IMG/VR virus record: IMGVR_UViG_3300010163_000008
Location: 64,001 to 116,952 of that record
DNA: 52,952 nucleotides
Direction: 5' to 3' (one strand)
Source: a virus
Lineage: Duplodnaviria; Heunggongvirae; Uroviricota; Caudoviricetes
How positions within the stretch are numbered: position 1 is the stretch's first letter; every line of letters begins with the position of its first letter. Positions 1 through 52,952 of this stretch are shown here, in pieces. The notes below the pieces were generated by a model. That model worked only from the letters and a program-made list of their open reading frames with translations. It did no database searches and was not told the DNA's origin. The position numbers were made by a program, and so were the translations under genes.

Positions 1-3000
1 GCATTAAGAATACTCCCTACATTAATACCTTTGAATCTTTCTTGTAATGCTTCTTCAAATGCCTTTGCCGCTCCATCCGTATTGAATGTAACCTTATTGC
101 CATCAACAGTAATAGCATTGCTACCGAAATCATCATTAACACTTTCTGCTACACTTGTAACGACATCAACATTAAGTTTATTGCCTTCAAACAAAGATTC
201 AACTTGAGTTTGTACATTTTCAACAAGTTCATATCCATTTCTAAGTTCCATATCAGTACAAGTAGCGTTAAGAGTTGGTAAAGTTAATTCGATACCCGAA
301 GTGCCTAAGTGAGAATTAATTTCTTCTACAGCCTTATTTACAGCCTCGATTATACGTCCTCTTTCACTATCAGTAAACTCTACACGTCCAGCACCAATAG
401 GGATGTCTATTTTACTCATATCAATGTCTGATAGTGATTCTTTTAAAGTTGACCAAGTATCACTAGCGGTGTTTTTCAAGTCTCTAAATGCTTGCTGTAA
501 TTTGTTAATCGGAGGGTCAAGGTCAATTTCGAGATACTTCTGTGCATCTTGTAATAAAGCTGAGAATTGATTATCATTGAGCTTAGGTAACTGTTCTACT
601 CCTGTTCGATATTGATTGAATGCGTCCATCAATTCTCTTTCAGTCATGTTGGAGACTTTCATTATTTTTTTATCAAAGTTGTCAACATATTTTTCGTTAT
701 TTTGTAGTGACTTAACTAAATCTCCCGCGAATTTACTTATGTTCATTTGTTGGTCATTAATATTTTGTACAGTACCTACAATACATTCTTCTGACACATT
801 GTACAAATCTTCGATACCAGCTTTATAATTACTTAAACTCGCTTCCCAATTAGCGTCATTGACAATTCCCAGACCTTCAAGGGCTTTAGCATGAGAAGTT
901 CTATCTACAATACCATTTTCTGCTTCTGAATCGAGATATTTTATCATATCTGCAATTCCGGTCATTTCAGTAGTATAATCAGCTTCAACAGCCTTTTTAA
1001 ATTCGTCATACGCCGCTGTACAATCTTCTACAATGCCATTAAATTCTTTGAACTTATCACTAATAAATTCAATCTGTGTATTTGAATCCATAGTAGATAA
1101 TAGAGTTACAAATTCATCTGCACTATCGCCCAAATTATCTAATATAAATTGAAGTTCTTCTACAGTATCAGCGTCCAATGAACGTAAATATTCGCCCATA
1201 TCTTCAAATTCAGAATTGACAGGCGTAATATCTTCTCCGAGTTTTTCAATAGTACTTTGTAATGTTTCTACAGGAGATATAATATTTTCGACAGCCTCAG
1301 CATTGCGTTCCATTTTATCCCCAAATGTTACAATGCCATCACCAGCCATTGATTCATCAAACAAGGCTACTCTATTCATAGCGTCGTCTATTTGGTCAGC
1401 GAACCGTGTATTATCCCTATCTAAACTATCATAATTACTATGTAGTTTTTCGTGCATTTCCAATAACAAAGATTCACTTTCAGCTTGTTCTTCAATGGCA
1501 GTATTCATTTCTTTTTCTGCCGCTTCTCGTTCTGCAATAGTACTGTTACCATCTTCGCATACTTCTAGGTAATGTTCTTGTGCCTGTATTGCTTCGTCAA
1601 CAGCTCTATTATGTGCATCAATAATGATATTATATCCGTTTAATGCTCTCTCAAAACCAGTATCTCCTTCTATAGAAGTCTGGTCTAATGACACATATCC
1701 CTGTGCAGAGGATTCTATTTCTGCAACCGTTCTATCAAATTCCTCATTCGCTCCTTGAGATAACTTCATTCGTTCAATTTCCATTTTGCGTTCTTCGAGA
1801 GCAATTTTCTTTTCTAATATTGCATTTTGTCTTTCTAATTCAGCAGATTCTTGTGCTAGCTCAGGTGTCCAATTTGAAGTCCCTTTTAGTGTATTAAGTT
1901 CTTCAAGTCTTTGTTTATTCTCGTCTAGTGTTTGGTTATATCCATCAATAGCCGCTTGCGTTTCATCTATTCCATCTTTAGCAGCGTCTATGTATTCCTG
2001 TAGTCCTTCATCTGTCATGTGCTCTACACTACTATTATGCCATGCGTCTATCGCTTTTGAAACGCCCCATATAACCGCCCCTATAGTAGCTATGATAGCT
2101 ATATATGGAGCTAAAGTAGCTAACGCCGCACCTAATGTAGTTACACCGCCTGCGGCGGCAGTAGATGCAGTCCCAACTCCAAAGATACCACGAGATAATG
2201 CCCCAAGTATACTACCGCCATTTCTAAACGCATTTATACCATTAGCTATACTAATTAACCCTTTACTTAGTCCAGCTAATTTTATAGCCGCAAAATGTGT
2301 TAGAGCTAAACCTAAAGCAGTAAGTAACATAGTGCCAACAGGGAGTTTATTAATTAATATATCAAGCACAGAAACAAGTCCTGTGATAGCACTAATAAAT
2401 CCACTAGCAACACCAGACACATTTAGATTAACTAAAAATTCTGACCATGTTGTTTTTAACTGATTCATTTTAGCTTCAAATGAATCCATATATGCTTCGT
2501 ATTTTTGGGCTGTAGAACCAGCGCTATTTACTGCCACTTCCATGGCTTCGCCAACTTCATTCCAGTTTTCAAATATGGACATGAGGGTATTACGTTGATA
2601 AGTACCACCTAAAGCAGTAGCGATAGCGCTTTTATCTATGTCGGTAAGGTTGTCCCACATTTCACCAACATCTTGAAGAATTTGCATTGGTTCGCGCCAT
2701 TCAGTAGCACTAGTACGTAAAGTGACTCCTAAATGATTCAGTACCTTTTCAGTATCGTTCAATGCTTCGTTATTATCGTCAAGATACTTACCTACCTTTA
2801 TATTCTGTAGGCGTGAAAGCAATGATTTAATACCGTTACCAATAGTTTCTGCACTCAAACGAGTGTTACTTGAAACTACAGTAATAACAGAAGCTAGTTC
2901 TTGAAAATCCATTCCTGCCGTTTTAGCAACAGAAGAAACACGTTGCATAGCAGTTGCTAGTTCTTCTGCGCTGGTAGCATATTTAAGGTCAAGCTGATTT

Positions 3001-6000
3001 AAAGTATCTATAACCATAGTGGCTTGTGATGCTTCCATATTAAAACCATTAAGAATACTAGTCAAACTCTCTGTTGCTTGAGCGGCTTCCATGTTACCAA
3101 CAGTAGACAACATCGTAGATGCTCTTAGCAGTTCCTCGGTTTGTGCTTCACTAAAACCTTGTCTTAACCACTCTTCACTACCTTCCATGACTGATTGTAG
3201 AGTAACACCTAATTCTTTAGCCATGTTAGAATAATTATGAACCATATTAGTAATAGAGGTATTAGATTTTTCAGTGACTATTTGCAAACTAGTCATAGCT
3301 GAATCTAATTCTTTGACTGTAGTAATAGAACCATAAATAGCCCTTTGTAGATTCATAAAGATTAAATAGCTACTAGCCATTCGTACAAATTTACCTGCTA
3401 AATTTTCTACATAACCATTTAATGTTCTAACTCCACCACCAGCACCACTCGCCGCCGCTTTAGTCCTAGACAATTCATTATTGTATTTACTCGTCGCATC
3501 TGCGGCGCGTTGCATAGCTTGCGCTGATTCACCAACTGTCTTTCCTGTTGAGTCTCCTTGAAGTTTAACCTTGTTTAGTTGCTCATATTCTTGCGTTAAT
3601 CGTTGTACATCTCTTTCTAATTGTTGAATAGTGTTATTAGAATCCCCATTTAATTGCGCCCTAGTTAATTCAAGCTTCTTTCTATGTAACTCTTCAAGTT
3701 TATTAATAGCTGAATCTATAGCTTGTTGATTAAAAGTATCATCACGTTTAGCGCTCATTGATTTTTCCGTTGTTTGCAATTCTTTTAATTTTGCAATAAG
3801 TTTGTCAACGTCTGTAACAGTCATATTCAAAGATTTAGCTAAATCACTCGTATTCAGTTTAGTTAAATCCCCTACTGTAAACATTTGCTTTACTTTATCA
3901 TATGATACACCAAATTGACTTAATTTTTGCGTTAATTGTTCAAGTTGTTGACCATAGACACCGAGTTGATTGCCAGTCTCAGTCTTTGTTCCTTTAGCTC
4001 TTAATGCTTCAATTTTAGCTTGTAACTGCTCTACTTGTTTAATCTGAGCTTCATATCCTTTTAATGTAGCATTACTTTGTGCATCAGTCTGTTTAGCATT
4101 GATAAGACTCATTTCTTTATTAAAATCGCCTTGTATTTGTTTTAATCTCTGTACATCTTTGATTGTAGACGCTACACCACTTGCATAGTTTTTAAGCGCA
4201 GTAACCTGTGTTTGTATTTCATTAGCATATGTAGTATTACCGGAATTTTGAGCACGATATAACTCTTTGGTCTTTGCTATAATTTGATTATATGTTTCAA
4301 TTAACGTTTGAGCATTATAAGTTTGCCTTGCGTCTATTTGTTTATTATTACCTTCTGTCATCGCCTTATTTATGTCTTGTACAGCATTACGTATTGCGTC
4401 AGCGCCTTCTTTGGTTTGAGTAACGACATTCGTACTTATCAAAGGTTTAGTAAAGGTATTAGTGGTTTTATCATATGTTGTTGCGGCTTGCCCTAGAGAG
4501 GTAAGTATGGTCTGTATCTCTCCTTGTAAACGAGCAACTTCATCCCCAGTACCCATCTTAAATCTAAGTTGTCCAATACGGTCTTGTAGTTTAAACAACT
4601 CCTGATACTTATTGATAACACCGTCTATATTTTTTAAATCAGTTGCAATATCATTTTGTTTACCAACTAAACTCATTTTATCTTTAAAACTAGCTTGTAA
4701 TGTTTGCAATTCAGTCAAAGCAGTTTTTCTTGCTTCTATATTTTTGACTAAGGTGTCAGTCTCGGAATTAAGAGCATTAATCTCTGCTTGTATACCGCTT
4801 GCCGTAGATGTATTATTGTTTAACTTAGCCGCATTTAATTCTTGTGTCTTTTGAATAATTTTATCATATAATGTTGCTAATTGATTTAGTTCACTGTTAT
4901 CTTTAAATGCCGCTGTTTGAGCATTAGCTACGTCTTTTATAGATTGAGAGTATTTAGTGTTATTCTGTATAGCCTCATTGGTTTTCATCGCAACCTTTTC
5001 TAAGGCTTCTGCTTGTGCTAGATATTCTGTAGCCGAATCTTCATGCCCCATCTTTCTAGCGTTATTATATTCTTGATACTTCTTAGTAGCTTGGTCTAAT
5101 TGAGAATTGAGCTTCTCTAAATCTTTCATGCCTGCAATATCGTTAGTCTTTGCAGACTGTTTATCTATTACATTCTGTAACTCTGTAAACTTATTTTTAA
5201 CTTTATCAATTTGTTCAGTAGTTTGCATTATACCTTCTGGACGAGCAGTATACATTGTGAATGAGTTCATATCTTTCTGATACTCAATTACAGTCTCACC
5301 CATCTTTTGGTTAATAGCATCACAACTTTGTACAATCTGGTCTTTTAACAGAGCAATCTGTTGTTCGTTTCCACCTTTTAATTGTAGATTACTAACTTCT
5401 TGATATGCTTTCTTTATTTTGTCTACCTGTTCTGTAATTTGTTTTGCTAATGCCATATCATTACTTTTTGTAGCAGCATCACCAAACTTAGCTGATACGG
5501 TAGCCATCTTTTGATTATAATCGGCAACAGCTTTCCCTAATTCATTATAACCTTGTAAGTTCTTTTCTAATCTTGCTCTTTCTGTTTCTAACTGAGTTAC
5601 ACGGTCAAGTGCCACTTGCTGAGATTGCCCATCGCTTTTGCTTGTTGCAGTATATAGTTCAGTATAAGCCTGAGTTAGTTGTTTAAAAACGCTTTGCAAT
5701 TCTTGTAGTTGTTGTTTGTTGTTGGTAATAGTAGCGTCCATACCTTCAAATAATAATAATCTATTACCAGTACCATCAGTAGTTCCTTTAAAGTTAAACG
5801 CGGCTTTTACACCATTAACCATAGTTTCTACTTTAGCTTTAACTGCGCCAGTCGCATTATCTATCCTCGTAGAAAAGCTAGTAATGTACTTAGTTAAGTC
5901 TTCACCCTTAAGAGTAACACCCAACTTTTTATACTGTTGTTCCATTTCAGTAAACAACTCTGACTTTTGTTTACCAGAAAAGTTACTAAATGCTTTGGCG

Positions 6001-6662
6001 GCTTCTTCAGCAACCGTAAAAGAATTTCCAAGTTGTTGTAAGGTTTGTGTAGTTTTTTTGCCGTTCTGGTCAAATGTTTGAACAGATGTAGCTATGCCAT
6101 TTATACTTTGTGTAAATCGTAATGAACCATCACCCAACGTTTGCATTTGTAATCCTGCTGTACGTGCATAATCAGAAATACGTTGCATTGCAGTGATAAC
6201 ATATTCAGTGTCATTTTTAGGCATATCAAACTTTGGTATGCTCATCTGTCTCATGGTTTCAGATAACATATTACGTTGACGCGCCAAAGCGTCACTCAAC
6301 GCTTTTGTCATTCTGTCTATCTGTATACCACGACTTTCAAAAGCACGACTATTAGCCCCTAGTATACTTTTACTATCTAGCCCCATAACAGCTGCCGCTT
6401 TTAACTGTTGAAACATCTTCTGTATTTCTGTAAGTTGTTGCTTAAAATTATTTTTATCTAAATTAATCTTAATATTAGCACCAGAGAGTCTCTTGACGGT
6501 TGTTTCTACATCACGTAGTGCTTGCTGTGCTGTAGCGGTATCTATCTTGTATGATGGATTCTGTCTAAACATTTCTTGTAGACTCTCTAGTCTACTTTCT
6601 AACTTACTTAAATTACCATCATCTATAACAACCTTAATTGGTATTTCAAATCCACCAGCCAT
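1..6662 (-). CDS. Tail tape measure protein, TP901/PhageMin_Tail type (partial; runs off left edge, >2200 aa)
   Basis: Not in the ORF track because it has no stop inside the window. ATG at 6662 with RBS GGAAGGTGG. The frame was open wherever spot-checked (1-60, ~2800-3320, ~5600-6660). Translation near 3320-2800 gives VKELDSAMTSLQIVT...WLRQGFSEAQTEELLRAS...ATSAEELATAMQRVSSVAKTAG...AETIGNGIKSLLSRLQNIK, a typical TMP domain, within long Ala/Gln-rich helical sequence. Confidence 0.92.
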   Translation of the reverse strand, partial: MAGGFEIPIKVVIDDGNLSKLESRLESLQEMFRQNPSYKIDTATAQQALRDVETTVKRLSGANIKINLDKNNFKQQLTEIQKMFQQLKAAAVMGLDSKSILGANSRAFESRGIQIDRMTKALSDALARQRNMLSETMRQMSIPKFDMPKNDTEYVITAMQRISDYARTAGLQMQTLGDGSLRFTQSINGIATSVQTFDQNGKKTTQTLQQLGNSFTVAEEAAKAFSNFSGKQKSELFTEMEQQYKKLGVTLKGEDLTKYITSFSTRIDNATGAVKAKVETMVNGVKAAFNFKGTTDGTGNRLLLFEGMDATITNNKQQLQELQSVFKQLTQAYTELYTATSKSDGQSQQVALDRVTQLETERARLEKNLQGYNELGKAVADYNQKMATVSAKFGDAATKSNDMALAKQITEQVDKIKKAYQEVSNLQLKGGNEQQIALLKDQIVQSCDAINQKMGETVIEYQKDMNSFTMYTARPEGIMQTTEQIDKVKNKFTELQNVIDKQSAKTNDIAGMKDLEKLNSQLDQATKKYQEYNNARKMGHEDSATEYLAQAEALEKVAMKTNEAIQNNTKYSQSIKDVANAQTAAFKDNSELNQLATLYDKIIQKTQELNAAKLNNNTSTASGIQAEINALNSETDTLVKNIEARKTALTELQTLQASFKDKMSLVGKQNDIATDLKNIDGVINKYQELFKLQDRIGQLRFKMGTGDEVARLQGEIQTILTSLGQAATTYDKTTNTFTKPLISTNVVTQTKEGADAIRNAVQDINKAMTEGNNKQIDARQTYNAQTLIETYNQIIAKTKELYRAQNSGNTTYANEIQTQVTALKNYASGVASTIKDVQRLKQIQGDFNKEMSLINAKQTDAQSNATLKGYEAQIKQVEQLQAKIEALRAKGTKTETGNQLGVYGQQLEQLTQKLSQFGVSYDKVKQMFTVGDLTKLNTSDLAKSLNMTVTDVDKLIAKLKELQTTEKSMSAKRDDTFNQQAIDSAINKLEELHRKKLELTRAQLNGDSNNTIQQLERDVQRLTQEYEQLNKVKLQGDSTGKTVGESAQAMQRAADATSKYNNELSRTKAAASGAGGGVRTLNGYVENLAGKFVRMASSYLIFMNLQRAIYGSITTVKELDSAMTSLQIVTEKSNTSITNMVHNYSNMAKELGVTLQSVMEGSEEWLRQGFSEAQTEELLRASTMLSTVGNMEAAQATESLTSILNGFNMEASQATMVIDTLNQLDLKYATSAEELATAMQRVSSVAKTAGMDFQELASVITVVSSNTRLSAETIGNGIKSLLSRLQNIKVGKYLDDNNEALNDTEKVLNHLGVTLRTSATEWREPMQILQDVGEMWDNLTDIDKSAIATALGGTYQRNTLMSIFENWNEVGEAMEVAVNSAGSTAQKYEAYMDSFEAKMNQLKTTWSEFLVNLNVSGVASGFISAITGLVSVLDILINKLPVGTMLLTALGLALTHFAAIKLAGLSKGLISIANGINAFRNGGSILGALSRGIFGVGTASTAAAGGVTTLGAALATLAPYIAIIATIGAVIWGVSKAIDAWHNSSVEHMTDEGLQEYIDAAKDGIDETQAAIDGYNQTLDENKQRLEELNTLKGTSNWTPELAQESAELERQNAILEKKIALEERKMEIERMKLSQGANEEFDRTVAEIESSAQGYVSLDQTSIEGDTGFERALNGYNIIIDAHNRAVDEAIQAQEHYLEVCEDGNSTIAEREAAEKEMNTAIEEQAESESLLLEMHEKLHSNYDSLDRDNTRFADQIDDAMNRVALFDESMAGDGIVTFGDKMERNAEAVENIISPVETLQSTIEKLGEDITPVNSEFEDMGEYLRSLDADTVEELQFILDNLGDSADEFVTLLSTMDSNTQIEFISDKFKEFNGIVEDCTAAYDEFKKAVEADYTTEMTGIADMIKYLDSEAENGIVDRTSHAKALEGLGIVNDANWEASLSNYKAGIEDLYNVSEECIVGTVQNINDQQMNISKFAGDLVKSLQNNEKYVDNFDKKIMKVSNMTERELMDAFNQYRTGVEQLPKLNDNQFSALLQDAQKYLEIDLDPPINKLQQAFRDLKNTASDTWSTLKESLSDIDMSKIDIPIGAGRVEFTDSERGRIIEAVNKAVEEINSHLGTSGIELTLPTLNATCTDMELRNGYELVENVQTQVESLFEGNKLNVDVVTSVAESVNDDFGSNAITVDGNKVTFNTDGAAKAFEEALQERFKGINVGSILN

Positions 6663-6679
6663 ATGCTCACCACCTTCCG

Positions 6680-7129
6680 TTACTTCATACGAATATTACC
6701 AAATGCTATACCTAACGCTTGAGGAATATATGACTTTAAATATGCTTCCGTTGCATCAAGAGCTTCTGCCGCATCTCCATTACGAGGACTAAGACCACCA
6801 TTAGTACCCTTTTCAAGAACACTAAGTATATCTTCTCCAACAAATGGTGTACCATCAAGACTAGCATGTTGCCCCCATCCGCTATTACTAGGATTAGCTG
6901 AAAAAGCCCCAGGGTCTTCTTCGATAATTGCAGAATTACCCTCAACTCGTGATTTAACTGAATTATAAAAATCCATAGTACGACTATATGAACCGGGGGA
7001 ATAAGCATTGTACCAATTGTTCATAATATATTCTTTTAGCTTTTTCTCACCTTCCTTAGCAATAAGCTGTAAACACTTATTTTTTGAAGCTTGTATTTTA
7101 CCTTTAATCTGTACTATTACGTCAGCCAT
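6680..7129 (-). CDS. Virion morphogenesis protein, possibly HK97 gp10-like tail completion protein
   Basis: 149-aa ORF directly upstream of the TMP; YSPGSYSRT..FYNSV segment resembles neck/tail-completion proteins (by eye). Confidence 0.4.
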   Translation of the reverse strand: MADVIVQIKGKIQASKNKCLQLIAKEGEKKLKEYIMNNWYNAYSPGSYSRTMDFYNSVKSRVEGNSAIIEEDPGAFSANPSNSGWGQHASLDGTPFVGEDILSVLEKGTNGGLSPRNGDAAEALDATEAYLKSYIPQALGIAFGNIRMK

Positions 7130-7163
7130 TACCTACACCCCCTTTTTATTTACATAATAATTA

Positions 7164-7826
7164 TTATTTCTTTGACTTAGCTACAAATTCTTTAGTTTGC
7201 ATAGTAGACGTAACATCTTGCACTGTCTGCTTATGCATTCCGTCTACAAGTGATTTCAGAGTAGGATTATTCATATCATTTATACGTAATATTTTATCCA
7301 TTTTTGTATCATCTATGCCATTAATAGACTGAACTATATGATTAATTTCTTCTTCTGTTGGCACATGTAAATATGTCTTCATAGCTTCAATAACAGACAT
7401 ATTCTGAAGACCTACAGCTACATCTACATCAGCACAAAAACGATTATAATCCTTTTCAGCGTACTTCATAACATAATCAAATAGACCACTTTCCATAATA
7501 AGGTCGTAATCTACATAAGATTGATAATCTGTATTAAAGTTAACATTTATATACATGAATAGACCAGTGAATAACTTTTCCATTTCAATGTACATACACA
7601 TTTCCGCTGTTGTAGATACATTATCAGATAACATATCTTGTAGTCTATATGACAAATTCATTGCAGCAATATCTACATAAGCGCACTTCTTACTAATACT
7701 AACATAAGGTTTAATTTTAATATTTCTTTGTAGATATAGTTTAAAATCAAGTGGTGAATCATTCACCATATGTTCACGTAACTCTTTGTATTCTATAGGT
7801 GCGTTCGACTCTCTAAATTCTATCAT
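7164..7826 (-). CDS. Hypothetical protein (possible tail assembly chaperone)
   Basis: 220-aa ORF with RBS GGAG; function inferred from position only. Confidence 0.45.
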   Translation of the reverse strand: MIEFRESNAPIEYKELREHMVNDSPLDFKLYLQRNIKIKPYVSISKKCAYVDIAAMNLSYRLQDMLSDNVSTTAEMCMYIEMEKLFTGLFMYINVNFNTDYQSYVDYDLIMESGLFDYVMKYAEKDYNRFCADVDVAVGLQNMSVIEAMKTYLHVPTEEEINHIVQSINGIDDTKMDKILRINDMNNPTLKSLVDGMHKQTVQDVTSTMQTKEFVAKSKK

Positions 7827-7831
7827 AACTA

Positions 7832-8956
7832 TTACTCCTTTGACTCATTATTAAAATTAAATAAATCTTCTAACTCATCTTCAAATGTACGCAAATCGTA
7901 ATATGTAGACGTTACAGATACATCATTATGATGCGCAACATATTTACTAATAAGCTTTAAGTCTTTTCCCTGTTCAAGCAAGCGCGTTACGCATGAAGCC
8001 TTAAATAAATGAGGATTTATACGTCTGTACAAAAGAGGGCTAAGCGTTTCTTTACAAAAAGCTTCTATCCAACCTTTATCCATTTGACGAATCTCTTCTC
8101 CCCATTTTGTAGTAAATATGTATTCGCTTTCATACCCTCGATGCTCAATCCAGTTTCGCCAACTATCTAAGACTTCAAGAGGTATCATAAATCTTAACGG
8201 CTTGCCTTCAACGCCTGCACCTTTACCTCTTACAACATGACTAAGTACATAATTGCTACCCTCTTTGATGGGATAGTCAAGTATCTCTGTTCTAAATTGC
8301 ACTATCTCTGCAACTCTACAACCTACATTATATAAAGTAATCACAAGAGCTAATGCTAAGTAATCGTTTAACTTAGTAAAATACTTAATCATCTTATTAT
8401 ACTCATTTATAGATATGGGTATCTTTTCATAGGTTTGCGTAGGATTTATTTTTGGCATACCTTTAGTAAAATTTCTAAAATGACGGCACTCTTCCATGTC
8501 TTCTGATACTATATTCTCAATATAGTTACAAAAACTAGATACAGCCGCCTTTCTTAATTTGATTGCACTGGAAGATAAGCCTCTATCTTGCATATATCCT
8601 AAATAACCAATAAAATCACGTTTTGATATTCTGTAAAAAGGTTTATCTCCTGCTTCTTCCATTATATAATAAAAGAATTGTTTCAAACAACGCAAATACT
8701 GTTCTCGCGTTTGTGGGCTTAGTTGTCTGTTGTTTCGTATAAACTCAAATGTTATTGATACATTCTCTTTATTACATTTCTCTTTAAAATTTTCGTCTGT
8801 AATATCATGCAAACGTTCTGCCATTGGTTTAATCATATGTAAGTCAACACGCCTTTGTTGAAGTTTCTGTTTGGGCGTTTTTGGCTTTGGCGGTTTAAAG
8901 GGATTCTTTTTATATTTTACCTTCCTTCCCTCAGACTTATTTTCCACTATCATCAA
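7832..8956 (-). CDS. Tyrosine recombinase (XerC/D-like) within the tail module
   Basis: GCRVAE (Arg I), GKG, PHLFKAS (H-x-x-K in place of H-x-x-R), AHHND and STYY (catalytic Tyr); SAM-like N-terminal segment TREQYLRCLKQFF. Confidence 0.85.
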   Translation of the reverse strand: MMIVENKSEGRKVKYKKNPFKPPKPKTPKQKLQQRRVDLHMIKPMAERLHDITDENFKEKCNKENVSITFEFIRNNRQLSPQTREQYLRCLKQFFYYIMEEAGDKPFYRISKRDFIGYLGYMQDRGLSSSAIKLRKAAVSSFCNYIENIVSEDMEECRHFRNFTKGMPKINPTQTYEKIPISINEYNKMIKYFTKLNDYLALALVITLYNVGCRVAEIVQFRTEILDYPIKEGSNYVLSHVVRGKGAGVEGKPLRFMIPLEVLDSWRNWIEHRGYESEYIFTTKWGEEIRQMDKGWIEAFCKETLSPLLYRRINPHLFKASCVTRLLEQGKDLKLISKYVAHHNDVSVTSTYYDLRTFEDELEDLFNFNNESKE

Positions 8957-8961
8957 ACTCC

Positions 8962-9567
8962 TTACTTAATCAAGTATTTTAAGAAAGATTCAATATCATA
9001 GGCATATCTTACCTTTAATAATTTACTATCAATCAGTACTCCATTGTGTTCTACAATATCTTTTTCATTAATAGAAAATTTTGATGTAGACTCGTAGAAC
9101 TTATTAAAGTTATCAATGTCTAACCAATATGTATGAGCAGCACTTCTAAAGTTAAATATGAATCCTGCTCGTACATTCTTCATTCGACTAACTTCATCTA
9201 ATCCATCTATTTGTGTCAATTTAATCATTTTATTGCCTTTACCAGAACCTTCTTTTTCAAAACTAAAGCTAGTATTTTTAGTACTTTTTAGTTCCATAGC
9301 AACAAAATACCCTTCATATAATGCAAAACAATCATAAGGATTGTTGCACGTAAATGATGTATGTCCTCCACTAAAAGCAGTAGCAGAGTCTTTTATTCTA
9401 AAATAATAAGCGTTCACTTTGCTGAATGATTTTTTCCAATCTTCTTCAAATCGTTTACCTTCGTTTTGTTGTGCCATATACTTAATCTCCTTCATTTCAA
9501 GAAAAGCCGCTGTACCAACTACTAATATAGGTTGAAATACAACAAGAAAGAACAAAAACCAAGCCAT
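8962..9567 (-). CDS. recU: RecU-family Holliday junction resolvase, with an optional 30-aa hydrophobic N-terminal extension
   Basis: GKRFEEDW, PYDC, AMELKST and QIDGL motifs. A second RBS (AAGGAG) and ATG at 9477 give the soluble core. Confidence 0.8.
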   Translation of the reverse strand: MAWFLFFLVVFQPILVVGTAAFLEMKEIKYMAQQNEGKRFEEDWKKSFSKVNAYYFRIKDSATAFSGGHTSFTCNNPYDCFALYEGYFVAMELKSTKNTSFSFEKEGSGKGNKMIKLTQIDGLDEVSRMKNVRAGFIFNFRSAAHTYWLDIDNFNKFYESTSKFSINEKDIVEHNGVLIDSKLLKVRYAYDIESFLKYLIK

Positions 9568-9580
9568 AGTTGTCTCCTAT

Positions 9581-9649
9581 TTAAATTGCTACTACTGCAA
9601 CTATAATTATGAACCATATTAAACTAAGTGCGCCCAAAATTACATACAT
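9581..9649 (-). CDS. 22-aa hydrophobic peptide MYVILGALSLIWFIIIVAVVAI
   Basis: RBS AAGGAG 10 nt upstream of the ATG at 9649; single-TM composition; too short for the ORF track. Confidence 0.55.
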   Translation of the reverse strand: MYVILGALSLIWFIIIVAVVAI

Positions 9650-9675
9650 ATTTTACACACTCCTTTGTAGAAATG

Positions 9676-9699
9676 AAAGGGGGTAGAATCGCCCCCTTT
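9676..9699 (-). terminator. Stem-loop AAAGGGGG/CCCCCTTT (weak terminator or processing site)
   Basis: Perfect 8-bp inverted repeat downstream of ORF 9721..10221; short U tail. Confidence 0.55.
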
Positions 9700-9720
9700 A
9701 CTATTATCTACATAATCCAA

Positions 9721-10221
9721 TTACTTAACTGGTGTAATAACAGTACTCTGCACTGTCTCCACAGTATTAGCAGAATCATCTACGTGAGTAATAGTAGCTT
9801 GAGGTTTCTTAGTTGTAGATTTATTTAGTGCCTTAACACGAGTTTCAGTCTGATGCTTTACCGTCTTAATAATATCTTCAAGATTAGCACCAGAAAGATA
9901 TAGACACTCAAAATCACTAAAGAGATAAGTCTTGCCATTGGTACAATCAAAACGACCAAGGTCAAGGTCATAACCTACTATATCTACTGTTTGCCCACCA
10001 TGAATCTTTCCTCTTAGAAGAACTTCTTTCATAGTTGCCTCCTTATTTAACTTTATAGGTTTAACAATATCTTGTGTCTTGCTCATCTCAATAAAACATT
10101 CCCTTGAACAACACACATTCTTCCATGCATTTCCAATCTTAATACAACTTCTGCACATATAATATTCGTTTCCGCAAAAGTTACATTTACGATTTACTAA
10201 CATATAATCACCTTTTCTCAA
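9721..10221 (-). CDS. Hypothetical protein with Cys-rich (Zn-binding) N-terminus
   Basis: CNFC..CRSC..CCSREC; RBS AAGGTGA. Confidence 0.6.
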   Translation of the reverse strand: MRKGDYMLVNRKCNFCGNEYYMCRSCIKIGNAWKNVCCSRECFIEMSKTQDIVKPIKLNKEATMKEVLLRGKIHGGQTVDIVGYDLDLGRFDCTNGKTYLFSDFECLYLSGANLEDIIKTVKHQTETRVKALNKSTTKKPQATITHVDDSANTVETVQSTVITPVK

Positions 10222-10433
10222 AGGGTGTCTGCTTGCCTATCATTACGCCGCTTTTTCGCTTCATCTCCAAAAACAACATGGGTTCCGTAAACGTCGTCAA
10301 GAGCGGCAGTAAAAGGCGTTTTTGGAGGTGTCATTGTGATACCAGTGTGGCGATTCATTCCGTAGAACGAAGACCGTCCTCTGTCGCCTTTGGGTTTTGC
10401 ATGGGTAAAACTATCTCTCCTAAGTGTTGCCAT
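10218..10433 (-). CDS. Hypothetical 71-aa protein (start revised to 10433)
   Basis: RBS GGAGGGA precedes ATG GCA ACA at 10433. Confidence 0.5.
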   Translation of the reverse strand: MATLRRDSFTHAKPKGDRGRSSFYGMNRHTGITMTPPKTPFTAALDDVYGTHVVFGDEAKKRRNDRQADTL

Positions 10434-10453
10434 AATTACATTCCCTCCTGTTC

Positions 10454-10642
10454 TCAAAGGACGTTTGTTTGCCCACTTGTACGATACGGAGTCCATACCT
10501 CTTTCAGCCCACCACTAGGTATACGAATATATTCAAAATATCCATCTGTTCTATATGTAAGCAAGTTATCCCTTTTACTTGGTTTAATAAAAAAGGAATT
10601 GTGTTCTACTGTAGGCATATCTGCCCATTCACTGACTTTCAT
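10454..10642 (-). CDS. Hypothetical 62-aa protein
   Basis: ORF with upstream GGAGG. Confidence 0.5.
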   Translation of the reverse strand: MKVSEWADMPTVEHNSFFIKPSKRDNLLTYRTDGYFEYIRIPSGGLKEVWTPYRTSGQTNVL

Positions 10643-10677
10643 TAGTATGAACCTCCATATCTTTAAAATCTAGTGGG

Positions 10678-10712
10678 TAAAAAATAAGGGATGAATTAAT
10701 ATCCATCCCTTA
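10678..10712 (-). terminator. Rho-independent terminator after the major tail gene
   Basis: AAGGGATG-loop-CATCCCTT followed by ATTTTTT on the minus strand. Confidence 0.7.
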
Positions 10713-10792
10713 AATTTTGCAACCAGTTTCACTTAATTTATATTCTTTATGTTATATTATAGTATTAAGTTACCTATTTGTCAACTGGAATT

Positions 10793-11602
10793 TTATGGGC
10801 CAACTGGGTCTTTAGTGTCCTCATCTGCTTCTGCTTCATCCTCGGTATATACCTTGAAGTCGTAAAGCTTAGAAGACATACAGCCCTTAACAAACTCCAT
10901 AGAGAGGTTCTGTACAACAGGGTCGCCATCAGCGGACAAATCGAAGTTCCAGTTGCCGTCAATCTGTGCCATACCGTCAACTTGGCAGGGGAATAGTTCA
11001 CCTGTGCAAGTGTCTTTAGCAAGACCATAAGCAGTACAAAGAACAGTAGCAGGAATACCATCACCAGTTACGGTGATAACCTGTGCATTATCAGCGGACT
11101 TATACTCATAGGTTACAGCAAACATCTCACCTTCAAGAGGCTTGTCTGCATCCGCAAGAGCAATTTCCTTTGTGGAAGTAGTATAAGTAAACTTGCCTTC
11201 TGCGGCAGTATCAGCTTGTTCGTACTTCTTAATATAAGTACCGTTAGCAGGGTCTACCTTATAAAGGAAAAGAATCTCAGAACCAGCAGTACCCTGTGCA
11301 GTAAACTTAGTAGCAAGTTTACCATCTGCACCAGCAGTTAGAATCTCGTAATACTGAATATTAGTGCTACCTTGGAAAAGTTCAGTACCAGACTGTAGTG
11401 CCATAACCTCCGTATTGAAGGTTGCGTTCGTAACACTTAGTGTAGCCCTACGTGAGTGTGCAAAACCGCCACCAACGTAAATATTTCCACGTCCACCAGT
11501 AGGATAAACCATTTCTACAGTATTCTCAAGACCACTAGTTTTAGTGTTGGTAAGATATGCTGCAATAGACTTGTCTACGGGCTTACGAAGGAGAATTTCA
11601 AA
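10793..11602 (-). CDS. Major tail (tube) protein, exon 2 (spliced product ~290 aa)
   Basis: Beta-rich tail-tube-like sequence (GGRGN, FDLSADGDP..QNLSMEF). The ORF-track start at 11656 lies inside the intron; exon 2 begins TTT GAA ATT directly after the terminal G at 11603. Confidence 0.8.
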   Translation of the reverse strand, partial: FEILLRKPVDKSIAAYLTNTKTSGLENTVEMVYPTGGRGNIYVGGGFAHSRRATLSVTNATFNTEVMALQSGTELFQGSTNIQYYEILTAGADGKLATKFTAQGTAGSEILFLYKVDPANGTYIKKYEQADTAAEGKFTYTTSTKEIALADADKPLEGEMFAVTYEYKSADNAQVITVTGDGIPATVLCTAYGLAKDTCTGELFPCQVDGMAQIDGNWNFDLSADGDPVVQNLSMEFVKGCMSSKLYDFKVYTEDEAEADEDTKDPVGP

Positions 11603-11761
11603 CTTTAATATTAATCTGTATATCGGCAATATACAGCCATCAATTACGATGCTCATACTTTCATATGAGAATAGACTACATCATTATCTCAAAGAGATAC
11701 CCTCCACTTCGAGCGCCATAATGCCTTGCGCCCTACTCCTAAATAGGATAGTCGTTGAACC

Positions 11762-12313
11762 TTATTCTATTTTCTTTCTACTCTTTCGTTTTTTGTAGTT
11801 AAATTCGTATAAACACGATATATGCGACCATAGCTTTCCACTCCTAATGGCATATATTTCACTTTCACAAGTATTGTACTGAACAGCAATATTTTTTATA
11901 GGTACATTATCTGCAATCATCTTACAAATTTCATGCACCTGTTTTTCTGTTAACTTAGCAAAGCTATTATGTTCTCCTTGTTGTGAATGTAGTCCATGTT
12001 TAAATGCGTGTCGTAAATTTTCACTACAAGTTACCCACTCAAGATTGGATATATGATTATTGAGTTTGTTTCCATCTTTATGGTTAACTTGTAGGTGATA
12101 ACGTATAGGTTTGTTAGTAAACGCACATAAGACTACTCGATGCACACCATATTCTATGCCAACCCCGTCTATGTGCATATATGTTGCAACATATCCCCTA
12201 GACGTTATATGCGTTGGCATAAAGCGTTGTTTTACTAAATCATATATAGTGCCGTCTTCATATACTTGATACTGATACTTGTCAGAGTCAGAAGTTATAA
12301 TTACTGATTCCAC
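11762..12313 (-). CDS. Intron-encoded HNH homing endonuclease (NUMOD4/HNH_3-like with C-terminal HTH)
   Basis: VHRVV..F, VNHKDGNKLNNHISNLEWVT.SEN.RHA. Likely GTG start at 12313 after RBS GAGGGGTG. Lies in the P6 loop (flanks CTATTTTCT/AGAAAATAG pair). Confidence 0.9.
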   Translation of the reverse strand: MESVIITSDSDKYQYQVYEDGTIYDLVKQRFMPTHITSRGYVATYMHIDGVGIEYGVHRVVLCAFTNKPIRYHLQVNHKDGNKLNNHISNLEWVTCSENLRHAFKHGLHSQQGEHNSFAKLTEKQVHEICKMIADNVPIKNIAVQYNTCESEIYAIRSGKLWSHISCLYEFNYKKRKSRKKIE

Positions 12314-12352
12314 GATATCACCCCTCGTACATATAATTTTGTCTCTACTTAT

Positions 12353-12381
12353 ATTATACGATAAAAAGTGCCATTCGTCAA
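12353..12381 (-). promoter_or_regulatory. Phage sigmaA-type promoter motif driving the HNH gene
   Basis: TTGACG-N17-TATAAT with flanks TTTATCG and ATAAGTAGA. Confidence 0.8.
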
Positions 12382-12578
12382 CCAATATATTTGAAAATTT
12401 TAGAAAATAGAACCTTGGTTGCGGATTGCCCAATCTTTTATACTTATTACTATACCTTATGGATTAGATAAGCCACTACAATGTTACCATTGTAGCTTAG
12501 TATATAAAAGCTCTAAGGGTTTTCCCGCAATTAAAAGGGTTTGCTGTACACATCACTGTGTAAAGGGTCAATGAAATT

Positions 12579-12641
12579 AACCTGTTGCATACTAAATTCC
12601 CTAGGCGTTGCTAGTACGGTCGTAGCTCTCGTTTCAGCCAT
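12579..12641 (-). CDS. Major tail protein, exon 1 (MAETRATTVLATPREFSMQQV)
   Basis: RBS TGGAG; 21 codons ending at the P1 U.G pair. Confidence 0.8.
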
Positions 12642-12659
12642 ATGTATTCAACTCCATTT

Positions 12660-13316
12660 CTAATCAATTATTTTACTCCAATTAATTTGTTCCCAATTAA
12701 TTGGATTCTTTTTAGTATCTAAACATCCACTATATAAAGCTCTAGTCGTACCGTCCCAATTAGTGAACTGCATAAATCTATAGTATAAATTATATACCAT
12801 ATAAATAGGCATTGCCCACAATTCTTGATACGATATTCCTTTAGCTATTAACGAGGATGTAATACTGTCTAAAGTTACAGTAGGTTCTCTCTTGTGTTTG
12901 ATATCATCCATACGCCCTTTATATTCCATTTCAAGAATATATTTTTTAGCACGTTTAGTTCCACCCTTTACAACATTATGCTCTACTGTATCACGCCAAT
13001 TTATTTTCTGAATAAAATCTCGTGTAACCATATATAAAGCTTCATTAAATACAAAGTCATTGTATCTATGCTTATACATACCACGATTATCCTTACTAAC
13101 GTTTAGTAATGTAAGTGATTCTGTCTCTTTATCTATTTGAATAACAAACAAAGGAGAAGTATCTACAAAAAACGCTAGTGCGTCACTAATTTTATTATTT
13201 ATTAGCACACAATTACGAGGTACACTTTTTCTTCCATCTTCAAGTTCGTCATATACTAATACTTCAACAGCATCTAAAAGGCACTGTTGCATAAAGAATA
13301 GCCACTCACTTTTTAT
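12660..13316 (-). CDS. Tail-module hypothetical protein, exon 2 (spliced product ~294 aa)
   Basis: Frame is open 8 codons upstream of the track start (IKSEWLFF-MQQ) up to the intron terminal TTAG at 13317; no RBS at 13292. Confidence 0.75.
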   Translation of the reverse strand: MKSEWLFFMQQCLLDAVEVLVYDELEDGRKSVPRNCVLINNKISDALAFFVDTSPLFVIQIDKETESLTLLNVSKDNRGMYKHRYNDFVFNEALYMVTRDFIQKINWRDTVEHNVVKGGTKRAKKYILEMEYKGRMDDIKHKREPTVTLDSITSSLIAKGISYQELWAMPIYMVYNLYYRFMQFTNWDGTTRALYSGCLDTKKNPINWEQINWSKIID

Positions 13317-13450
13317 CTAAGCTCCTTATAAATCAGATTACAAGATTCTTGGTCAATAATACTAACGTATTAAGTATCACCAAGCTAACCCCGTGACTTC
13401 CACGGTTCTCATATATGTTATAAACCTCATATCTGTTTCAATCCTTCATA
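13297..13450 (-). ncRNA. TnpB omegaRNA (approximate limits), with guide derived from the 3' exon
   Basis: Typical IS605 right-end scaffold downstream of tnpB: AACCGTGGAAGTCACGGGGTTAGCTTGGT...GACCAAGAA, then hairpin CTTGTAA/TTATAAG and terminal TTAG; the guide would be ATAAAAAGTGAGTGGCTATT. Confidence 0.65.
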
Positions 13451-14521
13451 TAGAATATTTATTGCCGCATTGACATCCCTATCGTGGTGTGTGCCACATC
13501 GTGGGCATACCCATTCACGAACGTTCAAATCCTTTACATCCTCATTCTTATATCCACAACAATGACATAGTTGAGAACTTGCAAAGAATGTCCCTACTTT
13601 TACCAACTGTCTACCATACCAATTAGCTTTATATGCTAATTTGATAGCAAAGTCAGACCATGATACATCCAATATAGAACGCGCCAACTGACGTCTTCCC
13701 ATCATCTCTTGTATGCGTAAATCTTCCATACAAATAACATCATAGTCTCTAACTAGTTGTGTAGATAATTTATTTAGAAAGTCTTTACGTTGATTAGTGA
13801 TATGTTCATACATTCTAGCCAATCTTATTCTTGCTTTATTCCAATTTGAGCTACCCCTTTGTTTTCGGTCTAGCTCTCTATGTAATCTAGTAAGTTGTCT
13901 TAAAGACTTCTCTAAATACTTAGGGTTATCAATCCTCTCACCATTACTCAATGTAGCAAACTCTTTGATACCTAAATCAATACCAACTTGTTGATTAGTT
14001 TTAGGTAATTGTTTTGATTCCACATCAGTACAAGTAATAGATACATAGTATTTACCACTTGGTGCTTGAGTAATAGTAGCATTCAATATCCTACCTTCTG
14101 GAATTAAGTTCCCTCTAATTTTTACTAAGTTTAATTTAGGGAGACGAACATAATTACCGCAATATCTAACAATATTATTAGAATTGGTAGTTCTATAAGA
14201 ACGACGAGAGTCTTTTTTCCTTTTAAACTTAGGAAATCCAGTATGCTCTTTAAAAAACCTTCTATAAGCGACATCCAAATTACGTAAAGCATTTCCCAAT
14301 GCCCATTTATCAGGCTCTTGTAACCATACTAATTCCTTTTTAAGTCGTGTTAAGTCTCTGCTACATTCATTTAGCGATAATGTACGATGTTCTTCGTCAT
14401 ATATTCTAATCTTTTCCGCTAGATAATGATTATATACAAATCTCACACAACCGAATGTCTTCTGAATTAGGGCTATCTGTTCTTTGTTAGGATATAAACG
14501 ATATTTATAAGTCTTTTCCAT
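13427..14521 (-). CDS. tnpB: IS200/IS605 TnpB RNA-guided nuclease (catalytic residues intact)
   Basis: N-terminal KYRLYPN..Q...FGCVRFVYN; RuvC-I GIDLG, RuvC-II MEDL, Zn finger CHCCG/CPRCG, Ruv[14 protein letters not shown]; RBS AAGGAGGTGA. Confidence 0.95.
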
Positions 14522-14560
14522 CCTCGATTCACCTCCTTCGCATTTTTATCTTCTACTTAT

Positions 14561-14589
14561 ATTATATGATAAATTTGCGCTCTCGTCAA
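14561..14589 (-). promoter_or_regulatory. Phage sigmaA-type promoter motif driving tnpB
   Basis: TTGACG-N17-TATAAT with flanks TTTATCA and ATAAGTAGA. Confidence 0.8.
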
Positions 14590-15008
14590 CCGAAAATTGG
14601 AAAATATTTTTATAACATATAATCTGATTTTAGAAACACACGTCACATAAGGTCGCTACTCCTTATGCAGTTCTCTTATGAACTTCCTACACTTTCATAT
14701 AGGTATAGACTATATCTTCATCCTTTCGGATGTTACCCACTTCCATCGCCAAACGCTTGCGATGTACTCCCTCACGGGATAGTCGTTGAACGTTTCTCTG
14801 TTCGAGGCTTCGCTGCTCGGTTGCCCATTTTCTACCAGTGTTTAGGATTTAACCTTGCACTATCTACATATTTCTTTCTACTTTCGTAACCATCACGATT
14901 GAGCTTATTTCATCTCTGCGTTGTGGTATATGTAGCTCTTAGGGTTTTCCAGCATTTCAAGTAATTATTTTTCACACACATCTCTGTATGTGTGGACTAA
15001 TAAAGATA

Positions 15009-15236
15009 ATCCTCATACCATACTTTATTCTCCACCCAAAGGATATCTGCAATATCCACAATAGAAGTGCTAAGAATAGAAGTATACTCTATATATCTAT
15101 CTGACTCTTCATGTAGCGATAACGCTTCATTCCCCTTTAATTCCTTTATATCTGTTAATGTTGGATGTTTTAAATAGTAACTATCATACAAATGGAGAGC
15201 GTCCCCATGTTGTAAAGCTAACTTATTAAAATTCAT
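15009..15236 (-). CDS. Tail-module hypothetical protein, exon 1 (76 codons)
   Basis: ORF 14997..15236 terminates 3 codons into the intron; splice site after GAG GAT. Confidence 0.75.
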
Positions 15237-15811
15237 TCAATACGTATCTTTCCATTAAACGGTATTTTAGAATATAAGGGAAGTGAGGTATTACACTCTA
15301 TATTACTGCCTACATAAAGTTCATATATTAACTGTATACCGTAATAGGAACTACTATAATCTTTTGTTCTAAAACCATAATATTGAGAAGCATTAGTTAT
15401 TGGAATAGTCAAGTGTTGATTATTAAACATTTTGTCCAACTCACTTGCTACATAATACGGTCTAAATCCACCTTTAATCGTCCATGCGTATAAGTGATAA
15501 ATGATATCAAACTGTACATTAACACATCTGAATCCTCTATTAGTATCTACAGAGTTACCGCCCGTGAGTGTTACTGTAAGATACCCTTTTTGATTTAACT
15601 CCGTATCTGGTAACTTAGGAACTGGAAATATATGTTTAAACATTAAACAAGTTGTATCTTCAATATCTGGTTCTTTAAAGGGGTCATAATCAGGTCTTTT
15701 ATCTGTTGGATAATAATACAGCAATTTACATAATCGTTGGTTTTTTAGTAGATATTCACCAATAACGCCTATAACTATATCATTTAATTCTGTAAAAAAC
15801 GCCATTACCAA
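15233..15811 (-). CDS. Neck/tail terminator-like structural protein
   Basis: 192 aa; QFDIIYH and RPY..ASELDKMFN; assigned from position in the head-tail module. Confidence 0.45.
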   Translation of the reverse strand: MVMAFFTELNDIVIGVIGEYLLKNQRLCKLLYYYPTDKRPDYDPFKEPDIEDTTCLMFKHIFPVPKLPDTELNQKGYLTVTLTGGNSVDTNRGFRCVNVQFDIIYHLYAWTIKGGFRPYYVASELDKMFNNQHLTIPITNASQYYGFRTKDYSSSYYGIQLIYELYVGSNIECNTSLPLYSKIPFNGKIRIE

Positions 15812-17052
15812 ATACCTCCCAACTCAAGTAATAATATAGTTTTCTCGCCTGTATCTAAGTTTGTACAAACAATCTTTAATATTCCATCACTATATAACCT
15901 GTGATACAATACAGCAAAGTTATTACCATCTGATTCTAAATCAAAATAGTTTTCTGGAATATCATATGCTTGTATATCAAATTTGGTATCTAGCTGAACA
16001 CCATCTAAGTATGAATAAATCGAATATTGTTGTTTTTGATTTAGTTTAAGATATGTAACCTCTGGTGATATAATATCTACGGCGACACTTGATTGTGTCG
16101 CTACTACCTCAACATTAGTTACAGAACATATTTTAGGATTATTAAACATTCGACAATATAACTTACAAGTACCAACACCTACACACTCAAACTTGCCATT
16201 GTATTGATTAATTTTACAAACTTTATCATCAGACGTTTCATAAAATACTGATTCATCTGTAGTATCATCCATAAACAACACTTTATGATGCAGTTTATCA
16301 GAGAATCCCACGACATTTTTGATTTCCTCAACAGTTTCTACAACAAACATTGGGTCGAAGTAATCAGCTACTCCAATATCCATCCTATCAGCATCAGCTA
16401 TAGCGTCTACATCGGCATAAAAAGATAAAGTTTTTGCACTGTCTTTATCAAATGTATACTGTCTATCAAATTTATGTCTTTCTCTTATCTTATAAACATT
16501 ATCATTAAAAACAAATCTTCTGTTTATACCTATATCTTGTGTGTGTTGATTTAATTGACAAGTAACACCTATACGCCCGGAGGGTACATCCATGGTATAC
16601 TCTTTATATGGTTGAGTTTCAGTCAAGCTATAATCAATATAACATGGTTCATGATGTATCAATCCATATTTATCTTCAATATTCAACGTATTATTACACC
16701 GTCTAAGATAAGCAGAAGAAGTTACCGTTTTTAGATTATCTGTAGAAAAAACCATCCAGATATTATTATCAAAACGATATCTAGTACCAAGCTCTGGTTT
16801 CTTATTAAGGTCATTATATATAATTTTCTTGTAATCGTCATTAACACGTTGCCCTGTTTTTGCGTCTACAAGAGAGGTTATTCTACACTCTACTGGTGCA
16901 AACTCTAATGAACCAAATCTTATTTCTTCTTCTACATCATATTCAACTGTAGAGGCATTTTCAAACTCTTGATTGACTTTCTCCTGCATACCTTGTACCC
17001 AATATTGTTTAGGCGTAAGTATACTTTTACAAAAGTTATCGTAGAAAGCCAT
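15805..17052 (-). CDS. Head-closure/neck protein with C-terminal Ig-like repeats
   Basis: N-terminal beta-rich LRRCN motif; Ig-like segment VFYETSDDKVCKIN..GKFECVGVG. Confidence 0.5.
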   Translation of the reverse strand: MAFYDNFCKSILTPKQYWVQGMQEKVNQEFENASTVEYDVEEEIRFGSLEFAPVECRITSLVDAKTGQRVNDDYKKIIYNDLNKKPELGTRYRFDNNIWMVFSTDNLKTVTSSAYLRRCNNTLNIEDKYGLIHHEPCYIDYSLTETQPYKEYTMDVPSGRIGVTCQLNQHTQDIGINRRFVFNDNVYKIRERHKFDRQYTFDKDSAKTLSFYADVDAIADADRMDIGVADYFDPMFVVETVEEIKNVVGFSDKLHHKVLFMDDTTDESVFYETSDDKVCKINQYNGKFECVGVGTCKLYCRMFNNPKICSVTNVEVVATQSSVAVDIISPEVTYLKLNQKQQYSIYSYLDGVQLDTKFDIQAYDIPENYFDLESDGNNFAVLYHRLYSDGILKIVCTNLDTGEKTILLLELGGIW

Positions 17053-17054
17053 GT

Positions 17055-17369
17055 TTACACCTCCAAATTTTGAATCATAGAAATAATATGAAATACCAGA
17101 GATTTTACTATTTTATGATTTATAGTTTCAGAATCTTGAATACCAGCAAGTAGATTAACTATAGTAATTAACTCAATATTTTCACTACGTCTGCTAAAAC
17201 CAATCATTTCAATTTTAATACGTTCGACATAGTTATTATATGAGCTATAGTCATTACTTTCTTGACAATCTTCATAGATTCCTAATATAGCAAAAATTTT
17301 ATCAACCAATTTACGTTTATATCTACTAAATTCATCGGCTGTGTATATAACTTTGCCATTATAATCCAT
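17055..17369 (-). CDS. Hypothetical protein (start revised to ATG 17369, 104 aa)
   Basis: RBS GGTGG and overlap with the upstream stop; removes a 150-nt overlap implied by the track. Confidence 0.55.
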   Translation of the reverse strand: MDYNGKVIYTADEFSRYKRKLVDKIFAILGIYEDCQESNDYSSYNNYVERIKIEMIGFSRRSENIELITIVNLLAGIQDSETINHKIVKSLVFHIISMIQNLEV

Positions 17370-17817
17370 AATTACCACCAGCCCATTCCGTCCACGGAGT
17401 ATTATTGAAATCATACTTCCACATATCTTGTGCGTTGATTTCTCTAATCTTATCTCTCGTTTCGGTTTTTTCTCGAAGGTTCTTTTCTTCAGAATAGTGC
17501 TTGAAGTCATTATCGGTCAAAGTTAAAGACATTTGTGTAATATCAAGACATACTCTATCCATCCAAGCCTCTACCATTAAGCCTGTAAGTATGTCTTTTT
17601 CTTTTATGCTCAACTCAACATCAAATTGAGCTAATTCTTCATTAGGATGTTGAATCCCCTTACACAAATCAAACTTAGCAATAGCCTTAAACAGATACGA
17701 TTTGCACAAATCGGTTGCCACTTGTGCGTCAGTTAAGAATAAGTTACGCTGTTTCCAGTCTTGTACCTTACTTAAAAATAACGCATATATTTCTTCAAAG
17801 GTAGTTACATTTGGCAT
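17359..17817 (-). CDS. Head-tail connector/adaptor-like protein
   Basis: 152 aa; TTFEEIYALFL..V.D and FKHYSEEKNL; third gene after the capsid gene. Confidence 0.5.
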   Translation of the reverse strand: MPNVTTFEEIYALFLSKVQDWKQRNLFLTDAQVATDLCKSYLFKAIAKFDLCKGIQHPNEELAQFDVELSIKEKDILTGLMVEAWMDRVCLDITQMSLTLTDNDFKHYSEEKNLREKTETRDKIREINAQDMWKYDFNNTPWTEWAGGNYGL

Positions 17818-17827
17818 ATAATCACCT

Positions 17828-18619
17828 TTACTTCTTCATGTTACGCTCGGCAAATTCCTTTTTATCGTTAGCTTTCTTCTGAATATCTACACCAATGACA
17901 TCACTTATAATAGCAATCTTGTTCCTATCAAGTGGGACACCTGCATAAAGCTTATCAGCTAACACATTAGCTAATGCTTCACGCTGTCCATTAGGCATTA
18001 CACCAACAATATCTCGAACATCTGAATCACTATACTCTGTAATATGGTCTACAATATCCTTATTGATAAGTTTGTTGTATTCCGTAGATAATCCGAGTGA
18101 ATATACTGCGGCTCTATCTAGTATGTAGAACAACCCCTGCTCTGCAAACTTACTTTCATTATTTACATAATCAACAAGGTCATGATAGAGTACAGACTTC
18201 ACTTGCCCGAATTTATCAAAAGTTAATAGCTTACCTGCACTCCTATTAGCTGAATTACAAAGATTAAGAGTACCATAATACATAGACATTACTTTAATCT
18301 GCTGATTAGCACTAGGTTCATCATAATGTTCAACAGCCTCAACTTTAGGTGCAGGCATATCTGCCGCTACAATCTTATCATGAGTTTCCCTCTCTGCCTT
18401 ATCATCAAGAAGTACTTGAATCTTAGACATCAATTCATTTACTGTATTCTTTAATTCTGCATTTTGTGCTTCAAGTGCTTTAATATTTTCATCTGCACTT
18501 GTTGTGCCGACGACTACAGCCTCAACAGTAGCTTTACTTTCTGTAGATTCAGTTGTTTTTGCGTCCACTTTTGCAGACACGGGCTTATCTACAGATTTAG
18601 TATTTTTAATCACTGACAT
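17828..18619 (-). CDS. Hypothetical structural-region protein (position equivalent to SPbeta YonA)
   Basis: 263 aa with a coiled coil and FDKFGQVK segment; RBS AAAGGGG. Confidence 0.5.
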   Translation of the reverse strand: MSVIKNTKSVDKPVSAKVDAKTTESTESKATVEAVVVGTTSADENIKALEAQNAELKNTVNELMSKIQVLLDDKAERETHDKIVAADMPAPKVEAVEHYDEPSANQQIKVMSMYYGTLNLCNSANRSAGKLLTFDKFGQVKSVLYHDLVDYVNNESKFAEQGLFYILDRAAVYSLGLSTEYNKLINKDIVDHITEYSDSDVRDIVGVMPNGQREALANVLADKLYAGVPLDRNKIAIISDVIGVDIQKKANDKKEFAERNMKK

Positions 18620-18652
18620 ACTCGTTTACCCCTTTCAATTCTTTAATATATT

Positions 18653-18679
18653 AGAGGGGTAGCGGTTCGCTACCCCTTT
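18653..18679 (-). terminator. Stem-loop after the major capsid gene
   Basis: GGGGTAGCG/CGCTACCCC, a perfect 9-bp stem. Confidence 0.65.
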
Positions 18680-18691
18680 ATATATTTAAAA

Positions 18692-19783
18692 TTAGCCTAG
18701 TGTAATAACACCTGCGATAGCATTGGTAGCAATACCAATACCATAAGACTTCCAAATAGTGGTACTCTCGTTGAGATTTGCAGCGTCCATATGAGGAATG
18801 GTGTTAGTCATAGAATTACCCTCGTATACTACCTTAACAAGTGACTGAGAGGCAGGAGAAAGGACATAAATTCTATCATCACGAAGCCCAAGTGTATAGG
18901 GTTTATCCCATACTGCAATCTGGGGCAGAGCTAGGCAATCAAAGCCAAATGCATTCTTGACATAGCCAATAGTAGCATAGTCAGAATCAAGGAAGTAACG
19001 ATAGTTAGCGTTGTCAGGGAGCACGTTCTGTAGAGCCGCCTGAGTACCGACAAAGATAGCCTTAGAGCCACCATTGTAAGCAGTTACAACCTGACCAAGG
19101 CGTACTGCACTCTTCTGTGACCAACCAGCAACACGAAGTTCGCCATCAACAGGAGTGTCAGGAAGAGCTTCCATAGCGGTATCGAATGCAGTGTAGATTT
19201 CCTGTGTCATGTTAAGCTCAAGTGAAAGGATAGCTTTCATAACGAACTTGGCAAGAGAATCCATACCACAAAGTACACGATAGAAGTTTACAAACACAGT
19301 GATTTCACGGTTCTCTGGAACAATGCTCACCTGAGTGCTGTATTGCCTCTGGAACTCAACGGTGCGCTGGTCGCGTCCAGCCTTAGATACGTAGAAAAGG
19401 TCGCTAGGCTCTACTTCAAATAGAGCAGAATCGCCCCAACCAATATAACGGTTTTCAGAATATAGACCGATGGATTTATCAAGAATATCAGGGATAATCA
19501 TGTCGATAAGGCTGTTGACTACTGCCATAGCCGCCCAACGATAGTTAGGATTCTGGGAGTACATTTCCATAGAAACGTTTTCGGAGAAGTTAATACCAGA
19601 GAGCTTACGAATTTCATCCTGCATCATCTTATTGACCTTTGCTTCTTTATCAGCAAAAGTGTAAGACTTGTCGTAACTTAGTTCTTTCTTACCCATAGTC
19701 TCTGCCATATACTGATACATATAATCTTTAAAGGCAGATTGTACTTTGGGAAGATTATCAGCAAAGCATATCATTTTACCCAT
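18692..19783 (-). CDS. Major capsid protein (HK97 fold; SPbeta YonB position)
   Basis: 363 aa; follows the protease and decoration genes and precedes a strong hairpin; YIGWGDSALFEV and KSYGIGIAT segments; codon usage typical of a highly expressed gene. Confidence 0.75.
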   Translation of the reverse strand: MGKMICFADNLPKVQSAFKDYMYQYMAETMGKKELSYDKSYTFADKEAKVNKMMQDEIRKLSGINFSENVSMEMYSQNPNYRWAAMAVVNSLIDMIIPDILDKSIGLYSENRYIGWGDSALFEVEPSDLFYVSKAGRDQRTVEFQRQYSTQVSIVPENREITVFVNFYRVLCGMDSLAKFVMKAILSLELNMTQEIYTAFDTAMEALPDTPVDGELRVAGWSQKSAVRLGQVVTAYNGGSKAIFVGTQAALQNVLPDNANYRYFLDSDYATIGYVKNAFGFDCLALPQIAVWDKPYTLGLRDDRIYVLSPASQSLVKVVYEGNSMTNTIPHMDAANLNESTTIWKSYGIGIATNAIAGVITLG

Positions 19784-19800
19784 TATATTTCACCACCTTA

Positions 19801-20334
19801 TTAGTTATTAACGACTTCGAACTTGTAAGTCGTAGGATGAGACTTAACAAGTGCTGCGTCACCAATGTGTAGAATGCTTGTACCAATCTTATGTAGGCAC
19901 ATACCCGTACCTTCACTAGCAGAAGCCTTGAGTTTATAACCAGAAACATCAGGTACAAGATAATCAAGAGATTCAATGTTCTCGATGTTAGCACCAGTCA
20001 TTTCAATGATATCACCAGGGATTAACTTAGTAACATCAATCATACGACCTGCAACATTTACAAAAGCGCGTGGGTCTTTAGTAAGTCCACGATACTCTAC
20101 ACCCATTGCGTCCTTGATGGTAACAACTTCTGGTGAAGTAGCCATCCAAAGTCCTTTATCAGATTCAGAAGCCTGTTCTGCCTGCCATACCTTACTTTCA
20201 CCAGCATTGGTAGAATAAGCAGAGAGCTTAAAGACGCAACCATTTTCAACGTCCACATCACAAACTGCTGTGCGATTGTATGCGTCAACGTTATAAGCAG
20301 CTACACGCTTTTTAATAACAACATTATTTGCCAC
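19801..20334 (-). CDS. Head decoration/capsid stabilising protein
   Basis: Located between protease and capsid genes; DVENGCVFKL; GTG start at 20334 after AAAGGTGG. Confidence 0.55.
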   Translation of the reverse strand: MANNVVIKKRVAAYNVDAYNRTAVCDVDVENGCVFKLSAYSTNAGESKVWQAEQASESDKGLWMATSPEVVTIKDAMGVEYRGLTKDPRAFVNVAGRMIDVTKLIPGDIIEMTGANIENIESLDYLVPDVSGYKLKASASEGTGMCLHKIGTSILHIGDAALVKSHPTTYKFEVVNN

Positions 20335-20359
20335 GTCAAAAACCACCTTTCTTTATTTA

Positions 20360-22051
20360 TTAAAGTTCATCCCATATAGACCTGTGAGCAGGTTGGGCAT
20401 TAGGATAGGGCATTTTTATTATACCGTCAGATACGGATTCAGCATTATCAAAAGCAAAAGCCTTAACTGCATTTGCCCATCCATCTATATTATCATATTC
20501 AGCAAATTTCTTTTCAAGGTCTGCCTTAGATTCGTCAGAGAGATTAATACCCTTAGATTCAATGCTTGCAAATACCTCGTGCATTTTTGCCATATTAGCG
20601 TCCTGCGCCATTTTCTGTTCAGTATCAAACTTAAACTGTTTTAAAGTCTCATAATCAGACATAGCTGCAAACTTAGCCATGTATGCCTTGTTACTAGCTT
20701 CTAGTTCAGCGTTCTGTTTCTTCAGGTCGGCACATTCAACTTCAAGTTCGCTACACTTAGCTTCAAGTTCAGACATCTTTTTACCATTGCAATTATCTAC
20801 TTCTTTATCTTTAGCGTCTTCTTTACCATCGTCAGATTTAGAATCCTCTTCACCGTTTGTAGATTCATCTTTCTTAGCGTCTTCCTTATCATCATCTGCC
20901 ATCTGTTGTGAACCGCCACAATTATCTACCTGAGTATCGGCATTATTAACCTGCGTACCACCACAGTTATCAACTTGAGTATCGGAAGCATTATCTACAA
21001 CAGTGTCTTGAGCATTATTAATTTCTGTTTCTGACATTGCAACTTGAGTATCTTTTATATCTGCCACTTGCTTTTCACCTACACTTTCTAAACAATCCCT
21101 AAAATATGTATCATAAATATCTTGACTAAACCCAAAGATTTTATAATTCTCACCATTCAGTCCTAAATCTCTATAATGTCTTACTATATGCTCTTTAATT
21201 GCACCAGTAAACATATTATCCTTTACGACTTGTGAGAACGCCATATATAAACCTTGACATTGAAGCGCTAATGCCCCATCTACAATAGCATGATGAGGAT
21301 ATTTGCAACTTAATGTAGTTGGATGTTGAATATCTGATACTAGATATGCTTCCTTAAGCAAAGCGTCCTTATTAGCCATTCTAAGTATTGGATTCAATAA
21401 ACTCCTACGTGGATTACACCATTTCTCATTTATAGAGAACTTATTAACTATACCCATGACATTTTTCTTTTGATTGTAGATATCTAAATATTTACTTCTA
21501 TCTTCAGAGAACTCCAATAATTCAGCTTTACAACCCTTAACGGCGGGATTAATCCATTCACCAAGAATAGTAATGCCTGTTATAACATAATCTACAATCT
21601 CATCACCATCTTCATGTTCAATAGTATTACAATGTAATTCAACACTTACATCTTTACTATTACCATCGCGATTAAATATGTCAATTAGTCTACCACAATA
21701 ACGTGTCCATATGAGTGCATTTATTACAAGATATGTCTTACCATTCTCATTAACAAACTCAATAGGATTACCCTCTTTAGGTACAAATCCACATGGAACC
21801 TCATCGTCCTCATGTGACATAGCATCATCCATATATGGATTATATTTCCATAATATAGGTTGATTGTAGATTGTGTCAGCACAACGCTTTAAAACTTCCT
21901 CATCTACAGGTAGGGTATGAGCATTAGAACCACTCGCAAAGGCTTTAATACGCACACGTCTAAATAAATGTTGTAGTATCTTGTTCTTATATTTAGTGTG
22001 TTCATCTTCACTAAATGCAATATCTTCAACAACATAAGTCTGATTTACCAA
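20360..22051 (-). CDS. Prohead protease/scaffold protein (SPbeta YonD position)
   Basis: N-terminal protease-like region (HEDDEVPCGF, WTRY, VSVE, TGITILG), a KYPHH domain, and an acidic/coiled-coil C-terminus. Confidence 0.7.
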   Translation of the reverse strand: MVNQTYVVEDIAFSEDEHTKYKNKILQHLFRRVRIKAFASGSNAHTLPVDEEVLKRCADTIYNQPILWKYNPYMDDAMSHEDDEVPCGFVPKEGNPIEFVNENGKTYLVINALIWTRYCGRLIDIFNRDGNSKDVSVELHCNTIEHEDGDEIVDYVITGITILGEWINPAVKGCKAELLEFSEDRSKYLDIYNQKKNVMGIVNKFSINEKWCNPRRSLLNPILRMANKDALLKEAYLVSDIQHPTTLSCKYPHHAIVDGALALQCQGLYMAFSQVVKDNMFTGAIKEHIVRHYRDLGLNGENYKIFGFSQDIYDTYFRDCLESVGEKQVADIKDTQVAMSETEINNAQDTVVDNASDTQVDNCGGTQVNNADTQVDNCGGSQQMADDDKEDAKKDESTNGEEDSKSDDGKEDAKDKEVDNCNGKKMSELEAKCSELEVECADLKKQNAELEASNKAYMAKFAAMSDYETLKQFKFDTEQKMAQDANMAKMHEVFASIESKGINLSDESKADLEKKFAEYDNIDGWANAVKAFAFDNAESVSDGIIKMPYPNAQPAHRSIWDEL

Positions 22052-22239
22052 TCTACTTCACCCCCTTCAATATTATGGCTTTTACAAAACGTTACAAGTT
22101 CTGGTGTACGTAGATAAATACACTTACCATGCTCACGAGCTATATAAGTAAATCCATTTCTTTGTAGAATAGCAGAATCAAATACATCGAATGCTAAAAA
22201 TTGTTCATGTTTAAAATCGCTTATATTATGTATGAACAT
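22045..22239 (-). CDS. Hypothetical 64-aa protein
   Basis: RBS AAGGGTGTGA. Confidence 0.5.
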   Translation of the reverse strand: MFIHNISDFKHEQFLAFDVFDSAILQRNGFTYIAREHGKCIYLRTPELVTFCKSHNIEGGEVDW

Positions 22240-22251
22240 AAAATCACACCC

Positions 22252-22449
22252 TTAACCTTTAAGGGCATTTAAGACAACATTACGAGTATTGCTATCTAGT
22301 TCATCAAGATTAATCCAATCAAGGCTACTGGTATATCCACCACCGCGAAGGAGCTTGTCAAGCAGTGTGCCTAGTTGCACTTGCTGTGCAGGAACGTTCA
22401 TATTATTTAAGTCCTTAATCTGTTTTGCAGTTAAAGCCATCATTCTCAC
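22252..22449 (-). CDS. Hypothetical 65-aa protein
   Basis: RBS GGAGGTGA; true start probably ATG at 22443 or 22440. Confidence 0.5.
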   Translation of the reverse strand: MRMMALTAKQIKDLNNMNVPAQQVQLGTLLDKLLRGGGYTSSLDWINLDELDSNTRNVVLNALKG

Positions 22450-22459
22450 CTCCGCAATA

Positions 22460-22972
22460 TCATAAAGATATATACTTGTCTATATTCGCATCCATCAATG
22501 CTATGCCTATAGTGTTAGAACCATAGTTTTCAGATAAATCTATAAGTAATTGAGCAATATCTACGTAATCAACTAAGGTGTTAATTATACTATTTACAAA
22601 CTTTTTAGTAGTATAATCTCCTTCCTCTTTAGACGCTTCATATACATCATACAAGGTATCTTGAAAAAGTAGCATTTCCCTCAATACATCATTAAAGAAG
22701 TCTATAGGTTTGTCATATTCTTTATCCCCTATAGGCGTTGCTGGATAAATAGTTTCGCACGAACGTTTAGCTTGATAAGCACCTATCTTATCAGCAAAAT
22801 CAGCACCTAAGAAGGCATGAGCTAACTTCTCATGCAAAATAGCTTCTGTATTTACCATCTTCCATCTAACGGCAAGGAGTGACATTCCTCTATCTAACAT
22901 ACGATTCATGGCAAAACATTTACCGACTAGCTCATTTAGTCTATCGTTAAGTTCTTTACTGATTAATTCCAT
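22460..22972 (-). CDS. Ferritin-like four-helix-bundle protein
   Basis: Pattern E..L.H....A.KI..Y, PIDFF...L..M..FQ..L..V.E.S.EEGDYTT..F resembles ferritin/Dps-like folds (by eye). Confidence 0.5.
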   Translation of the reverse strand: MELISKELNDRLNELVGKCFAMNRMLDRGMSLLAVRWKMVNTEAILHEKLAHAFLGADFADKIGAYQAKRSCETIYPATPIGDKEYDKPIDFFNDVLREMLLFQDTLYDVYEASKEEGDYTTKKFVNSIINTLVDYVDIAQLLIDLSENYGSNTIGIALMDANIDKYISL

Positions 22973-22985
22973 TTTATCTCACCCC

Positions 22986-24641
22986 TTACAACTCTTTTAA
23001 TCCATTAGAATCACGTTCATAAGAAGCAACGGTATTTTCATTATCACTATTTTCTTTGCGTGGTCTACCAACTCTGCCTGTATGTAATGTACTATTACTC
23101 GTATTACCATAACTAGTAACACCTGTTGTAGTATCTTCCGGTGCAAAATGCAGTTGTGGTATAAGTACATCAGAAATAAGTTTATCAAACCCCATAGCTT
23201 TACTATTCTGTAATCTACGTTTCAATTGAAAAACATTCATGTCAAAAACACGAGCTACTTCTTGAAAGTCTACAACTCCCACTTGAGCTAATTCTTTAAC
23301 AGTAGCTTTTCTATATTCCTTATCGTCAGGCAAATCTACATCATGAAAGTCGAACTTGAATTTATATTTAGTTGTCCTCATATTAATATAGTATTCAATA
23401 AAGTTTGCAAACATAGGGTACATAGTTTTCACTATGTTAGAGTCTACAGCAACAGCAAGTTTTGATTCATGAACACTAAGTTTATCTTGATGAAACAATG
23501 CAGAAGATGATGATATAGACTGCTTCGCTACAGTCTGCGTCTGTTCTGTTTCAAGATTCTGATTGTCTGTATCAAATTCAACTTGTTCAATTTTATCTAC
23601 AGGTAAAGCAGTTAATCCGATTTGCTTATTTAATCCTTGACGTGCTACACCTAAGAACTTACCTAGCACCTCTGGTGTGATATTAACTTGGTTAGCAACC
23701 TGACCACTCTTGGTTTCTTTATTAAACCCTAAAATACCTACAAGCATTTTACTAGCTTGAATAAAATACTTATCTTCTTGTAAAGCACGTACTGTAGGTG
23801 TTAATGCAATATCAGGAAATAATGGTGAAAAGTATGGTATTAATGTAGCAATCTCAGGAGAAGTCTTAAAGCACCAGAATCCATCTGCTGGACTGCATTG
23901 ATGCCAATACACATATGAACTGTGACGTTTATTTACTTTAGCATCTACTTTATACTCATTATTGTTTTGTTTGTAGACATCTCGATACATCTTTCTAAAC
24001 ACTTTAGGGAACATATTGATATCAATACCGCTTTGTCCCATAAAGTAATACATATCGAAATCAAATAGTACACCATATGAATGTCTACCAGTAATTTGAC
24101 AATATTGTGCTGGTAATTCTTGCAACGTGTATTTAATACCATCATCCCTCAAGACACAATAAAATACGCCTTGACGTAAAATTTGACGCAATACAAGTTG
24201 AAATTCCTCTTTACAATTAAACCTATTCAAAAAATCATCTACAACTTGCAAGTCTTTCTTGTATTCTTTAGAATTATACTCACTATCTTTTTCAACATTT
24301 ACACAATCGAACGTAATATTAAAACATGGCATATCAGAAAGATATCTAAGCAGACGCTTATAATACATATTATTCAACTCTAAAGCTATAGAGTATTCCC
24401 GTATTATTTGTTCACTTGCTTTGGGATTCTTTAATGCCTGTATTATACCATCAACAGTAACTTCTTGTGGGTTCATGTTAAGGTTCTGCATTTGTTGATT
24501 TACTAACTGAGGTGTAACAAATGCGTTTGTTCCATTGTAGACGGTATTCATATAAGACTGAGAAAATTCGAGAAAGTTAAATGCGTTGAGCACTTGATTC
24601 ACTTCTTCTTCTGAGAGTTTTTCCTTTTTTTCTTCATCCAC
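22986..24641 (-). CDS. Portal protein
   Basis: 551 aa directly after the terminase; ILRQGVFY, QELP..YC.I.G, basic C-terminal GRVGRPRK. Confidence 0.8.
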   Translation of the reverse strand: MDEEKKEKLSEEEVNQVLNAFNFLEFSQSYMNTVYNGTNAFVTPQLVNQQMQNLNMNPQEVTVDGIIQALKNPKASEQIIREYSIALELNNMYYKRLLRYLSDMPCFNITFDCVNVEKDSEYNSKEYKKDLQVVDDFLNRFNCKEEFQLVLRQILRQGVFYCVLRDDGIKYTLQELPAQYCQITGRHSYGVLFDFDMYYFMGQSGIDINMFPKVFRKMYRDVYKQNNNEYKVDAKVNKRHSSYVYWHQCSPADGFWCFKTSPEIATLIPYFSPLFPDIALTPTVRALQEDKYFIQASKMLVGILGFNKETKSGQVANQVNITPEVLGKFLGVARQGLNKQIGLTALPVDKIEQVEFDTDNQNLETEQTQTVAKQSISSSSALFHQDKLSVHESKLAVAVDSNIVKTMYPMFANFIEYYINMRTTKYKFKFDFHDVDLPDDKEYRKATVKELAQVGVVDFQEVARVFDMNVFQLKRRLQNSKAMGFDKLISDVLIPQLHFAPEDTTTGVTSYGNTSNSTLHTGRVGRPRKENSDNENTVASYERDSNGLKEL

Positions 24642-24678
24642 TAACTATTCGCCCTCCTTTCCCTAATATTTATTAGTG

Positions 24679-26469
24679 TTAAGCCCACTGAATCCAATCA
24701 AGCAAAGAAGAATTATCTTGTCTATTCAATTCATCTTCTAACACTTTGGCATAATATAAACCATAAACTAAAGCCATAACACGGTCTTTTCTCCGATTAG
24801 ACTTCTCTTTTAATTTGATATATCCACCTTGAGCATATTGTTCAAGATTAATAGCTTCATTTATAAACACTTTAGTCTGAGCATAAGGATTAAGCAGCCT
24901 AGCCTTATCTTCCTGACTATCTATCTTATAATATTGATAATGTTCCTCTAAATATTCTATACCGATATCAGTATCTACAAGTAAAGACACATCACGTTTA
25001 TCAAATATATTCTTAGCATTAATAATCATATTATATAAAAGCTCTGGTGGAGTTTTAACAGAATAGATAACCGGAACAGCATTACTTGATACTTGCAATG
25101 CACGATTTACCATCTTAACATCTTCTAAGTTGTTCACCATCCATGCAGGATAAGTAACACCACGAGCATCGTCGTATGTCTCTGTAGTTGCCACATCATA
25201 TACACCAGCACCCACGCCTTGTGTATCTATGGCACACCAGTCACAATCAAACTCATAGAATAACTGTTTAATACGTCTATTCTGAACCATGGCATTAATA
25301 CCATGTAAGCTTTCACCGTAAGCTACAATCTTCTTATATTTGCCACCATCAGGAATAAGCCTAATAATCCATATAGCAGTATTATCGTTCTGATTAGATT
25401 CAATTAATGCAATATCTACTGCCATAAGACGTACTTCATTAGGCAACTTCTCTTGATAAAATTTCCATTTCTCTCTACAATTCTTATACTCATTATATTC
25501 AAAGTCTGACATTGCAAATAGAGCCTTTGCATTATCTTGACATTTGGCTAGTGTAGCATACTTAAAGAAACCATTAGCAGTACCACGCTCTGGAATGCAC
25601 ATATACTCTGCCATCAACATATCAACATTCTCTGTATTGCTCTTGAATTGTTGTTCAATGATATCAGCGTTAATATACTTATTCTTGATACCCCATTCAT
25701 AAGGGGATATATGTACACAATAACGCATGTCCCCCTCTGACATATACTTTAAGTATGATTCAAGCTCTTTATAAGACCATTCATCAGCACCACGAATAGA
25801 CGATAAGTAAAGCTGTTTATTAGCCTCTATAGGTAATTCTTCCTGTTCTTTAGCAGACAATTCTTGATACATAGGTTGTCTTAAAGCAGTCAAAAATGGT
25901 ACAAATACACGATTAATGACCTCTTTATCAGTACGCACAAATTCATCTACAATAAGAATGTGACAACGTATACCTAGTGCGTTCTCACTGTATGGCACTG
26001 CAAATATTTTAGAAGTGTTGTGGAACTCAATAGATGAATTTTGGTCACTTAAGTGAACATCTTTTATTTCCGCTTTTAAGTTAGGTGAATCGCGCATAAA
26101 CTCTTTAACTTTAGCAAGGAAACGCTTAGATTGCTCTTTGGTAGGAGCAACTATAACTATCTGCGTTCCCGGATATAAATTAGCACGTTCTAACGCAAAC
26201 AACAGACTTATTGTAGATTTAGCAGAACCACGGCTACCAACAAATATTATAGCATTAAAATAATTCATTTCATATATTAATATATTCTGAAAATCATGCA
26301 ATCTCAAACCATAATAGTCAGTAATCAATCTATGCGGATTAGCTCTAAAAAAATCAATCCATTCTAATAGATTCTCTTGATATGTAGCACTAGCGTCTTT
26401 CTGTTTTTTGCGTTTAATGACGAGTTTATTGTCCTGATTGTCCATCACCATTTTCACCGCCATTCGCAA
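24679..26469 (-). CDS. Terminase large subunit
   Basis: Walker A GSRGSAKS, Walker B ILIVDEF, nuclease acidic residues AVDIA, IDTQGVG and KDRVMA. Confidence 0.9.
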   Translation of the reverse strand: MRMAVKMVMDNQDNKLVIKRKKQKDASATYQENLLEWIDFFRANPHRLITDYYGLRLHDFQNILIYEMNYFNAIIFVGSRGSAKSTISLLFALERANLYPGTQIVIVAPTKEQSKRFLAKVKEFMRDSPNLKAEIKDVHLSDQNSSIEFHNTSKIFAVPYSENALGIRCHILIVDEFVRTDKEVINRVFVPFLTALRQPMYQELSAKEQEELPIEANKQLYLSSIRGADEWSYKELESYLKYMSEGDMRYCVHISPYEWGIKNKYINADIIEQQFKSNTENVDMLMAEYMCIPERGTANGFFKYATLAKCQDNAKALFAMSDFEYNEYKNCREKWKFYQEKLPNEVRLMAVDIALIESNQNDNTAIWIIRLIPDGGKYKKIVAYGESLHGINAMVQNRRIKQLFYEFDCDWCAIDTQGVGAGVYDVATTETYDDARGVTYPAWMVNNLEDVKMVNRALQVSSNAVPVIYSVKTPPELLYNMIINAKNIFDKRDVSLLVDTDIGIEYLEEHYQYYKIDSQEDKARLLNPYAQTKVFINEAINLEQYAQGGYIKLKEKSNRRKDRVMALVYGLYYAKVLEDELNRQDNSSLLDWIQWA

Positions 26470-27562
26470 GCTTATCAGCCATTAACTGCGCGTTTCTATC
26501 AGCCACTAAATCTTTAACCACATCTACTTGATATTTGGACATCCACTTATCATAGAATCGGGTATACTCATTCTCTATACCTTGTGCTTTAAAGAAGCAA
26601 CCAGCTGAACCATAAATGTAATTTCTTATTCCATCTACATCATCAAATATATTTTTACCAGACGTAGCAGGTCGCATAAATTCAATATCAGCTATCTCCA
26701 TACCCAATGATTTATGCCTATTGGCAGCCTTGTCCTGTTTTTCAATAAGACCAGAGTTATTTAATAGCTCTGTTAATGTTTTGATTTTCTTATCTACAGG
26801 AGTACCATTTTGTCTATCTTTGAAGATATCCAATTCTTGATAACAAATTTGTTTAACAAGTATATCTAATGTTTTATCATTAATACCGCCTAATTTCTCG
26901 TCCCAATCAAGCCATTCACTTTCAAGATAAGCAAGTTCCCAGTTCTCAAAAGTCGCACCCCATTTAGTTTGTAGAACAGCGGTATCATATTCAATAATCT
27001 CATAATCCTCGGAGGCTTCGCCACCAACCCTAAGATTGTTCATCTTATCTCTTTTGATTTTAGTAATAGTATCATATGAGCTTAACTTTTCAATATTGTG
27101 CTCACCTTGACTATCGTCAAAGCAAGTACCCCAACCATTAGCCTTTGAAAAACTAAGTCCCTTCATGTACGCTCCCATGATATTAGTTTTATCAAGTGTA
27201 TGTGAATTGGGGTTTTCTATTTCATTAATCGCCCCTAAATAATTAGCATGAATATATGGTATATCTGCTTTTCGACAGGTATAATACACTGCCAAATTTT
27301 GGTCGCCATATTGTTTTAAATAATTATCATATATTTCTCTAATACATCTTTTACAATACACTATCTTTTTTGTGAATTCATGACTGCTGTCATTACTCAC
27401 ATAAAAATCAGATAATGAGCTAGTACCACACTTAATACAACGTACTCTATACGATTCTCTAGCATTACGTTCTCTTTCTTCTTCTGCCTGTCTGTCAATA
27501 ACCTTTTTGGGTTTAGTTTCTACAATTATTTTATCTTTACGTGGTCTACCTCTTGTTGCCAT
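26426..27562 (-). CDS. Terminase small subunit-like protein with Zn finger
   Basis: AT-hook-like RGRPRK, CIKCG/CKRC; immediately upstream of TerL. Confidence 0.55.
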   Translation of the reverse strand: MATRGRPRKDKIIVETKPKKVIDRQAEEERERNARESYRVRCIKCGTSSLSDFYVSNDSSHEFTKKIVYCKRCIREIYDNYLKQYGDQNLAVYYTCRKADIPYIHANYLGAINEIENPNSHTLDKTNIMGAYMKGLSFSKANGWGTCFDDSQGEHNIEKLSSYDTITKIKRDKMNNLRVGGEASEDYEIIEYDTAVLQTKWGATFENWELAYLESEWLDWDEKLGGINDKTLDILVKQICYQELDIFKDRQNGTPVDKKIKTLTELLNNSGLIEKQDKAANRHKSLGMEIADIEFMRPATSGKNIFDDVDGIRNYIYGSAGCFFKAQGIENEYTRFYDKWMSKYQVDVVKDLVADRNAQLMADKLANGGENGDGQSGQ

Positions 27563-27586
27563 GTGTAACCACTCTCCATAATCCCT

Positions 27587-28795
27587 TTAGTTCAATATAT
27601 AGGTGCGTTCAAATGTTTTTTGATTATCTTCAAATAATAAGAACTTAGCACCTGCTCTGGACATCTTTCTAATCTTTTTACTATATAAATCTACACCCAC
27701 AAGACTAGGTACTTTTATAACTTCCTTATCCCCTGTAGAACTATATCCTACACTACTTTGCTCGTGATGATGTAAATGCCCTTCAATTAATATATCAATA
27801 GAAATGTTGTGATAGTTTTCCCAGAAGTTGATTTCGGCTTCATCCTTCTTAGAATCTTCACCATGATACGCTAATACATGAACTCCTTCAATCTCTGCGT
27901 ATGCAGTTTCAGTGAAGGGAGCAACTGTTATATGTGAATTACTTTGTAACCTTAAGTTCACGAACTCCCTAATAATCATACCTAAGTTTTCATTAGGGAA
28001 GTTCTTCTTGGCTTCTAATAATCTTAATTCTGCATGATTACCACCTAAACAATAATACTCAACATTAACTTTTAGGCGTTCGCTAAGTTCTACAAGCCAA
28101 TAGCTAATAGTGTTGGCGTAGTCCATTACGGATTCAAGTACTCCCATCTTAAGTTTAGCTATATCAGACATACGCAGTATATTTTGAATAGCATCGCCTA
28201 AATCAAATACAATTAACTTGTCATAACTAAAATATCTTTCTGCGTCTACAACAACCATATTAAGCAATTTATCTAAACGCTCTTTTAATATTTCGGGACT
28301 ATAAACATTAATAGCTTCACCATTCATCGTGGTCAAATTAATATTCATACCATTATGAGCGTCGGCTATACAAAGCAATCCTGTACTGCGTCCTTTAGTT
28401 TTAAATTGTCCTTTAGTAAATTCGATAGGTGGCAGGTCTTTCACTATATCACATAAATGTTCATATAACAATTCTTTACGTGCATTTTCGCGCAACCATT
28501 TGTTCGTCTCTAATCGTTCTGTTTGAGCTTGCTTTTTAAGTATTTCAGCTTTTAATCTAACTTCTTCTAATCTACTTGCTCTATCAGCACTGGTATGTAG
28601 ATTAATAGCGTCTTGATAACCTTCAATGTAAGCTTTATACCATTTCCTATAAGAGCTTTCATCTTTTCTACAACCACTTGCATCATTAATAAGTTTAGCT
28701 ATGTCATTGTTAGATAACTGAAACACATCTTTATTCGTAAAAAGTCGAATTGTATACTCCTTTATACTCTCGTTGTCTTTCTTTAACAAATCCAT
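27587..28795 (-). CDS. Calcineurin-like metallophosphoesterase (SPbeta YonJ position)
   Basis: IADAHNG, DLGD, GGNH, YHG and GHLHH motifs; start revised to ATG 28795 (RBS AAAGGAG). Confidence 0.85.
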   Translation of the reverse strand: MDLLKKDNESIKEYTIRLFTNKDVFQLSNNDIAKLINDASGCRKDESSYRKWYKAYIEGYQDAINLHTSADRASRLEEVRLKAEILKKQAQTERLETNKWLRENARKELLYEHLCDIVKDLPPIEFTKGQFKTKGRSTGLLCIADAHNGMNINLTTMNGEAINVYSPEILKERLDKLLNMVVVDAERYFSYDKLIVFDLGDAIQNILRMSDIAKLKMGVLESVMDYANTISYWLVELSERLKVNVEYYCLGGNHAELRLLEAKKNFPNENLGMIIREFVNLRLQSNSHITVAPFTETAYAEIEGVHVLAYHGEDSKKDEAEINFWENYHNISIDILIEGHLHHHEQSSVGYSSTGDKEVIKVPSLVGVDLYSKKIRKMSRAGAKFLLFEDNQKTFERTYILN

Positions 28796-28832
28796 TTTTA
28801 AACTCCTTTGTCTCCTTTTATTCCATTCCCTA

Positions 28833-29183
28833 TTACAAAATAATGTGATAATCTTCTGGTATGTCGTGCGCCTGTAAGTTAATATGCTTCTCCAAATCTT
28901 CATGAGCCTTGGTTACATTGCCATTAGCACCCAATTGTTTCAGTCCATCAAGACAAGCTAATAAACTATATACGATTACAGCGTTTTCTTTTTCAAGGTT
29001 ATATAATCTTAAATTAATTTTCTCGTCTTGTGTTTCTGATTCAATTTTTAATGCTTCATACTCTTTTTTATGCTCTTTATTATATACATCACGCATCATA
29101 ATCCATTTAGACGCTGCAAATAAAAGGCTTCCAATAGTAGCAATCCCAACTACTATTGAGATTACCGTTGCCAATAGTTCCAT
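28833..29183 (-). CDS. Holin-like membrane protein (N-terminal TM plus coiled coil)
   Basis: LATVISIVVGIATIGSLLF hydrophobic helix; RBS GGAGGGA. Confidence 0.55.
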   Translation of the reverse strand: MELLATVISIVVGIATIGSLLFAASKWIMMRDVYNKEHKKEYEALKIESETQDEKINLRLYNLEKENAVIVYSLLACLDGLKQLGANGNVTKAHEDLEKHINLQAHDIPEDYHIIL

Positions 29184-29269
29184 TACAATTCCCTCCAACG
29201 TATTGTGATATTATTTAGATAATGCAAGAAACTATAGCAATACCTTGTATTAGAGTGTGGTTCTATATG

Positions 29270-29300
29270 AAAAAAGAGCAGGGGTTATTCCCCTACTCTT
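29270..29300 (-). terminator. Rho-independent terminator ending the Ro60 operon
   Basis: AAGAGTAGGGG-AATAA-CCCCTGCTCTT-TTTT. Confidence 0.8.
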
Positions 29301-29362
29301 ATTCATTCGGTTAGTGAATATATCTGTGTTATGATAATAGAAAGGAAGGATAGAATAAAAAG

Positions 29363-29539
29363 TTATCTACCTTCACTTGCTACTGCGTACTTCATTCCGG
29401 TCGTGTCATAGTCATAGTAATCTTTATAATCGTCAGAAAGTTCGTCATATTTTAGTAGATAAAACGAATTTTTCACACTACGTCCTACAGAGCTTGTACG
29501 CCTTTTAGCAGTAAGACGACTGTAGTCAATTTTTGGCAT
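29363..29539 (-). CDS. Hypothetical 58-aa protein
   Basis: MPKIDYSRL...; RBS GAGGA; absent from the track. Confidence 0.5.
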   Translation of the reverse strand: MPKIDYSRLTAKRRTSSVGRSVKNSFYLLKYDELSDDYKDYYDYDTTGMKYAVASEGR

Positions 29540-29699
29540 TTTCTTCCTCTTCTACATCTGTAAATATTTTACTATTTGCATAATAAGAAGGAGGACTAGA
29601 AAAATTTTCTACCTTTTCTTCTGACAACATTGGGACATGAGATTTACGCTTTCTTGTTCTACCCTTCATACGCACAAACTGATAATCCGTAATCTTCAT
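29526..29699 (-). CDS. Hypothetical 57-aa protein
   Basis: ATG overlaps the TROVE stop (TGATG); MKITDYQFVRMKGRTRKRK... Confidence 0.45.
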   Translation of the reverse strand: MKITDYQFVRMKGRTRKRKSHVPMLSEEKVENFSSPPSYYANSKIFTDVEEEENAKN

Positions 29700-31357
29700 C
29701 AGTTGCCCTCTCCTTCCAATTCATCCCAAATCTTTATCTGCATATCTGCAAATAACACTTCTTTGCCAGTCCATCCTGATATACAGAAACATCTACGCGC
29801 CATCTGTGGTAGCACATTATTATTATATCCTGCTGTTTGAGTGCTAATCACGTTAACATTATTGTTTACTTTGCGCCTATAATCAAGAAGGATTTTGTAT
29901 ACATTGATATGCGGCTGATAGCTGACTCCATGACCATAACCTAATTTAGTGTATTCTTTCATATGAGCATCTGTGCCATATAATCCACCTAAACCAGCTT
30001 GTTGGTCAGAATAGATAAATATGTTGTCATATTTATCTTGATTCTTCATAGCTTCACGGAAGAATATCCAAATGCCGCCTTCTGTAGCACCACCAATACC
30101 TTCACCAACTTTATTGATTTCTGCCAACTTACGTAGTATTCTATCATGTTTAGATATAGGTACAATTTTTAGTTTATCACCAAAAACACCTACATAACCT
30201 TCATCTGAACATTTAGCAGATATAATAGCAGATAAATTGTCTATTTCAGCTACTGTTACTGTACCATATTCAGAAGTAAAGCCACCCCACGCACTTCCTG
30301 AGTTATCAGTAAGACACATAGTTTTACCTTTTAACCTAGGTAGATTCTGTATAGAGATATCTACACAATCCTCTAGTGCATCAAGGAGTATATCTCTATG
30401 ATGTATTCTACTATCATGTTTAATGACTTTATACGCCGACCAATATCTAAACGGGAATTGTTTGCCACGCTGTACACCAGATTTAAGTTGTTCTATAACT
30501 TTATCTAGCACCTGTACATCATCAATTTCAGTAAATATACCACGTAGATTTCTCAATAAAGCCATATGTGGTATATTGATATTCTCAAGAATATATTTCC
30601 AATCTTTTCCCTCTGATTTTAACTGATTCCATGTAAGTTGATTAGTTTCAACATCTACATCACCAGTGCGCATAAGCTCATCAATAATCGCTGAATGAGC
30701 ATGACATAACCGAACACCATTTATCATTCCGATTTCAGCGTTCTTGTATTTATTAACATTATACCTATCCAATGAGGAAAGTTTATTAGCCCACGTCCTT
30801 TTTAGAATACTAGGCATTTTAGCTTTACCCTCATTCTGATAAAGATAGTATGCCATTTGCACCATAGGTTCATCAGCCCTACGCATTACTTGTTTCTGAT
30901 AATCATTGAAACAAATCTTATCGGTAAACTCTTTGCGTTTAGGGTGAATAGCCGCCCTAACCATAATGATTTGCGGATTAAGCCGTATATTATATGTGTT
31001 CCTAAGTTCTACAGCCCAATCTAACGTACCAACATAATCATAAGTAAGCGCATCGTCAATAGCCGATATCATCAATTCAGTAGTAGTCTTGCCTTCATAA
31101 TCTTTGGATATAATTGAATCTGCACCAAAAATTGTTGATATCCGATACACATAAGATTTGCTTGGCTTCTTTTTATTTAATCCACCGTCTCTATAATATG
31201 ATGGTTCGCCAAAAATGCTCGAAGCTGTAATCATCTTTAATGTAGTAAGTGGGTCATATAAATAACTCTCGCCACCATCAAAATTAGTTACAATCTCGTC
31301 TAATCTAAGGGTCTGTTCGCTACGTTTTTCAGCGACTGCTTTAGATAATTTAGACAT
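29699..31357 (-). CDS. Ro60/TROVE-domain RNA-binding protein with C-terminal vWA domain
   Basis: N-terminal NFDGGESY..DP..L..G..SYY; helical TROVE region (MALLRNL, FPFRY); MIDAS DNSGS and SDQQ. Confidence 0.9.
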   Translation of the reverse strand: MSKLSKAVAEKRSEQTLRLDEIVTNFDGGESYLYDPLTTLKMITASSIFGEPSYYRDGGLNKKKPSKSYVYRISTIFGADSIISKDYEGKTTTELMISAIDDALTYDYVGTLDWAVELRNTYNIRLNPQIIMVRAAIHPKRKEFTDKICFNDYQKQVMRRADEPMVQMAYYLYQNEGKAKMPSILKRTWANKLSSLDRYNVNKYKNAEIGMINGVRLCHAHSAIIDELMRTGDVDVETNQLTWNQLKSEGKDWKYILENINIPHMALLRNLRGIFTEIDDVQVLDKVIEQLKSGVQRGKQFPFRYWSAYKVIKHDSRIHHRDILLDALEDCVDISIQNLPRLKGKTMCLTDNSGSAWGGFTSEYGTVTVAEIDNLSAIISAKCSDEGYVGVFGDKLKIVPISKHDRILRKLAEINKVGEGIGGATEGGIWIFFREAMKNQDKYDNIFIYSDQQAGLGGLYGTDAHMKEYTKLGYGHGVSYQPHINVYKILLDYRRKVNNNVNVISTQTAGYNNNVLPQMARRCFCISGWTGKEVLFADMQIKIWDELEGEGN

Positions 31358-31386
31358 AATAATACTCCTTTACTCCCTTTATTTCT

Positions 31387-31731
31387 TTAACTTATTGATG
31401 CACTAATTGCGTCTACAACATCCAGATAATCGTCAATTATATCTAATATAGTTTCTCGATTTTTATTATCTGAAAACTGTCCAACACAATCAGTCATATA
31501 CTTATTATATTGTTTTTCATCATCCTGTATTAAATCTAATACAGAGACATTGAATAAATTAGCTAGCTTTGACAATCGTTCAAAAGTAGGAAGTACTCTT
31601 CCTTGCATAAGGGCTTTTACTTGTTGTTCTGTATACCCAAGAGTTTGACTTAATTCTGCATCAGTAATATCCTGCTTATCTGCTAATTGTCGAATATGAT
31701 ATCCTAACATCCTTGCTCTTAGCATCGCCAT
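31387..31731 (-). CDS. XRE-family HTH transcriptional regulator
   Basis: IRQLA..QDIT.AELSQ.LG.....V..L.QG..LP.FE.L.KLA.LFNVSV. Confidence 0.8.
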   Translation of the reverse strand: MAMLRARMLGYHIRQLADKQDITDAELSQTLGYTEQQVKALMQGRVLPTFERLSKLANLFNVSVLDLIQDDEKQYNKYMTDCVGQFSDNKNRETILDIIDDYLDVVDAISASIS

Positions 31732-32437
31732 GACACTCCCTCATTATTTTTGGTAGTACTGGGTCTACCGCTGGTCTACTGATATCTGCCTTTACAGTTT
31801 TTAGGCTATCACTCTTTATAGGCTTTCTTTCAAAGCCTACATCAGGATTCTCCCAAGCCTGTATTACTCCACTGACATATGCCATTTTCATACTCCTTTG
31901 GTATTTTTGGTTTATGAACGGGTGTCGTATACACTTGTTCTCTCTGAGGTACACTATATGGCGGATTTTTAAATGTATCTGAATATACCTGAGAGTGAAT
32001 ATATACTTTACTCATAATCATTATCTCCATTGTGTTTAGAATCATCAAAATAATAATATTTACCCATCGCAAAACAATCTATTTCTTGTTGAAAGGTAGA
32101 TACTACTTTTCTAAATAACGCATTTGATAAGGCGCTTAAGGGTCTTTCAGCAGATGATAACCTCATACGCCTTTTGCGCTTGGCCTTGTGTTGTACTGTC
32201 TTAGTACTCACTCTTGTTCCTCTCTTATTCAACTAACTCAAATGATTTTGTTCCGGCAGGCGTTTGTATTTCTGTACCTAATTGAGTAATATCGCATATG
32301 TACGTAGCGTCTTTGCTAATTAGTTGTTTACCCGATACCTTTTTAATATGAGTATATTCAACATTCACTCTGCCAAAGTTGTCAACAGTTCTGCAACTAA
32401 CAACCTTACCAACAAAATCTTTTTTCTTCATTTTCAC
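31676..32437 (-). CDS. Cluster of about four small hypothetical ORFs (starts uncertain)
   Basis: Track ORFs 31676..31954, 31842..32072, 32008..32232 and 32225..32437 have internal RBS-linked starts; no recognisable domains. Confidence 0.35.
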
Positions 32438-32457
32438 TCACCTTTTATTTTCATTAA

Positions 32458-32499
32458 GGAAATGGTAGGAATTGCACCTACCCAATTACTAATATTTCC
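32458..32499 (-). ncRNA. tRNA-like minihelix (acceptor-like stem plus T-arm)
   Basis: GGAAAT-11nt-GGTAGG-TGCAATT-CCTACC-ATTTCC: 6+6 coaxial bp with a 7-nt T-loop-like loop. Confidence 0.55.
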
Positions 32500-32503
32500 A
32501 TAT

Positions 32504-32590
32504 AAAGCAATGAGAATAAGTTGTACAGTAGAACTTGTTTTCAGCCTACAAATCTAATAGAAGTAACTGTACAAACTGCTTCATTGCTTT
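32504..32590 (-). ncRNA. Y-RNA-like element B (87 nt)
   Basis: Outer stem AAAGCAATGA/TCATTGCTTT; motifs GAAGCAG, TACTTC and TTCTC; inner stem TTGTACAGT/ACTGTACAA. Confidence 0.7.
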
Positions 32591-32634
32591 AACAAAAAGG
32601 AGAAATAACAATGAAAACTTTGAAGAACTTGCGA

Positions 32635-32696
32635 CACGGATTGAAGATTCGCACTTCCATAGCCTTACCCTCTACCCAAGGGAATTTGCGTCCGTG
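32635..32696 (-). ncRNA. tRNA-like element lacking an anticodon arm
   Basis: CACGGA/TCCGTG closing stem, D-like CCCT-TGGGTAG-AGGG hairpin, T-like GAAG-TGCGAAT-CTTC hairpin. Confidence 0.5.
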
Positions 32697-32700
32697 ATAA

Positions 32701-32834
32701 ACTAATGAGAATATTAATTGACTGTGTATATATTCTAAAAAGAAGGTTGTCTAAACAGGAAAGGAGGTGTGTTCGGAAAGGAAGAACATAAGTTATATTA
32801 TAGAAGAAGTAACAGTCAACTCTGCTTCATTAGT
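32701..32834 (-). ncRNA. Y-RNA-like element A (134 nt)
   Basis: Outer stem ACTAATGA/TCATTAGT; motifs GAAGCAG, TACTTC and TTCTC; inner stem AGTTGACTGT/ACAGTCAATT; pyrimidine-rich loop. Confidence 0.7.
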
Positions 32835-32843
32835 ACTTATCAG

Positions 32844-33002
32844 TTATTTGCTTTCTTCTCGTTGCATTTCATACACCTTATCTAATAGTTTATAATATCT
32901 GTCTGATTTACGAGAAGGTGTACTGCCGTGTGATGATAAATATATAACCTCAAAAGCTGTAAGGCGTTTCTTACCGTTTTCAATATCTTTTTTATGTTCC
33001 AT
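32844..33002 (-). CDS. Hypothetical 52-aa protein
   Basis: RBS GAGGT; MEHKKDIENGKK...; absent from the track. Confidence 0.5.
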   Translation of the reverse strand: MEHKKDIENGKKRLTAFEVIYLSSHGSTPSRKSDRYYKLLDKVYEMQREESK

Positions 33003-33014
33003 AAATTACCTCTT

Positions 33015-33212
33015 TCAAAATCTACTCAATGCTTGTCCTATCATCTTTTTAGTAGTATTTCCATAGAAGTCTCTTAAACCTTCTTCATAAAAACAAGCAT
33101 TTTGGTTTTGAGCCGCTTTATATATACCATTATTCGGACACCCAAAGTCACTAACGTATATTATACTAATATGCGGTTCATTTTGCAACTGGATTGGAAA
33201 TAATGATTGCAT
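33015..33212 (-). CDS. Hypothetical 65-aa protein
   Basis: RBS AAGGAG. Confidence 0.5.
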   Translation of the reverse strand: MQSLFPIQLQNEPHISIIYVSDFGCPNNGIYKAAQNQNACFYEEGLRDFYGNTTKKMIGQALSRF

Positions 33213-33246
33213 ATTATGTCTCCTTACAGATTCTCAGGTTACACAT

Positions 33247-34425
33247 TTATTTGTGTAGATTTTCATACGTCATTAAAACATCAAAGTACTCATCAGCAAT
33301 ATCTGGACAAAATTGTTCAAGCGCTTCCATATCTCGCCATGGTCTACCTTTAGCCCTGCCATCTTGAATATATCGTTCAAAGTCTCTTTGATATTCATTA
33401 TAATAACTATTCATACCTCTGCATTTACAGAAGTCTCTAAAATTTAACGTTTTAAACATTCGTGGCTGATTACACCAACTTGCAATACTTGTATATGTAC
33501 CAGAATATTTACTGGTATACGCTTTTTCGTAGCGCATAATATAAGGTAAAGCATTATATGATGCAAGAATCTTAACCCTTTCAAATGTGCTTCTAATATC
33601 ATTTATCCAAAACGCATCATCATATTTATCTTCTCTATCAAAACCACATAAAACATAAAATTTAAAACGACACCTGACTTTTGTAATAGGATAGAGTGAT
33701 TGAATACGCGCTAATTTGCTTTCAATAATCTCTCTATCTGCAATATTATCAAACGCAAATGTATATCTCCCGTCATACTTCCAGTGCATCAATTCATGTA
33801 TTTTCTCGTCAGTAAGTAAACGTTCGTCAAGCCCTTGTCTAAATTGAAATCGTTTACCTGTTGCCTTAACTTCATCAACAATGTTTTTCCATTCTGGACA
33901 AGCAAAGAAGTTATCATCAAGAAAACATAACTTTGGTCTTTCTGGGTCGAGAAACTCACTTACTGGTGAATGCTGATTACATCTTGTATAATTTTGATTA
34001 ACACAAAATGGACATTGACGAAAACAACCACGAGTTAAAAAACCAATTGAATAATCAAGATATGCGGCGAAATCTTTTCTTTTACCACCATTATTTAATT
34101 TGTCTTGCACCCACTCATCATACAAATGATAATCAGGGAATATATGTTCTATTTCGTCTGGTAGCCTCGGCGCTTTATCATAATAAAAACCAGTCCCCCC
34201 TATCGAAACATTAGGTAAAGATAAAACGTCTGTTGGTACTTCTGTATCAGTAAACACTTTAGATATGTATACTTTATCAAAATCGTCTAAAGCATTATAA
34301 CTTGTACATAGCTTTACAATATCACCTGCATTCTTATGAAATGAACTGATTTTCATAGAAGCTAAATTAGGAAAACGATGTTTTTTACGACCTATAAGGT
34401 CAGCGTCTACAATGCCTATATTCAT
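33247..34425 (-). CDS. Radical SAM protein with B12-binding-like N-terminus
   Basis: TRGCFRQCPFC (CxxxCxxC), LDDNFF, QGLD.RL; N-terminal FPNL..MKIS..HK..GD.V. Confidence 0.85.
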   Translation of the reverse strand: MNIGIVDADLIGRKKHRFPNLASMKISSFHKNAGDIVKLCTSYNALDDFDKVYISKVFTDTEVPTDVLSLPNVSIGGTGFYYDKAPRLPDEIEHIFPDYHLYDEWVQDKLNNGGKRKDFAAYLDYSIGFLTRGCFRQCPFCVNQNYTRCNQHSPVSEFLDPERPKLCFLDDNFFACPEWKNIVDEVKATGKRFQFRQGLDERLLTDEKIHELMHWKYDGRYTFAFDNIADREIIESKLARIQSLYPITKVRCRFKFYVLCGFDREDKYDDAFWINDIRSTFERVKILASYNALPYIMRYEKAYTSKYSGTYTSIASWCNQPRMFKTLNFRDFCKCRGMNSYYNEYQRDFERYIQDGRAKGRPWRDMEALEQFCPDIADEYFDVLMTYENLHK

Positions 34426-34478
34426 TCAATCAATCCTTTGTGTACTTATTACCCGCTAGGGGTAAAGGAAGAAAGTAT

Positions 34479-34577
34479 TAATCCTCTTCCTTTGTAGACT
34501 TGCAAGTCTTCTTATAAGTCTTTGCTGGTGCAAGGTCAATCATACGAGCTGCAATTAGTCCTTTAAAAAAGTTCATA
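34479..34577 (-). CDS. Hypothetical 32-aa peptide MNFFKGLIAARMIDLAPAKTYKKTCKSTKEED
   Basis: RBS AAAGGTGA upstream; short. Confidence 0.4.
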
Positions 34578-34608
34578 ATAAATAATCACCTTTCTTAATT
34601 TAAGTAGT

Positions 34609-34727
34609 AACAACGAGAATAATGTAGAACAGTATAATATATGTATTTATCAATACACTTTCTTGTTCCTTTAACAGTAATAATCATCACAAATTATTGA
34701 AGTAACTGTTCTATCTGCTTCGTTATC
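34609..34727 (-). ncRNA. Y-RNA-like element C (~119 nt), first element of the operon
   Basis: Outer stem GATAACGA/TCGTTGTT; motifs GAAGCAG, TACTTC and TTCTC; inner stem TAGAACAGT/ACTGTTCTA; begins ~10 nt after a -10 box. Confidence 0.7.
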
Positions 34728-34737
34728 CTCTACCTAT

Positions 34738-34766
34738 ATTATACGATAAATTCTTTCATTTGTCAA
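34738..34766 (-). promoter_or_regulatory. Phage promoter motif (Ro60 operon)
   Basis: TTGACA-N17-TATAAT, followed by ATAGGTAGA. Confidence 0.85.
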
Positions 34767-34802
34767 GTAAATTTTTAGAAATTTTTCATTTTTTTATGTA
34801 GA

Positions 34803-35081
34803 TTACTGAATACACTTCTTAAGTGCAGAGGCAGCTTTAGCCTTGACAACATCGTGTTCGGGGCTTTCCCAAGGTTTGCCATCAAGAGGGCTTACACCAG
34901 AACTTGCGGGAATAGTCACTCGTGAATAAACAACGTCATTAATCTTTACACTGTCGCCAGTTGCCATTTCCTTAACATACGCCTTAGTTGCGTCCTCAAG
35001 AGACATAAGTACATCATGTGCCATCTTCTGAGACATGCCAGAACGAGCTGCAAAATACTTCATGAAATTTGTGTTAGTCAT
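34803..35081 (-). CDS. HU-like DNA-binding protein
   Basis: 92 aa; A..SGMSQK.A..V...L, GDSVKI, G.SPLDGKP, VKAKAASALK. Confidence 0.75.
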   Translation of the reverse strand: MTNTNFMKYFAARSGMSQKMAHDVLMSLEDATKAYVKEMATGDSVKINDVVYSRVTIPASSGVSPLDGKPWESPEHDVVKAKAASALKKCIQ

Positions 35082-35154
35082 AATAAATTACTCCTTTTCA
35101 ATTCTTAGCATTAGTTTTTAGACGTTTCGGTCTTTGATTTCTTCTTACACCTAT

Positions 35155-35183
35155 ATTATACGATAAAATCCGTCATTTGTCAA
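35155..35183 (-). promoter_or_regulatory. Phage promoter motif (HU gene)
   Basis: TTGACA-N17-TATAAT, followed by ATAGGTG. Confidence 0.85.
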
Positions 35184-35212
35184 GTGAAAATCTGAAAATT
35201 TTTCAAAAAATT

Positions 35213-35482
35213 TTATCGTGGTGTAAACTTTGGTTTAAGCATACGATATGAAGTCTCTTCTACAAAGGTAATGCCATACCGTTCTGCTAAATAGATAATC
35301 CATTCATCTACAGTAAACTCATCAACAGTTGCTTCCAATGTCGGGAATTTTTGTTGAATATATTCCATAATACTGTAGGGGTCACAGATTTTATTATCCC
35401 AACACGTAGTCAAAGCGCTAGTTAGGTCATACCTATCTGCATCTTCAACTGCGGCTGACAATTCCTTATCATAATCAAACAT
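35213..35482 (-). CDS. Hypothetical protein
   Basis: 89-aa ORF in an operon. Confidence 0.5.
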   Translation of the reverse strand: MFDYDKELSAAVEDADRYDLTSALTTCWDNKICDPYSIMEYIQQKFPTLEATVDEFTVDEWIIYLAERYGITFVEETSYRMLKPKFTPR

Positions 35483-35484
35483 GG

Positions 35485-35859
35485 TTATATCTGCTGTTTC
35501 ATTTGCGCCTCACCAGATAATTCGGCAACTTTGACACTAGTCTTATTAATATCGTCAGATAACTCAATCTGCATCTTATAAGTTGTGTCTATTTCATATT
35601 TGGATGCTATGTATGCCATTGCTGATTCTGGTGATACACCTACATTAGATAGAGCGCATATTGCCCCACAGACTTCTGCAACACTGTCCATGCCTTTCTT
35701 AAATAGCGCTTTATCAACAGACATCTTATCAAAACCACTCATATCAAGTTCAATGAATTGATAATCAGAATCGTAATCTTCATCTGCTTTTCTTGCTATC
35801 ATTGAAACTAGTTTTTCATCAAATGACATTGCATTTGCACCATCTTTTTCCTTAGACAA
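35485..35859 (-). CDS. Hypothetical protein
   Basis: 124-aa ORF overlapping the upstream stop. Confidence 0.5.
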   Translation of the reverse strand: MSKEKDGANAMSFDEKLVSMIARKADEDYDSDYQFIELDMSGFDKMSVDKALFKKGMDSVAEVCGAICALSNVGVSPESAMAYIASKYEIDTTYKMQIELSDDINKTSVKVAELSGEAQMKQQI

Positions 35860-36442
35860 TCGTGTCCACTCCTTTTAATTCAAGTACCTCATTAGGCGTA
35901 AAGAATCTATCTTTGCGTGTAGAATTGTACTCATCTATTTGTTCTGGTGTCATAGCCGTGTACTTTAGAATAATCTCCTTTATTACACCCCTAAAATACT
36001 CAGAACACTCTATAGCATCTACAACATCATTATGTTTACCATAAGCTCCATAAGATATATCATGATACATATAGTGAGAATACCTATATGCTCTGCGTTC
36101 TGAACCACATATTGCAAGAATAAATCCCATACTATATGCTTTGCCAATATTAGTTGTAATTATTTTATATCCTTCTGATTTCATGCTCTCTATTAATGAT
36201 ACAAGAGCCAATCCATCAGCCACAAAACCACCATTTGTATTTATTTGAATTTCTATCGGTTCTTTCTCTTTGTTAAGTTTATTATCTATATCTCTTATTT
36301 TATTTAGATAATAGATAACCTCCGTAACAGAATCTTCAGACACTTCATCGTATAACAGTATTTTACGTTGATTTACTGCTAATGAAAATTTCATCTGCGG
36401 AATAGAGAAATTGGGAGTTTTAGTTAAATAATCTAATTCCAC
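35852..36442 (-). CDS. clpP: ClpP-like serine protease
   Basis: IQINTNGG.V.DG, GKAYSMG (Ser), YMYHD (His), RKDRFFTPNEV. Confidence 0.85.
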   Translation of the reverse strand: MELDYLTKTPNFSIPQMKFSLAVNQRKILLYDEVSEDSVTEVIYYLNKIRDIDNKLNKEKEPIEIQINTNGGFVADGLALVSLIESMKSEGYKIITTNIGKAYSMGFILAICGSERRAYRYSHYMYHDISYGAYGKHNDVVDAIECSEYFRGVIKEIILKYTAMTPEQIDEYNSTRKDRFFTPNEVLELKGVDTIV

Positions 36443-36460
36443 TACTTTAATTCTCCTTTA

Positions 36461-37678
36461 TTACATGGAATCAGCCAAGCTGGTAATAGGATTACGATAG
36501 TTGTGTTTGAGTTTTACACATCCAAAACAACTATTATCCTTAAAGACGTTTATCATGCGTTCTGCGCCACTATGAATAACATTAGTGTCAGTTTGCTCGA
36601 TAATGTCTCCTTCATATATCTGTTTACAACCTGCATTACAACGTTGTATAATAGTCTTCAACGTGTATATATCAAGATTTTGAACTTCTGTTACAAACAC
36701 TGCTGAATCACTATTAAACTCCACACCACGAATGTTAGCAGTAGGTATTATCTCTAATTCATTAGCAATAAGCAATGCTCTGACAGCATCAATACCACCA
36801 AATTTAGTAGATAATATATTCCCCAATGAGCCGCTCATGAGAAGTTTATCTTCATGATTGCCTTTTTCATAACCCAATGTTTTAGCTCCACGTAATGTAT
36901 CATAAGAATACACTACATAGATTTTAGATATCTTACCAGCCTCTAGTAACTTCATAAGATATGACAAAGTTAAGAATGTCTTACCACTACCAGCCCTGCC
37001 ATACAACATTGTTATGTCATTGTTTTCAATAGAATCCAACGCACAAACTTGAAACTCATCTTTAGGTTTTAATGTACCGAATGCTTTAGTCTTTATATTT
37101 TTATTAAGAGTTTGAACATATTTAGTACCATCCCATTTGAGCTTATCTATACATTCACCGCTATCATTATATAATAGTAGATACTGATTAATTAAACAAT
37201 CATATACATTCATATCTACATGAGAATAGAAGTATGCTAGTTCTTCATCTGTAACTATAACCTTCTTATAACCTCTATACAAAGGTGATTTAGGTGTAGA
37301 TACAGTTTCAATACCTAATATGTTAGCTTTGATTGTTAGATTTAAGTCATGTGTACATAAAGCTGCTTGATTTATGTAAGCGCTTGTAACTATGATATCA
37401 TCGTTTGCATTATAGCTGTTAAATTGCTGTTCCCCACCACTATACAATTCACCAGCAATTACTCTATTCATATCAAATGATATAATTTTCATGCTAGTAG
37501 TAATTTGTCTAATGGCATTTCGAGCTTGCATTGCTCTTTCTGTGTCTCTGTTTGTTTTTAGATTATCAAGTTCTTCTATAACCACTATAGGTATCACAAC
37601 ATGATAATCTTTACTCAATGCTTCAATAAGATTATTACAATTCATTAAGGCACTGGTATCTAATACAACAGATTTCAT
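36461..37678 (-). CDS. phoH: PIN-PhoH fusion (RNase plus ATPase)
   Basis: PIN: VLDTS, VVIEELD, NDDII, T.DLNL. PhoH: GRAGSGKT, IRG, EVQN, IQR.....K.I.EGD..Q.D. Confidence 0.9.
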   Translation of the reverse strand: MKSVVLDTSALMNCNNLIEALSKDYHVVIPIVVIEELDNLKTNRDTERAMQARNAIRQITTSMKIISFDMNRVIAGELYSGGEQQFNSYNANDDIIVTSAYINQAALCTHDLNLTIKANILGIETVSTPKSPLYRGYKKVIVTDEELAYFYSHVDMNVYDCLINQYLLLYNDSGECIDKLKWDGTKYVQTLNKNIKTKAFGTLKPKDEFQVCALDSIENNDITMLYGRAGSGKTFLTLSYLMKLLEAGKISKIYVVYSYDTLRGAKTLGYEKGNHEDKLLMSGSLGNILSTKFGGIDAVRALLIANELEIIPTANIRGVEFNSDSAVFVTEVQNLDIYTLKTIIQRCNAGCKQIYEGDIIEQTDTNVIHSGAERMINVFKDNSCFGCVKLKHNYRNPITSLADSM

Positions 37679-37684
37679 TTACTC

Positions 37685-37915
37685 TTATTCCCCTTTAAGA
37701 TGTGGATTTTTCTTAAAAAATGTTTTAACTTCTTTAGTCTCAACTACTGCGTACTTATGTCTACGCGATTTCTTTTTACGGTTAATTGTTGTGAAGTTTT
37801 TGTCATACTTCCCAAACCTAATTATACCCGCGTCCACCATCTCTTTAAAGATTCTCTTGTTCACCGTAATCATCTGGTGAATTTTCACTCCTTTTAATTC
37901 AATTTTATCTTTCAC
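37685..37915 (-). CDS. Hypothetical basic 76-aa protein
   Basis: First ORF after the promoter at 37948. Confidence 0.5.
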   Translation of the reverse strand: MKDKIELKGVKIHQMITVNKRIFKEMVDAGIIRFGKYDKNFTTINRKKKSRRHKYAVVETKEVKTFFKKNPHLKGE

Positions 37916-37919
37916 CTAT

Positions 37920-37948
37920 ATTATACGATAAATCCTTTTATTCGTCAA
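37920..37948 (-). promoter_or_regulatory. Phage promoter motif
   Basis: TTGACG-N17-TATAAT, followed by ATAGGTGA. Confidence 0.85.
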
Positions 37949-38085
37949 GTAAAAATGAGAAATTTTATTTTTTTTATTTCTCTCTTTCTCCCTTCTATTA
38001 GCTCGGAAACACTCACACTTAAAATATGTAGGAAACGTATATAACAAGAGGGACAGTCGATTGTATACGCTTCCTACACTACATA

Positions 38086-38832
38086 TTAACATTGCATTTG
38101 ACGCTTAAAATCTCTGCAATCAGGACATACAGGTTTCATTCTATTTTGTTGTGGTTTTTTAAAAAATGGACATCCACATTCCATACAATGCTCCATATGC
38201 CCTTTGCTAAATACTTCATTATAAAATATAATCGGATTATTAGTGTCATGTATGGTAATAACTATAGGTGAATCGTCTTGTGTTTCTCCAAAGAATTTAT
38301 CAGTTAGACAATAATAGAACGCCGTCTGATTAGATTCTCTAATCTTATATCGCATGACTTTAGCGTCTATATATCCAAGTTGAAATAGTTTATCAAACAT
38401 TCTGTCAAACTCTACAGTATTAGCAGTTAGTTCAGCCATACGCATTAACTCTTTTTTCTTAACTTTCAGCTTATTATTAAATGCTTTACACAATACTATC
38501 ATAGTATATGTGAAACGCCTAAATCTGTCGTTCCCAATGCCATATAGAATATCCATCTCTTTCTGATTTAATGTAATAGGCTGATTTCTAAGTTCGCCAT
38601 GTATATTTATATTAACCATAAGTGTATTATAAATATATGAAGATAGCAATTCGTTATCGCTATTCTTAATATTAATCTTTTCTTTCATAAGTTCTACAAT
38701 TTCCTCTGTAGATTTGCCTATGTATTTATAATATTTAATTAATACTATACCAAACTGTAGCGCTCTTTGGTTTGATAATATTCCATATTTATCTAGTCTT
38801 TTACCTAAAACTTCCTCATTAATGATTATCAC
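38086..38832 (-). CDS. Hypothetical protein with wHTH-like segment and C-terminal Zn ribbon
   Basis: KKKELMRMAEL.....FDRMFDKLFQLGYI; CMECG...CPDC; coupled to the RNAP gene. Confidence 0.55.
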   Translation of the reverse strand: MIIINEEVLGKRLDKYGILSNQRALQFGIVLIKYYKYIGKSTEEIVELMKEKINIKNSDNELLSSYIYNTLMVNINIHGELRNQPITLNQKEMDILYGIGNDRFRRFTYTMIVLCKAFNNKLKVKKKELMRMAELTANTVEFDRMFDKLFQLGYIDAKVMRYKIRESNQTAFYYCLTDKFFGETQDDSPIVITIHDTNNPIIFYNEVFSKGHMEHCMECGCPFFKKPQQNRMKPVCPDCRDFKRQMQC

Positions 38833-41659
38833 ACAACAACCTCCTTTCTACTTTATAATGTTTACCTAAATATTCTACACCATCATCACATTCTACAACA
38901 ACATTTATTGCAGACGCTTTAGCTCGTAGATTGTTCAATATTTGTTCACCGCATATTGACCACATCCATGATTTAGACTTATTATTAAAATAATTATAAT
39001 AACAATATACAACATAATTAGATATATCTTCTGCGTTAGATGATAGTGAATATAATCTATCTTTAAGACATTTCTCAGTAGCCCTAAATAGGTTTTGAGA
39101 CATTTCATCAAAAAGAGCAGGGTCATACACTATATCATCATCTGTAAGTAATTCTTTGAGTTGTTTATTATAGAAACTAAATTCTTCACTCATGACTTGT
39201 CTAATTTGCTTTAACAATGCTTTATCAGAAGGAGTAAAATATTTTGATAATAGCAATGTATAATCAAATGTTTCTGTAGACTTATGCTTCCATTTGTTAT
39301 CAAATTCTACATCTTCAATATAATATGCTAACAAATTCATTGTACAATTATTTCTTGCCAATGGCATATATTTATAATAGTTTTTTACAATTTGACTTTC
39401 GCGTTGACTTTTATTCTCTTTATGAGATAATTGTGACATAGTTGAATGATATAGCTGTTTACACAATGCTCGATATGATTTAACATACAAATCATACTCT
39501 TTTTTAAGATTAGGGTACACATAACCAAAGAAGTATGCTTTCCTATCTACAGCAATCCTATTATTGAACGCTATCACTTGATTTGTAAATTTAACTTCTT
39601 CTACAGTCTCAGGTGACATATCGTTTGTAATTCTGATGAACTTCTGCTTCTTTGACCATAGTTTAGGAGGTGGAATGAACACGTCCCCTTTAGTAGCGTC
39701 AATAGCAGAGCCTTGGAAGTATCGTAACAACCTAATACGTCTATCTAGCTCTTTATATTCCTCACTATCAGGCGAATACACAGACTTCAAAGATATCATG
39801 TTAGACGCTATATTAGTAATAACACCTATCTTAGAGTTGAATGATTTAGTGTCCATTGTAGCAAAAGCATTCATATTAAGCGTATGTTCTTTAGCTTTTA
39901 CCTTTTCATATGTAATTACCTTACCATTCTCACCTACAGCTTCAATCATATATGGATTATCAGTAGTAACAATTAAATCACCATCACAATCTGCGTCACT
40001 CATGGCGATAAGTGTCATATCCCATATATTCATTACATTACCACTGTATAGATGCTGAAACCATTCTTCACATAATTCGCTATTATGCACATCAAGAATA
40101 CGATTTTCAGAAGGTGCTACTAATGGGCTTCTATGTGCTGTTACCTTTGTAGAACCTTTTTTAGTCCATCGTCTATTCCATAATGAGTTAGCAGGAAGTA
40201 ATCCTTTCACTGATAGCTTAAATGCGTGTTCACATAAAGCATATAAATCAGGAATAATGAACTCATACGCACCTTCTACATATAATTTACCTATTTTCAT
40301 TTTATCTATTTTGTTTTGAATTAGGTGAATCATGCGTTGATTAAAATAAGTATCATTCATTAAGTTTGGACAATAGAGTAATGCTTTTGTCAACATATCG
40401 TCTAATGTAGATGAAGATTCATCTAATACTTTTACAGGGTCTTTCTTTGGCAAAAGCAAAAGTACGGTGTAGAGGTAATCTTTAGACATAATCTTTCTAG
40501 CCCAATTGATTGAGTATTCTGCTAATCCCTTAATAGACTCTTCTGTAAAATTATTAGTTTGTATATATTGATAATTAAGTGTCGTAAGTATATTATCTTC
40601 TTTTTTATTTACACGAGCTACACTGAATATATGCCCAAATGTTTTATGATAATAAACATATTCAGACCAACTTTCATACTTCTTCCACATTTTAAATTGG
40701 CTTGCGGTAAGTATTATATCTACATCATCAACGTTATATGTTGTACCCCACAAGTCAGTAATAATATCTGTATGGGCAACTTCCTTAGCAAACTTATGAA
40801 AATCAAATACGCTGACTAATCCTTTAATCCATGCACTTCTAATTATGAATGAAGCAGGTGTATAGTCTAAACTTAAATCTTTTTGCCAATTCACTGCCAT
40901 TGATGGCGATATTATACCTGCTCCATCAAAAGCATTAATTTCAAAATCTATTAGCTTCTCTTCAACGTCCTTTTCATTATCGTCATTATCGAATACCCAA
41001 TCTACAAGTTGGTCATGTAGAGTGTATTTAAAATCATCTACAACACAAATGCGTGGAGTACGCACTTGCCTTGAGGCTGACGTATAAAGACTGAAATATG
41101 CTGAGAATTTAGCTAAATTAATTTTACCTATTTTACTTTTTGTTAATCCGCACATCATAATACTTTCAAGTTCGTTGTATAAATCTGAATCTACAAATAA
41201 AGCTGAGTTACGTCTTAATTGTCCTGCACCAGCACACAATCTTGTATATGTCTTAGAATAAGTTCTACCTGCAATGTTAATCGTAACCTTGAACATATTC
41301 TTACATATCATCTTGTAATCTTTCTTAGTTGTATCAGCTTTTACAGATATGATATCAGGTACAAACATAAGTAAATCTAATTGTTCATATAATGCAGATA
41401 GCTGTCTTATATTAGTCTCATTTGTATTTTGTTTATGTAAAATTTGGATAGTCTTTTTTACGTCACTAATTTGTGATAATATGTCTTCACTATCCCTTAA
41501 TCTTCTGATAAACTTAAAAAGTTGATTATCACCTAATGCTACTACAAGACGTTCCCTGACGGCTTCATCATAGTCTAAGTGAATATCAAGATTGTTGTTG
41601 ACTATGTACGAGGTATTGAGTTTAAGTACATAAAACAACTCCATGAACTTTGATTTCAA
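38819..41659 (-). CDS. YonO-like single-subunit, two-barrel DNA-dependent RNA polymerase
   Basis: Catalytic DADCDGD; FDGAGII, IIRSAWIKG, HRSP, AGQLR; 946 aa; TTG start with RBS AGGAGG; synteny with HU and the late module as in SPbeta. Confidence 0.9.
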   Translation of the reverse strand: MKSKFMELFYVLKLNTSYIVNNNLDIHLDYDEAVRERLVVALGDNQLFKFIRRLRDSEDILSQISDVKKTIQILHKQNTNETNIRQLSALYEQLDLLMFVPDIISVKADTTKKDYKMICKNMFKVTINIAGRTYSKTYTRLCAGAGQLRRNSALFVDSDLYNELESIMMCGLTKSKIGKINLAKFSAYFSLYTSASRQVRTPRICVVDDFKYTLHDQLVDWVFDNDDNEKDVEEKLIDFEINAFDGAGIISPSMAVNWQKDLSLDYTPASFIIRSAWIKGLVSVFDFHKFAKEVAHTDIITDLWGTTYNVDDVDIILTASQFKMWKKYESWSEYVYYHKTFGHIFSVARVNKKEDNILTTLNYQYIQTNNFTEESIKGLAEYSINWARKIMSKDYLYTVLLLLPKKDPVKVLDESSSTLDDMLTKALLYCPNLMNDTYFNQRMIHLIQNKIDKMKIGKLYVEGAYEFIIPDLYALCEHAFKLSVKGLLPANSLWNRRWTKKGSTKVTAHRSPLVAPSENRILDVHNSELCEEWFQHLYSGNVMNIWDMTLIAMSDADCDGDLIVTTDNPYMIEAVGENGKVITYEKVKAKEHTLNMNAFATMDTKSFNSKIGVITNIASNMISLKSVYSPDSEEYKELDRRIRLLRYFQGSAIDATKGDVFIPPPKLWSKKQKFIRITNDMSPETVEEVKFTNQVIAFNNRIAVDRKAYFFGYVYPNLKKEYDLYVKSYRALCKQLYHSTMSQLSHKENKSQRESQIVKNYYKYMPLARNNCTMNLLAYYIEDVEFDNKWKHKSTETFDYTLLLSKYFTPSDKALLKQIRQVMSEEFSFYNKQLKELLTDDDIVYDPALFDEMSQNLFRATEKCLKDRLYSLSSNAEDISNYVVYCYYNYFNNKSKSWMWSICGEQILNNLRAKASAINVVVECDDGVEYLGKHYKVERRLLCDNH

Positions 41660-41751
41660 AGGATATCCCTCCTAGGGCTGTATTGCTATTATCTACATAA
41701 TGGCAAGTAGAGGGTTGCCTTATGTAGATTGAAATTTTTCCTTCTACCTAT

Positions 41752-41780
41752 ATTATACGCACGATTTTACAAATCGTCAA
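41752..41780 (-). promoter_or_regulatory. Promoter of the RNAP gene (leftward member of divergent pair)
   Basis: TTGACG-N17-TATAAT, preceded by GTGCG and followed by ATAGGTAGA. Confidence 0.85.
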
Positions 41781-41845
41781 GTAATTTACATAAAAATTTT
41801 TATATCTGCTCTTTTCTATAAGTTTATTTATTGATACGCGGTGTT

Positions 41846-41892
41846 CACACAATTTACACATATGTTCACATAATCTACACAAAATATACACA
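41846..41892. repeat. Five helically phased CACA repeats between the divergent promoters
   Basis: CACA starts at 41846, 41857, 41867, 41878 and 41889 (spacing 11, 10, 11, 11). Confidence 0.6.
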
Positions 41893-41912
41893 AAATTTTA
41901 CCAATTTTTTAC

Positions 41913-41941
41913 TTGACGAAACCAAATTTTGTGCGTATAAT
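41913..41941 (+). promoter_or_regulatory. Rightward promoter of divergent pair
   Basis: TTGACG-N17-TATAAT, preceded by GTGCG and followed by ATAGGTAGA. Confidence 0.85.
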
Positions 41942-41959
41942 ATAGGTAGAGAAAGAAAT

Positions 41960-42600
41960 AAATAATAAAAACAATCGAAATTGATTAAAAATGATAAGAA
42001 AATCTACATAAGAAATAAACTAATATTACCATACTAATATATTAATTATATTATATATATTATAAGAATATATATTGTTATAATATATTATACATATTAC
42101 TAAAATATTATATATGTTATTAATAATATATATTATAAATCAGAAATATTTATATTACTGATTAACAATATATATGTTAGTATAATATATATAAGCATAA
42201 TTGAATGTTTAATTTTATATTCTATGTAATAAAATATACACTATTGTATTATTTATATAAGACCATATAAAATTTAAAATTTAATATATGCTTATATATA
42301 ATTAACAATATTGTATAATATTAATAAGACATTATATATATTACTTATGTTTATAATATACATGTTATTAATATTATTTATAAGCATACAGAGATATTTA
42401 ATTTGAAATATATCTTTTAAAATATTTATACTTCTGTAACATAAATATAAACATGAGTATAAATTATAATTTTAATGTAGTCTTATATAAGTAATACACT
42501 ATTGTATATTTAGTAACGTAAATGTATAAAGTTAGATTACAATATGTATGTTAAGAACATTATATATTATATACTAATATAGGCAATTTTGAATTTTGAA
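41960..42600. other. Very AT-rich non-coding tract with internal repeats (candidate replication origin)
   Basis: Lines sampled have 5-7 G/C per 60 nt; repeats listed under findings; sits at the switch of coding strand. Confidence 0.45.
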
Positions 42601-42608
42601 AAGGAGAA

Positions 42609-42803
42609 ATGATTATGAATTTTATGCGCACAAGAGGATGTAATCGTATTATTATGCCTCATTTTATATTACCTGTTAAGCCTAAATTGTCTGACGAACG
42701 TGATAAATACAGTGATTTAAATGTTGATTCAATGCCTGTCAGAGAAGGCAATCAGGCAATTCCAGTAAGGAATATATATGAAGATGAGTCTGATGAAAAA
42801 TAA
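42609..42803 (+). CDS. Hypothetical 64-aa protein
   Basis: RBS AAGGAG. Confidence 0.55.
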   Translation: MIMNFMRTRGCNRIIMPHFILPVKPKLSDERDKYSDLNVDSMPVREGNQAIPVRNIYEDESDEK

Positions 42804-42919
42804 TTTTTAAAAATACTTAATTTTTTGAAATTATGGTCGATATATATTATGGAAGGGGGAATTTGACCTCTACCTTATTTCCTTTTCCATCTCTACAAAT
42901 AAATTTAGGGAGTGGTGTT

Positions 42920-43459
42920 GTGTATCAAACATATGAGGAAAGTAAACAAGCGTATGAGCGCTACCTACAAGAACATATAGCTAATGTAGCCGAGGCATGG
43001 CAATACATACAAGCTAAACTAGGTAACGAGCCTTTTGTTGTAGATGATTATTTAAGGCTGCAAATCACAGAACTTGTTGAAAAACATGATGCTAGTAAGT
43101 ATGGTGAAGAAGAGTTTGACCCTTACAGACGTTATTTTTATCCTACACCTGATGATGTAGATAAAGATAAAATTCAATATAATTATGACCAAGCGTGGAT
43201 TCATCATTATACAAACAATCCACACCATTGGGAATATTGGGCGCTCTATGATGAGGACAAGGAACGTGAGACATTGAGATTTATCAGAGACAATTATATA
43301 GTAGAACGTATTTGTGACTGGATGGCTATGTCAAAACAAAACAATAGTGGTATGCTTGATTGGTATAAGGCTAACAAAAAAGATATGGTAATGAACAAGG
43401 ATGATGAAACATTCTTAGAGATGCTCTTAGAGAAGATAGGCAATTATCCGTTAGAGTGA
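42920..43459 (+). CDS. HD-like metal-dependent hydrolase (DUF5662-like)
   Basis: EHIANV, KHDASK, WIHHY.NNPHHWEYW, ICDW; GTG start at 42920 after GGGAG. Confidence 0.65.
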   Translation: MYQTYEESKQAYERYLQEHIANVAEAWQYIQAKLGNEPFVVDDYLRLQITELVEKHDASKYGEEEFDPYRRYFYPTPDDVDKDKIQYNYDQAWIHHYTNNPHHWEYWALYDEDKERETLRFIRDNYIVERICDWMAMSKQNNSGMLDWYKANKKDMVMNKDDETFLEMLLEKIGNYPLE

Positions 43460-43471
43460 TAGGAGGACATT

Positions 43472-43696
43472 ATGAATCCTGATTTACTATCTACAGAAAA
43501 GAAAAGTTCGGAAGACTGGTATCTTGATAGCCCAATGCACATTAGTCATTCAAGCGATATTCAATCTAGTACATTTCATGATGTAGATTCAAAAATATAC
43601 ACAGGGCAATATATAGAGTATAGATTAGCTGATGGTAAACTTATACCAATAGTACGAGAATATAAAGTGCCTGCTGAATTAGGTATTGACCAGTAA
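43472..43696 (+). CDS. Hypothetical 74-aa protein
   Basis: RBS AGGAGG. Confidence 0.55.
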   Translation: MNPDLLSTEKKSSEDWYLDSPMHISHSSDIQSSTFHDVDSKIYTGQYIEYRLADGKLIPIVREYKVPAELGIDQ

Positions 43697-43729
43697 CAAA
43701 TATTATTAGAAAAAATTTTAAAAATTTAC

Positions 43730-43758
43730 TTGACAAATTGGCTTTTTTATCGTATAAT
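43730..43758 (+). promoter_or_regulatory. Phage promoter motif (methyltransferase operon)
   Basis: TTGACA-N17-TATAAT, followed by ATAGGTGA. Confidence 0.85.
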
Positions 43759-43834
43759 ATAGGTGAAGGATAAAGTTAATCCTCTACTCGACTTTACCCT
43801 TCATTTATAGGTAAATAATGGATGGGAGTGAACA

Positions 43835-44889
43835 ATGGATAGTCAAGGTTTACATTACGCAAAGAATAATAAATATGACGAATTTTATACGCAATACAGT
43901 GATATAAAAGCTGAATTATCGCATTATGTTGAGCATTTCAAAGATAAGGTTATTTATTGCAACTGTGATAATCCAGCAAAGTCTCAGTTCTGGAAGTTTT
44001 TTGTAGATATGTTTGAACCATATGGTATTAAAAAACTCATGGCTACATATTATCAACCAGATGGTGAAAGTTACTTATATGAATATTCCGGAAAATCTAC
44101 AACCAGAATACCATTGTTAGGTAATGGAGACTTTAGGTCAGAAGAATGTATTGAAGTATTAAAGCAAGCTGATATTGTTGTTACTAATCCCCCTTTTAGC
44201 TTATTTCGTCAGTATACAATCCAGCTTATGGAATATGATAAGAAGTTTATTATTGTAGGTAGTATTAATGCTATTACATATAAAGATTTCTTCTCTTTAC
44301 TCAAAGGCAATAAGGTTTGGATAGGCTTTACATTCAATCAATCTCTTGATTTTATTATGCCGGATTCATGTGAATTAAAAGGTTCAGCATATGTAGATAA
44401 AGACGGTTGTAAATATGGTTCTGTAGGTGGAATATGTTTTTATACAAACTTAGATATTGATAAACATAATGAGTTTCTCCCAGCTACTGGAAAGACTTAT
44501 TATGGAAATGAATCTCAATATCCTATGTATGATAACTATGGCGCTATCAATATTGATAAAGTTGTAGATATACCAGATGATTACTATGGAGTTATGGGTG
44601 TACCTGTCACATTCTTAGGAAAGTATTGTCCAGAGCAATTTGAGATATTAGGTACGACAACTGGTAGAGATGAGTTTGATGAATTAGCATATCCAACTAA
44701 ACGTTATGATAATCCTTGGCAACATAACAAAGACGGAACAGTAATCGGGGGGGTAAAATAAATACCACGGCAACAATTTTATTAAAAGATATACCATCTG
44801 ATAAAGTTTATTATACAGCAGATAATGCAGATGGTATATTAAGGAGTGTGTACAGACGTATTTTAATACGGAGGAAAAGGAGTAAATAA
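43835..44889 (+). pseudogene. EcoRI-family adenine DNA methyltransferase, frameshifted at a G7 tract (44747-44753)
   Basis: YDEFYT, YCNCD.P, DIVVTNPPFSLF and YDNYGAINID motifs. The ORF stops at 44761; the other frame continues GKINTTATILL...YYTADN...YRRILIRRK to 44889. Confidence 0.8.
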
Positions 44890-44890
44890 A

Positions 44891-45526
44891 TTGTTAATTA
44901 CTAATGTCGAGGCATTTAATATTGATAATGCAATAAGAGGTATGAGAAACCCGATGGCATCTCATAAAAGGTCTGATTCTTATTATCGGAGCATTGATTC
45001 TCTCCGTGAGAGTCAATATGTGATTGGTGCTAAAGATTTGGAATTAGCGCAACGATTAATTACTGCTGGTACAGAGCATTGCAAATTTCTTAGACAAATA
45101 TTTACTACAATGGATATTACAGCACCAAGGTATTGGTGGTCTGAAATGGACACATATAAAGTGGGCACTGTAGCAGATTCATATTCAAGTATGCATAAGG
45201 TACGTCCACTAACCAAAGATGATTTTGAGCCTGATACATATATTGATGGTGATATACAGGAGCACTGGGAACACACTCTTGAACTACTTAATAAAATTGC
45301 AGGGCTTTACCATGAAACCAAAGATATTAAGTATCTTCGACAGTATAAGCGTGTGTTACCAGAGAGCTTTCTGCAAAAAAGAACATGGAGCGCTAATTAT
45401 GCAGTATTGCGCAATATTATTCATCAAAGGAAGAACCATAGACTAACTGAGTGGACAGATGGTTTCATTCCTGCATTAAGGAGATTTCCGTATGCAGATG
45501 AACTATTGTTCTTCAATAATGATTGA
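44891..45526 (+). CDS. ThyX-like (flavin-dependent thymidylate synthase-like) protein
   Basis: AIRGMRNP, HCKFLRQI...DITAPRYWWSEMDTY, HRLTEW; the canonical RHRx7S motif is not evident. Confidence 0.6.
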   Translation: MLITNVEAFNIDNAIRGMRNPMASHKRSDSYYRSIDSLRESQYVIGAKDLELAQRLITAGTEHCKFLRQIFTTMDITAPRYWWSEMDTYKVGTVADSYSSMHKVRPLTKDDFEPDTYIDGDIQEHWEHTLELLNKIAGLYHETKDIKYLRQYKRVLPESFLQKRTWSANYAVLRNIIHQRKNHRLTEWTDGFIPALRRFPYADELLFFNND

Positions 45527-45535
45527 GGTGATTAT

Positions 45536-45694
45536 ATGCGTGATGAAATGAATATTATGGGTACGCCATTAGATACTGGACGTATTGAAGTTGAAATAAA
45601 ATATAATCGCGGATATCATCTTACACCAGAAGAACGTAAAGAACTTTGGAAAGACCTTGGTGTATATAAAACTAAAACTGATGATGAAAAATAA
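45536..45694 (+). CDS. Hypothetical 52-aa protein
   Basis: RBS GAGGTGA; absent from the track. Confidence 0.5.
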   Translation: MRDEMNIMGTPLDTGRIEVEIKYNRGYHLTPEERKELWKDLGVYKTKTDDEK

Positions 45695-45710
45695 GGAGGT
45701 AATATAATAT

Positions 45711-46310
45711 ATGTTTAACGATGGAATTATGCCTGACTGGGAGTTTGAAAAACTTTGTCAACAGTTCCATCCTCACTACATAGGTTACTATGGGATGGAC
45801 AAGGACTTATGGAAGAAATTTCATGAGCTGTTTGGAGAGGGAAGTGCAACAAAAAAGAGCAACACTAAATCAAAGACTGAACAACCATCTACATCAAAAA
45901 GTGCTAAACCTGTAAAGCCTCAAGTTAATCATGAAGAGGATGAGGATAAGCGAGAAATGCCGGAGGACTTTTTAAAAACCCTATGGAGTGTTCTTACAGG
46001 TATGGAAGACGATGTTCCTAAAGGTAAACATGAAAAGTCTGAGCTACCTAAAATGTCGCCTGAGTTGAAGGAATATATGGATAAGAAAAGTAAAGTAAAT
46101 CTGACAGATAAAACTAAATCAACATCTACAAAAGGAGAGAAAAATATGCACACAATTACTATTACACTGACGAACGGTAAAACATCAACATGGACAAGTG
46201 ACCACTACGATAATTACAAATTGGTGGATGGATGTTTTGTAATTATGATGAATGGCGCTTATGTTGGCATCTACAATATGAGGTATATTACTTCAATCGT
46301 TGTAAGGTAA
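45711..46310 (+). CDS. Hypothetical protein with an internal start at 46146 (54-aa C-terminal module)
   Basis: RBS AAGGAGG at the start; second RBS AAAGGAG before ATG 46146. Confidence 0.55.
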   Translation: MFNDGIMPDWEFEKLCQQFHPHYIGYYGMDKDLWKKFHELFGEGSATKKSNTKSKTEQPSTSKSAKPVKPQVNHEEDEDKREMPEDFLKTLWSVLTGMEDDVPKGKHEKSELPKMSPELKEYMDKKSKVNLTDKTKSTSTKGEKNMHTITITLTNGKTSTWTSDHYDNYKLVDGCFVIMMNGAYVGIYNMRYITSIVVR

Positions 46311-46346
46311 TTAACTTGTTGATGTAGATTCAGAAAGGATATACAT

Positions 46347-46511
46347 ATGGAGCACATTGTCATCAAATTCGCGGACGGGACTTCTGACACATATAACACA
46401 GAGGATTGGGATAATTACGAGATAGTTGACTTTTTCTTCTGTGTCAAGAAGGACGGACATAATGTAGGCATTTTCAATATGCGGCATATTAAATCAATCA
46501 CTATGAAATAA
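46347..46511 (+). CDS. 54-aa paralog of the preceding C-terminal module
   Basis: MEHIVIKFADGTSDTYNTEDWDNYEIVDFFFCVKKDGHNVGIFNMRHIKSITMK; RBS AAAGGA. Confidence 0.65.
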   Translation: MEHIVIKFADGTSDTYNTEDWDNYEIVDFFFCVKKDGHNVGIFNMRHIKSITMK

Positions 46512-46530
46512 TATACAAAGGAGAATAAGA

Positions 46531-46581
46531 ATGCAATATAAATCCTATCAACACGTAGAGCGTTGGGGAAATGAGAATTAG
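46531..46581 (+). pseudogene. Truncated RNA ligase 5' end (MQYKSYQHVERWGNEN*), probable omegaRNA guide source
   Basis: RBS AAGGAG; 14/16 aa identical to the N-terminus of the ligase at 48083. Confidence 0.8.
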
Positions 46582-46800
46582 CTGTCTTATAATATTTATA
46601 TTATAAACCATTTGGTTTTAGCTAATTAGACTAAGTGTATTTTATACTACGTTATGCAAGAATGATATAGTTATCAACAGATATACTACCTAGTCTGTTG
46701 CTCTAAGGATAGCAATTAAATAATTCTGAAAGACAGGAATAGTGTTGCTATTAAAAACCTTGCAATAACATTGTCTAAGGTAGAACTACTCTAACATACA
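46576..46800 (+). ncRNA. IscB omegaRNA scaffold (approximate limits)
   Basis: AATTAGCT/AGCTAATT first stem, then conserved-looking blocks AGACTAAG..CTACGTTAT..CCTAGTCTGTTGCTCTAAGG..AAACCTTG..TAACATTGTCTAAGG directly upstream of iscB. Confidence 0.7.
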
Positions 46801-46815
46801 AGGGGTCATATAGGC

Positions 46816-48051
46816 ATGGTGTATGTATTAAACATTAATAGCAGTCCTTTAATGCCATGTACAGAGGCTAAAGCTAAGAAGTTATTGCGTAATCATAAAG
46901 CACAAATAGTAAAATATGAACCTTTTACTATTCAACTCTTGTTTGAATGTGAAAATAAGATTCAAGATGTTGTGCTTGGTGTAGACGCAGGGAGTAAACA
47001 CATTGGATTGTCAGCAACAACAGCGACAAAGGAGTTATATGCGGCTGATATTGAGTTAAGAAATGATATTGTTGATTTATTATCTACGCGGAAAGAGCTT
47101 AGAGTGTCAAGACGGCGTAGGTTACGGTATCGTAAGGTTAGATTTAATAATCGCACTCACTCTAAGCATAAAGGATGGCTACCACCATCTGTTAGGCACA
47201 AAATTGACTGCCATTTAAAAGTCGTTGAAGAAGTGTATGGAATCTTACCTATATCACGTATCATTGTTGAAACTGCGTCTTTTGATATACAAAAGATAAA
47301 GAATCCAAATATACAAAGAAAAGAATATCAAGAAGGGGAACAGTCTGGATTCTGGAATGTAAGAGAATATGTATTGTTTAGAGACAATCACACTTGTCAA
47401 CACTGTCATGGGAAATCTAAAGATGATGTATTGAATGTTCATCATATTGAAAGTAGAAAGATAGGGGGTGACGCACCAAATAATCTAATTACATTATGTC
47501 GAACGTGTCATGAGGCATATCACCGTGGCAACATCGAATTGAATTTTAAGCGTGGTAAGTCCTATAAGGACGCTACCTTTATGGGAATTATGAGATGGGC
47601 ATTTTATGAAAAACTTAAAGCGTTATATTTGAATGTGTCCATGACTTATGGATATATTACTAAGAGTATTAGGATTCAATATAATTTGCCTAAAGAGCAT
47701 TATATAGATGCTCGATGTATATCAGGAAATCCACAAGCTCAACCTTTAGGTTATTACTACTATCAGAAAAAAGTACGTTGTCATAATAGACAGATATATA
47801 AAATGAAAATACTTAAAGGAAATAAACGAAAACGAAATCAAGCTGACTACACTGTTAAAGGATTTAGGTTATTCGACAAGGTTAAATATAAAGGTATTAA
47901 GTGTTTTATATTTGCTCGTAGAGTTAGCGGGTATTTTGATATTAGACAATTAGATGGTACTAAAATAAGTGCTAACGCTAACTATAAAAAACTACAACTA
48001 TTACAGATGCGTACAGGGTATCTAACAGAACAACGGACGCAAATTGGATAA
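46816..48051 (+). CDS. iscB: IscB RNA-guided nuclease (PLMP, RuvC, bridge helix, HNH)
   Basis: PLMP; GVDAGSK (RuvC-I); RRRRLRYR; LPPS; IVE (RuvC-II); CQHC..VHHI....GG..PNNLITLC..CH (HNH); HYIDA (RuvC-III). Confidence 0.95.
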   Translation: MVYVLNINSSPLMPCTEAKAKKLLRNHKAQIVKYEPFTIQLLFECENKIQDVVLGVDAGSKHIGLSATTATKELYAADIELRNDIVDLLSTRKELRVSRRRRLRYRKVRFNNRTHSKHKGWLPPSVRHKIDCHLKVVEEVYGILPISRIIVETASFDIQKIKNPNIQRKEYQEGEQSGFWNVREYVLFRDNHTCQHCHGKSKDDVLNVHHIESRKIGGDAPNNLITLCRTCHEAYHRGNIELNFKRGKSYKDATFMGIMRWAFYEKLKALYLNVSMTYGYITKSIRIQYNLPKEHYIDARCISGNPQAQPLGYYYYQKKVRCHNRQIYKMKILKGNKRKRNQADYTVKGFRLFDKVKYKGIKCFIFARRVSGYFDIRQLDGTKISANANYKKLQLLQMRTGYLTEQRTQIG

Positions 48052-48082
48052 TGACTATATCTATATAAAGGAGTTATATAAA

Positions 48083-48991
48083 GTGCAATATAAAAGCTAT
48101 CAACATATTGAGAGGCTTGGAAATGAGAACGTGGAAGGTATTGAATGTGGGAAGTGCATGATATTCCCTAAGATTGACGGCACTAATGGTACGGTGTTCT
48201 TAGGGGACGATGGGCAAGTTCATGCTGGTTCTCGTAGACGTGAATTAACGCTTGATAAAGACAACGCAAACTTTTATGACTATGTTCTACAGCAAGATAA
48301 TCTCAAGGCGTTCTTTAAGGAGCATCCTAATCTTAGGTTGTATGGTGAGTGGCTAGTTCCACACACACTAAGAACATATCGTAAGTCAGCATGGAATAAG
48401 TTTTACGTATTTGATGTTGCAGTAGACGATGAGCATTTTTCTGATGGGTTAATGTACTTATCTTATGAGCAATATCAACCTAAACTAGAGAAGTATGGGA
48501 TTGAATATATTCCCCCTCTTGCGGTTATAACTAATCCTACTTATGAGAACCTAATCAAGTGTATGCAGAAGAATGACTATCTCATCGAGGATGGTCAAGG
48601 TGTAGGTGAAGGTATCGTCATCAAGAATTACGCTTACTGCAATAAGTATGGCAGGACTACATGGGCTAAGATAGTAGCTTCTGAATTTAAGGAGAAGCAC
48701 GTTAAGACTATGGGTGCTCCTGTGATTAATGGCGATATGATTGAGGAACGTATCGTGCTTGACTTCTGTACTTCTGCTTTTGTAGAGAAGGAGTACGCTA
48801 AGATTGTTGAAGTGTGTGGCGGGTGGAAGTCTCAATACATACCTCGTCTACTCAATACAGTTTATCACGAGCTTGTCACAGAAGAGATGTGGAGCATTGT
48901 ACGCAAGTATAAGAATCCAACTATCAATTTTAAAACACTCTACTGCCTTATTGTAGATAAGATAAAGAGTGTAAAGCCTATGCTATTCTAA
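48083..48991 (+). CDS. ATP-dependent RNA ligase (Rnl2-like nucleotidyltransferase)
   Basis: Motifs I KIDGTN, III YGEW, IIIa FDV, IV EGIVIK and V WAKIV; GTG start at 48083 with RBS AAGGAG (the track start at 48044 overlaps iscB). Confidence 0.85.
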   Translation: MQYKSYQHIERLGNENVEGIECGKCMIFPKIDGTNGTVFLGDDGQVHAGSRRRELTLDKDNANFYDYVLQQDNLKAFFKEHPNLRLYGEWLVPHTLRTYRKSAWNKFYVFDVAVDDEHFSDGLMYLSYEQYQPKLEKYGIEYIPPLAVITNPTYENLIKCMQKNDYLIEDGQGVGEGIVIKNYAYCNKYGRTTWAKIVASEFKEKHVKTMGAPVINGDMIEERIVLDFCTSAFVEKEYAKIVEVCGGWKSQYIPRLLNTVYHELVTEEMWSIVRKYKNPTINFKTLYCLIVDKIKSVKPMLF

Positions 48992-48992
48992 T

Positions 48993-49018
48993 GTATAGGG
49001 GATTAATCTCCCCTATAC
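48993..49018 (+). terminator. Stem-loop after the ligase gene
   Basis: GTATAGGGGA/TCCCCTATAC, 10-bp stem; no U tract. Confidence 0.55.
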
Positions 49019-49051
49019 TACAAACTTAAATTTACAAAGGAGAAATATAAA

Positions 49052-49672
49052 ATGTCAACTAAAATTGATTACATGCAGAGATATCAAGCGTTTCGCATAT
49101 TAGAAAGAGGTAAATTTTCAAATGGATATTACACAGCATACAAGTATTCACAAGAGATGTTGAGTGAACTTAAAGAGGATGGCAATGAAGCATATTGTGT
49201 TGTAGACCAGATTGGTAAATATGTGCCTGACAGAGTTTTCCAATTGTGCAATGACACAAAGCTAGTTATGGGGTCTGTGCCAACTTGGTTACAGGGTATT
49301 GCTTGGAAACAAGAGGGCGAACCTACTCCAATCAATTGTTCGTTAACATATTGGGAAGACGAGAGAGTGCAGTTTCGCATCTGCTTGTTTGATTGCAGGC
49401 AAAAGAATTGGATTAAGGAAGACTTGGATGCACTAGAGATAGCTATGACTGACGCTATTGCATCTGCAACGGACGGAAAAGGTATAGTAAGATTTATGTC
49501 TCAAGACGAACTTGTCTCACGTTGTCATGACCTTTCACAAGCTGAACGCAACAGAAGAATGAGAGAGACAGAACCTGATTGGATGTGGATATCTCGTAAA
49601 CACTATGAAGAGACAGGCGTGTGGAGAGATAGATACTGGAATAAGATTGAAGGGAGTAATCCGTTATTTTAA
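49052..49672 (+). CDS. Hypothetical protein
   Basis: 206 aa; RBS AAGGAG. Confidence 0.6.
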   Translation: MSTKIDYMQRYQAFRILERGKFSNGYYTAYKYSQEMLSELKEDGNEAYCVVDQIGKYVPDRVFQLCNDTKLVMGSVPTWLQGIAWKQEGEPTPINCSLTYWEDERVQFRICLFDCRQKNWIKEDLDALEIAMTDAIASATDGKGIVRFMSQDELVSRCHDLSQAERNRRMRETEPDWMWISRKHYEETGVWRDRYWNKIEGSNPLF

Positions 49673-49971
49673 CAGACCCTAAGAAAGTATCGTATAATGA
49701 AGCACTAGCTCATGTTATAGCCCGTTTTCATCGAGCTTATAAATCTCACATATTTACGTGTGAAGTGTGTGGTAAAACTATCGAGCCTATGATAAAAGTA
49801 TGGGGAGATGAAGTACTCTTTTATTCTGACCGTAGTGAGGCAAGGGGAGGTTTGGGTAATAAAGTAATTAAAAAGAATGCGTGTAATGATTGTTTAAGAG
49901 AAATCAATGCGGGTATTAACATTAATGATTGATGAATATATTAATTTGAATAATTCGGAGGTAGAATTATA

Positions 49972-50904
49972 ATGACAAAACAACCAACAATATATATGCT
50001 AGTAGGACTGCCTGGGGCTGGGAAAACTGAATATGCCCATAGAGAAATGAAGGATTGCGATATCTTTTCATCAGACGAACTTAGGGAAGAATTGTTTGGT
50101 GACAGGCGCGACCAAGACCATAATAAAGAGTTGTTTGAGGAACTTCATAAGCGTATCTACAAGAATCTACAAGAAGGACATGATACGGTATATGACGCTA
50201 CTAACATCAACTACAAACGGCGTATACAGTTTATAAAGAATATTCCTTGCGAGTGTGAAAAGAGGTGTATCGTGTTTGCACCTAATATCTCGACCATACT
50301 TTTACGGAATGGACAGAGAGAACACAAAGTGCCACCAGAAGTAATCCAGCATATGTACACATCATTCTATATTCCTTGGTTCTATGAAGGTTGGGATGCG
50401 ATAGCATTGTGTCAAGAAGCCATTCCTGATAAACCATATAGCATTCGTGATATATTCTTTAACCCATCCGGTTTAATCTACTATGACCAGCATAATTCTC
50501 ACCATACTCTTTCGTTAGGCGACCATATGTTAATGGCTCATCAGAATGCTCTTAAGTATTTCCCTCAACTTAAAGACAGTGATTCTTCTGGGTATAAGGC
50601 TATTGAAGAAGCTATCCTCCTTCATGACATAGGCAAAGTGAAGACACAAGTGTTCCACGATACAAAGGGTAATCCCACATCGGAGGCTCATTATTATGGG
50701 CATCATTTGGTTGGTGCTTATGATAGTCTACAAGTAGAGAGTAAATCTGACGACCGTCTTTATAGGGCTGTACTTATTCAATGGCATATGCAACCTTACT
50801 TTCTCAAGAGTGAGAAATCACAAAAAAAATATCGTAAGCTCTGGGGTGATAGTCTATACGATACCATAATGGCTATATATGAGCTTGACAAATCTGCTCA
50901 CTAA
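49972..50904 (+). CDS. Polynucleotide kinase (AAA_33-like P-loop) fused to an HD-domain phosphohydrolase
   Basis: VGLPGAGKT, SSDELR, VYDATN...RR; C-terminal HSHHTL..GDH, LLHDIGK and HMQPY. Confidence 0.85.
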   Translation: MTKQPTIYMLVGLPGAGKTEYAHREMKDCDIFSSDELREELFGDRRDQDHNKELFEELHKRIYKNLQEGHDTVYDATNINYKRRIQFIKNIPCECEKRCIVFAPNISTILLRNGQREHKVPPEVIQHMYTSFYIPWFYEGWDAIALCQEAIPDKPYSIRDIFFNPSGLIYYDQHNSHHTLSLGDHMLMAHQNALKYFPQLKDSDSSGYKAIEEAILLHDIGKVKTQVFHDTKGNPTSEAHYYGHHLVGAYDSLQVESKSDDRLYRAVLIQWHMQPYFLKSEKSQKKYRKLWGDSLYDTIMAIYELDKSAH

Positions 50905-50921
50905 TGTAGTTGGTGATGTAG

Positions 50922-51889
50922 ATGATTGTCACACTCAAACAAGTACACTGTATCAAATTTATTGAACATTATACAAAGCATGAGTTTGACGGATTTAATA
51001 CAGAACAAGCTTCCGATTTTATAGCGCGTTACTTAGAAGAAGCTATTGCAGAATCTACAAAACCAACAGATAAACAGCGAAAATGCGCTTATGCCATTTG
51101 TCAAAGACAACATATTACACATAACTGTTTGACTAAAAGTGAGTATAGCGCATTTATCGCTGACCATACAGACCCAAATTGGATTAGATAGGAGGTGATG
51201 CTAGTGTTATTTGATAGGTTAATTGCTAGTCGTTGCTACAGTGATGCGTTTGAAGGTACTCAATACCATCATGACATGGAAGAGAACCTTGGAGCAATGT
51301 CACCTGTACGCAAAGCAAATAGGACTATGGAAACAATGCCTCGCCAATCTATCTATCGTACATCAGAGCAGAAGTAACTATTACAATACTTTATAGAGGA
51401 AGGTTGATATAATTGTACTATCTACAAAGTGATGAGCATCCCGTAAGAGTTGCAGGACTGCATAGAGCTATTCGGTCACTGAGTGACATTCTGTTCTATG
51501 AAGCTAATCAAACTTATCTACAGGTTTGTGTAGATGATAATAAAAATATCTATGTATGCTATTTGTATGAACCAAATCAGCGTAAGTTGACACAGACTTA
51601 TACAGTTACAAAGTGCTTTGATGGTATCTACAAGTATAGCGACTTCACGGGTCATGTTAATACCCATGATAAGTATATATACTATCTGTTCAAACCACTA
51701 GAGGACGAAGCTACATTCACGTATACAATACCACTGTCTGCTACTCCGTATTCGTATGACCAGTGTGTAGATATGGGCGAAGAGTCATTATTTAATTATG
51801 TGGCTGAGTGTAAGTCAAGTTGTGTAATGGAGCTTTTGTCTGGCGAACGTCCACCTATAAAAATAAACATGCCCTCTGTAACACCGTAA
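50922..51889 (+). CDS. Three small hypothetical ORFs (50922..51191, ~51204..51377, 51413..51889)
   Basis: RBS-linked ORFs with no recognisable domains. Confidence 0.45.
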
Positions 51890-52032
51890 AGAAAGGGTGA
51901 TGTAGATGTGGGTATAACTATTAATCCTGATATATTTGGTGGATATGACATTATTACTAGCTCTGTATGTGGTAATCATATCATATATGGAGAACCAGAA
52001 TCTACTATTGACAACGAAAAGGAGATTGACAC

Positions 52033-52578
52033 ATGATAGTAGTAAATTTCTTTGCACCACCCGGCGCAGGCAAATCTACAACAGCAGCGTTTGTGTTTTC
52101 ACAACTCAAGATGGAAGGCATTAATGCTGAACTTATAACAGAGTTTGCTAAAGATAAGACGTGGGAACATAATAGTGTGGCATTAGCTAATCAAATGTAC
52201 ATAACGGGTAAACAGTTTTATAAGCTCTCAAGAGTAGATGGTCAGGTTGATATCGCAGTTGTGGATTCACCGTTGCCTCTTAGTATTCTCTATAACGACA
52301 ATCCTATACTTGGAGAGGACTTTAATAAGACAGTCATGAATCTGTTTAACTCATACGCCAATATGAACTTCTACATTAATAGGGTCAAGGAGTATAATCC
52401 CAAGGGATGTAACCAGACAGAGGCAGAGAGTGACGAGATAGGGCAACGGCTCAGAACTATACTCACTCAGTATGACATACCGTGTACTGAGATTAATGGC
52501 GATAGAATAGGAGCACGCTTTGCCTTAAATACTATATTAGAACGGTACAAACAACTCAAAAATAGTGCAAAACTATAA
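52033..52578 (+). CDS. P-loop nucleotide kinase (AAA_28/NadR-like)
   Basis: APPGAGKST, EFAKD, VDSPLPLS, YNP.G..Q.E.E. Confidence 0.75.
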   Translation: MIVVNFFAPPGAGKSTTAAFVFSQLKMEGINAELITEFAKDKTWEHNSVALANQMYITGKQFYKLSRVDGQVDIAVVDSPLPLSILYNDNPILGEDFNKTVMNLFNSYANMNFYINRVKEYNPKGCNQTEAESDEIGQRLRTILTQYDIPCTEINGDRIGARFALNTILERYKQLKNSAKL

Positions 52579-52685
52579 AGAGTTTATATAAAATTTTGAG
52601 TTTCTTCACCATAATTGGGTTTGAGGTAGTTATTTTGTTCATTTTTTGATATATTTGTTTAGAAAATAACAAGAATATTATATTA

Positions 52686-52725
52686 AATAGCGTACAGTTG
52701 TTATCGGCTGTGCGTTATTTTTTTT
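52686..52725 (+). terminator. Rho-independent terminator (probably bidirectional)
   Basis: AATAGCGTACAG/CTGTGCGTTATT stem plus T run, between convergent genes. Confidence 0.75.
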
Positions 52726-52822
52726 ATTTAAATTACAAATAGTATATCAAGTTAATTATCGAGAGATAATATAATATGTATAATTATTATTATCTAAATA
52801 ATTTTAAAGGGTTTATTTATGA

Positions 52823-52951
52823 TTATTTAGATAATATAATTTCCCTCTTTTTCCAATCCTTCACGTTATCTTCAATATACTTGTATACTTGACATACAAT
52901 ATCATTACTCACAACTTCATTCTCTATATTAACATCCTTGTCCACTACGTC
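52823..52951 (-). CDS. 3' end of a convergent gene (partial; acidic, faintly sigma-factor-like)
   Basis: DVVDKDVNIENEVVSNDIVCQVYKYIEDNVKDWKKREIILSK*; only 42 aa visible. Confidence 0.3.
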   Translation of the reverse strand, partial: DVVDKDVNIENEVVSNDIVCQVYKYIEDNVKDWKKREIILSK

Positions 52952-52952
52952 A

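What the first reader, a model, noticed from the sequence alone, without database searches (positions are those of the whole stretch)
32504..34727. Three Y-RNA-like elements with invariant motifs and covarying stems
Seen on the minus strand: each has the layout [outer stem]-GAAGCAG-[inner stem]-TACTTC-variable loop-[inner stem']-..TTCTC-[outer stem']. Stems differ completely yet pair: A AGTTGACTGT/ACAGTCAATT with ACTAATGA/TCATTAGT (32701-32834); B TTGTACAGT/ACTGTACAA with AAAGCAATGA/TCATTGCTTT (32504-32590); C TAGAACAGT/ACTGTTCTA with GATAACGA/TCGTTGTT (34609-34727). This covariation strongly suggests a structured RNA family. The motifs recall YrlA-type Y RNAs (from memory, not verified), but these lack an internal canonical T-arm and carry unrelated loops, so they may be Ro60 tethers for three different partners.
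Basis: partly seen in the sequence, partly recalled or inferred. Interest (0 to 1): 0.8.

Follow-up and report, generated by a model that had tools for sequence, protein, structure and literature searches.

The report
Phage Y-like RNAs beside Ro60 gene
Three small structured RNAs in a phage's Ro60 operon share the Ro60-docking stem of bacterial YrlA Y RNAs but carry unrelated loops where YrlA has a tRNA mimic, so they are new members of a known RNA class, not a new kind.

Summary
Three minus-strand elements (A 32701-32834, B 32504-32590, C 34609-34727) share GAAGCAG, a stem, UUACUUC, a variable loop, the stem's partner, UUCUC and an outer stem. The stem sequences all differ but all pair.

A covariance model built only from relatives found exactly these three in the 117-kb phage genome. 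Across 45 loci that encode the same TROVE/Ro60 clade, it found 80 copies. All 80 lie on the TROVE strand, and 69 lie within 1 kb of the gene. Bacillus phage G has five unannotated tandem copies upstream of gp540.

The window's own Ro60 gene (29699-31357, minus) lies 1.1-3.2 kb downstream, in a run of same-strand genes.

The architecture matches the Ro60-binding module of YrlA (Rfam RF02553). It has a terminal stem closed by GA/UC, a 5-nt/7-8-nt internal loop holding (C/U)GAA(U)GC, a second stem, then YUAY. Gordonia phage YrlA copies carry the same GAUGCG and GUUACUUC motifs.

Some relatives enclose tRNA-like modules. The window's three do not.

Y RNAs without a tRNA module are already known (YrlB, Yrn2, Thermus phage phiLo Yrl1 and Yrl2). 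Ro60 binding and expression were not tested here.

Novelty is modest: new members of a known kind.

The parts
34606..34733 (-). Element C (core 34609-34727). The outer stem GAUAACGA/UCGUUGUU has two G-U pairs and is extended by GUAG/CUAC. Then come GAAGCAG, the inner stem UAGAACAGU/ACUGUUCUA, UUACUUC, a 66-nt AU-rich loop and UUCUC. The element starts about where the upstream promoter should initiate.
   Evidence: fold -28.9 kcal/mol, z -3.0. CM R1 gives 31.3 bits, E 4.2e-5 and E 7.7e-6 in the own genome.
32698..32837 (-). Element A (core 32701-32834). The outer stem is ACUAAUGA/UCAUUAGU and the inner stem AGUUGACUG(U)/ACAGUCAAUU. The 81-nt loop is pyrimidine-rich and contains CACCUCCUUUC, which I recall as identical to the 3' end (anti-Shine-Dalgarno) of Firmicutes 16S rRNA.
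   Evidence: z -2.3. CM R1 gives 39 bits, E 2.9e-7. The 11-mer occurs exactly once in the window.
32503..32591 (-). Element B (core 32504-32590). It has a 10-bp perfect outer stem, a 9-bp perfect inner stem and a 31-nt loop.
   Evidence: z -2.7. CM R1 gives 36.8 bits, E 1.2e-6.
34738..34766 (-). Consensus sigma-70-type promoter (TTGACA, 17 nt, TATAAT; 12 of 12). It would start transcription about 7 nt downstream, near 34731, at the foot of element C's stem.
   Evidence: and the sequence. This is a consensus match only, not shown to function.
29699..31357 (-). Ro60-like gene of 552 aa with a TROVE domain followed by a vWA-type MIDAS motif (DNSGS). It is the presumed protein partner of the three RNAs.
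   Evidence: Pfam TROVE 26 bits against a cut-off of 23. phmmer to the Thermus phage phiLo Ro60 structures 9KOP and 9L5Y gives E about 1e-8, with DNSGS aligned to DVSGS. It is 49.6% identical to Bacillus phage G gp540, annotated 'putative TROVE domain ribonucleoprotein'.
29274..29300 (-). Strong intrinsic-terminator-like hairpin (11 bp, 6 G-C, U-tract) about 400 nt downstream of the Ro60 gene. It is the likely end of the transcription unit.
31387..31731 (-). HTH (XRE-type) gene between the RNA elements and the Ro60 gene. It is not conserved beside TROVE in relatives.
   Evidence: Pfam HTH_3, E 5.7e-9. tblastn finds no hit in relatives' loci.

Best explanation
The three elements are phage-encoded Y RNA-like non-coding RNAs. 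Each pairs its 5' and 3' ends into a bipartite stem. The internal loop of that stem, (C/U)GA|AGCAG opposite A-W-UAUUC|UC, together with the invariant UUACUUC, forms a YrlA-type docking module for the phage's own Ro60 (TROVE) protein, which is encoded downstream in a run of same-strand genes.

Shown here: the elements are real, strand-specific and covarying. They belong to a family found almost only beside genes of this TROVE clade. Their stem module has the architecture and core motifs of the YrlA Ro60-binding module.

Inferred: they are probably transcribed from the promoter at 34766-34738 (C at the 5' end of the transcript; A and B further along the same or a read-through transcript) and trimmed out of the polycistronic RNA. 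They then bind Ro60 through the 5' strand of the internal loop. The variable loop acts as the effector module, gating Ro60 or linking it to another factor such as a host 3'-5' exonuclease like PNPase.

Where YrlA has a tRNA mimic, A, B and C have three unrelated loops. A's loop is CU-rich.
For: Anatomy and more-than-chance occurrence.

Independent model: CM R1 was built from 14 relatives, with no window or phage G sequence. It scores A, B and C at 39, 36.8 and 31.3 bits (E 3e-7 to 4e-5) and finds only these three in the whole 116,952-bp genome.

Linkage to TROVE: 80 matches at E up to about 0.002 fall in 45 TROVE loci. All 80 are on the TROVE strand, 69 are within 1 kb and 77 within 4 kb. All three contigs found from the RNA motif alone also encode a TROVE open reading frame of about 560 aa, with the array directly after it. 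Four of nine TROVE loci on MAG contigs have a copy directly upstream. In the control, 938 kb of viral contigs carrying the 5' motif by chance gave significant hits only in the two TROVE-bearing contigs. No other gene of the window's operon is conserved beside TROVE in relatives, so the RNA and TROVE are the conserved pair.

Covariation. Family consensus.

Likeness to YrlA: Rfam consensus and structure, Gordonia phage YrlA copies with GAUGCG and GUUACUUC, and relatives whose loops hold YrlA-type permuted tRNA modules (RF02553 hits at E 2.7e-5 to 6e-4).

Literature: the GNCGAA(N)G and YUAY motifs, Y RNAs within 4 kb of Ro60 on the same strand, and second Y RNAs without a tRNA module (PMC4201824). 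Thermus phage phiLo Ro60 binds two Yrl RNAs without a tRNA module, encoded upstream of its gene. Mutating CGAA weakens that binding 3-4-fold, and a complex forms with PNPase (PMC12135203).
Against: Rfam's YrlA and Y_RNA models give no hit on the three elements even at E<=10.

In A and B the base before GAA is U, not the C of the published CGAA motif. Family-wide that position is U in 32, C in 28 and A in 7 of 67 sequences.

The window's elements lie 1.1-3.2 kb from the Ro60 gene with protein genes in between. In most relatives they lie within 1 kb of it.

No terminator follows any element, so discrete small RNAs would require processing.

The link to the experimentally tested phiLo Yrl RNAs is by analogy only. 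R1 does not match the region upstream of the phiLo gene.
Confidence: 0.78

Rival explanations
1. The elements are cis-acting parts of the operon mRNA rather than free small RNAs. They would be Ro60-binding sites or stabilising 5'/intercistronic stems through which Ro60 autoregulates or protects its own polycistronic transcript. C would act as a 5' leader, and A and B as intercistronic sites.
For: C starts at the predicted transcription start and is followed by a ribosome-binding site and an ATG, with no terminator. A and B sit between open reading frames of the same strand. No terminator follows any element.
Against: Relatives carry tandem arrays of up to about six copies, often downstream of the TROVE stop codon and among tRNA genes. 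That layout suits processed stable RNAs better than mRNA operators. Some copies enclose tRNA-like modules, as trans-acting YrlA does. The two roles are not mutually exclusive.
Confidence: 0.12
2. The elements are RNase III-type (or other nuclease) processing hairpins of polycistronic phage transcripts, like the T7 early-mRNA sites. They would have no specific relation to Ro60.
For: Each element is a long bipartite stem with an asymmetric internal loop. From my own knowledge, that is the general shape of phage RNase III sites. The elements are intergenic within a run of same-strand genes.
Against: Only three copies exist in a 117-kb genome with many operons, and all are in the Ro60 unit. Linkage to TROVE is strict in position and strand across 45 loci. 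Control contigs without TROVE have none. The invariant single-stranded motifs match those of YrlA.
Confidence: 0.05
3. The elements act at the DNA level, as inverted repeats that are remnants of a mobile element or recombination sites.
For: They contain inverted repeats and occur in several copies.
Against: G-U pairs, which would be A-C on the other strand, occur in A, C and across the family. Orientation is 80 of 80 on the TROVE strand. Stem sequences covary freely while the unpaired motifs stay fixed. There are no target-site duplications or transposase genes.
Confidence: 0.02

Closest known systems
YrlA (Rfam RF02553), the bacterial and actinophage Y RNA with a tRNA-like effector domain (Chen et al. 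2014, PMC4201824)
   Same: The terminal stem formed by the 5' and 3' ends closes with GA/UC. An asymmetric internal loop holds (C)GAA(U)GC on the 5' strand. A second stem follows, then YUAY (here UUAC). The elements are encoded on the Ro60 strand within 4 kb. Gordonia phage YrlA copies share GAUGCG and GUUACUUC. Some relatives in this family enclose the YrlA-type permuted T/acceptor/D module.
   Different: The window's three copies have no T arm, D arm or acceptor-like stem, and they do not match RF02553 at any threshold tried. Their loops are unrelated to each other. The 3' internal-loop strand (A-W-UAUUC) is conserved in this clade, whereas Chen et al. report that only the 5' strand is recognisable in Salmonella and M. 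smegmatis.
Yrl1 and Yrl2 of Thermus phage phiLo (NAR 2025, PMC12135203; PDB 9L5Y)
   Same: They are phage-encoded Y-like RNAs without a tRNA module, lying upstream of the phage's own Ro60 gene, with a stem-bulge-stem design and a (C)GAA motif in the bulge. Their protein is the closest solved homologue of the window's TROVE protein (E about 1e-8).
   Different: There is no detectable sequence or covariance-model similarity to the phiLo upstream RNAs. phiLo has two RNAs and this phage has three. Binding and a PNPase complex were shown for phiLo; nothing has been shown here.
YrlB (Salmonella, M. smegmatis) and Yrn2 (D. radiodurans), the second Y RNAs
   Same: They are Ro60-bound Y RNAs that lack the tRNA-like module and are co-encoded with a tRNA-like Y RNA and Ro60. 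They have pyrimidine-rich loops, as element A does. Yrn2 is cut from a polycistronic precursor.
   Different: Those are long hairpins with small loops. Here the loops are 31-81 nt, and this genome has no accompanying YrlA with a tRNA module.
Y-like RNA of Bacillus phage G (as PMC12135203 credits Chen et al. 2014)
   Same: It belongs to the same TROVE clade (gp540 is 49.6% identical) and the same RNA family. R1 and my descriptor find seven copies near gp540, five of them in tandem in the unannotated 1,060-bp gap just upstream.
   Different: One phage G copy (L118:17779-17936) has a T-loop and is probably the one reported. The five tandem copies without a tRNA module use AUCUC or AACUC in place of UUCUC. 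I could not check which copies were published, because the supplement is not held.

Membership tests
Y RNA in the broad sense (Ro60-associated ncRNA) | Bound by Ro60 in vivo or in vitro | not testable with these tools
   No binding or co-purification data exist.
Y RNA in the broad sense (Ro60-associated ncRNA) | An RNA of 80-130 nt whose 5' and 3' ends pair into a long stem with a bulge or internal loop that carries the Ro60 site, plus a second variable module | tested here: met
   The elements are about 87, 119 and 134 nt. The bipartite stem with an internal loop is recovered by RNAfold and supported by covariation.
Y RNA in the broad sense (Ro60-associated ncRNA) | Encoded next to a Ro60/TROVE gene, on the same strand | tested here: met
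   The window's elements are 1.1-3.2 kb upstream on the same strand. Family-wide, 80 of 80 are on the same strand and 77 of 80 within 4 kb.
YrlA (RF02553) | The GNCGAA(N0-1)G motif near the 5' end | tested here: inconclusive
   C has AACGAAG, which has the CGAAG core but not the G two bases upstream. A and B have AAUGAAG, with U in place of C. Family-wide the position before GAA is U in 32, C in 28 and A in 7 of 67 sequences.
YrlA (RF02553) | The conserved YUAY after the second stem | tested here: met
   UUAC is present in all three. In the family, U30, A31 and C32 are conserved in 66-67 of 67 sequences.
YrlA (RF02553) | A tRNA-like effector domain with T arm, acceptor-like stem and D arm | tested here: not met
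   ARAGORN finds no tRNA genes. Rfam gives no tRNA or YrlA hit at E<=10. Loops A, B and C have no T-loop motif.
YrlA (RF02553) | Score at or above the Rfam gathering threshold of 69 bits | tested here: not met
   No hit. Even relatives that contain a tRNA module reach only 26-33 bits.
Phage RNase III processing hairpins | Scattered between cistrons of many operons, with no linkage to one gene | tested here: not met
   Only three copies exist in 117 kb, all in the Ro60 unit. Linkage to TROVE is strict.

The most novel reading that the evidence does not exclude
This TROVE clade of phages may use one fixed Ro60-docking stem as a cassette holder for interchangeable cargo loops. The cargoes seen are a permuted tRNA mimic (L034, L119), a normal-order tRNA-like sequence (L123), A-rich mini-loops, and, in this phage, a CU-rich loop with an exposed 11-nt copy of the 16S rRNA anti-Shine-Dalgarno tail. 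On this reading, one phage Ro60 would be directed to several host RNA targets, for example ribosome-binding sites of mRNAs through element A. That would make the array a programmable set of guides, not just gates or PNPase tethers.
Probability: 0.15. Interest if true: 0.65.

Novelty: new member of a known kind. Interest (0 to 1): 0.38.

Why it matters
The finding extends the known set of Y RNAs that lack a tRNA module to a large, mostly uncultivated clade of big phages. Bacillus phage G belongs to that clade, and its five tandem copies are not annotated in the GenBank record.

It gives a sharper consensus for the Ro60-docking module than the short CGAA motif used so far: GA|WGCRG, a 9-bp stem, WUACWUC, the loop, the 9-bp partner, AWUAUUC|UC.

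It also shows that the effector module is freely exchanged on a constant scaffold. That provides a covariance model and a natural set of variants for testing what Ro60 recognises and what phage Ro60 complexes are directed to.

In itself the finding is an expected companion of a phage Ro60 gene.

Tried and rejected
- **Rfam.** At gathering thresholds only HEARO and a group I intron were found elsewhere in the window. At E<=10 on 32300-35000 there were only spurious hits, such as let-7 on both strands of B, which reflects a generic hairpin.
- **Close relatives.** Megablast of the region against 50,697 phage records found no match, so the loops cannot be tested for conservation in close relatives.
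- **The 110-nt spacer between A and B.** By eye it looked like a D-arm plus T-arm mini-tRNA. I rejected this: the fold z-score is 0 to +1.4, and no tRNA or YrlA hit appeared even when the spacer was scanned alone.
- **GAAG pairing with CUUC.** I considered a pseudoknot or alternative helix between GAAG and the CUUC of UUACUUC. It is not supported, because GAUGC variants keep UUACUUC unchanged.
- **Loop A's GGAGG complement as a plus-strand ribosome-binding site.** The only start codon is a GTG overlapping the motif, so I rejected this.
- **Raw scan of viral contigs.** The 5' motif scan returned mostly chance hits, and only 3 of 113 contigs were real.
- **First MAFFT alignment (A1).** It put the 3' stems out of register and was not used.
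- **Jobs not run.** No protein structure or complex job was run. The complex tool cannot take RNA, and the TROVE assignment was already clear from Pfam and PDB sequence matches.
Full report
**Context.** The window is bases 64001-116952 of a complete 116,952-bp virus record with inverted terminal repeats. Genes from 3 to 41659 run on the minus strand.

Reading the minus strand shows the three elements exactly as described.
- GAAGCAG-N10-TACTTC occurs three times, and no match appeared in any of 100 shuffles. Allowing two mismatches adds nothing.
- Each element folds with an outer and an inner helix as its minimum-energy structure, with z-scores of -2.3 to -3.0.
- The helices of A, B and C differ in sequence but all pair.
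- C's outer stem and A's inner stem contain G-U pairs. These would be A-C mismatches on the other strand, so the RNA is read from the minus strand.

**2. Relatives.**
- A scan of viral contigs for the 5' motif returned mostly chance hits. Three contigs (L022, L034, L035) had complete elements.
- L034 holds a tandem array of about six copies.
- All three contigs encode a TROVE open reading frame of about 560 aa, and the arrays begin just after it.
- The window also has a TROVE gene at 29699-31357 on the minus strand. It is 49.6% identical to Bacillus phage G gp540. It matches the Thermus phage phiLo Ro60 structures 9KOP and 9L5Y at E about 1e-8, with its MIDAS-type motif DNSGS aligned to DVSGS.
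- In phage G, the unannotated 1,060-bp gap upstream of gp540 contains five tandem copies.
- Fetching 43 viral loci that encode this TROVE clade and scanning them with a motif-plus-stem descriptor gave hits in 26 of the 45 sources scanned (the 43 loci plus the window and phage G). All were on the TROVE strand.

**3. An independent model.**
- I built covariance model R1 from 14 short-loop relatives, leaving out the window and phage G.
- R1 finds A, B and C at 39, 36.8 and 31.3 bits. These are the only three matches in the phage's whole genome.
- At E up to about 0.002 there are 80 matches in 45 loci. All 80 are on the TROVE strand, 69 lie within 1 kb of the open reading frame, and 77 within 4 kb.
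- As a control, 938 kb of viral contigs that carry the 5' motif by chance gave significant hits only in the two TROVE-bearing contigs.
- Four of nine TROVE loci on MAG contigs have a copy immediately upstream of the gene.
- No other protein of the window's operon recurs beside TROVE in relatives.
- Covariation is strong. In the 14 relatives, 92.9% of cells are paired against 35-52% for slid partners. In 90 distinct sequences, all 17 pairs change on both sides. That second alignment was fitted to the model.

**4. What the element is.**

The family consensus is:
- an outer stem closed by G-A paired with U-C;
- a 5' internal-loop strand A/U-G-C-G/A-G;
- a 9-bp stem closed by G-C;
- then U/A-U-A-C-U/A-U-C, with U30, C32, U34 and C35 invariant in all 67 sequences and A31 in 66;
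- a variable loop, which in the model-aligned sequences ranges from about 22 to 113 nt counting that heptamer;
- the 3' strand of the 9-bp stem;
- a 3' internal-loop strand A-W-U-A-U-U-C.

The match to YrlA rests on three points.
- The Rfam YrlA consensus printed has the same plan: a 6-bp stem ending in GA/UC, a 5-nt loop AUGCu opposite 8 nt, a 7-bp stem, then CUA.
- Chen et al. 2014 describe the YrlA signature as GNCGAA(N0-1)G near the 5' end, thought to be the Ro60 site, and a conserved YUAY. Here these are (C/U)GAAGC and UUAC.
- Gordonia phage Neville has a very different Ro protein. Its canonical YrlA copies upstream of the Ro gene still carry CAGAUGCG and GGUUACUUC.

Some relatives' loops hold the YrlA-type permuted tRNA module. 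RF02553 scores them at 26-33 bits, below the gathering threshold. Others hold a normal-order tRNA-like sequence. About three quarters, including the window's three, hold no T-loop.

The stem module is therefore the YrlA Ro60-binding module, and the window's elements are versions of it without the tRNA module.

**5. How it probably works.**

Established knowledge:
- Y RNAs are modular.
- Their terminal stem binds Ro60, mainly through the 5' strand.
- Their other module gates Ro60 or tethers it to partners such as PNPase (bioRxiv 10.1101/312249; PMC4201824).
- In Thermus phage phiLo, two Yrl RNAs without a tRNA module, encoded upstream of the phage Ro60 gene, bind the protein. Mutating CGAA weakens binding 3-4-fold, and a complex forms with host PNPase (PMC12135203).

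Inference for this phage:
- A consensus promoter at 34766-34738 would start transcription at the foot of element C.
- A and B lie further along this run of same-strand genes. One transcription unit is inferred, not shown.
- The Ro60 gene follows, and a strong terminator-like hairpin lies at 29300-29274.
- The RNAs would be trimmed from the polycistronic transcript, as Yrn2, tRNA-Asp and Yrn1 are in Deinococcus, and would then load onto the phage Ro60.

The three loops are unrelated. Loop A is CU-rich, and its predicted single-stranded part includes CACCUCCUUUC, the only exact copy in the window. From my own knowledge, this is the 3' tail of Firmicutes 16S rRNA. I noticed this after the fact and have not tested it.

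The same window also encodes an RNA ligase, a kinase-like P-loop protein (AAA_33; an RNA-repair kinase role is my guess) and a PIN-PhoH protein. This fits an RNA repair or quality-control setting.

**6. Comparison and novelty.**
- The elements fail the defining tRNA-like feature of YrlA, so I do not file them as YrlA.
- They fit the broader class of Y RNAs without a tRNA module: YrlB, Yrn2 and phiLo Yrl1/Yrl2.
- PMC12135203 credits Chen et al. 2014 with Y-like RNA in phage G. I could not check which copy, because the supplement is not held.
- The result is therefore new members of a known kind.
- Two family-level additions are useful: a longer docking consensus, and clear evidence that effector loops are swapped on a constant scaffold.

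**7. Rivals.**
- A cis-regulatory role on the operon mRNA remains possible, especially for C, and does not exclude the main reading.
- Generic RNase III sites are disfavoured by the linkage to TROVE.
- DNA-level repeats are disfavoured by the strand bias, the G-U pairs and the YrlA motifs.

Noticed in passing
window 32611-32697 (+): A 28-aa open reading frame on the opposite strand, between elements A and B, has a good ribosome-binding site (AAAGGAGAAATAACA-ATG). The matching minus-strand spacer has no significant fold. There are no close relatives to test conservation, so it may be chance.
   Followed up: partly
window 32759-32769 (-): Loop A contains CACCUCCUUUC in a predicted unpaired stretch. 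It is the only exact copy in the window. I recall it as identical to the anti-Shine-Dalgarno tail of Firmicutes 16S rRNA. Two further CU-rich tracts flank it.
   Followed up: partly
window 33247-34425 (-): A 392-aa protein between elements C and A has a CxxxCxxC motif (CFRQCPFC), suggesting a radical SAM enzyme, but no Pfam hit at E<=0.01. It is not found beside TROVE in relatives.
   Followed up: partly
window 46577-52578 (+): This stretch holds a HEARO RNA (84.7 bits), an IscB-like protein (RRXRR plus HNH, 46816-48051), an RNA ligase (PF09414, 48044-48991) and a kinase-like AAA_33 protein (49972-50904). It is an RNA-repair-type gene set about 15 kb from the Ro60 gene.
   Followed up: partly
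window 35852-37678 (-): A ClpP-like protease (35852-36442) and a PIN plus PhoH fusion protein (36461-37678) lie just upstream of the Ro60 unit. A second perfect promoter (35183-35155) precedes an HU-like gene (34803-35081).
   Followed up: no
window 14686-15018 (-): Group I intron (RF00028, 72.3 bits).
   Followed up: no
L118 (Bacillus phage G, JN638751) 19256-19935; also 17779-17936 and 25361-25427: Five tandem Y-like elements without a tRNA module fill the unannotated gap upstream of gp540 (TROVE). A sixth copy, with a T-loop, lies 2 kb upstream, and a seventh lies among the tRNA genes. None is annotated in the record.
   Followed up: partly
L123:7672-8060: Three tandem elements enclose tRNA-like sequences in normal (not permuted) order directly after UUACUUC. 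ARAGORN calls tRNA-Lys(ttt) at 7701-7773 and tRNA-Thr(ggt) at 7842-7910, and Rfam scores the first at 58.9 bits as tRNA. The Y stem therefore acts as a paired leader and trailer around a tRNA-like core.
   Followed up: partly
L119:3881-4524: A ROOL RNA (RF03087, 284 bits) lies in the tRNA cluster about 1.5 kb upstream of the TROVE gene of a related 156-kb phage contig.
   Followed up: no
L162 (Gordonia phage Neville) 1275-1690: Three to four tandem YrlA/Yrl-like elements (GAUGCG, GGUUACUUC, T-arms) lie upstream of the Ro gene. They overlap the small annotated CDSs gp088-gp090, which may therefore be miscalled.
   Followed up: no

What the first reader, a model, noticed from the sequence alone, without database searches (positions are those of the whole stretch)
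46531..48130. IscB cassette inserted in the RNA ligase gene, which is restored by a recoded duplicate N-terminus
Seen: upstream of the omegaRNA is an RBS plus ATG CAA TAT AAA TCC TAT CAA CAC GTA GAG CGT TGG GGA AAT GAG AAT TAG. Downstream of iscB is a new RBS plus GTG CAA TAT AAA AGC TAT CAA CAT ATT GAG AGG CTT GGA AAT GAG AAC, continuing into the full ligase. The copies have 14/16 identical residues but 12/48 nt differences, several synonymous (TCC/AGC, CGT/AGG, CAC/CAT). Known: IscB guides are the sequence 5' of the omegaRNA scaffold. So the guide is the old ligase 5' end (~46560-46575, GCGTTGGGGAAATGAG), and the resident functional copy mismatches it at 5 of 16 positions. No tnpA and no IS200/605 end hairpin after iscB were seen. 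Inference: an RNA-guided homing endonuclease that cuts the ligase gene of cassette-free competitor phages and carries its own cleavage-resistant gene start. It solves gene disruption at the DNA level, where the TnpB intron solves it by splicing.
Basis: partly seen in the sequence, partly recalled or inferred. Interest (0 to 1): 0.88.

Follow-up and report, generated by a model that had tools for sequence, protein, structure and literature searches.

The report
Phage IscB homing cassette with spare gene start
A phage carries a Cas9-ancestor nuclease (IscB) and its guide RNA inside its own RNA ligase gene. The guide spells the intact gene start found in cassette-free relatives, and a differently spelled spare gene start keeps the phage's own ligase whole and mismatched to the guide, much like engineered "home-and-rescue" gene drives.

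Summary

**What is in the window**
- A 1.55-kb block sits after codon 16 of an RNA ligase gene. It holds an omegaRNA scaffold (Rfam HEARO, above threshold), an intact 411-aa iscB, and a diverged second copy of the ligase RBS plus first 16 codons.
- The complete genome has no TnpA.
- No end hairpin follows iscB, although close IscB relatives have one.

**Empty allele and self-protection**
- Two cassette-free relatives (L096, L097) have an uninterrupted ligase that starts with the upstream copy.
- The 16-nt guide (46561-46576) matches them 16/16 and is followed by ATGTGG.
- The resident copy mismatches the guide at positions 11-14 and 16 and reads ACGTGG.
- It differs from the empty allele at 31% of bases, against 16% for the rest of the gene.
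- It contains Ser and Arg codon-family switches that occur nowhere else in the gene.

**A second case**
- A sister cassette (IscB 73-74% identical) sits after codon 9 of a DNA ligase in five other phage contigs.
- That cassette, including its AT-rich recoded gene start, is 97-99.9% identical across the contigs, while the flanks are 84-95% identical.
- The guide varies with the recipient lineage.

Cleavage, TAM and homing are inferred, not shown. This scan had already noted phage IscB guides matching empty sites, and a tnpB "recoded rescue" on a plasmid.

The parts
46512..46530 (+). Native ligase RBS block, the start of the upstream copy of the duplication
   Evidence: Aligns to 48062-48082 and to the RBS region of the empty alleles L096 and L097.
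46531..46581 (+). Stranded native ligase start: ATG plus 16 codons. The TAG stop is supplied by the first bases of the omegaRNA scaffold.
   Evidence: The peptide is identical to residues 1-16 of the cassette-free ligase P0001. 45/48 nt identical to L096.
46561..46576 (+). Predicted 16-nt guide of the omegaRNA (CGTTGGGGAAATGAGA). The boundary is uncertain by up to 2 nt.
   Evidence: Lies immediately 5' of Rfam HEARO model position 1 at 46577. 16/16 match in the empty alleles L096 and L097. It is the only site in the phage's own genome within 3 mismatches.
46577..46815 (+). omegaRNA scaffold (HEARO), running up to the iscB start
   Evidence: RF02033, 46577-46789, 84.7 bits, full model 1-211. 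The P1 stem ATTAGCT/AGCTAAT is read.
46816..48051 (+). iscB, 411 aa, intact
   Evidence: Pfam RRXRR plus HNH. Matches OgeuIscB-type chains in the PDB at up to E 1.5e-44. The aligned RuvC-I Asp (GVDAG), RuvC-II Glu (IVETASF), HNH His pair (VHHIE) and RuvC-III HYIDA are all conserved.
48062..48082 (+). Second, diverged copy of the ligase RBS block. Only 10 nt separate it from the iscB stop, so there is no room for a transposon end.
48083..48130 (+). Recoded first 16 codons of the working ligase (GTG start)
   Evidence: 15/48 nt differ from the empty allele, against 134/858 in the rest of the gene (Fisher p 0.008). There are 4 codons with multi-base changes, against 12 in the other 286 codons (p 0.007). 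Ser TCY to AGC and Arg CGT to AGG family switches occur here; none occur in the other 286 codons.
48113..48134 (+). Resident counterpart of the target plus adjacent motif: AGGCTTGGAAATGAGA followed by ACGTGG
   Evidence: Mismatches to the guide at positions 11, 12, 13, 14 and 16 counted from the motif. The second base of the motif is T in the empty allele and C here.
48083..48991 (+). Complete RNA ligase ORF, 302 aa, restored by the spare start
   Evidence: PF09414, 2.5e-18. 92% aa identity over full length to P0001.

Best explanation
This is a TnpA-independent IscB-omegaRNA homing cassette.

**Proposed mechanism**
- The ligase promoter, or read-through from upstream, transcribes the stranded native gene start and the scaffold. 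This gives an omegaRNA whose guide is ligase codons 11-16.
- In a cell co-infected by a related phage with an uninterrupted ligase, IscB cuts that gene next to ATGTGG.
- The break is repaired from the cassette-bearing genome, which copies the scaffold, iscB and the spare gene start into the rival. If repair fails, the rival is destroyed.
- The carrier is safe. Its upstream copy is followed by the scaffold instead of the motif. Its working copy is respelled across the distal third of the target and in the motif.
- The spare RBS and 16 codons keep the ligase functional, so insertion inside a gene carries no cost.
- The respelling also removes the homology that would let a break be repaired without copying the cassette.

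**Shown:** the anatomy, the empty allele, the exact guide match, the mismatches in the resident copy, the loss of transposon features, and the mobility signature of the sister cassette.

**Inferred:** expression, guide end, TAM, cleavage, immunity and conversion.
For: - HEARO above the Rfam threshold, directly upstream of an intact iscB with conserved catalytic motifs.
- Empty alleles L096 and L097 carry the guide sequence 16/16, inside a ligase that starts with the upstream copy. The junctions are exact, at 46578 and 48067.
- The resident copy is unusually diverged exactly there. Window 48092-48121 shows 17/30 identity, while the next 120 nt show 110/120.
- OgeuIscB is blocked by mismatches at positions 1-14 (PMC9640706). 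OrufIscB needs at least 13 matched nt (PMC13180657). The resident copy offers only 10 contiguous matches.
- No other site in the genome lies within 3 mismatches of the guide.
- No TnpA, no end hairpin, single copy. The relatives L214 and L215 keep the hairpin.
- Independent second case: L205, L209, L211, L212 and L213 carry a 1510-bp cassette after codon 9 of a DNA ligase. The upstream copy MTNYRALAP equals the N-terminus of the cassette-free P0241 (loci L207, L208). The recoded MINYRKLNP is essentially invariant across the five. The cassette is 97.2-99.9% identical where the flanks are 83.7-95% identical. The guide follows the recipient lineage.
- Both targets are followed by ATG (ATGTGG and ATGAAG).
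Against: - Only one cassette-bearing genome with this RNA-ligase insertion was found, so its own mobility signature cannot be measured.
- The known empty allele belongs to a fairly distant relative (flanks 68-84% nt identity) that may not share a host.
- The TAM is unknown.
- The 10 bases of the resident copy nearest the motif still match the guide. Protection is extrapolated from IscBs that are only distantly related to this one.
- The diverged copy could come from recombination with another ligase lineage without selection for immunity.
Confidence: 0.72

Rival explanations
1. Stranded relic. An old IS200/IS605-type iscB element lost its transposase end. The ligase was later repaired by recombination with a diverged ligase allele. 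The guide match to other phages is a passive by-product, and the element no longer moves or cuts.
For: Only one carrier genome was found. Close IscB relatives are ordinary hairpin-ended elements. The amino-acid changes in the spare start (V to I, W to L) are residues common in other ligase lineages, as expected from a borrowed allele.
Against: The iscB ORF, its catalytic motifs and the omegaRNA are intact. The sister cassette of the same architecture is clearly mobile as a unit that includes its recoded start. The divergence is concentrated on the target.
Confidence: 0.15
2. Weapon without homing. The cassette serves the phage as an RNA-guided nuclease that destroys co-infecting relatives (exclusion), with little or no copying of itself.
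For: The known empty allele is in a relative whose left flank is only about 70% identical, which may be too diverged for efficient repair. A published review notes that homing endonucleases can kill competitors that are too divergent for conversion (PMC13565253).
Against: The 60-120 nt on each side of the site are 92-97% identical, which is enough for phage recombination. The sister cassette has spread between lineages with sharp junctions.
Confidence: 0.08
3. Host-directed nuclease. The guide is kept because it also matches a host gene, so IscB damages the host chromosome during infection.
For: The guide plus ATG (19 nt) occurs exactly in an ABC-exporter motif (NLRWGNENA) in 12 Clostridia species genomes.
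Against: About 4 chance hits are expected in that collection. The excess is explained by a conserved protein motif combined with low-GC codon usage. The guide's origin is fully explained by the ligase start. The host of this phage is unknown.
Confidence: 0.03

Closest known systems
IscB-omegaRNA elements of IS200/IS605 (GstIscB in ISGst elements; Meers et al., bioRxiv 10.1101/2023.03.14.532601; OgeuIscB structures 7XHT and 7UTN)
   Same: The same protein family and the same HEARO-type omegaRNA upstream of the gene. The guide is the DNA just outside the scaffold. The nuclease cuts the uninterrupted site and repair re-copies the element.
   Different: There is no TnpA anywhere in the genome, no end hairpin, and only one copy. 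The target is the orthologous site in other phage genomes rather than the donor joint left by excision. The far end of the element is a respelled gene start instead of a transposon end.
IStrons: TnpB plus a group I intron (PMC10690162; review PMC13565253)
   Same: An OMEGA nuclease element sits inside a gene and carries a device that cancels the damage of insertion.
   Different: There the damage is undone at the RNA level by splicing. Here it is undone at the DNA level by a duplicated, respelled RBS and first codons. No intron is involved.
Free-standing phage homing endonucleases and intronless homing (T4 SegF and similar; summarised in PMC13565253)
   Same: A phage-borne nuclease cuts a conserved gene of co-infecting relatives. 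Self is told from non-self by sequence substitutions in the resident allele.
   Different: Recognition is by a 16-nt RNA guide, which is reset to the recipient's own sequence at each transfer. The resistant allele segment is physically part of the cassette.
Engineered home-and-rescue (HomeR) Cas9 gene drives (PMC7968924)
   Same: A nuclease and guide are inserted into a needed gene and target its wild-type sequence. They carry a recoded, cleavage-resistant rescue of the interrupted part.
   Different: This one is natural, sits in a virus of bacteria, uses IscB rather than Cas9, and rescues the 5' end with only 16 (or 9) codons.
Integrating elements that bring a substitute gene end (phage 21 and e14 in icd; elements in tRNA genes). 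This comparison rests on my own knowledge.
   Same: Insertion inside a gene is made harmless by a diverged duplicate of the displaced gene end.
   Different: Those elements use site-specific recombinases and replace 3' ends. This cassette has no recombinase (the only ORF is iscB) and replaces the 5' end.

Membership tests
IscB-omegaRNA (OMEGA) nuclease | Protein with an RRXRR/PLMP N-terminus and a RuvC fold split by an HNH insert | tested here: met
   Pfam PF14239 1.7e-58 and PF01844 1.3e-08. PDB IscB chains up to E 1.5e-44.
IscB-omegaRNA (OMEGA) nuclease | Catalytic residues of RuvC and HNH are present | tested here: met
   The alignment to the OgeuIscB-type chain conserves the GVDAG Asp, IVETASF Glu, VHHIE His pair and HYIDA.
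IscB-omegaRNA (OMEGA) nuclease | HEARO-type omegaRNA directly upstream on the same strand | tested here: met
   RF02033, 46577-46789, 84.7 bits against a gathering score of 83.
IscB-omegaRNA (OMEGA) nuclease | RNA-guided, TAM-dependent DNA cleavage | not testable with these tools
   Needs biochemistry. There is only a candidate motif, ATG, shared by two empty sites.
IS200/IS605 (ISC) transposon | Y1 TnpA in the element or the genome | tested here: not met
   PF01797 is absent from the complete genome, while the controls were positive.
IS200/IS605 (ISC) transposon | Subterminal hairpin at the end distal to the omegaRNA | tested here: not met
   Fold z -0.12 for 48046-48100. The relatives L214 and L215 give z -3.8 and -2.7.
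IS200/IS605 (ISC) transposon | Several copies at unrelated sites | tested here: not met
   One HEARO in the genome. The nearest other IscB is 74% identical.
Homing genetic element | Natural empty allele that contains the recognition site | tested here: met
   L096 and L097: guide 16/16 followed by ATGTGG.
Homing genetic element | Resident allele lacks a cleavable site | tested here: inconclusive
   There are 5 mismatches at positions 11-14 and 16, a changed motif base, and no other near-match in the genome. That this blocks cleavage is extrapolated from other IscBs.
Homing genetic element | Element more conserved than its flanks across lineages | tested here: inconclusive
   Cannot be measured for this cassette because only one carrier is known. 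It is met for the sister DNA-ligase cassette: 97-99.9% against 84-95%.
Homing genetic element | Biased inheritance in mixed infection | not testable with these tools
   Needs experiment.
Recombinase-driven integrating element with a substitute gene end | Site-specific recombinase encoded in the element | tested here: not met
   The only ORF between the two copies is iscB.

The most novel reading that the evidence does not exclude
A clade of phage IscB elements has turned from transposon passengers into natural 'home-and-rescue' gene drives. The transposon end is replaced by a portable, respelled gene start. This lets the cassette live inside needed genes, where break-induced resistance alleles would be non-functional. 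The guide is automatically rewritten to each new recipient's allele at every homing event.
Probability: 0.55. Interest if true: 0.9.

Novelty: new variant of a known kind. Interest (0 to 1): 0.8.

Why it matters
Introns, inteins and IStrons undo the damage of insertion into a gene at the RNA or protein level. This cassette would show a third natural route, which undoes it at the DNA level with a spare, cleavage-resistant gene start. That design was reached independently by engineers of Cas9 rescue drives.

It also gives concrete, testable material for how OMEGA nucleases persist and spread without a transposase:
- two cassette families;
- natural filled and empty alleles;
- candidate TAMs.

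A 2026 review still calls such spread between phages theoretical (PMC13565253). The cassette also yields compact 411-412-aa IscBs whose natural targets are known.

Tried and rejected
- **No near relatives by DNA search.** Megablast of the locus against GenBank phages found nothing. An exact 20-mer scan of IMG/VR found nothing. IMG/VR ligase relatives are at most 58% identical, too far for nucleotide comparison.
- **Metagenome scan.** The 18-mer guide scan gave 82 hits. None is a ligase; most are an unrelated ABC-exporter gene.
- **Rejected: the upstream copy was imported and the downstream copy is native.** The empty alleles match the upstream copy.
- **Rejected: AT-rich upstream/downstream similarity in the L023/L043 group as a second recoded duplication**. 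The upstream part lies inside the scaffold's first stem. The empty site shows a 128-nt replacement instead.
- **Peptide-level screen.** Across 43 unique iscB contexts, only this window and the DNA-ligase group show a duplicated gene start.
- **No natural donor found.** No ligase lineage starting with the recoded peptides appeared among the best 120 homologues of either ligase.
Full report
**Setting.** The window is bases 64001-116952 of a complete 116,952-bp IMG/VR virus record with terminal repeats. Earlier notes of this scan describe this genome as rich in inteins and group I introns.

**Anatomy.**
- After a 54-aa ORF comes an RBS, then ATG at 46531, then 16 codons (MQYKSYQHVERWGNEN) and a TAG.
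- The TAG is formed by the first bases of an omegaRNA scaffold.
- Rfam places a full-length HEARO at 46577-46789, at 84.7 bits against a gathering score of 83.
- iscB (46816-48051, 411 aa) has RRXRR and HNH domains.
- iscB aligns to solved IscB structures with the RuvC Asp, Glu and His/Asp and the HNH His pair conserved.
- Ten bases after its stop, a second copy of the RBS block begins (48062). It is followed by GTG at 48083 and a complete 302-aa RNA ligase (PF09414).
- The duplicated block is 46512-46577 against 48062-48129, with 52 identities over 68 columns. The coding part shows 14/16 identical residues and 12/48 base differences.
- The same comparison on other iscB contexts gives nothing comparable.

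**The decisive test: the empty allele.**
- A search of 5.8 billion proteins found one close ligase, P0001, at 92% identity. The next best is 63%.
- P0001 starts with exactly the upstream peptide followed by VEGIECGK.
- It lies on two metagenome contigs, L096 and L097. There the ligase directly follows the 54-aa ORF homologue, with no iscB.
- At the nucleotide level the empty allele carries the 16 bases that precede the scaffold (46561-46576) without a mismatch, followed by ATGTGGAAGG.
- BLAST homology to L096 stops at 46578 on the left and resumes at 48067 on the right. About 63 bases of the empty allele therefore align twice.
- The upstream copy differs from the empty allele at 3/48 bases, and the downstream copy at 15/48. 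The rest of the gene differs at 134/858 (Fisher p 0.008).
- The downstream copy has four codons with multi-base changes (p 0.007). It has both a Ser TCY-to-AGC switch and an Arg CGT-to-AGG switch; none occurs in the other 286 codons.
- In 30-nt windows, 48092-48121 has the lowest identity of the gene (17/30). The next 120 nt are 110/120, and the upstream copy at 46546-46575 is 29/30.

**Self versus non-self.**
- Counted from the motif side, the resident copy mismatches the guide at positions 11, 12, 13, 14 and 16. Its adjacent bases read ACGTGG where the empty allele has ATGTGG.
- For OgeuIscB, mismatches at positions 1-14 abolish cutting (PMC9640706).
- OrufIscB needs at least 13 matched bases (PMC13180657).
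- Shifting the guide boundary by up to 2 nt still leaves five mismatches, one of which then lies next to the motif.
- The upstream copy is followed by the scaffold, not by the motif.
- No other site in the whole phage genome lies within three mismatches of the guide.
- That the carrier is immune is therefore a reasoned inference, not a measurement.

**Not a classical transposon.**
- The genome has no Y1 TnpA and a single HEARO.
- The 55 nt around the iscB stop fold no better than shuffled sequence (z -0.12).
- The 73-74% identical relatives L214 and L215 carry a conserved hairpin ending in a GTTTCCTTGC-like motif (z -3.8 and -2.7).
- The cassette is thus a derived form in which the transposon end has been replaced by a gene start.

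**A second, independent case.**
- I sampled the closest IscB relatives (73-74% identity) and found locus L205. There iscB is followed after 4 nt by a DNA ligase (PF01068). The scaffold is preceded by an RBS, ATG and nine codons, MTNYRALAP.
- The downstream ligase starts MINYRKLNP and then continues MKYW.
- The cassette-free homologue P0241 (96% identity, a cluster of 291 sequences; loci L207, L208) starts MTNYRALAPMKYW.
- Four more samples carry the same insertion: L209, L211, L212 and L213.
- Across the five, the 1510-bp cassette is 97.2-99.9% identical. The 1-kb flanks are 83.7-95% identical, apart from one identical pair. The boundaries are sharp.
- The recoded nine codons are invariant apart from one third-base change. 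They are 22% GC against 59% for the native spelling, close to the cassette's 33%.
- The upstream copy, and hence the guide, varies with the recipient lineage. Empty alleles of both spellings exist.
- This is the signature expected of homing in which the spare gene start travels with the nuclease and the guide is inherited from the recipient.
- The motif next to that target is ATGAAG, sharing ATG with the window's ATGTGG. This is only a weak hint at the TAM.

**Wider context.**
- In another IMG/VR group (L043 type, IscB 62% identical), the guide again matches an empty site 16/16. It is followed by CGATAA.
- In that group the cassette replaces 128 nt up to the next gene's ATG with its own 3' module.
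- In L206 the cassette clips the 3' end of the upstream gene.
- Gene-start duplication is therefore recurrent but not the rule. It was seen in 2 of the distinct contexts examined.

**Mechanism proposed.** The mechanism is as given under Best explanation. Four steps are inferred: transcription through the stranded gene start, maturation of a roughly 16-nt guide, cleavage beside ATGTGG, and recombinational repair from the carrier. Respelling would do two jobs. It protects the carrier, and it leaves the broken left end homologous only to the upstream copy, so repair must copy the cassette. Placing the target in the conserved start of the ligase limits resistance by mutation. Other evidence fits this: a P-loop kinase gene (AAA_33) with an HD-like motif lies 1 kb downstream, which suggests an RNA-repair pair. 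This reading is an inference.

**Known or new.**
- IscB-guided re-copying of IS elements is published, and so is a TnpB gene drive in plasmids (PMC11870625).
- A 2026 review treats spread between phages as theoretical and does not describe a respelled rescue.
- Searches for IscB with phage, homing, HEARO or gene drive found no such description in the open-access library.
- The nearest design analogue is the engineered HomeR drive (PMC7968924).
- Notes of this scan had already reported phage IscB guides matching empty sites, and one tnpB with a 'recoded rescue' on a plasmid. I did not re-test those.

**Limits.**
- There is one carrier genome for the RNA-ligase cassette, and the tools may hide near-identical records.
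- The empty allele is in a moderately distant relative.
- There are no expression, cleavage or TAM data.

Noticed in passing
L205:2761-4270 (also L209, L211, L212 and L213 at 1761-3270): Sister IscB cassette of 1510 bp after codon 9 of a phage DNA ligase. It carries an invariant AT-rich recoded start (MINYRKLNP). The cassette is 97-99.9% identical between phages whose flanks are 84-95% identical. Empty alleles are in L207, L208 and L217.
   Followed up: yes
L192-L204 (genome-contig hits); guide at window 46561-46576: The guide plus ATG (19 nt) occurs exactly in an ABC-exporter gene, at the motif NLRWGNENA, in 12 Clostridia species and in many human-gut metagenome contigs. This is probably a coincidence of a shared RWGNEN peptide and low-GC codons, but it is a possible host off-target.
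   Followed up: partly
L043:3699-5323 against L184 (empty site): A cassette with IscB 62% identical to this one lies next to a tRNA gene. Its guide, GTAGGTCGGTAATTAA, matches the empty site 16/16. The insertion replaces 128 nt of intergenic DNA up to the next gene's ATG with its own hairpin and AT-rich leader.
   Followed up: partly
L206:2700-3000: An IscB cassette is inserted near the 3' end of the upstream gene. The scaffold supplies the last five codons (QLPHT) and the stop, so that gene ends in a foreign tail.
   Followed up: no
window 45711-46310 and 46347-46511: The C-terminal ~50 residues of the 199-aa ORF resemble the whole adjacent 54-aa ORF (shared DNY..VD....G..VGI.NMR.I.SI). This looks like a tandem duplication of a small domain just upstream of the ligase. 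The same gene pair is present in L096.
   Followed up: no
window 49972-50904: A 310-aa protein with an N-terminal AAA_33 P-loop kinase domain and an HD-like motif (LLHDIGK, HYYGHH) lies 1 kb downstream of the RNA ligase. It may be a polynucleotide kinase-phosphatase partner in an RNA-repair module.
   Followed up: partly
window 43835-44761: EcoRI-type adenine DNA methyltransferase (PF13651, E 1.5e-106) with no obvious adjacent endonuclease. It is probably an anti-restriction orphan methylase.
   Followed up: no
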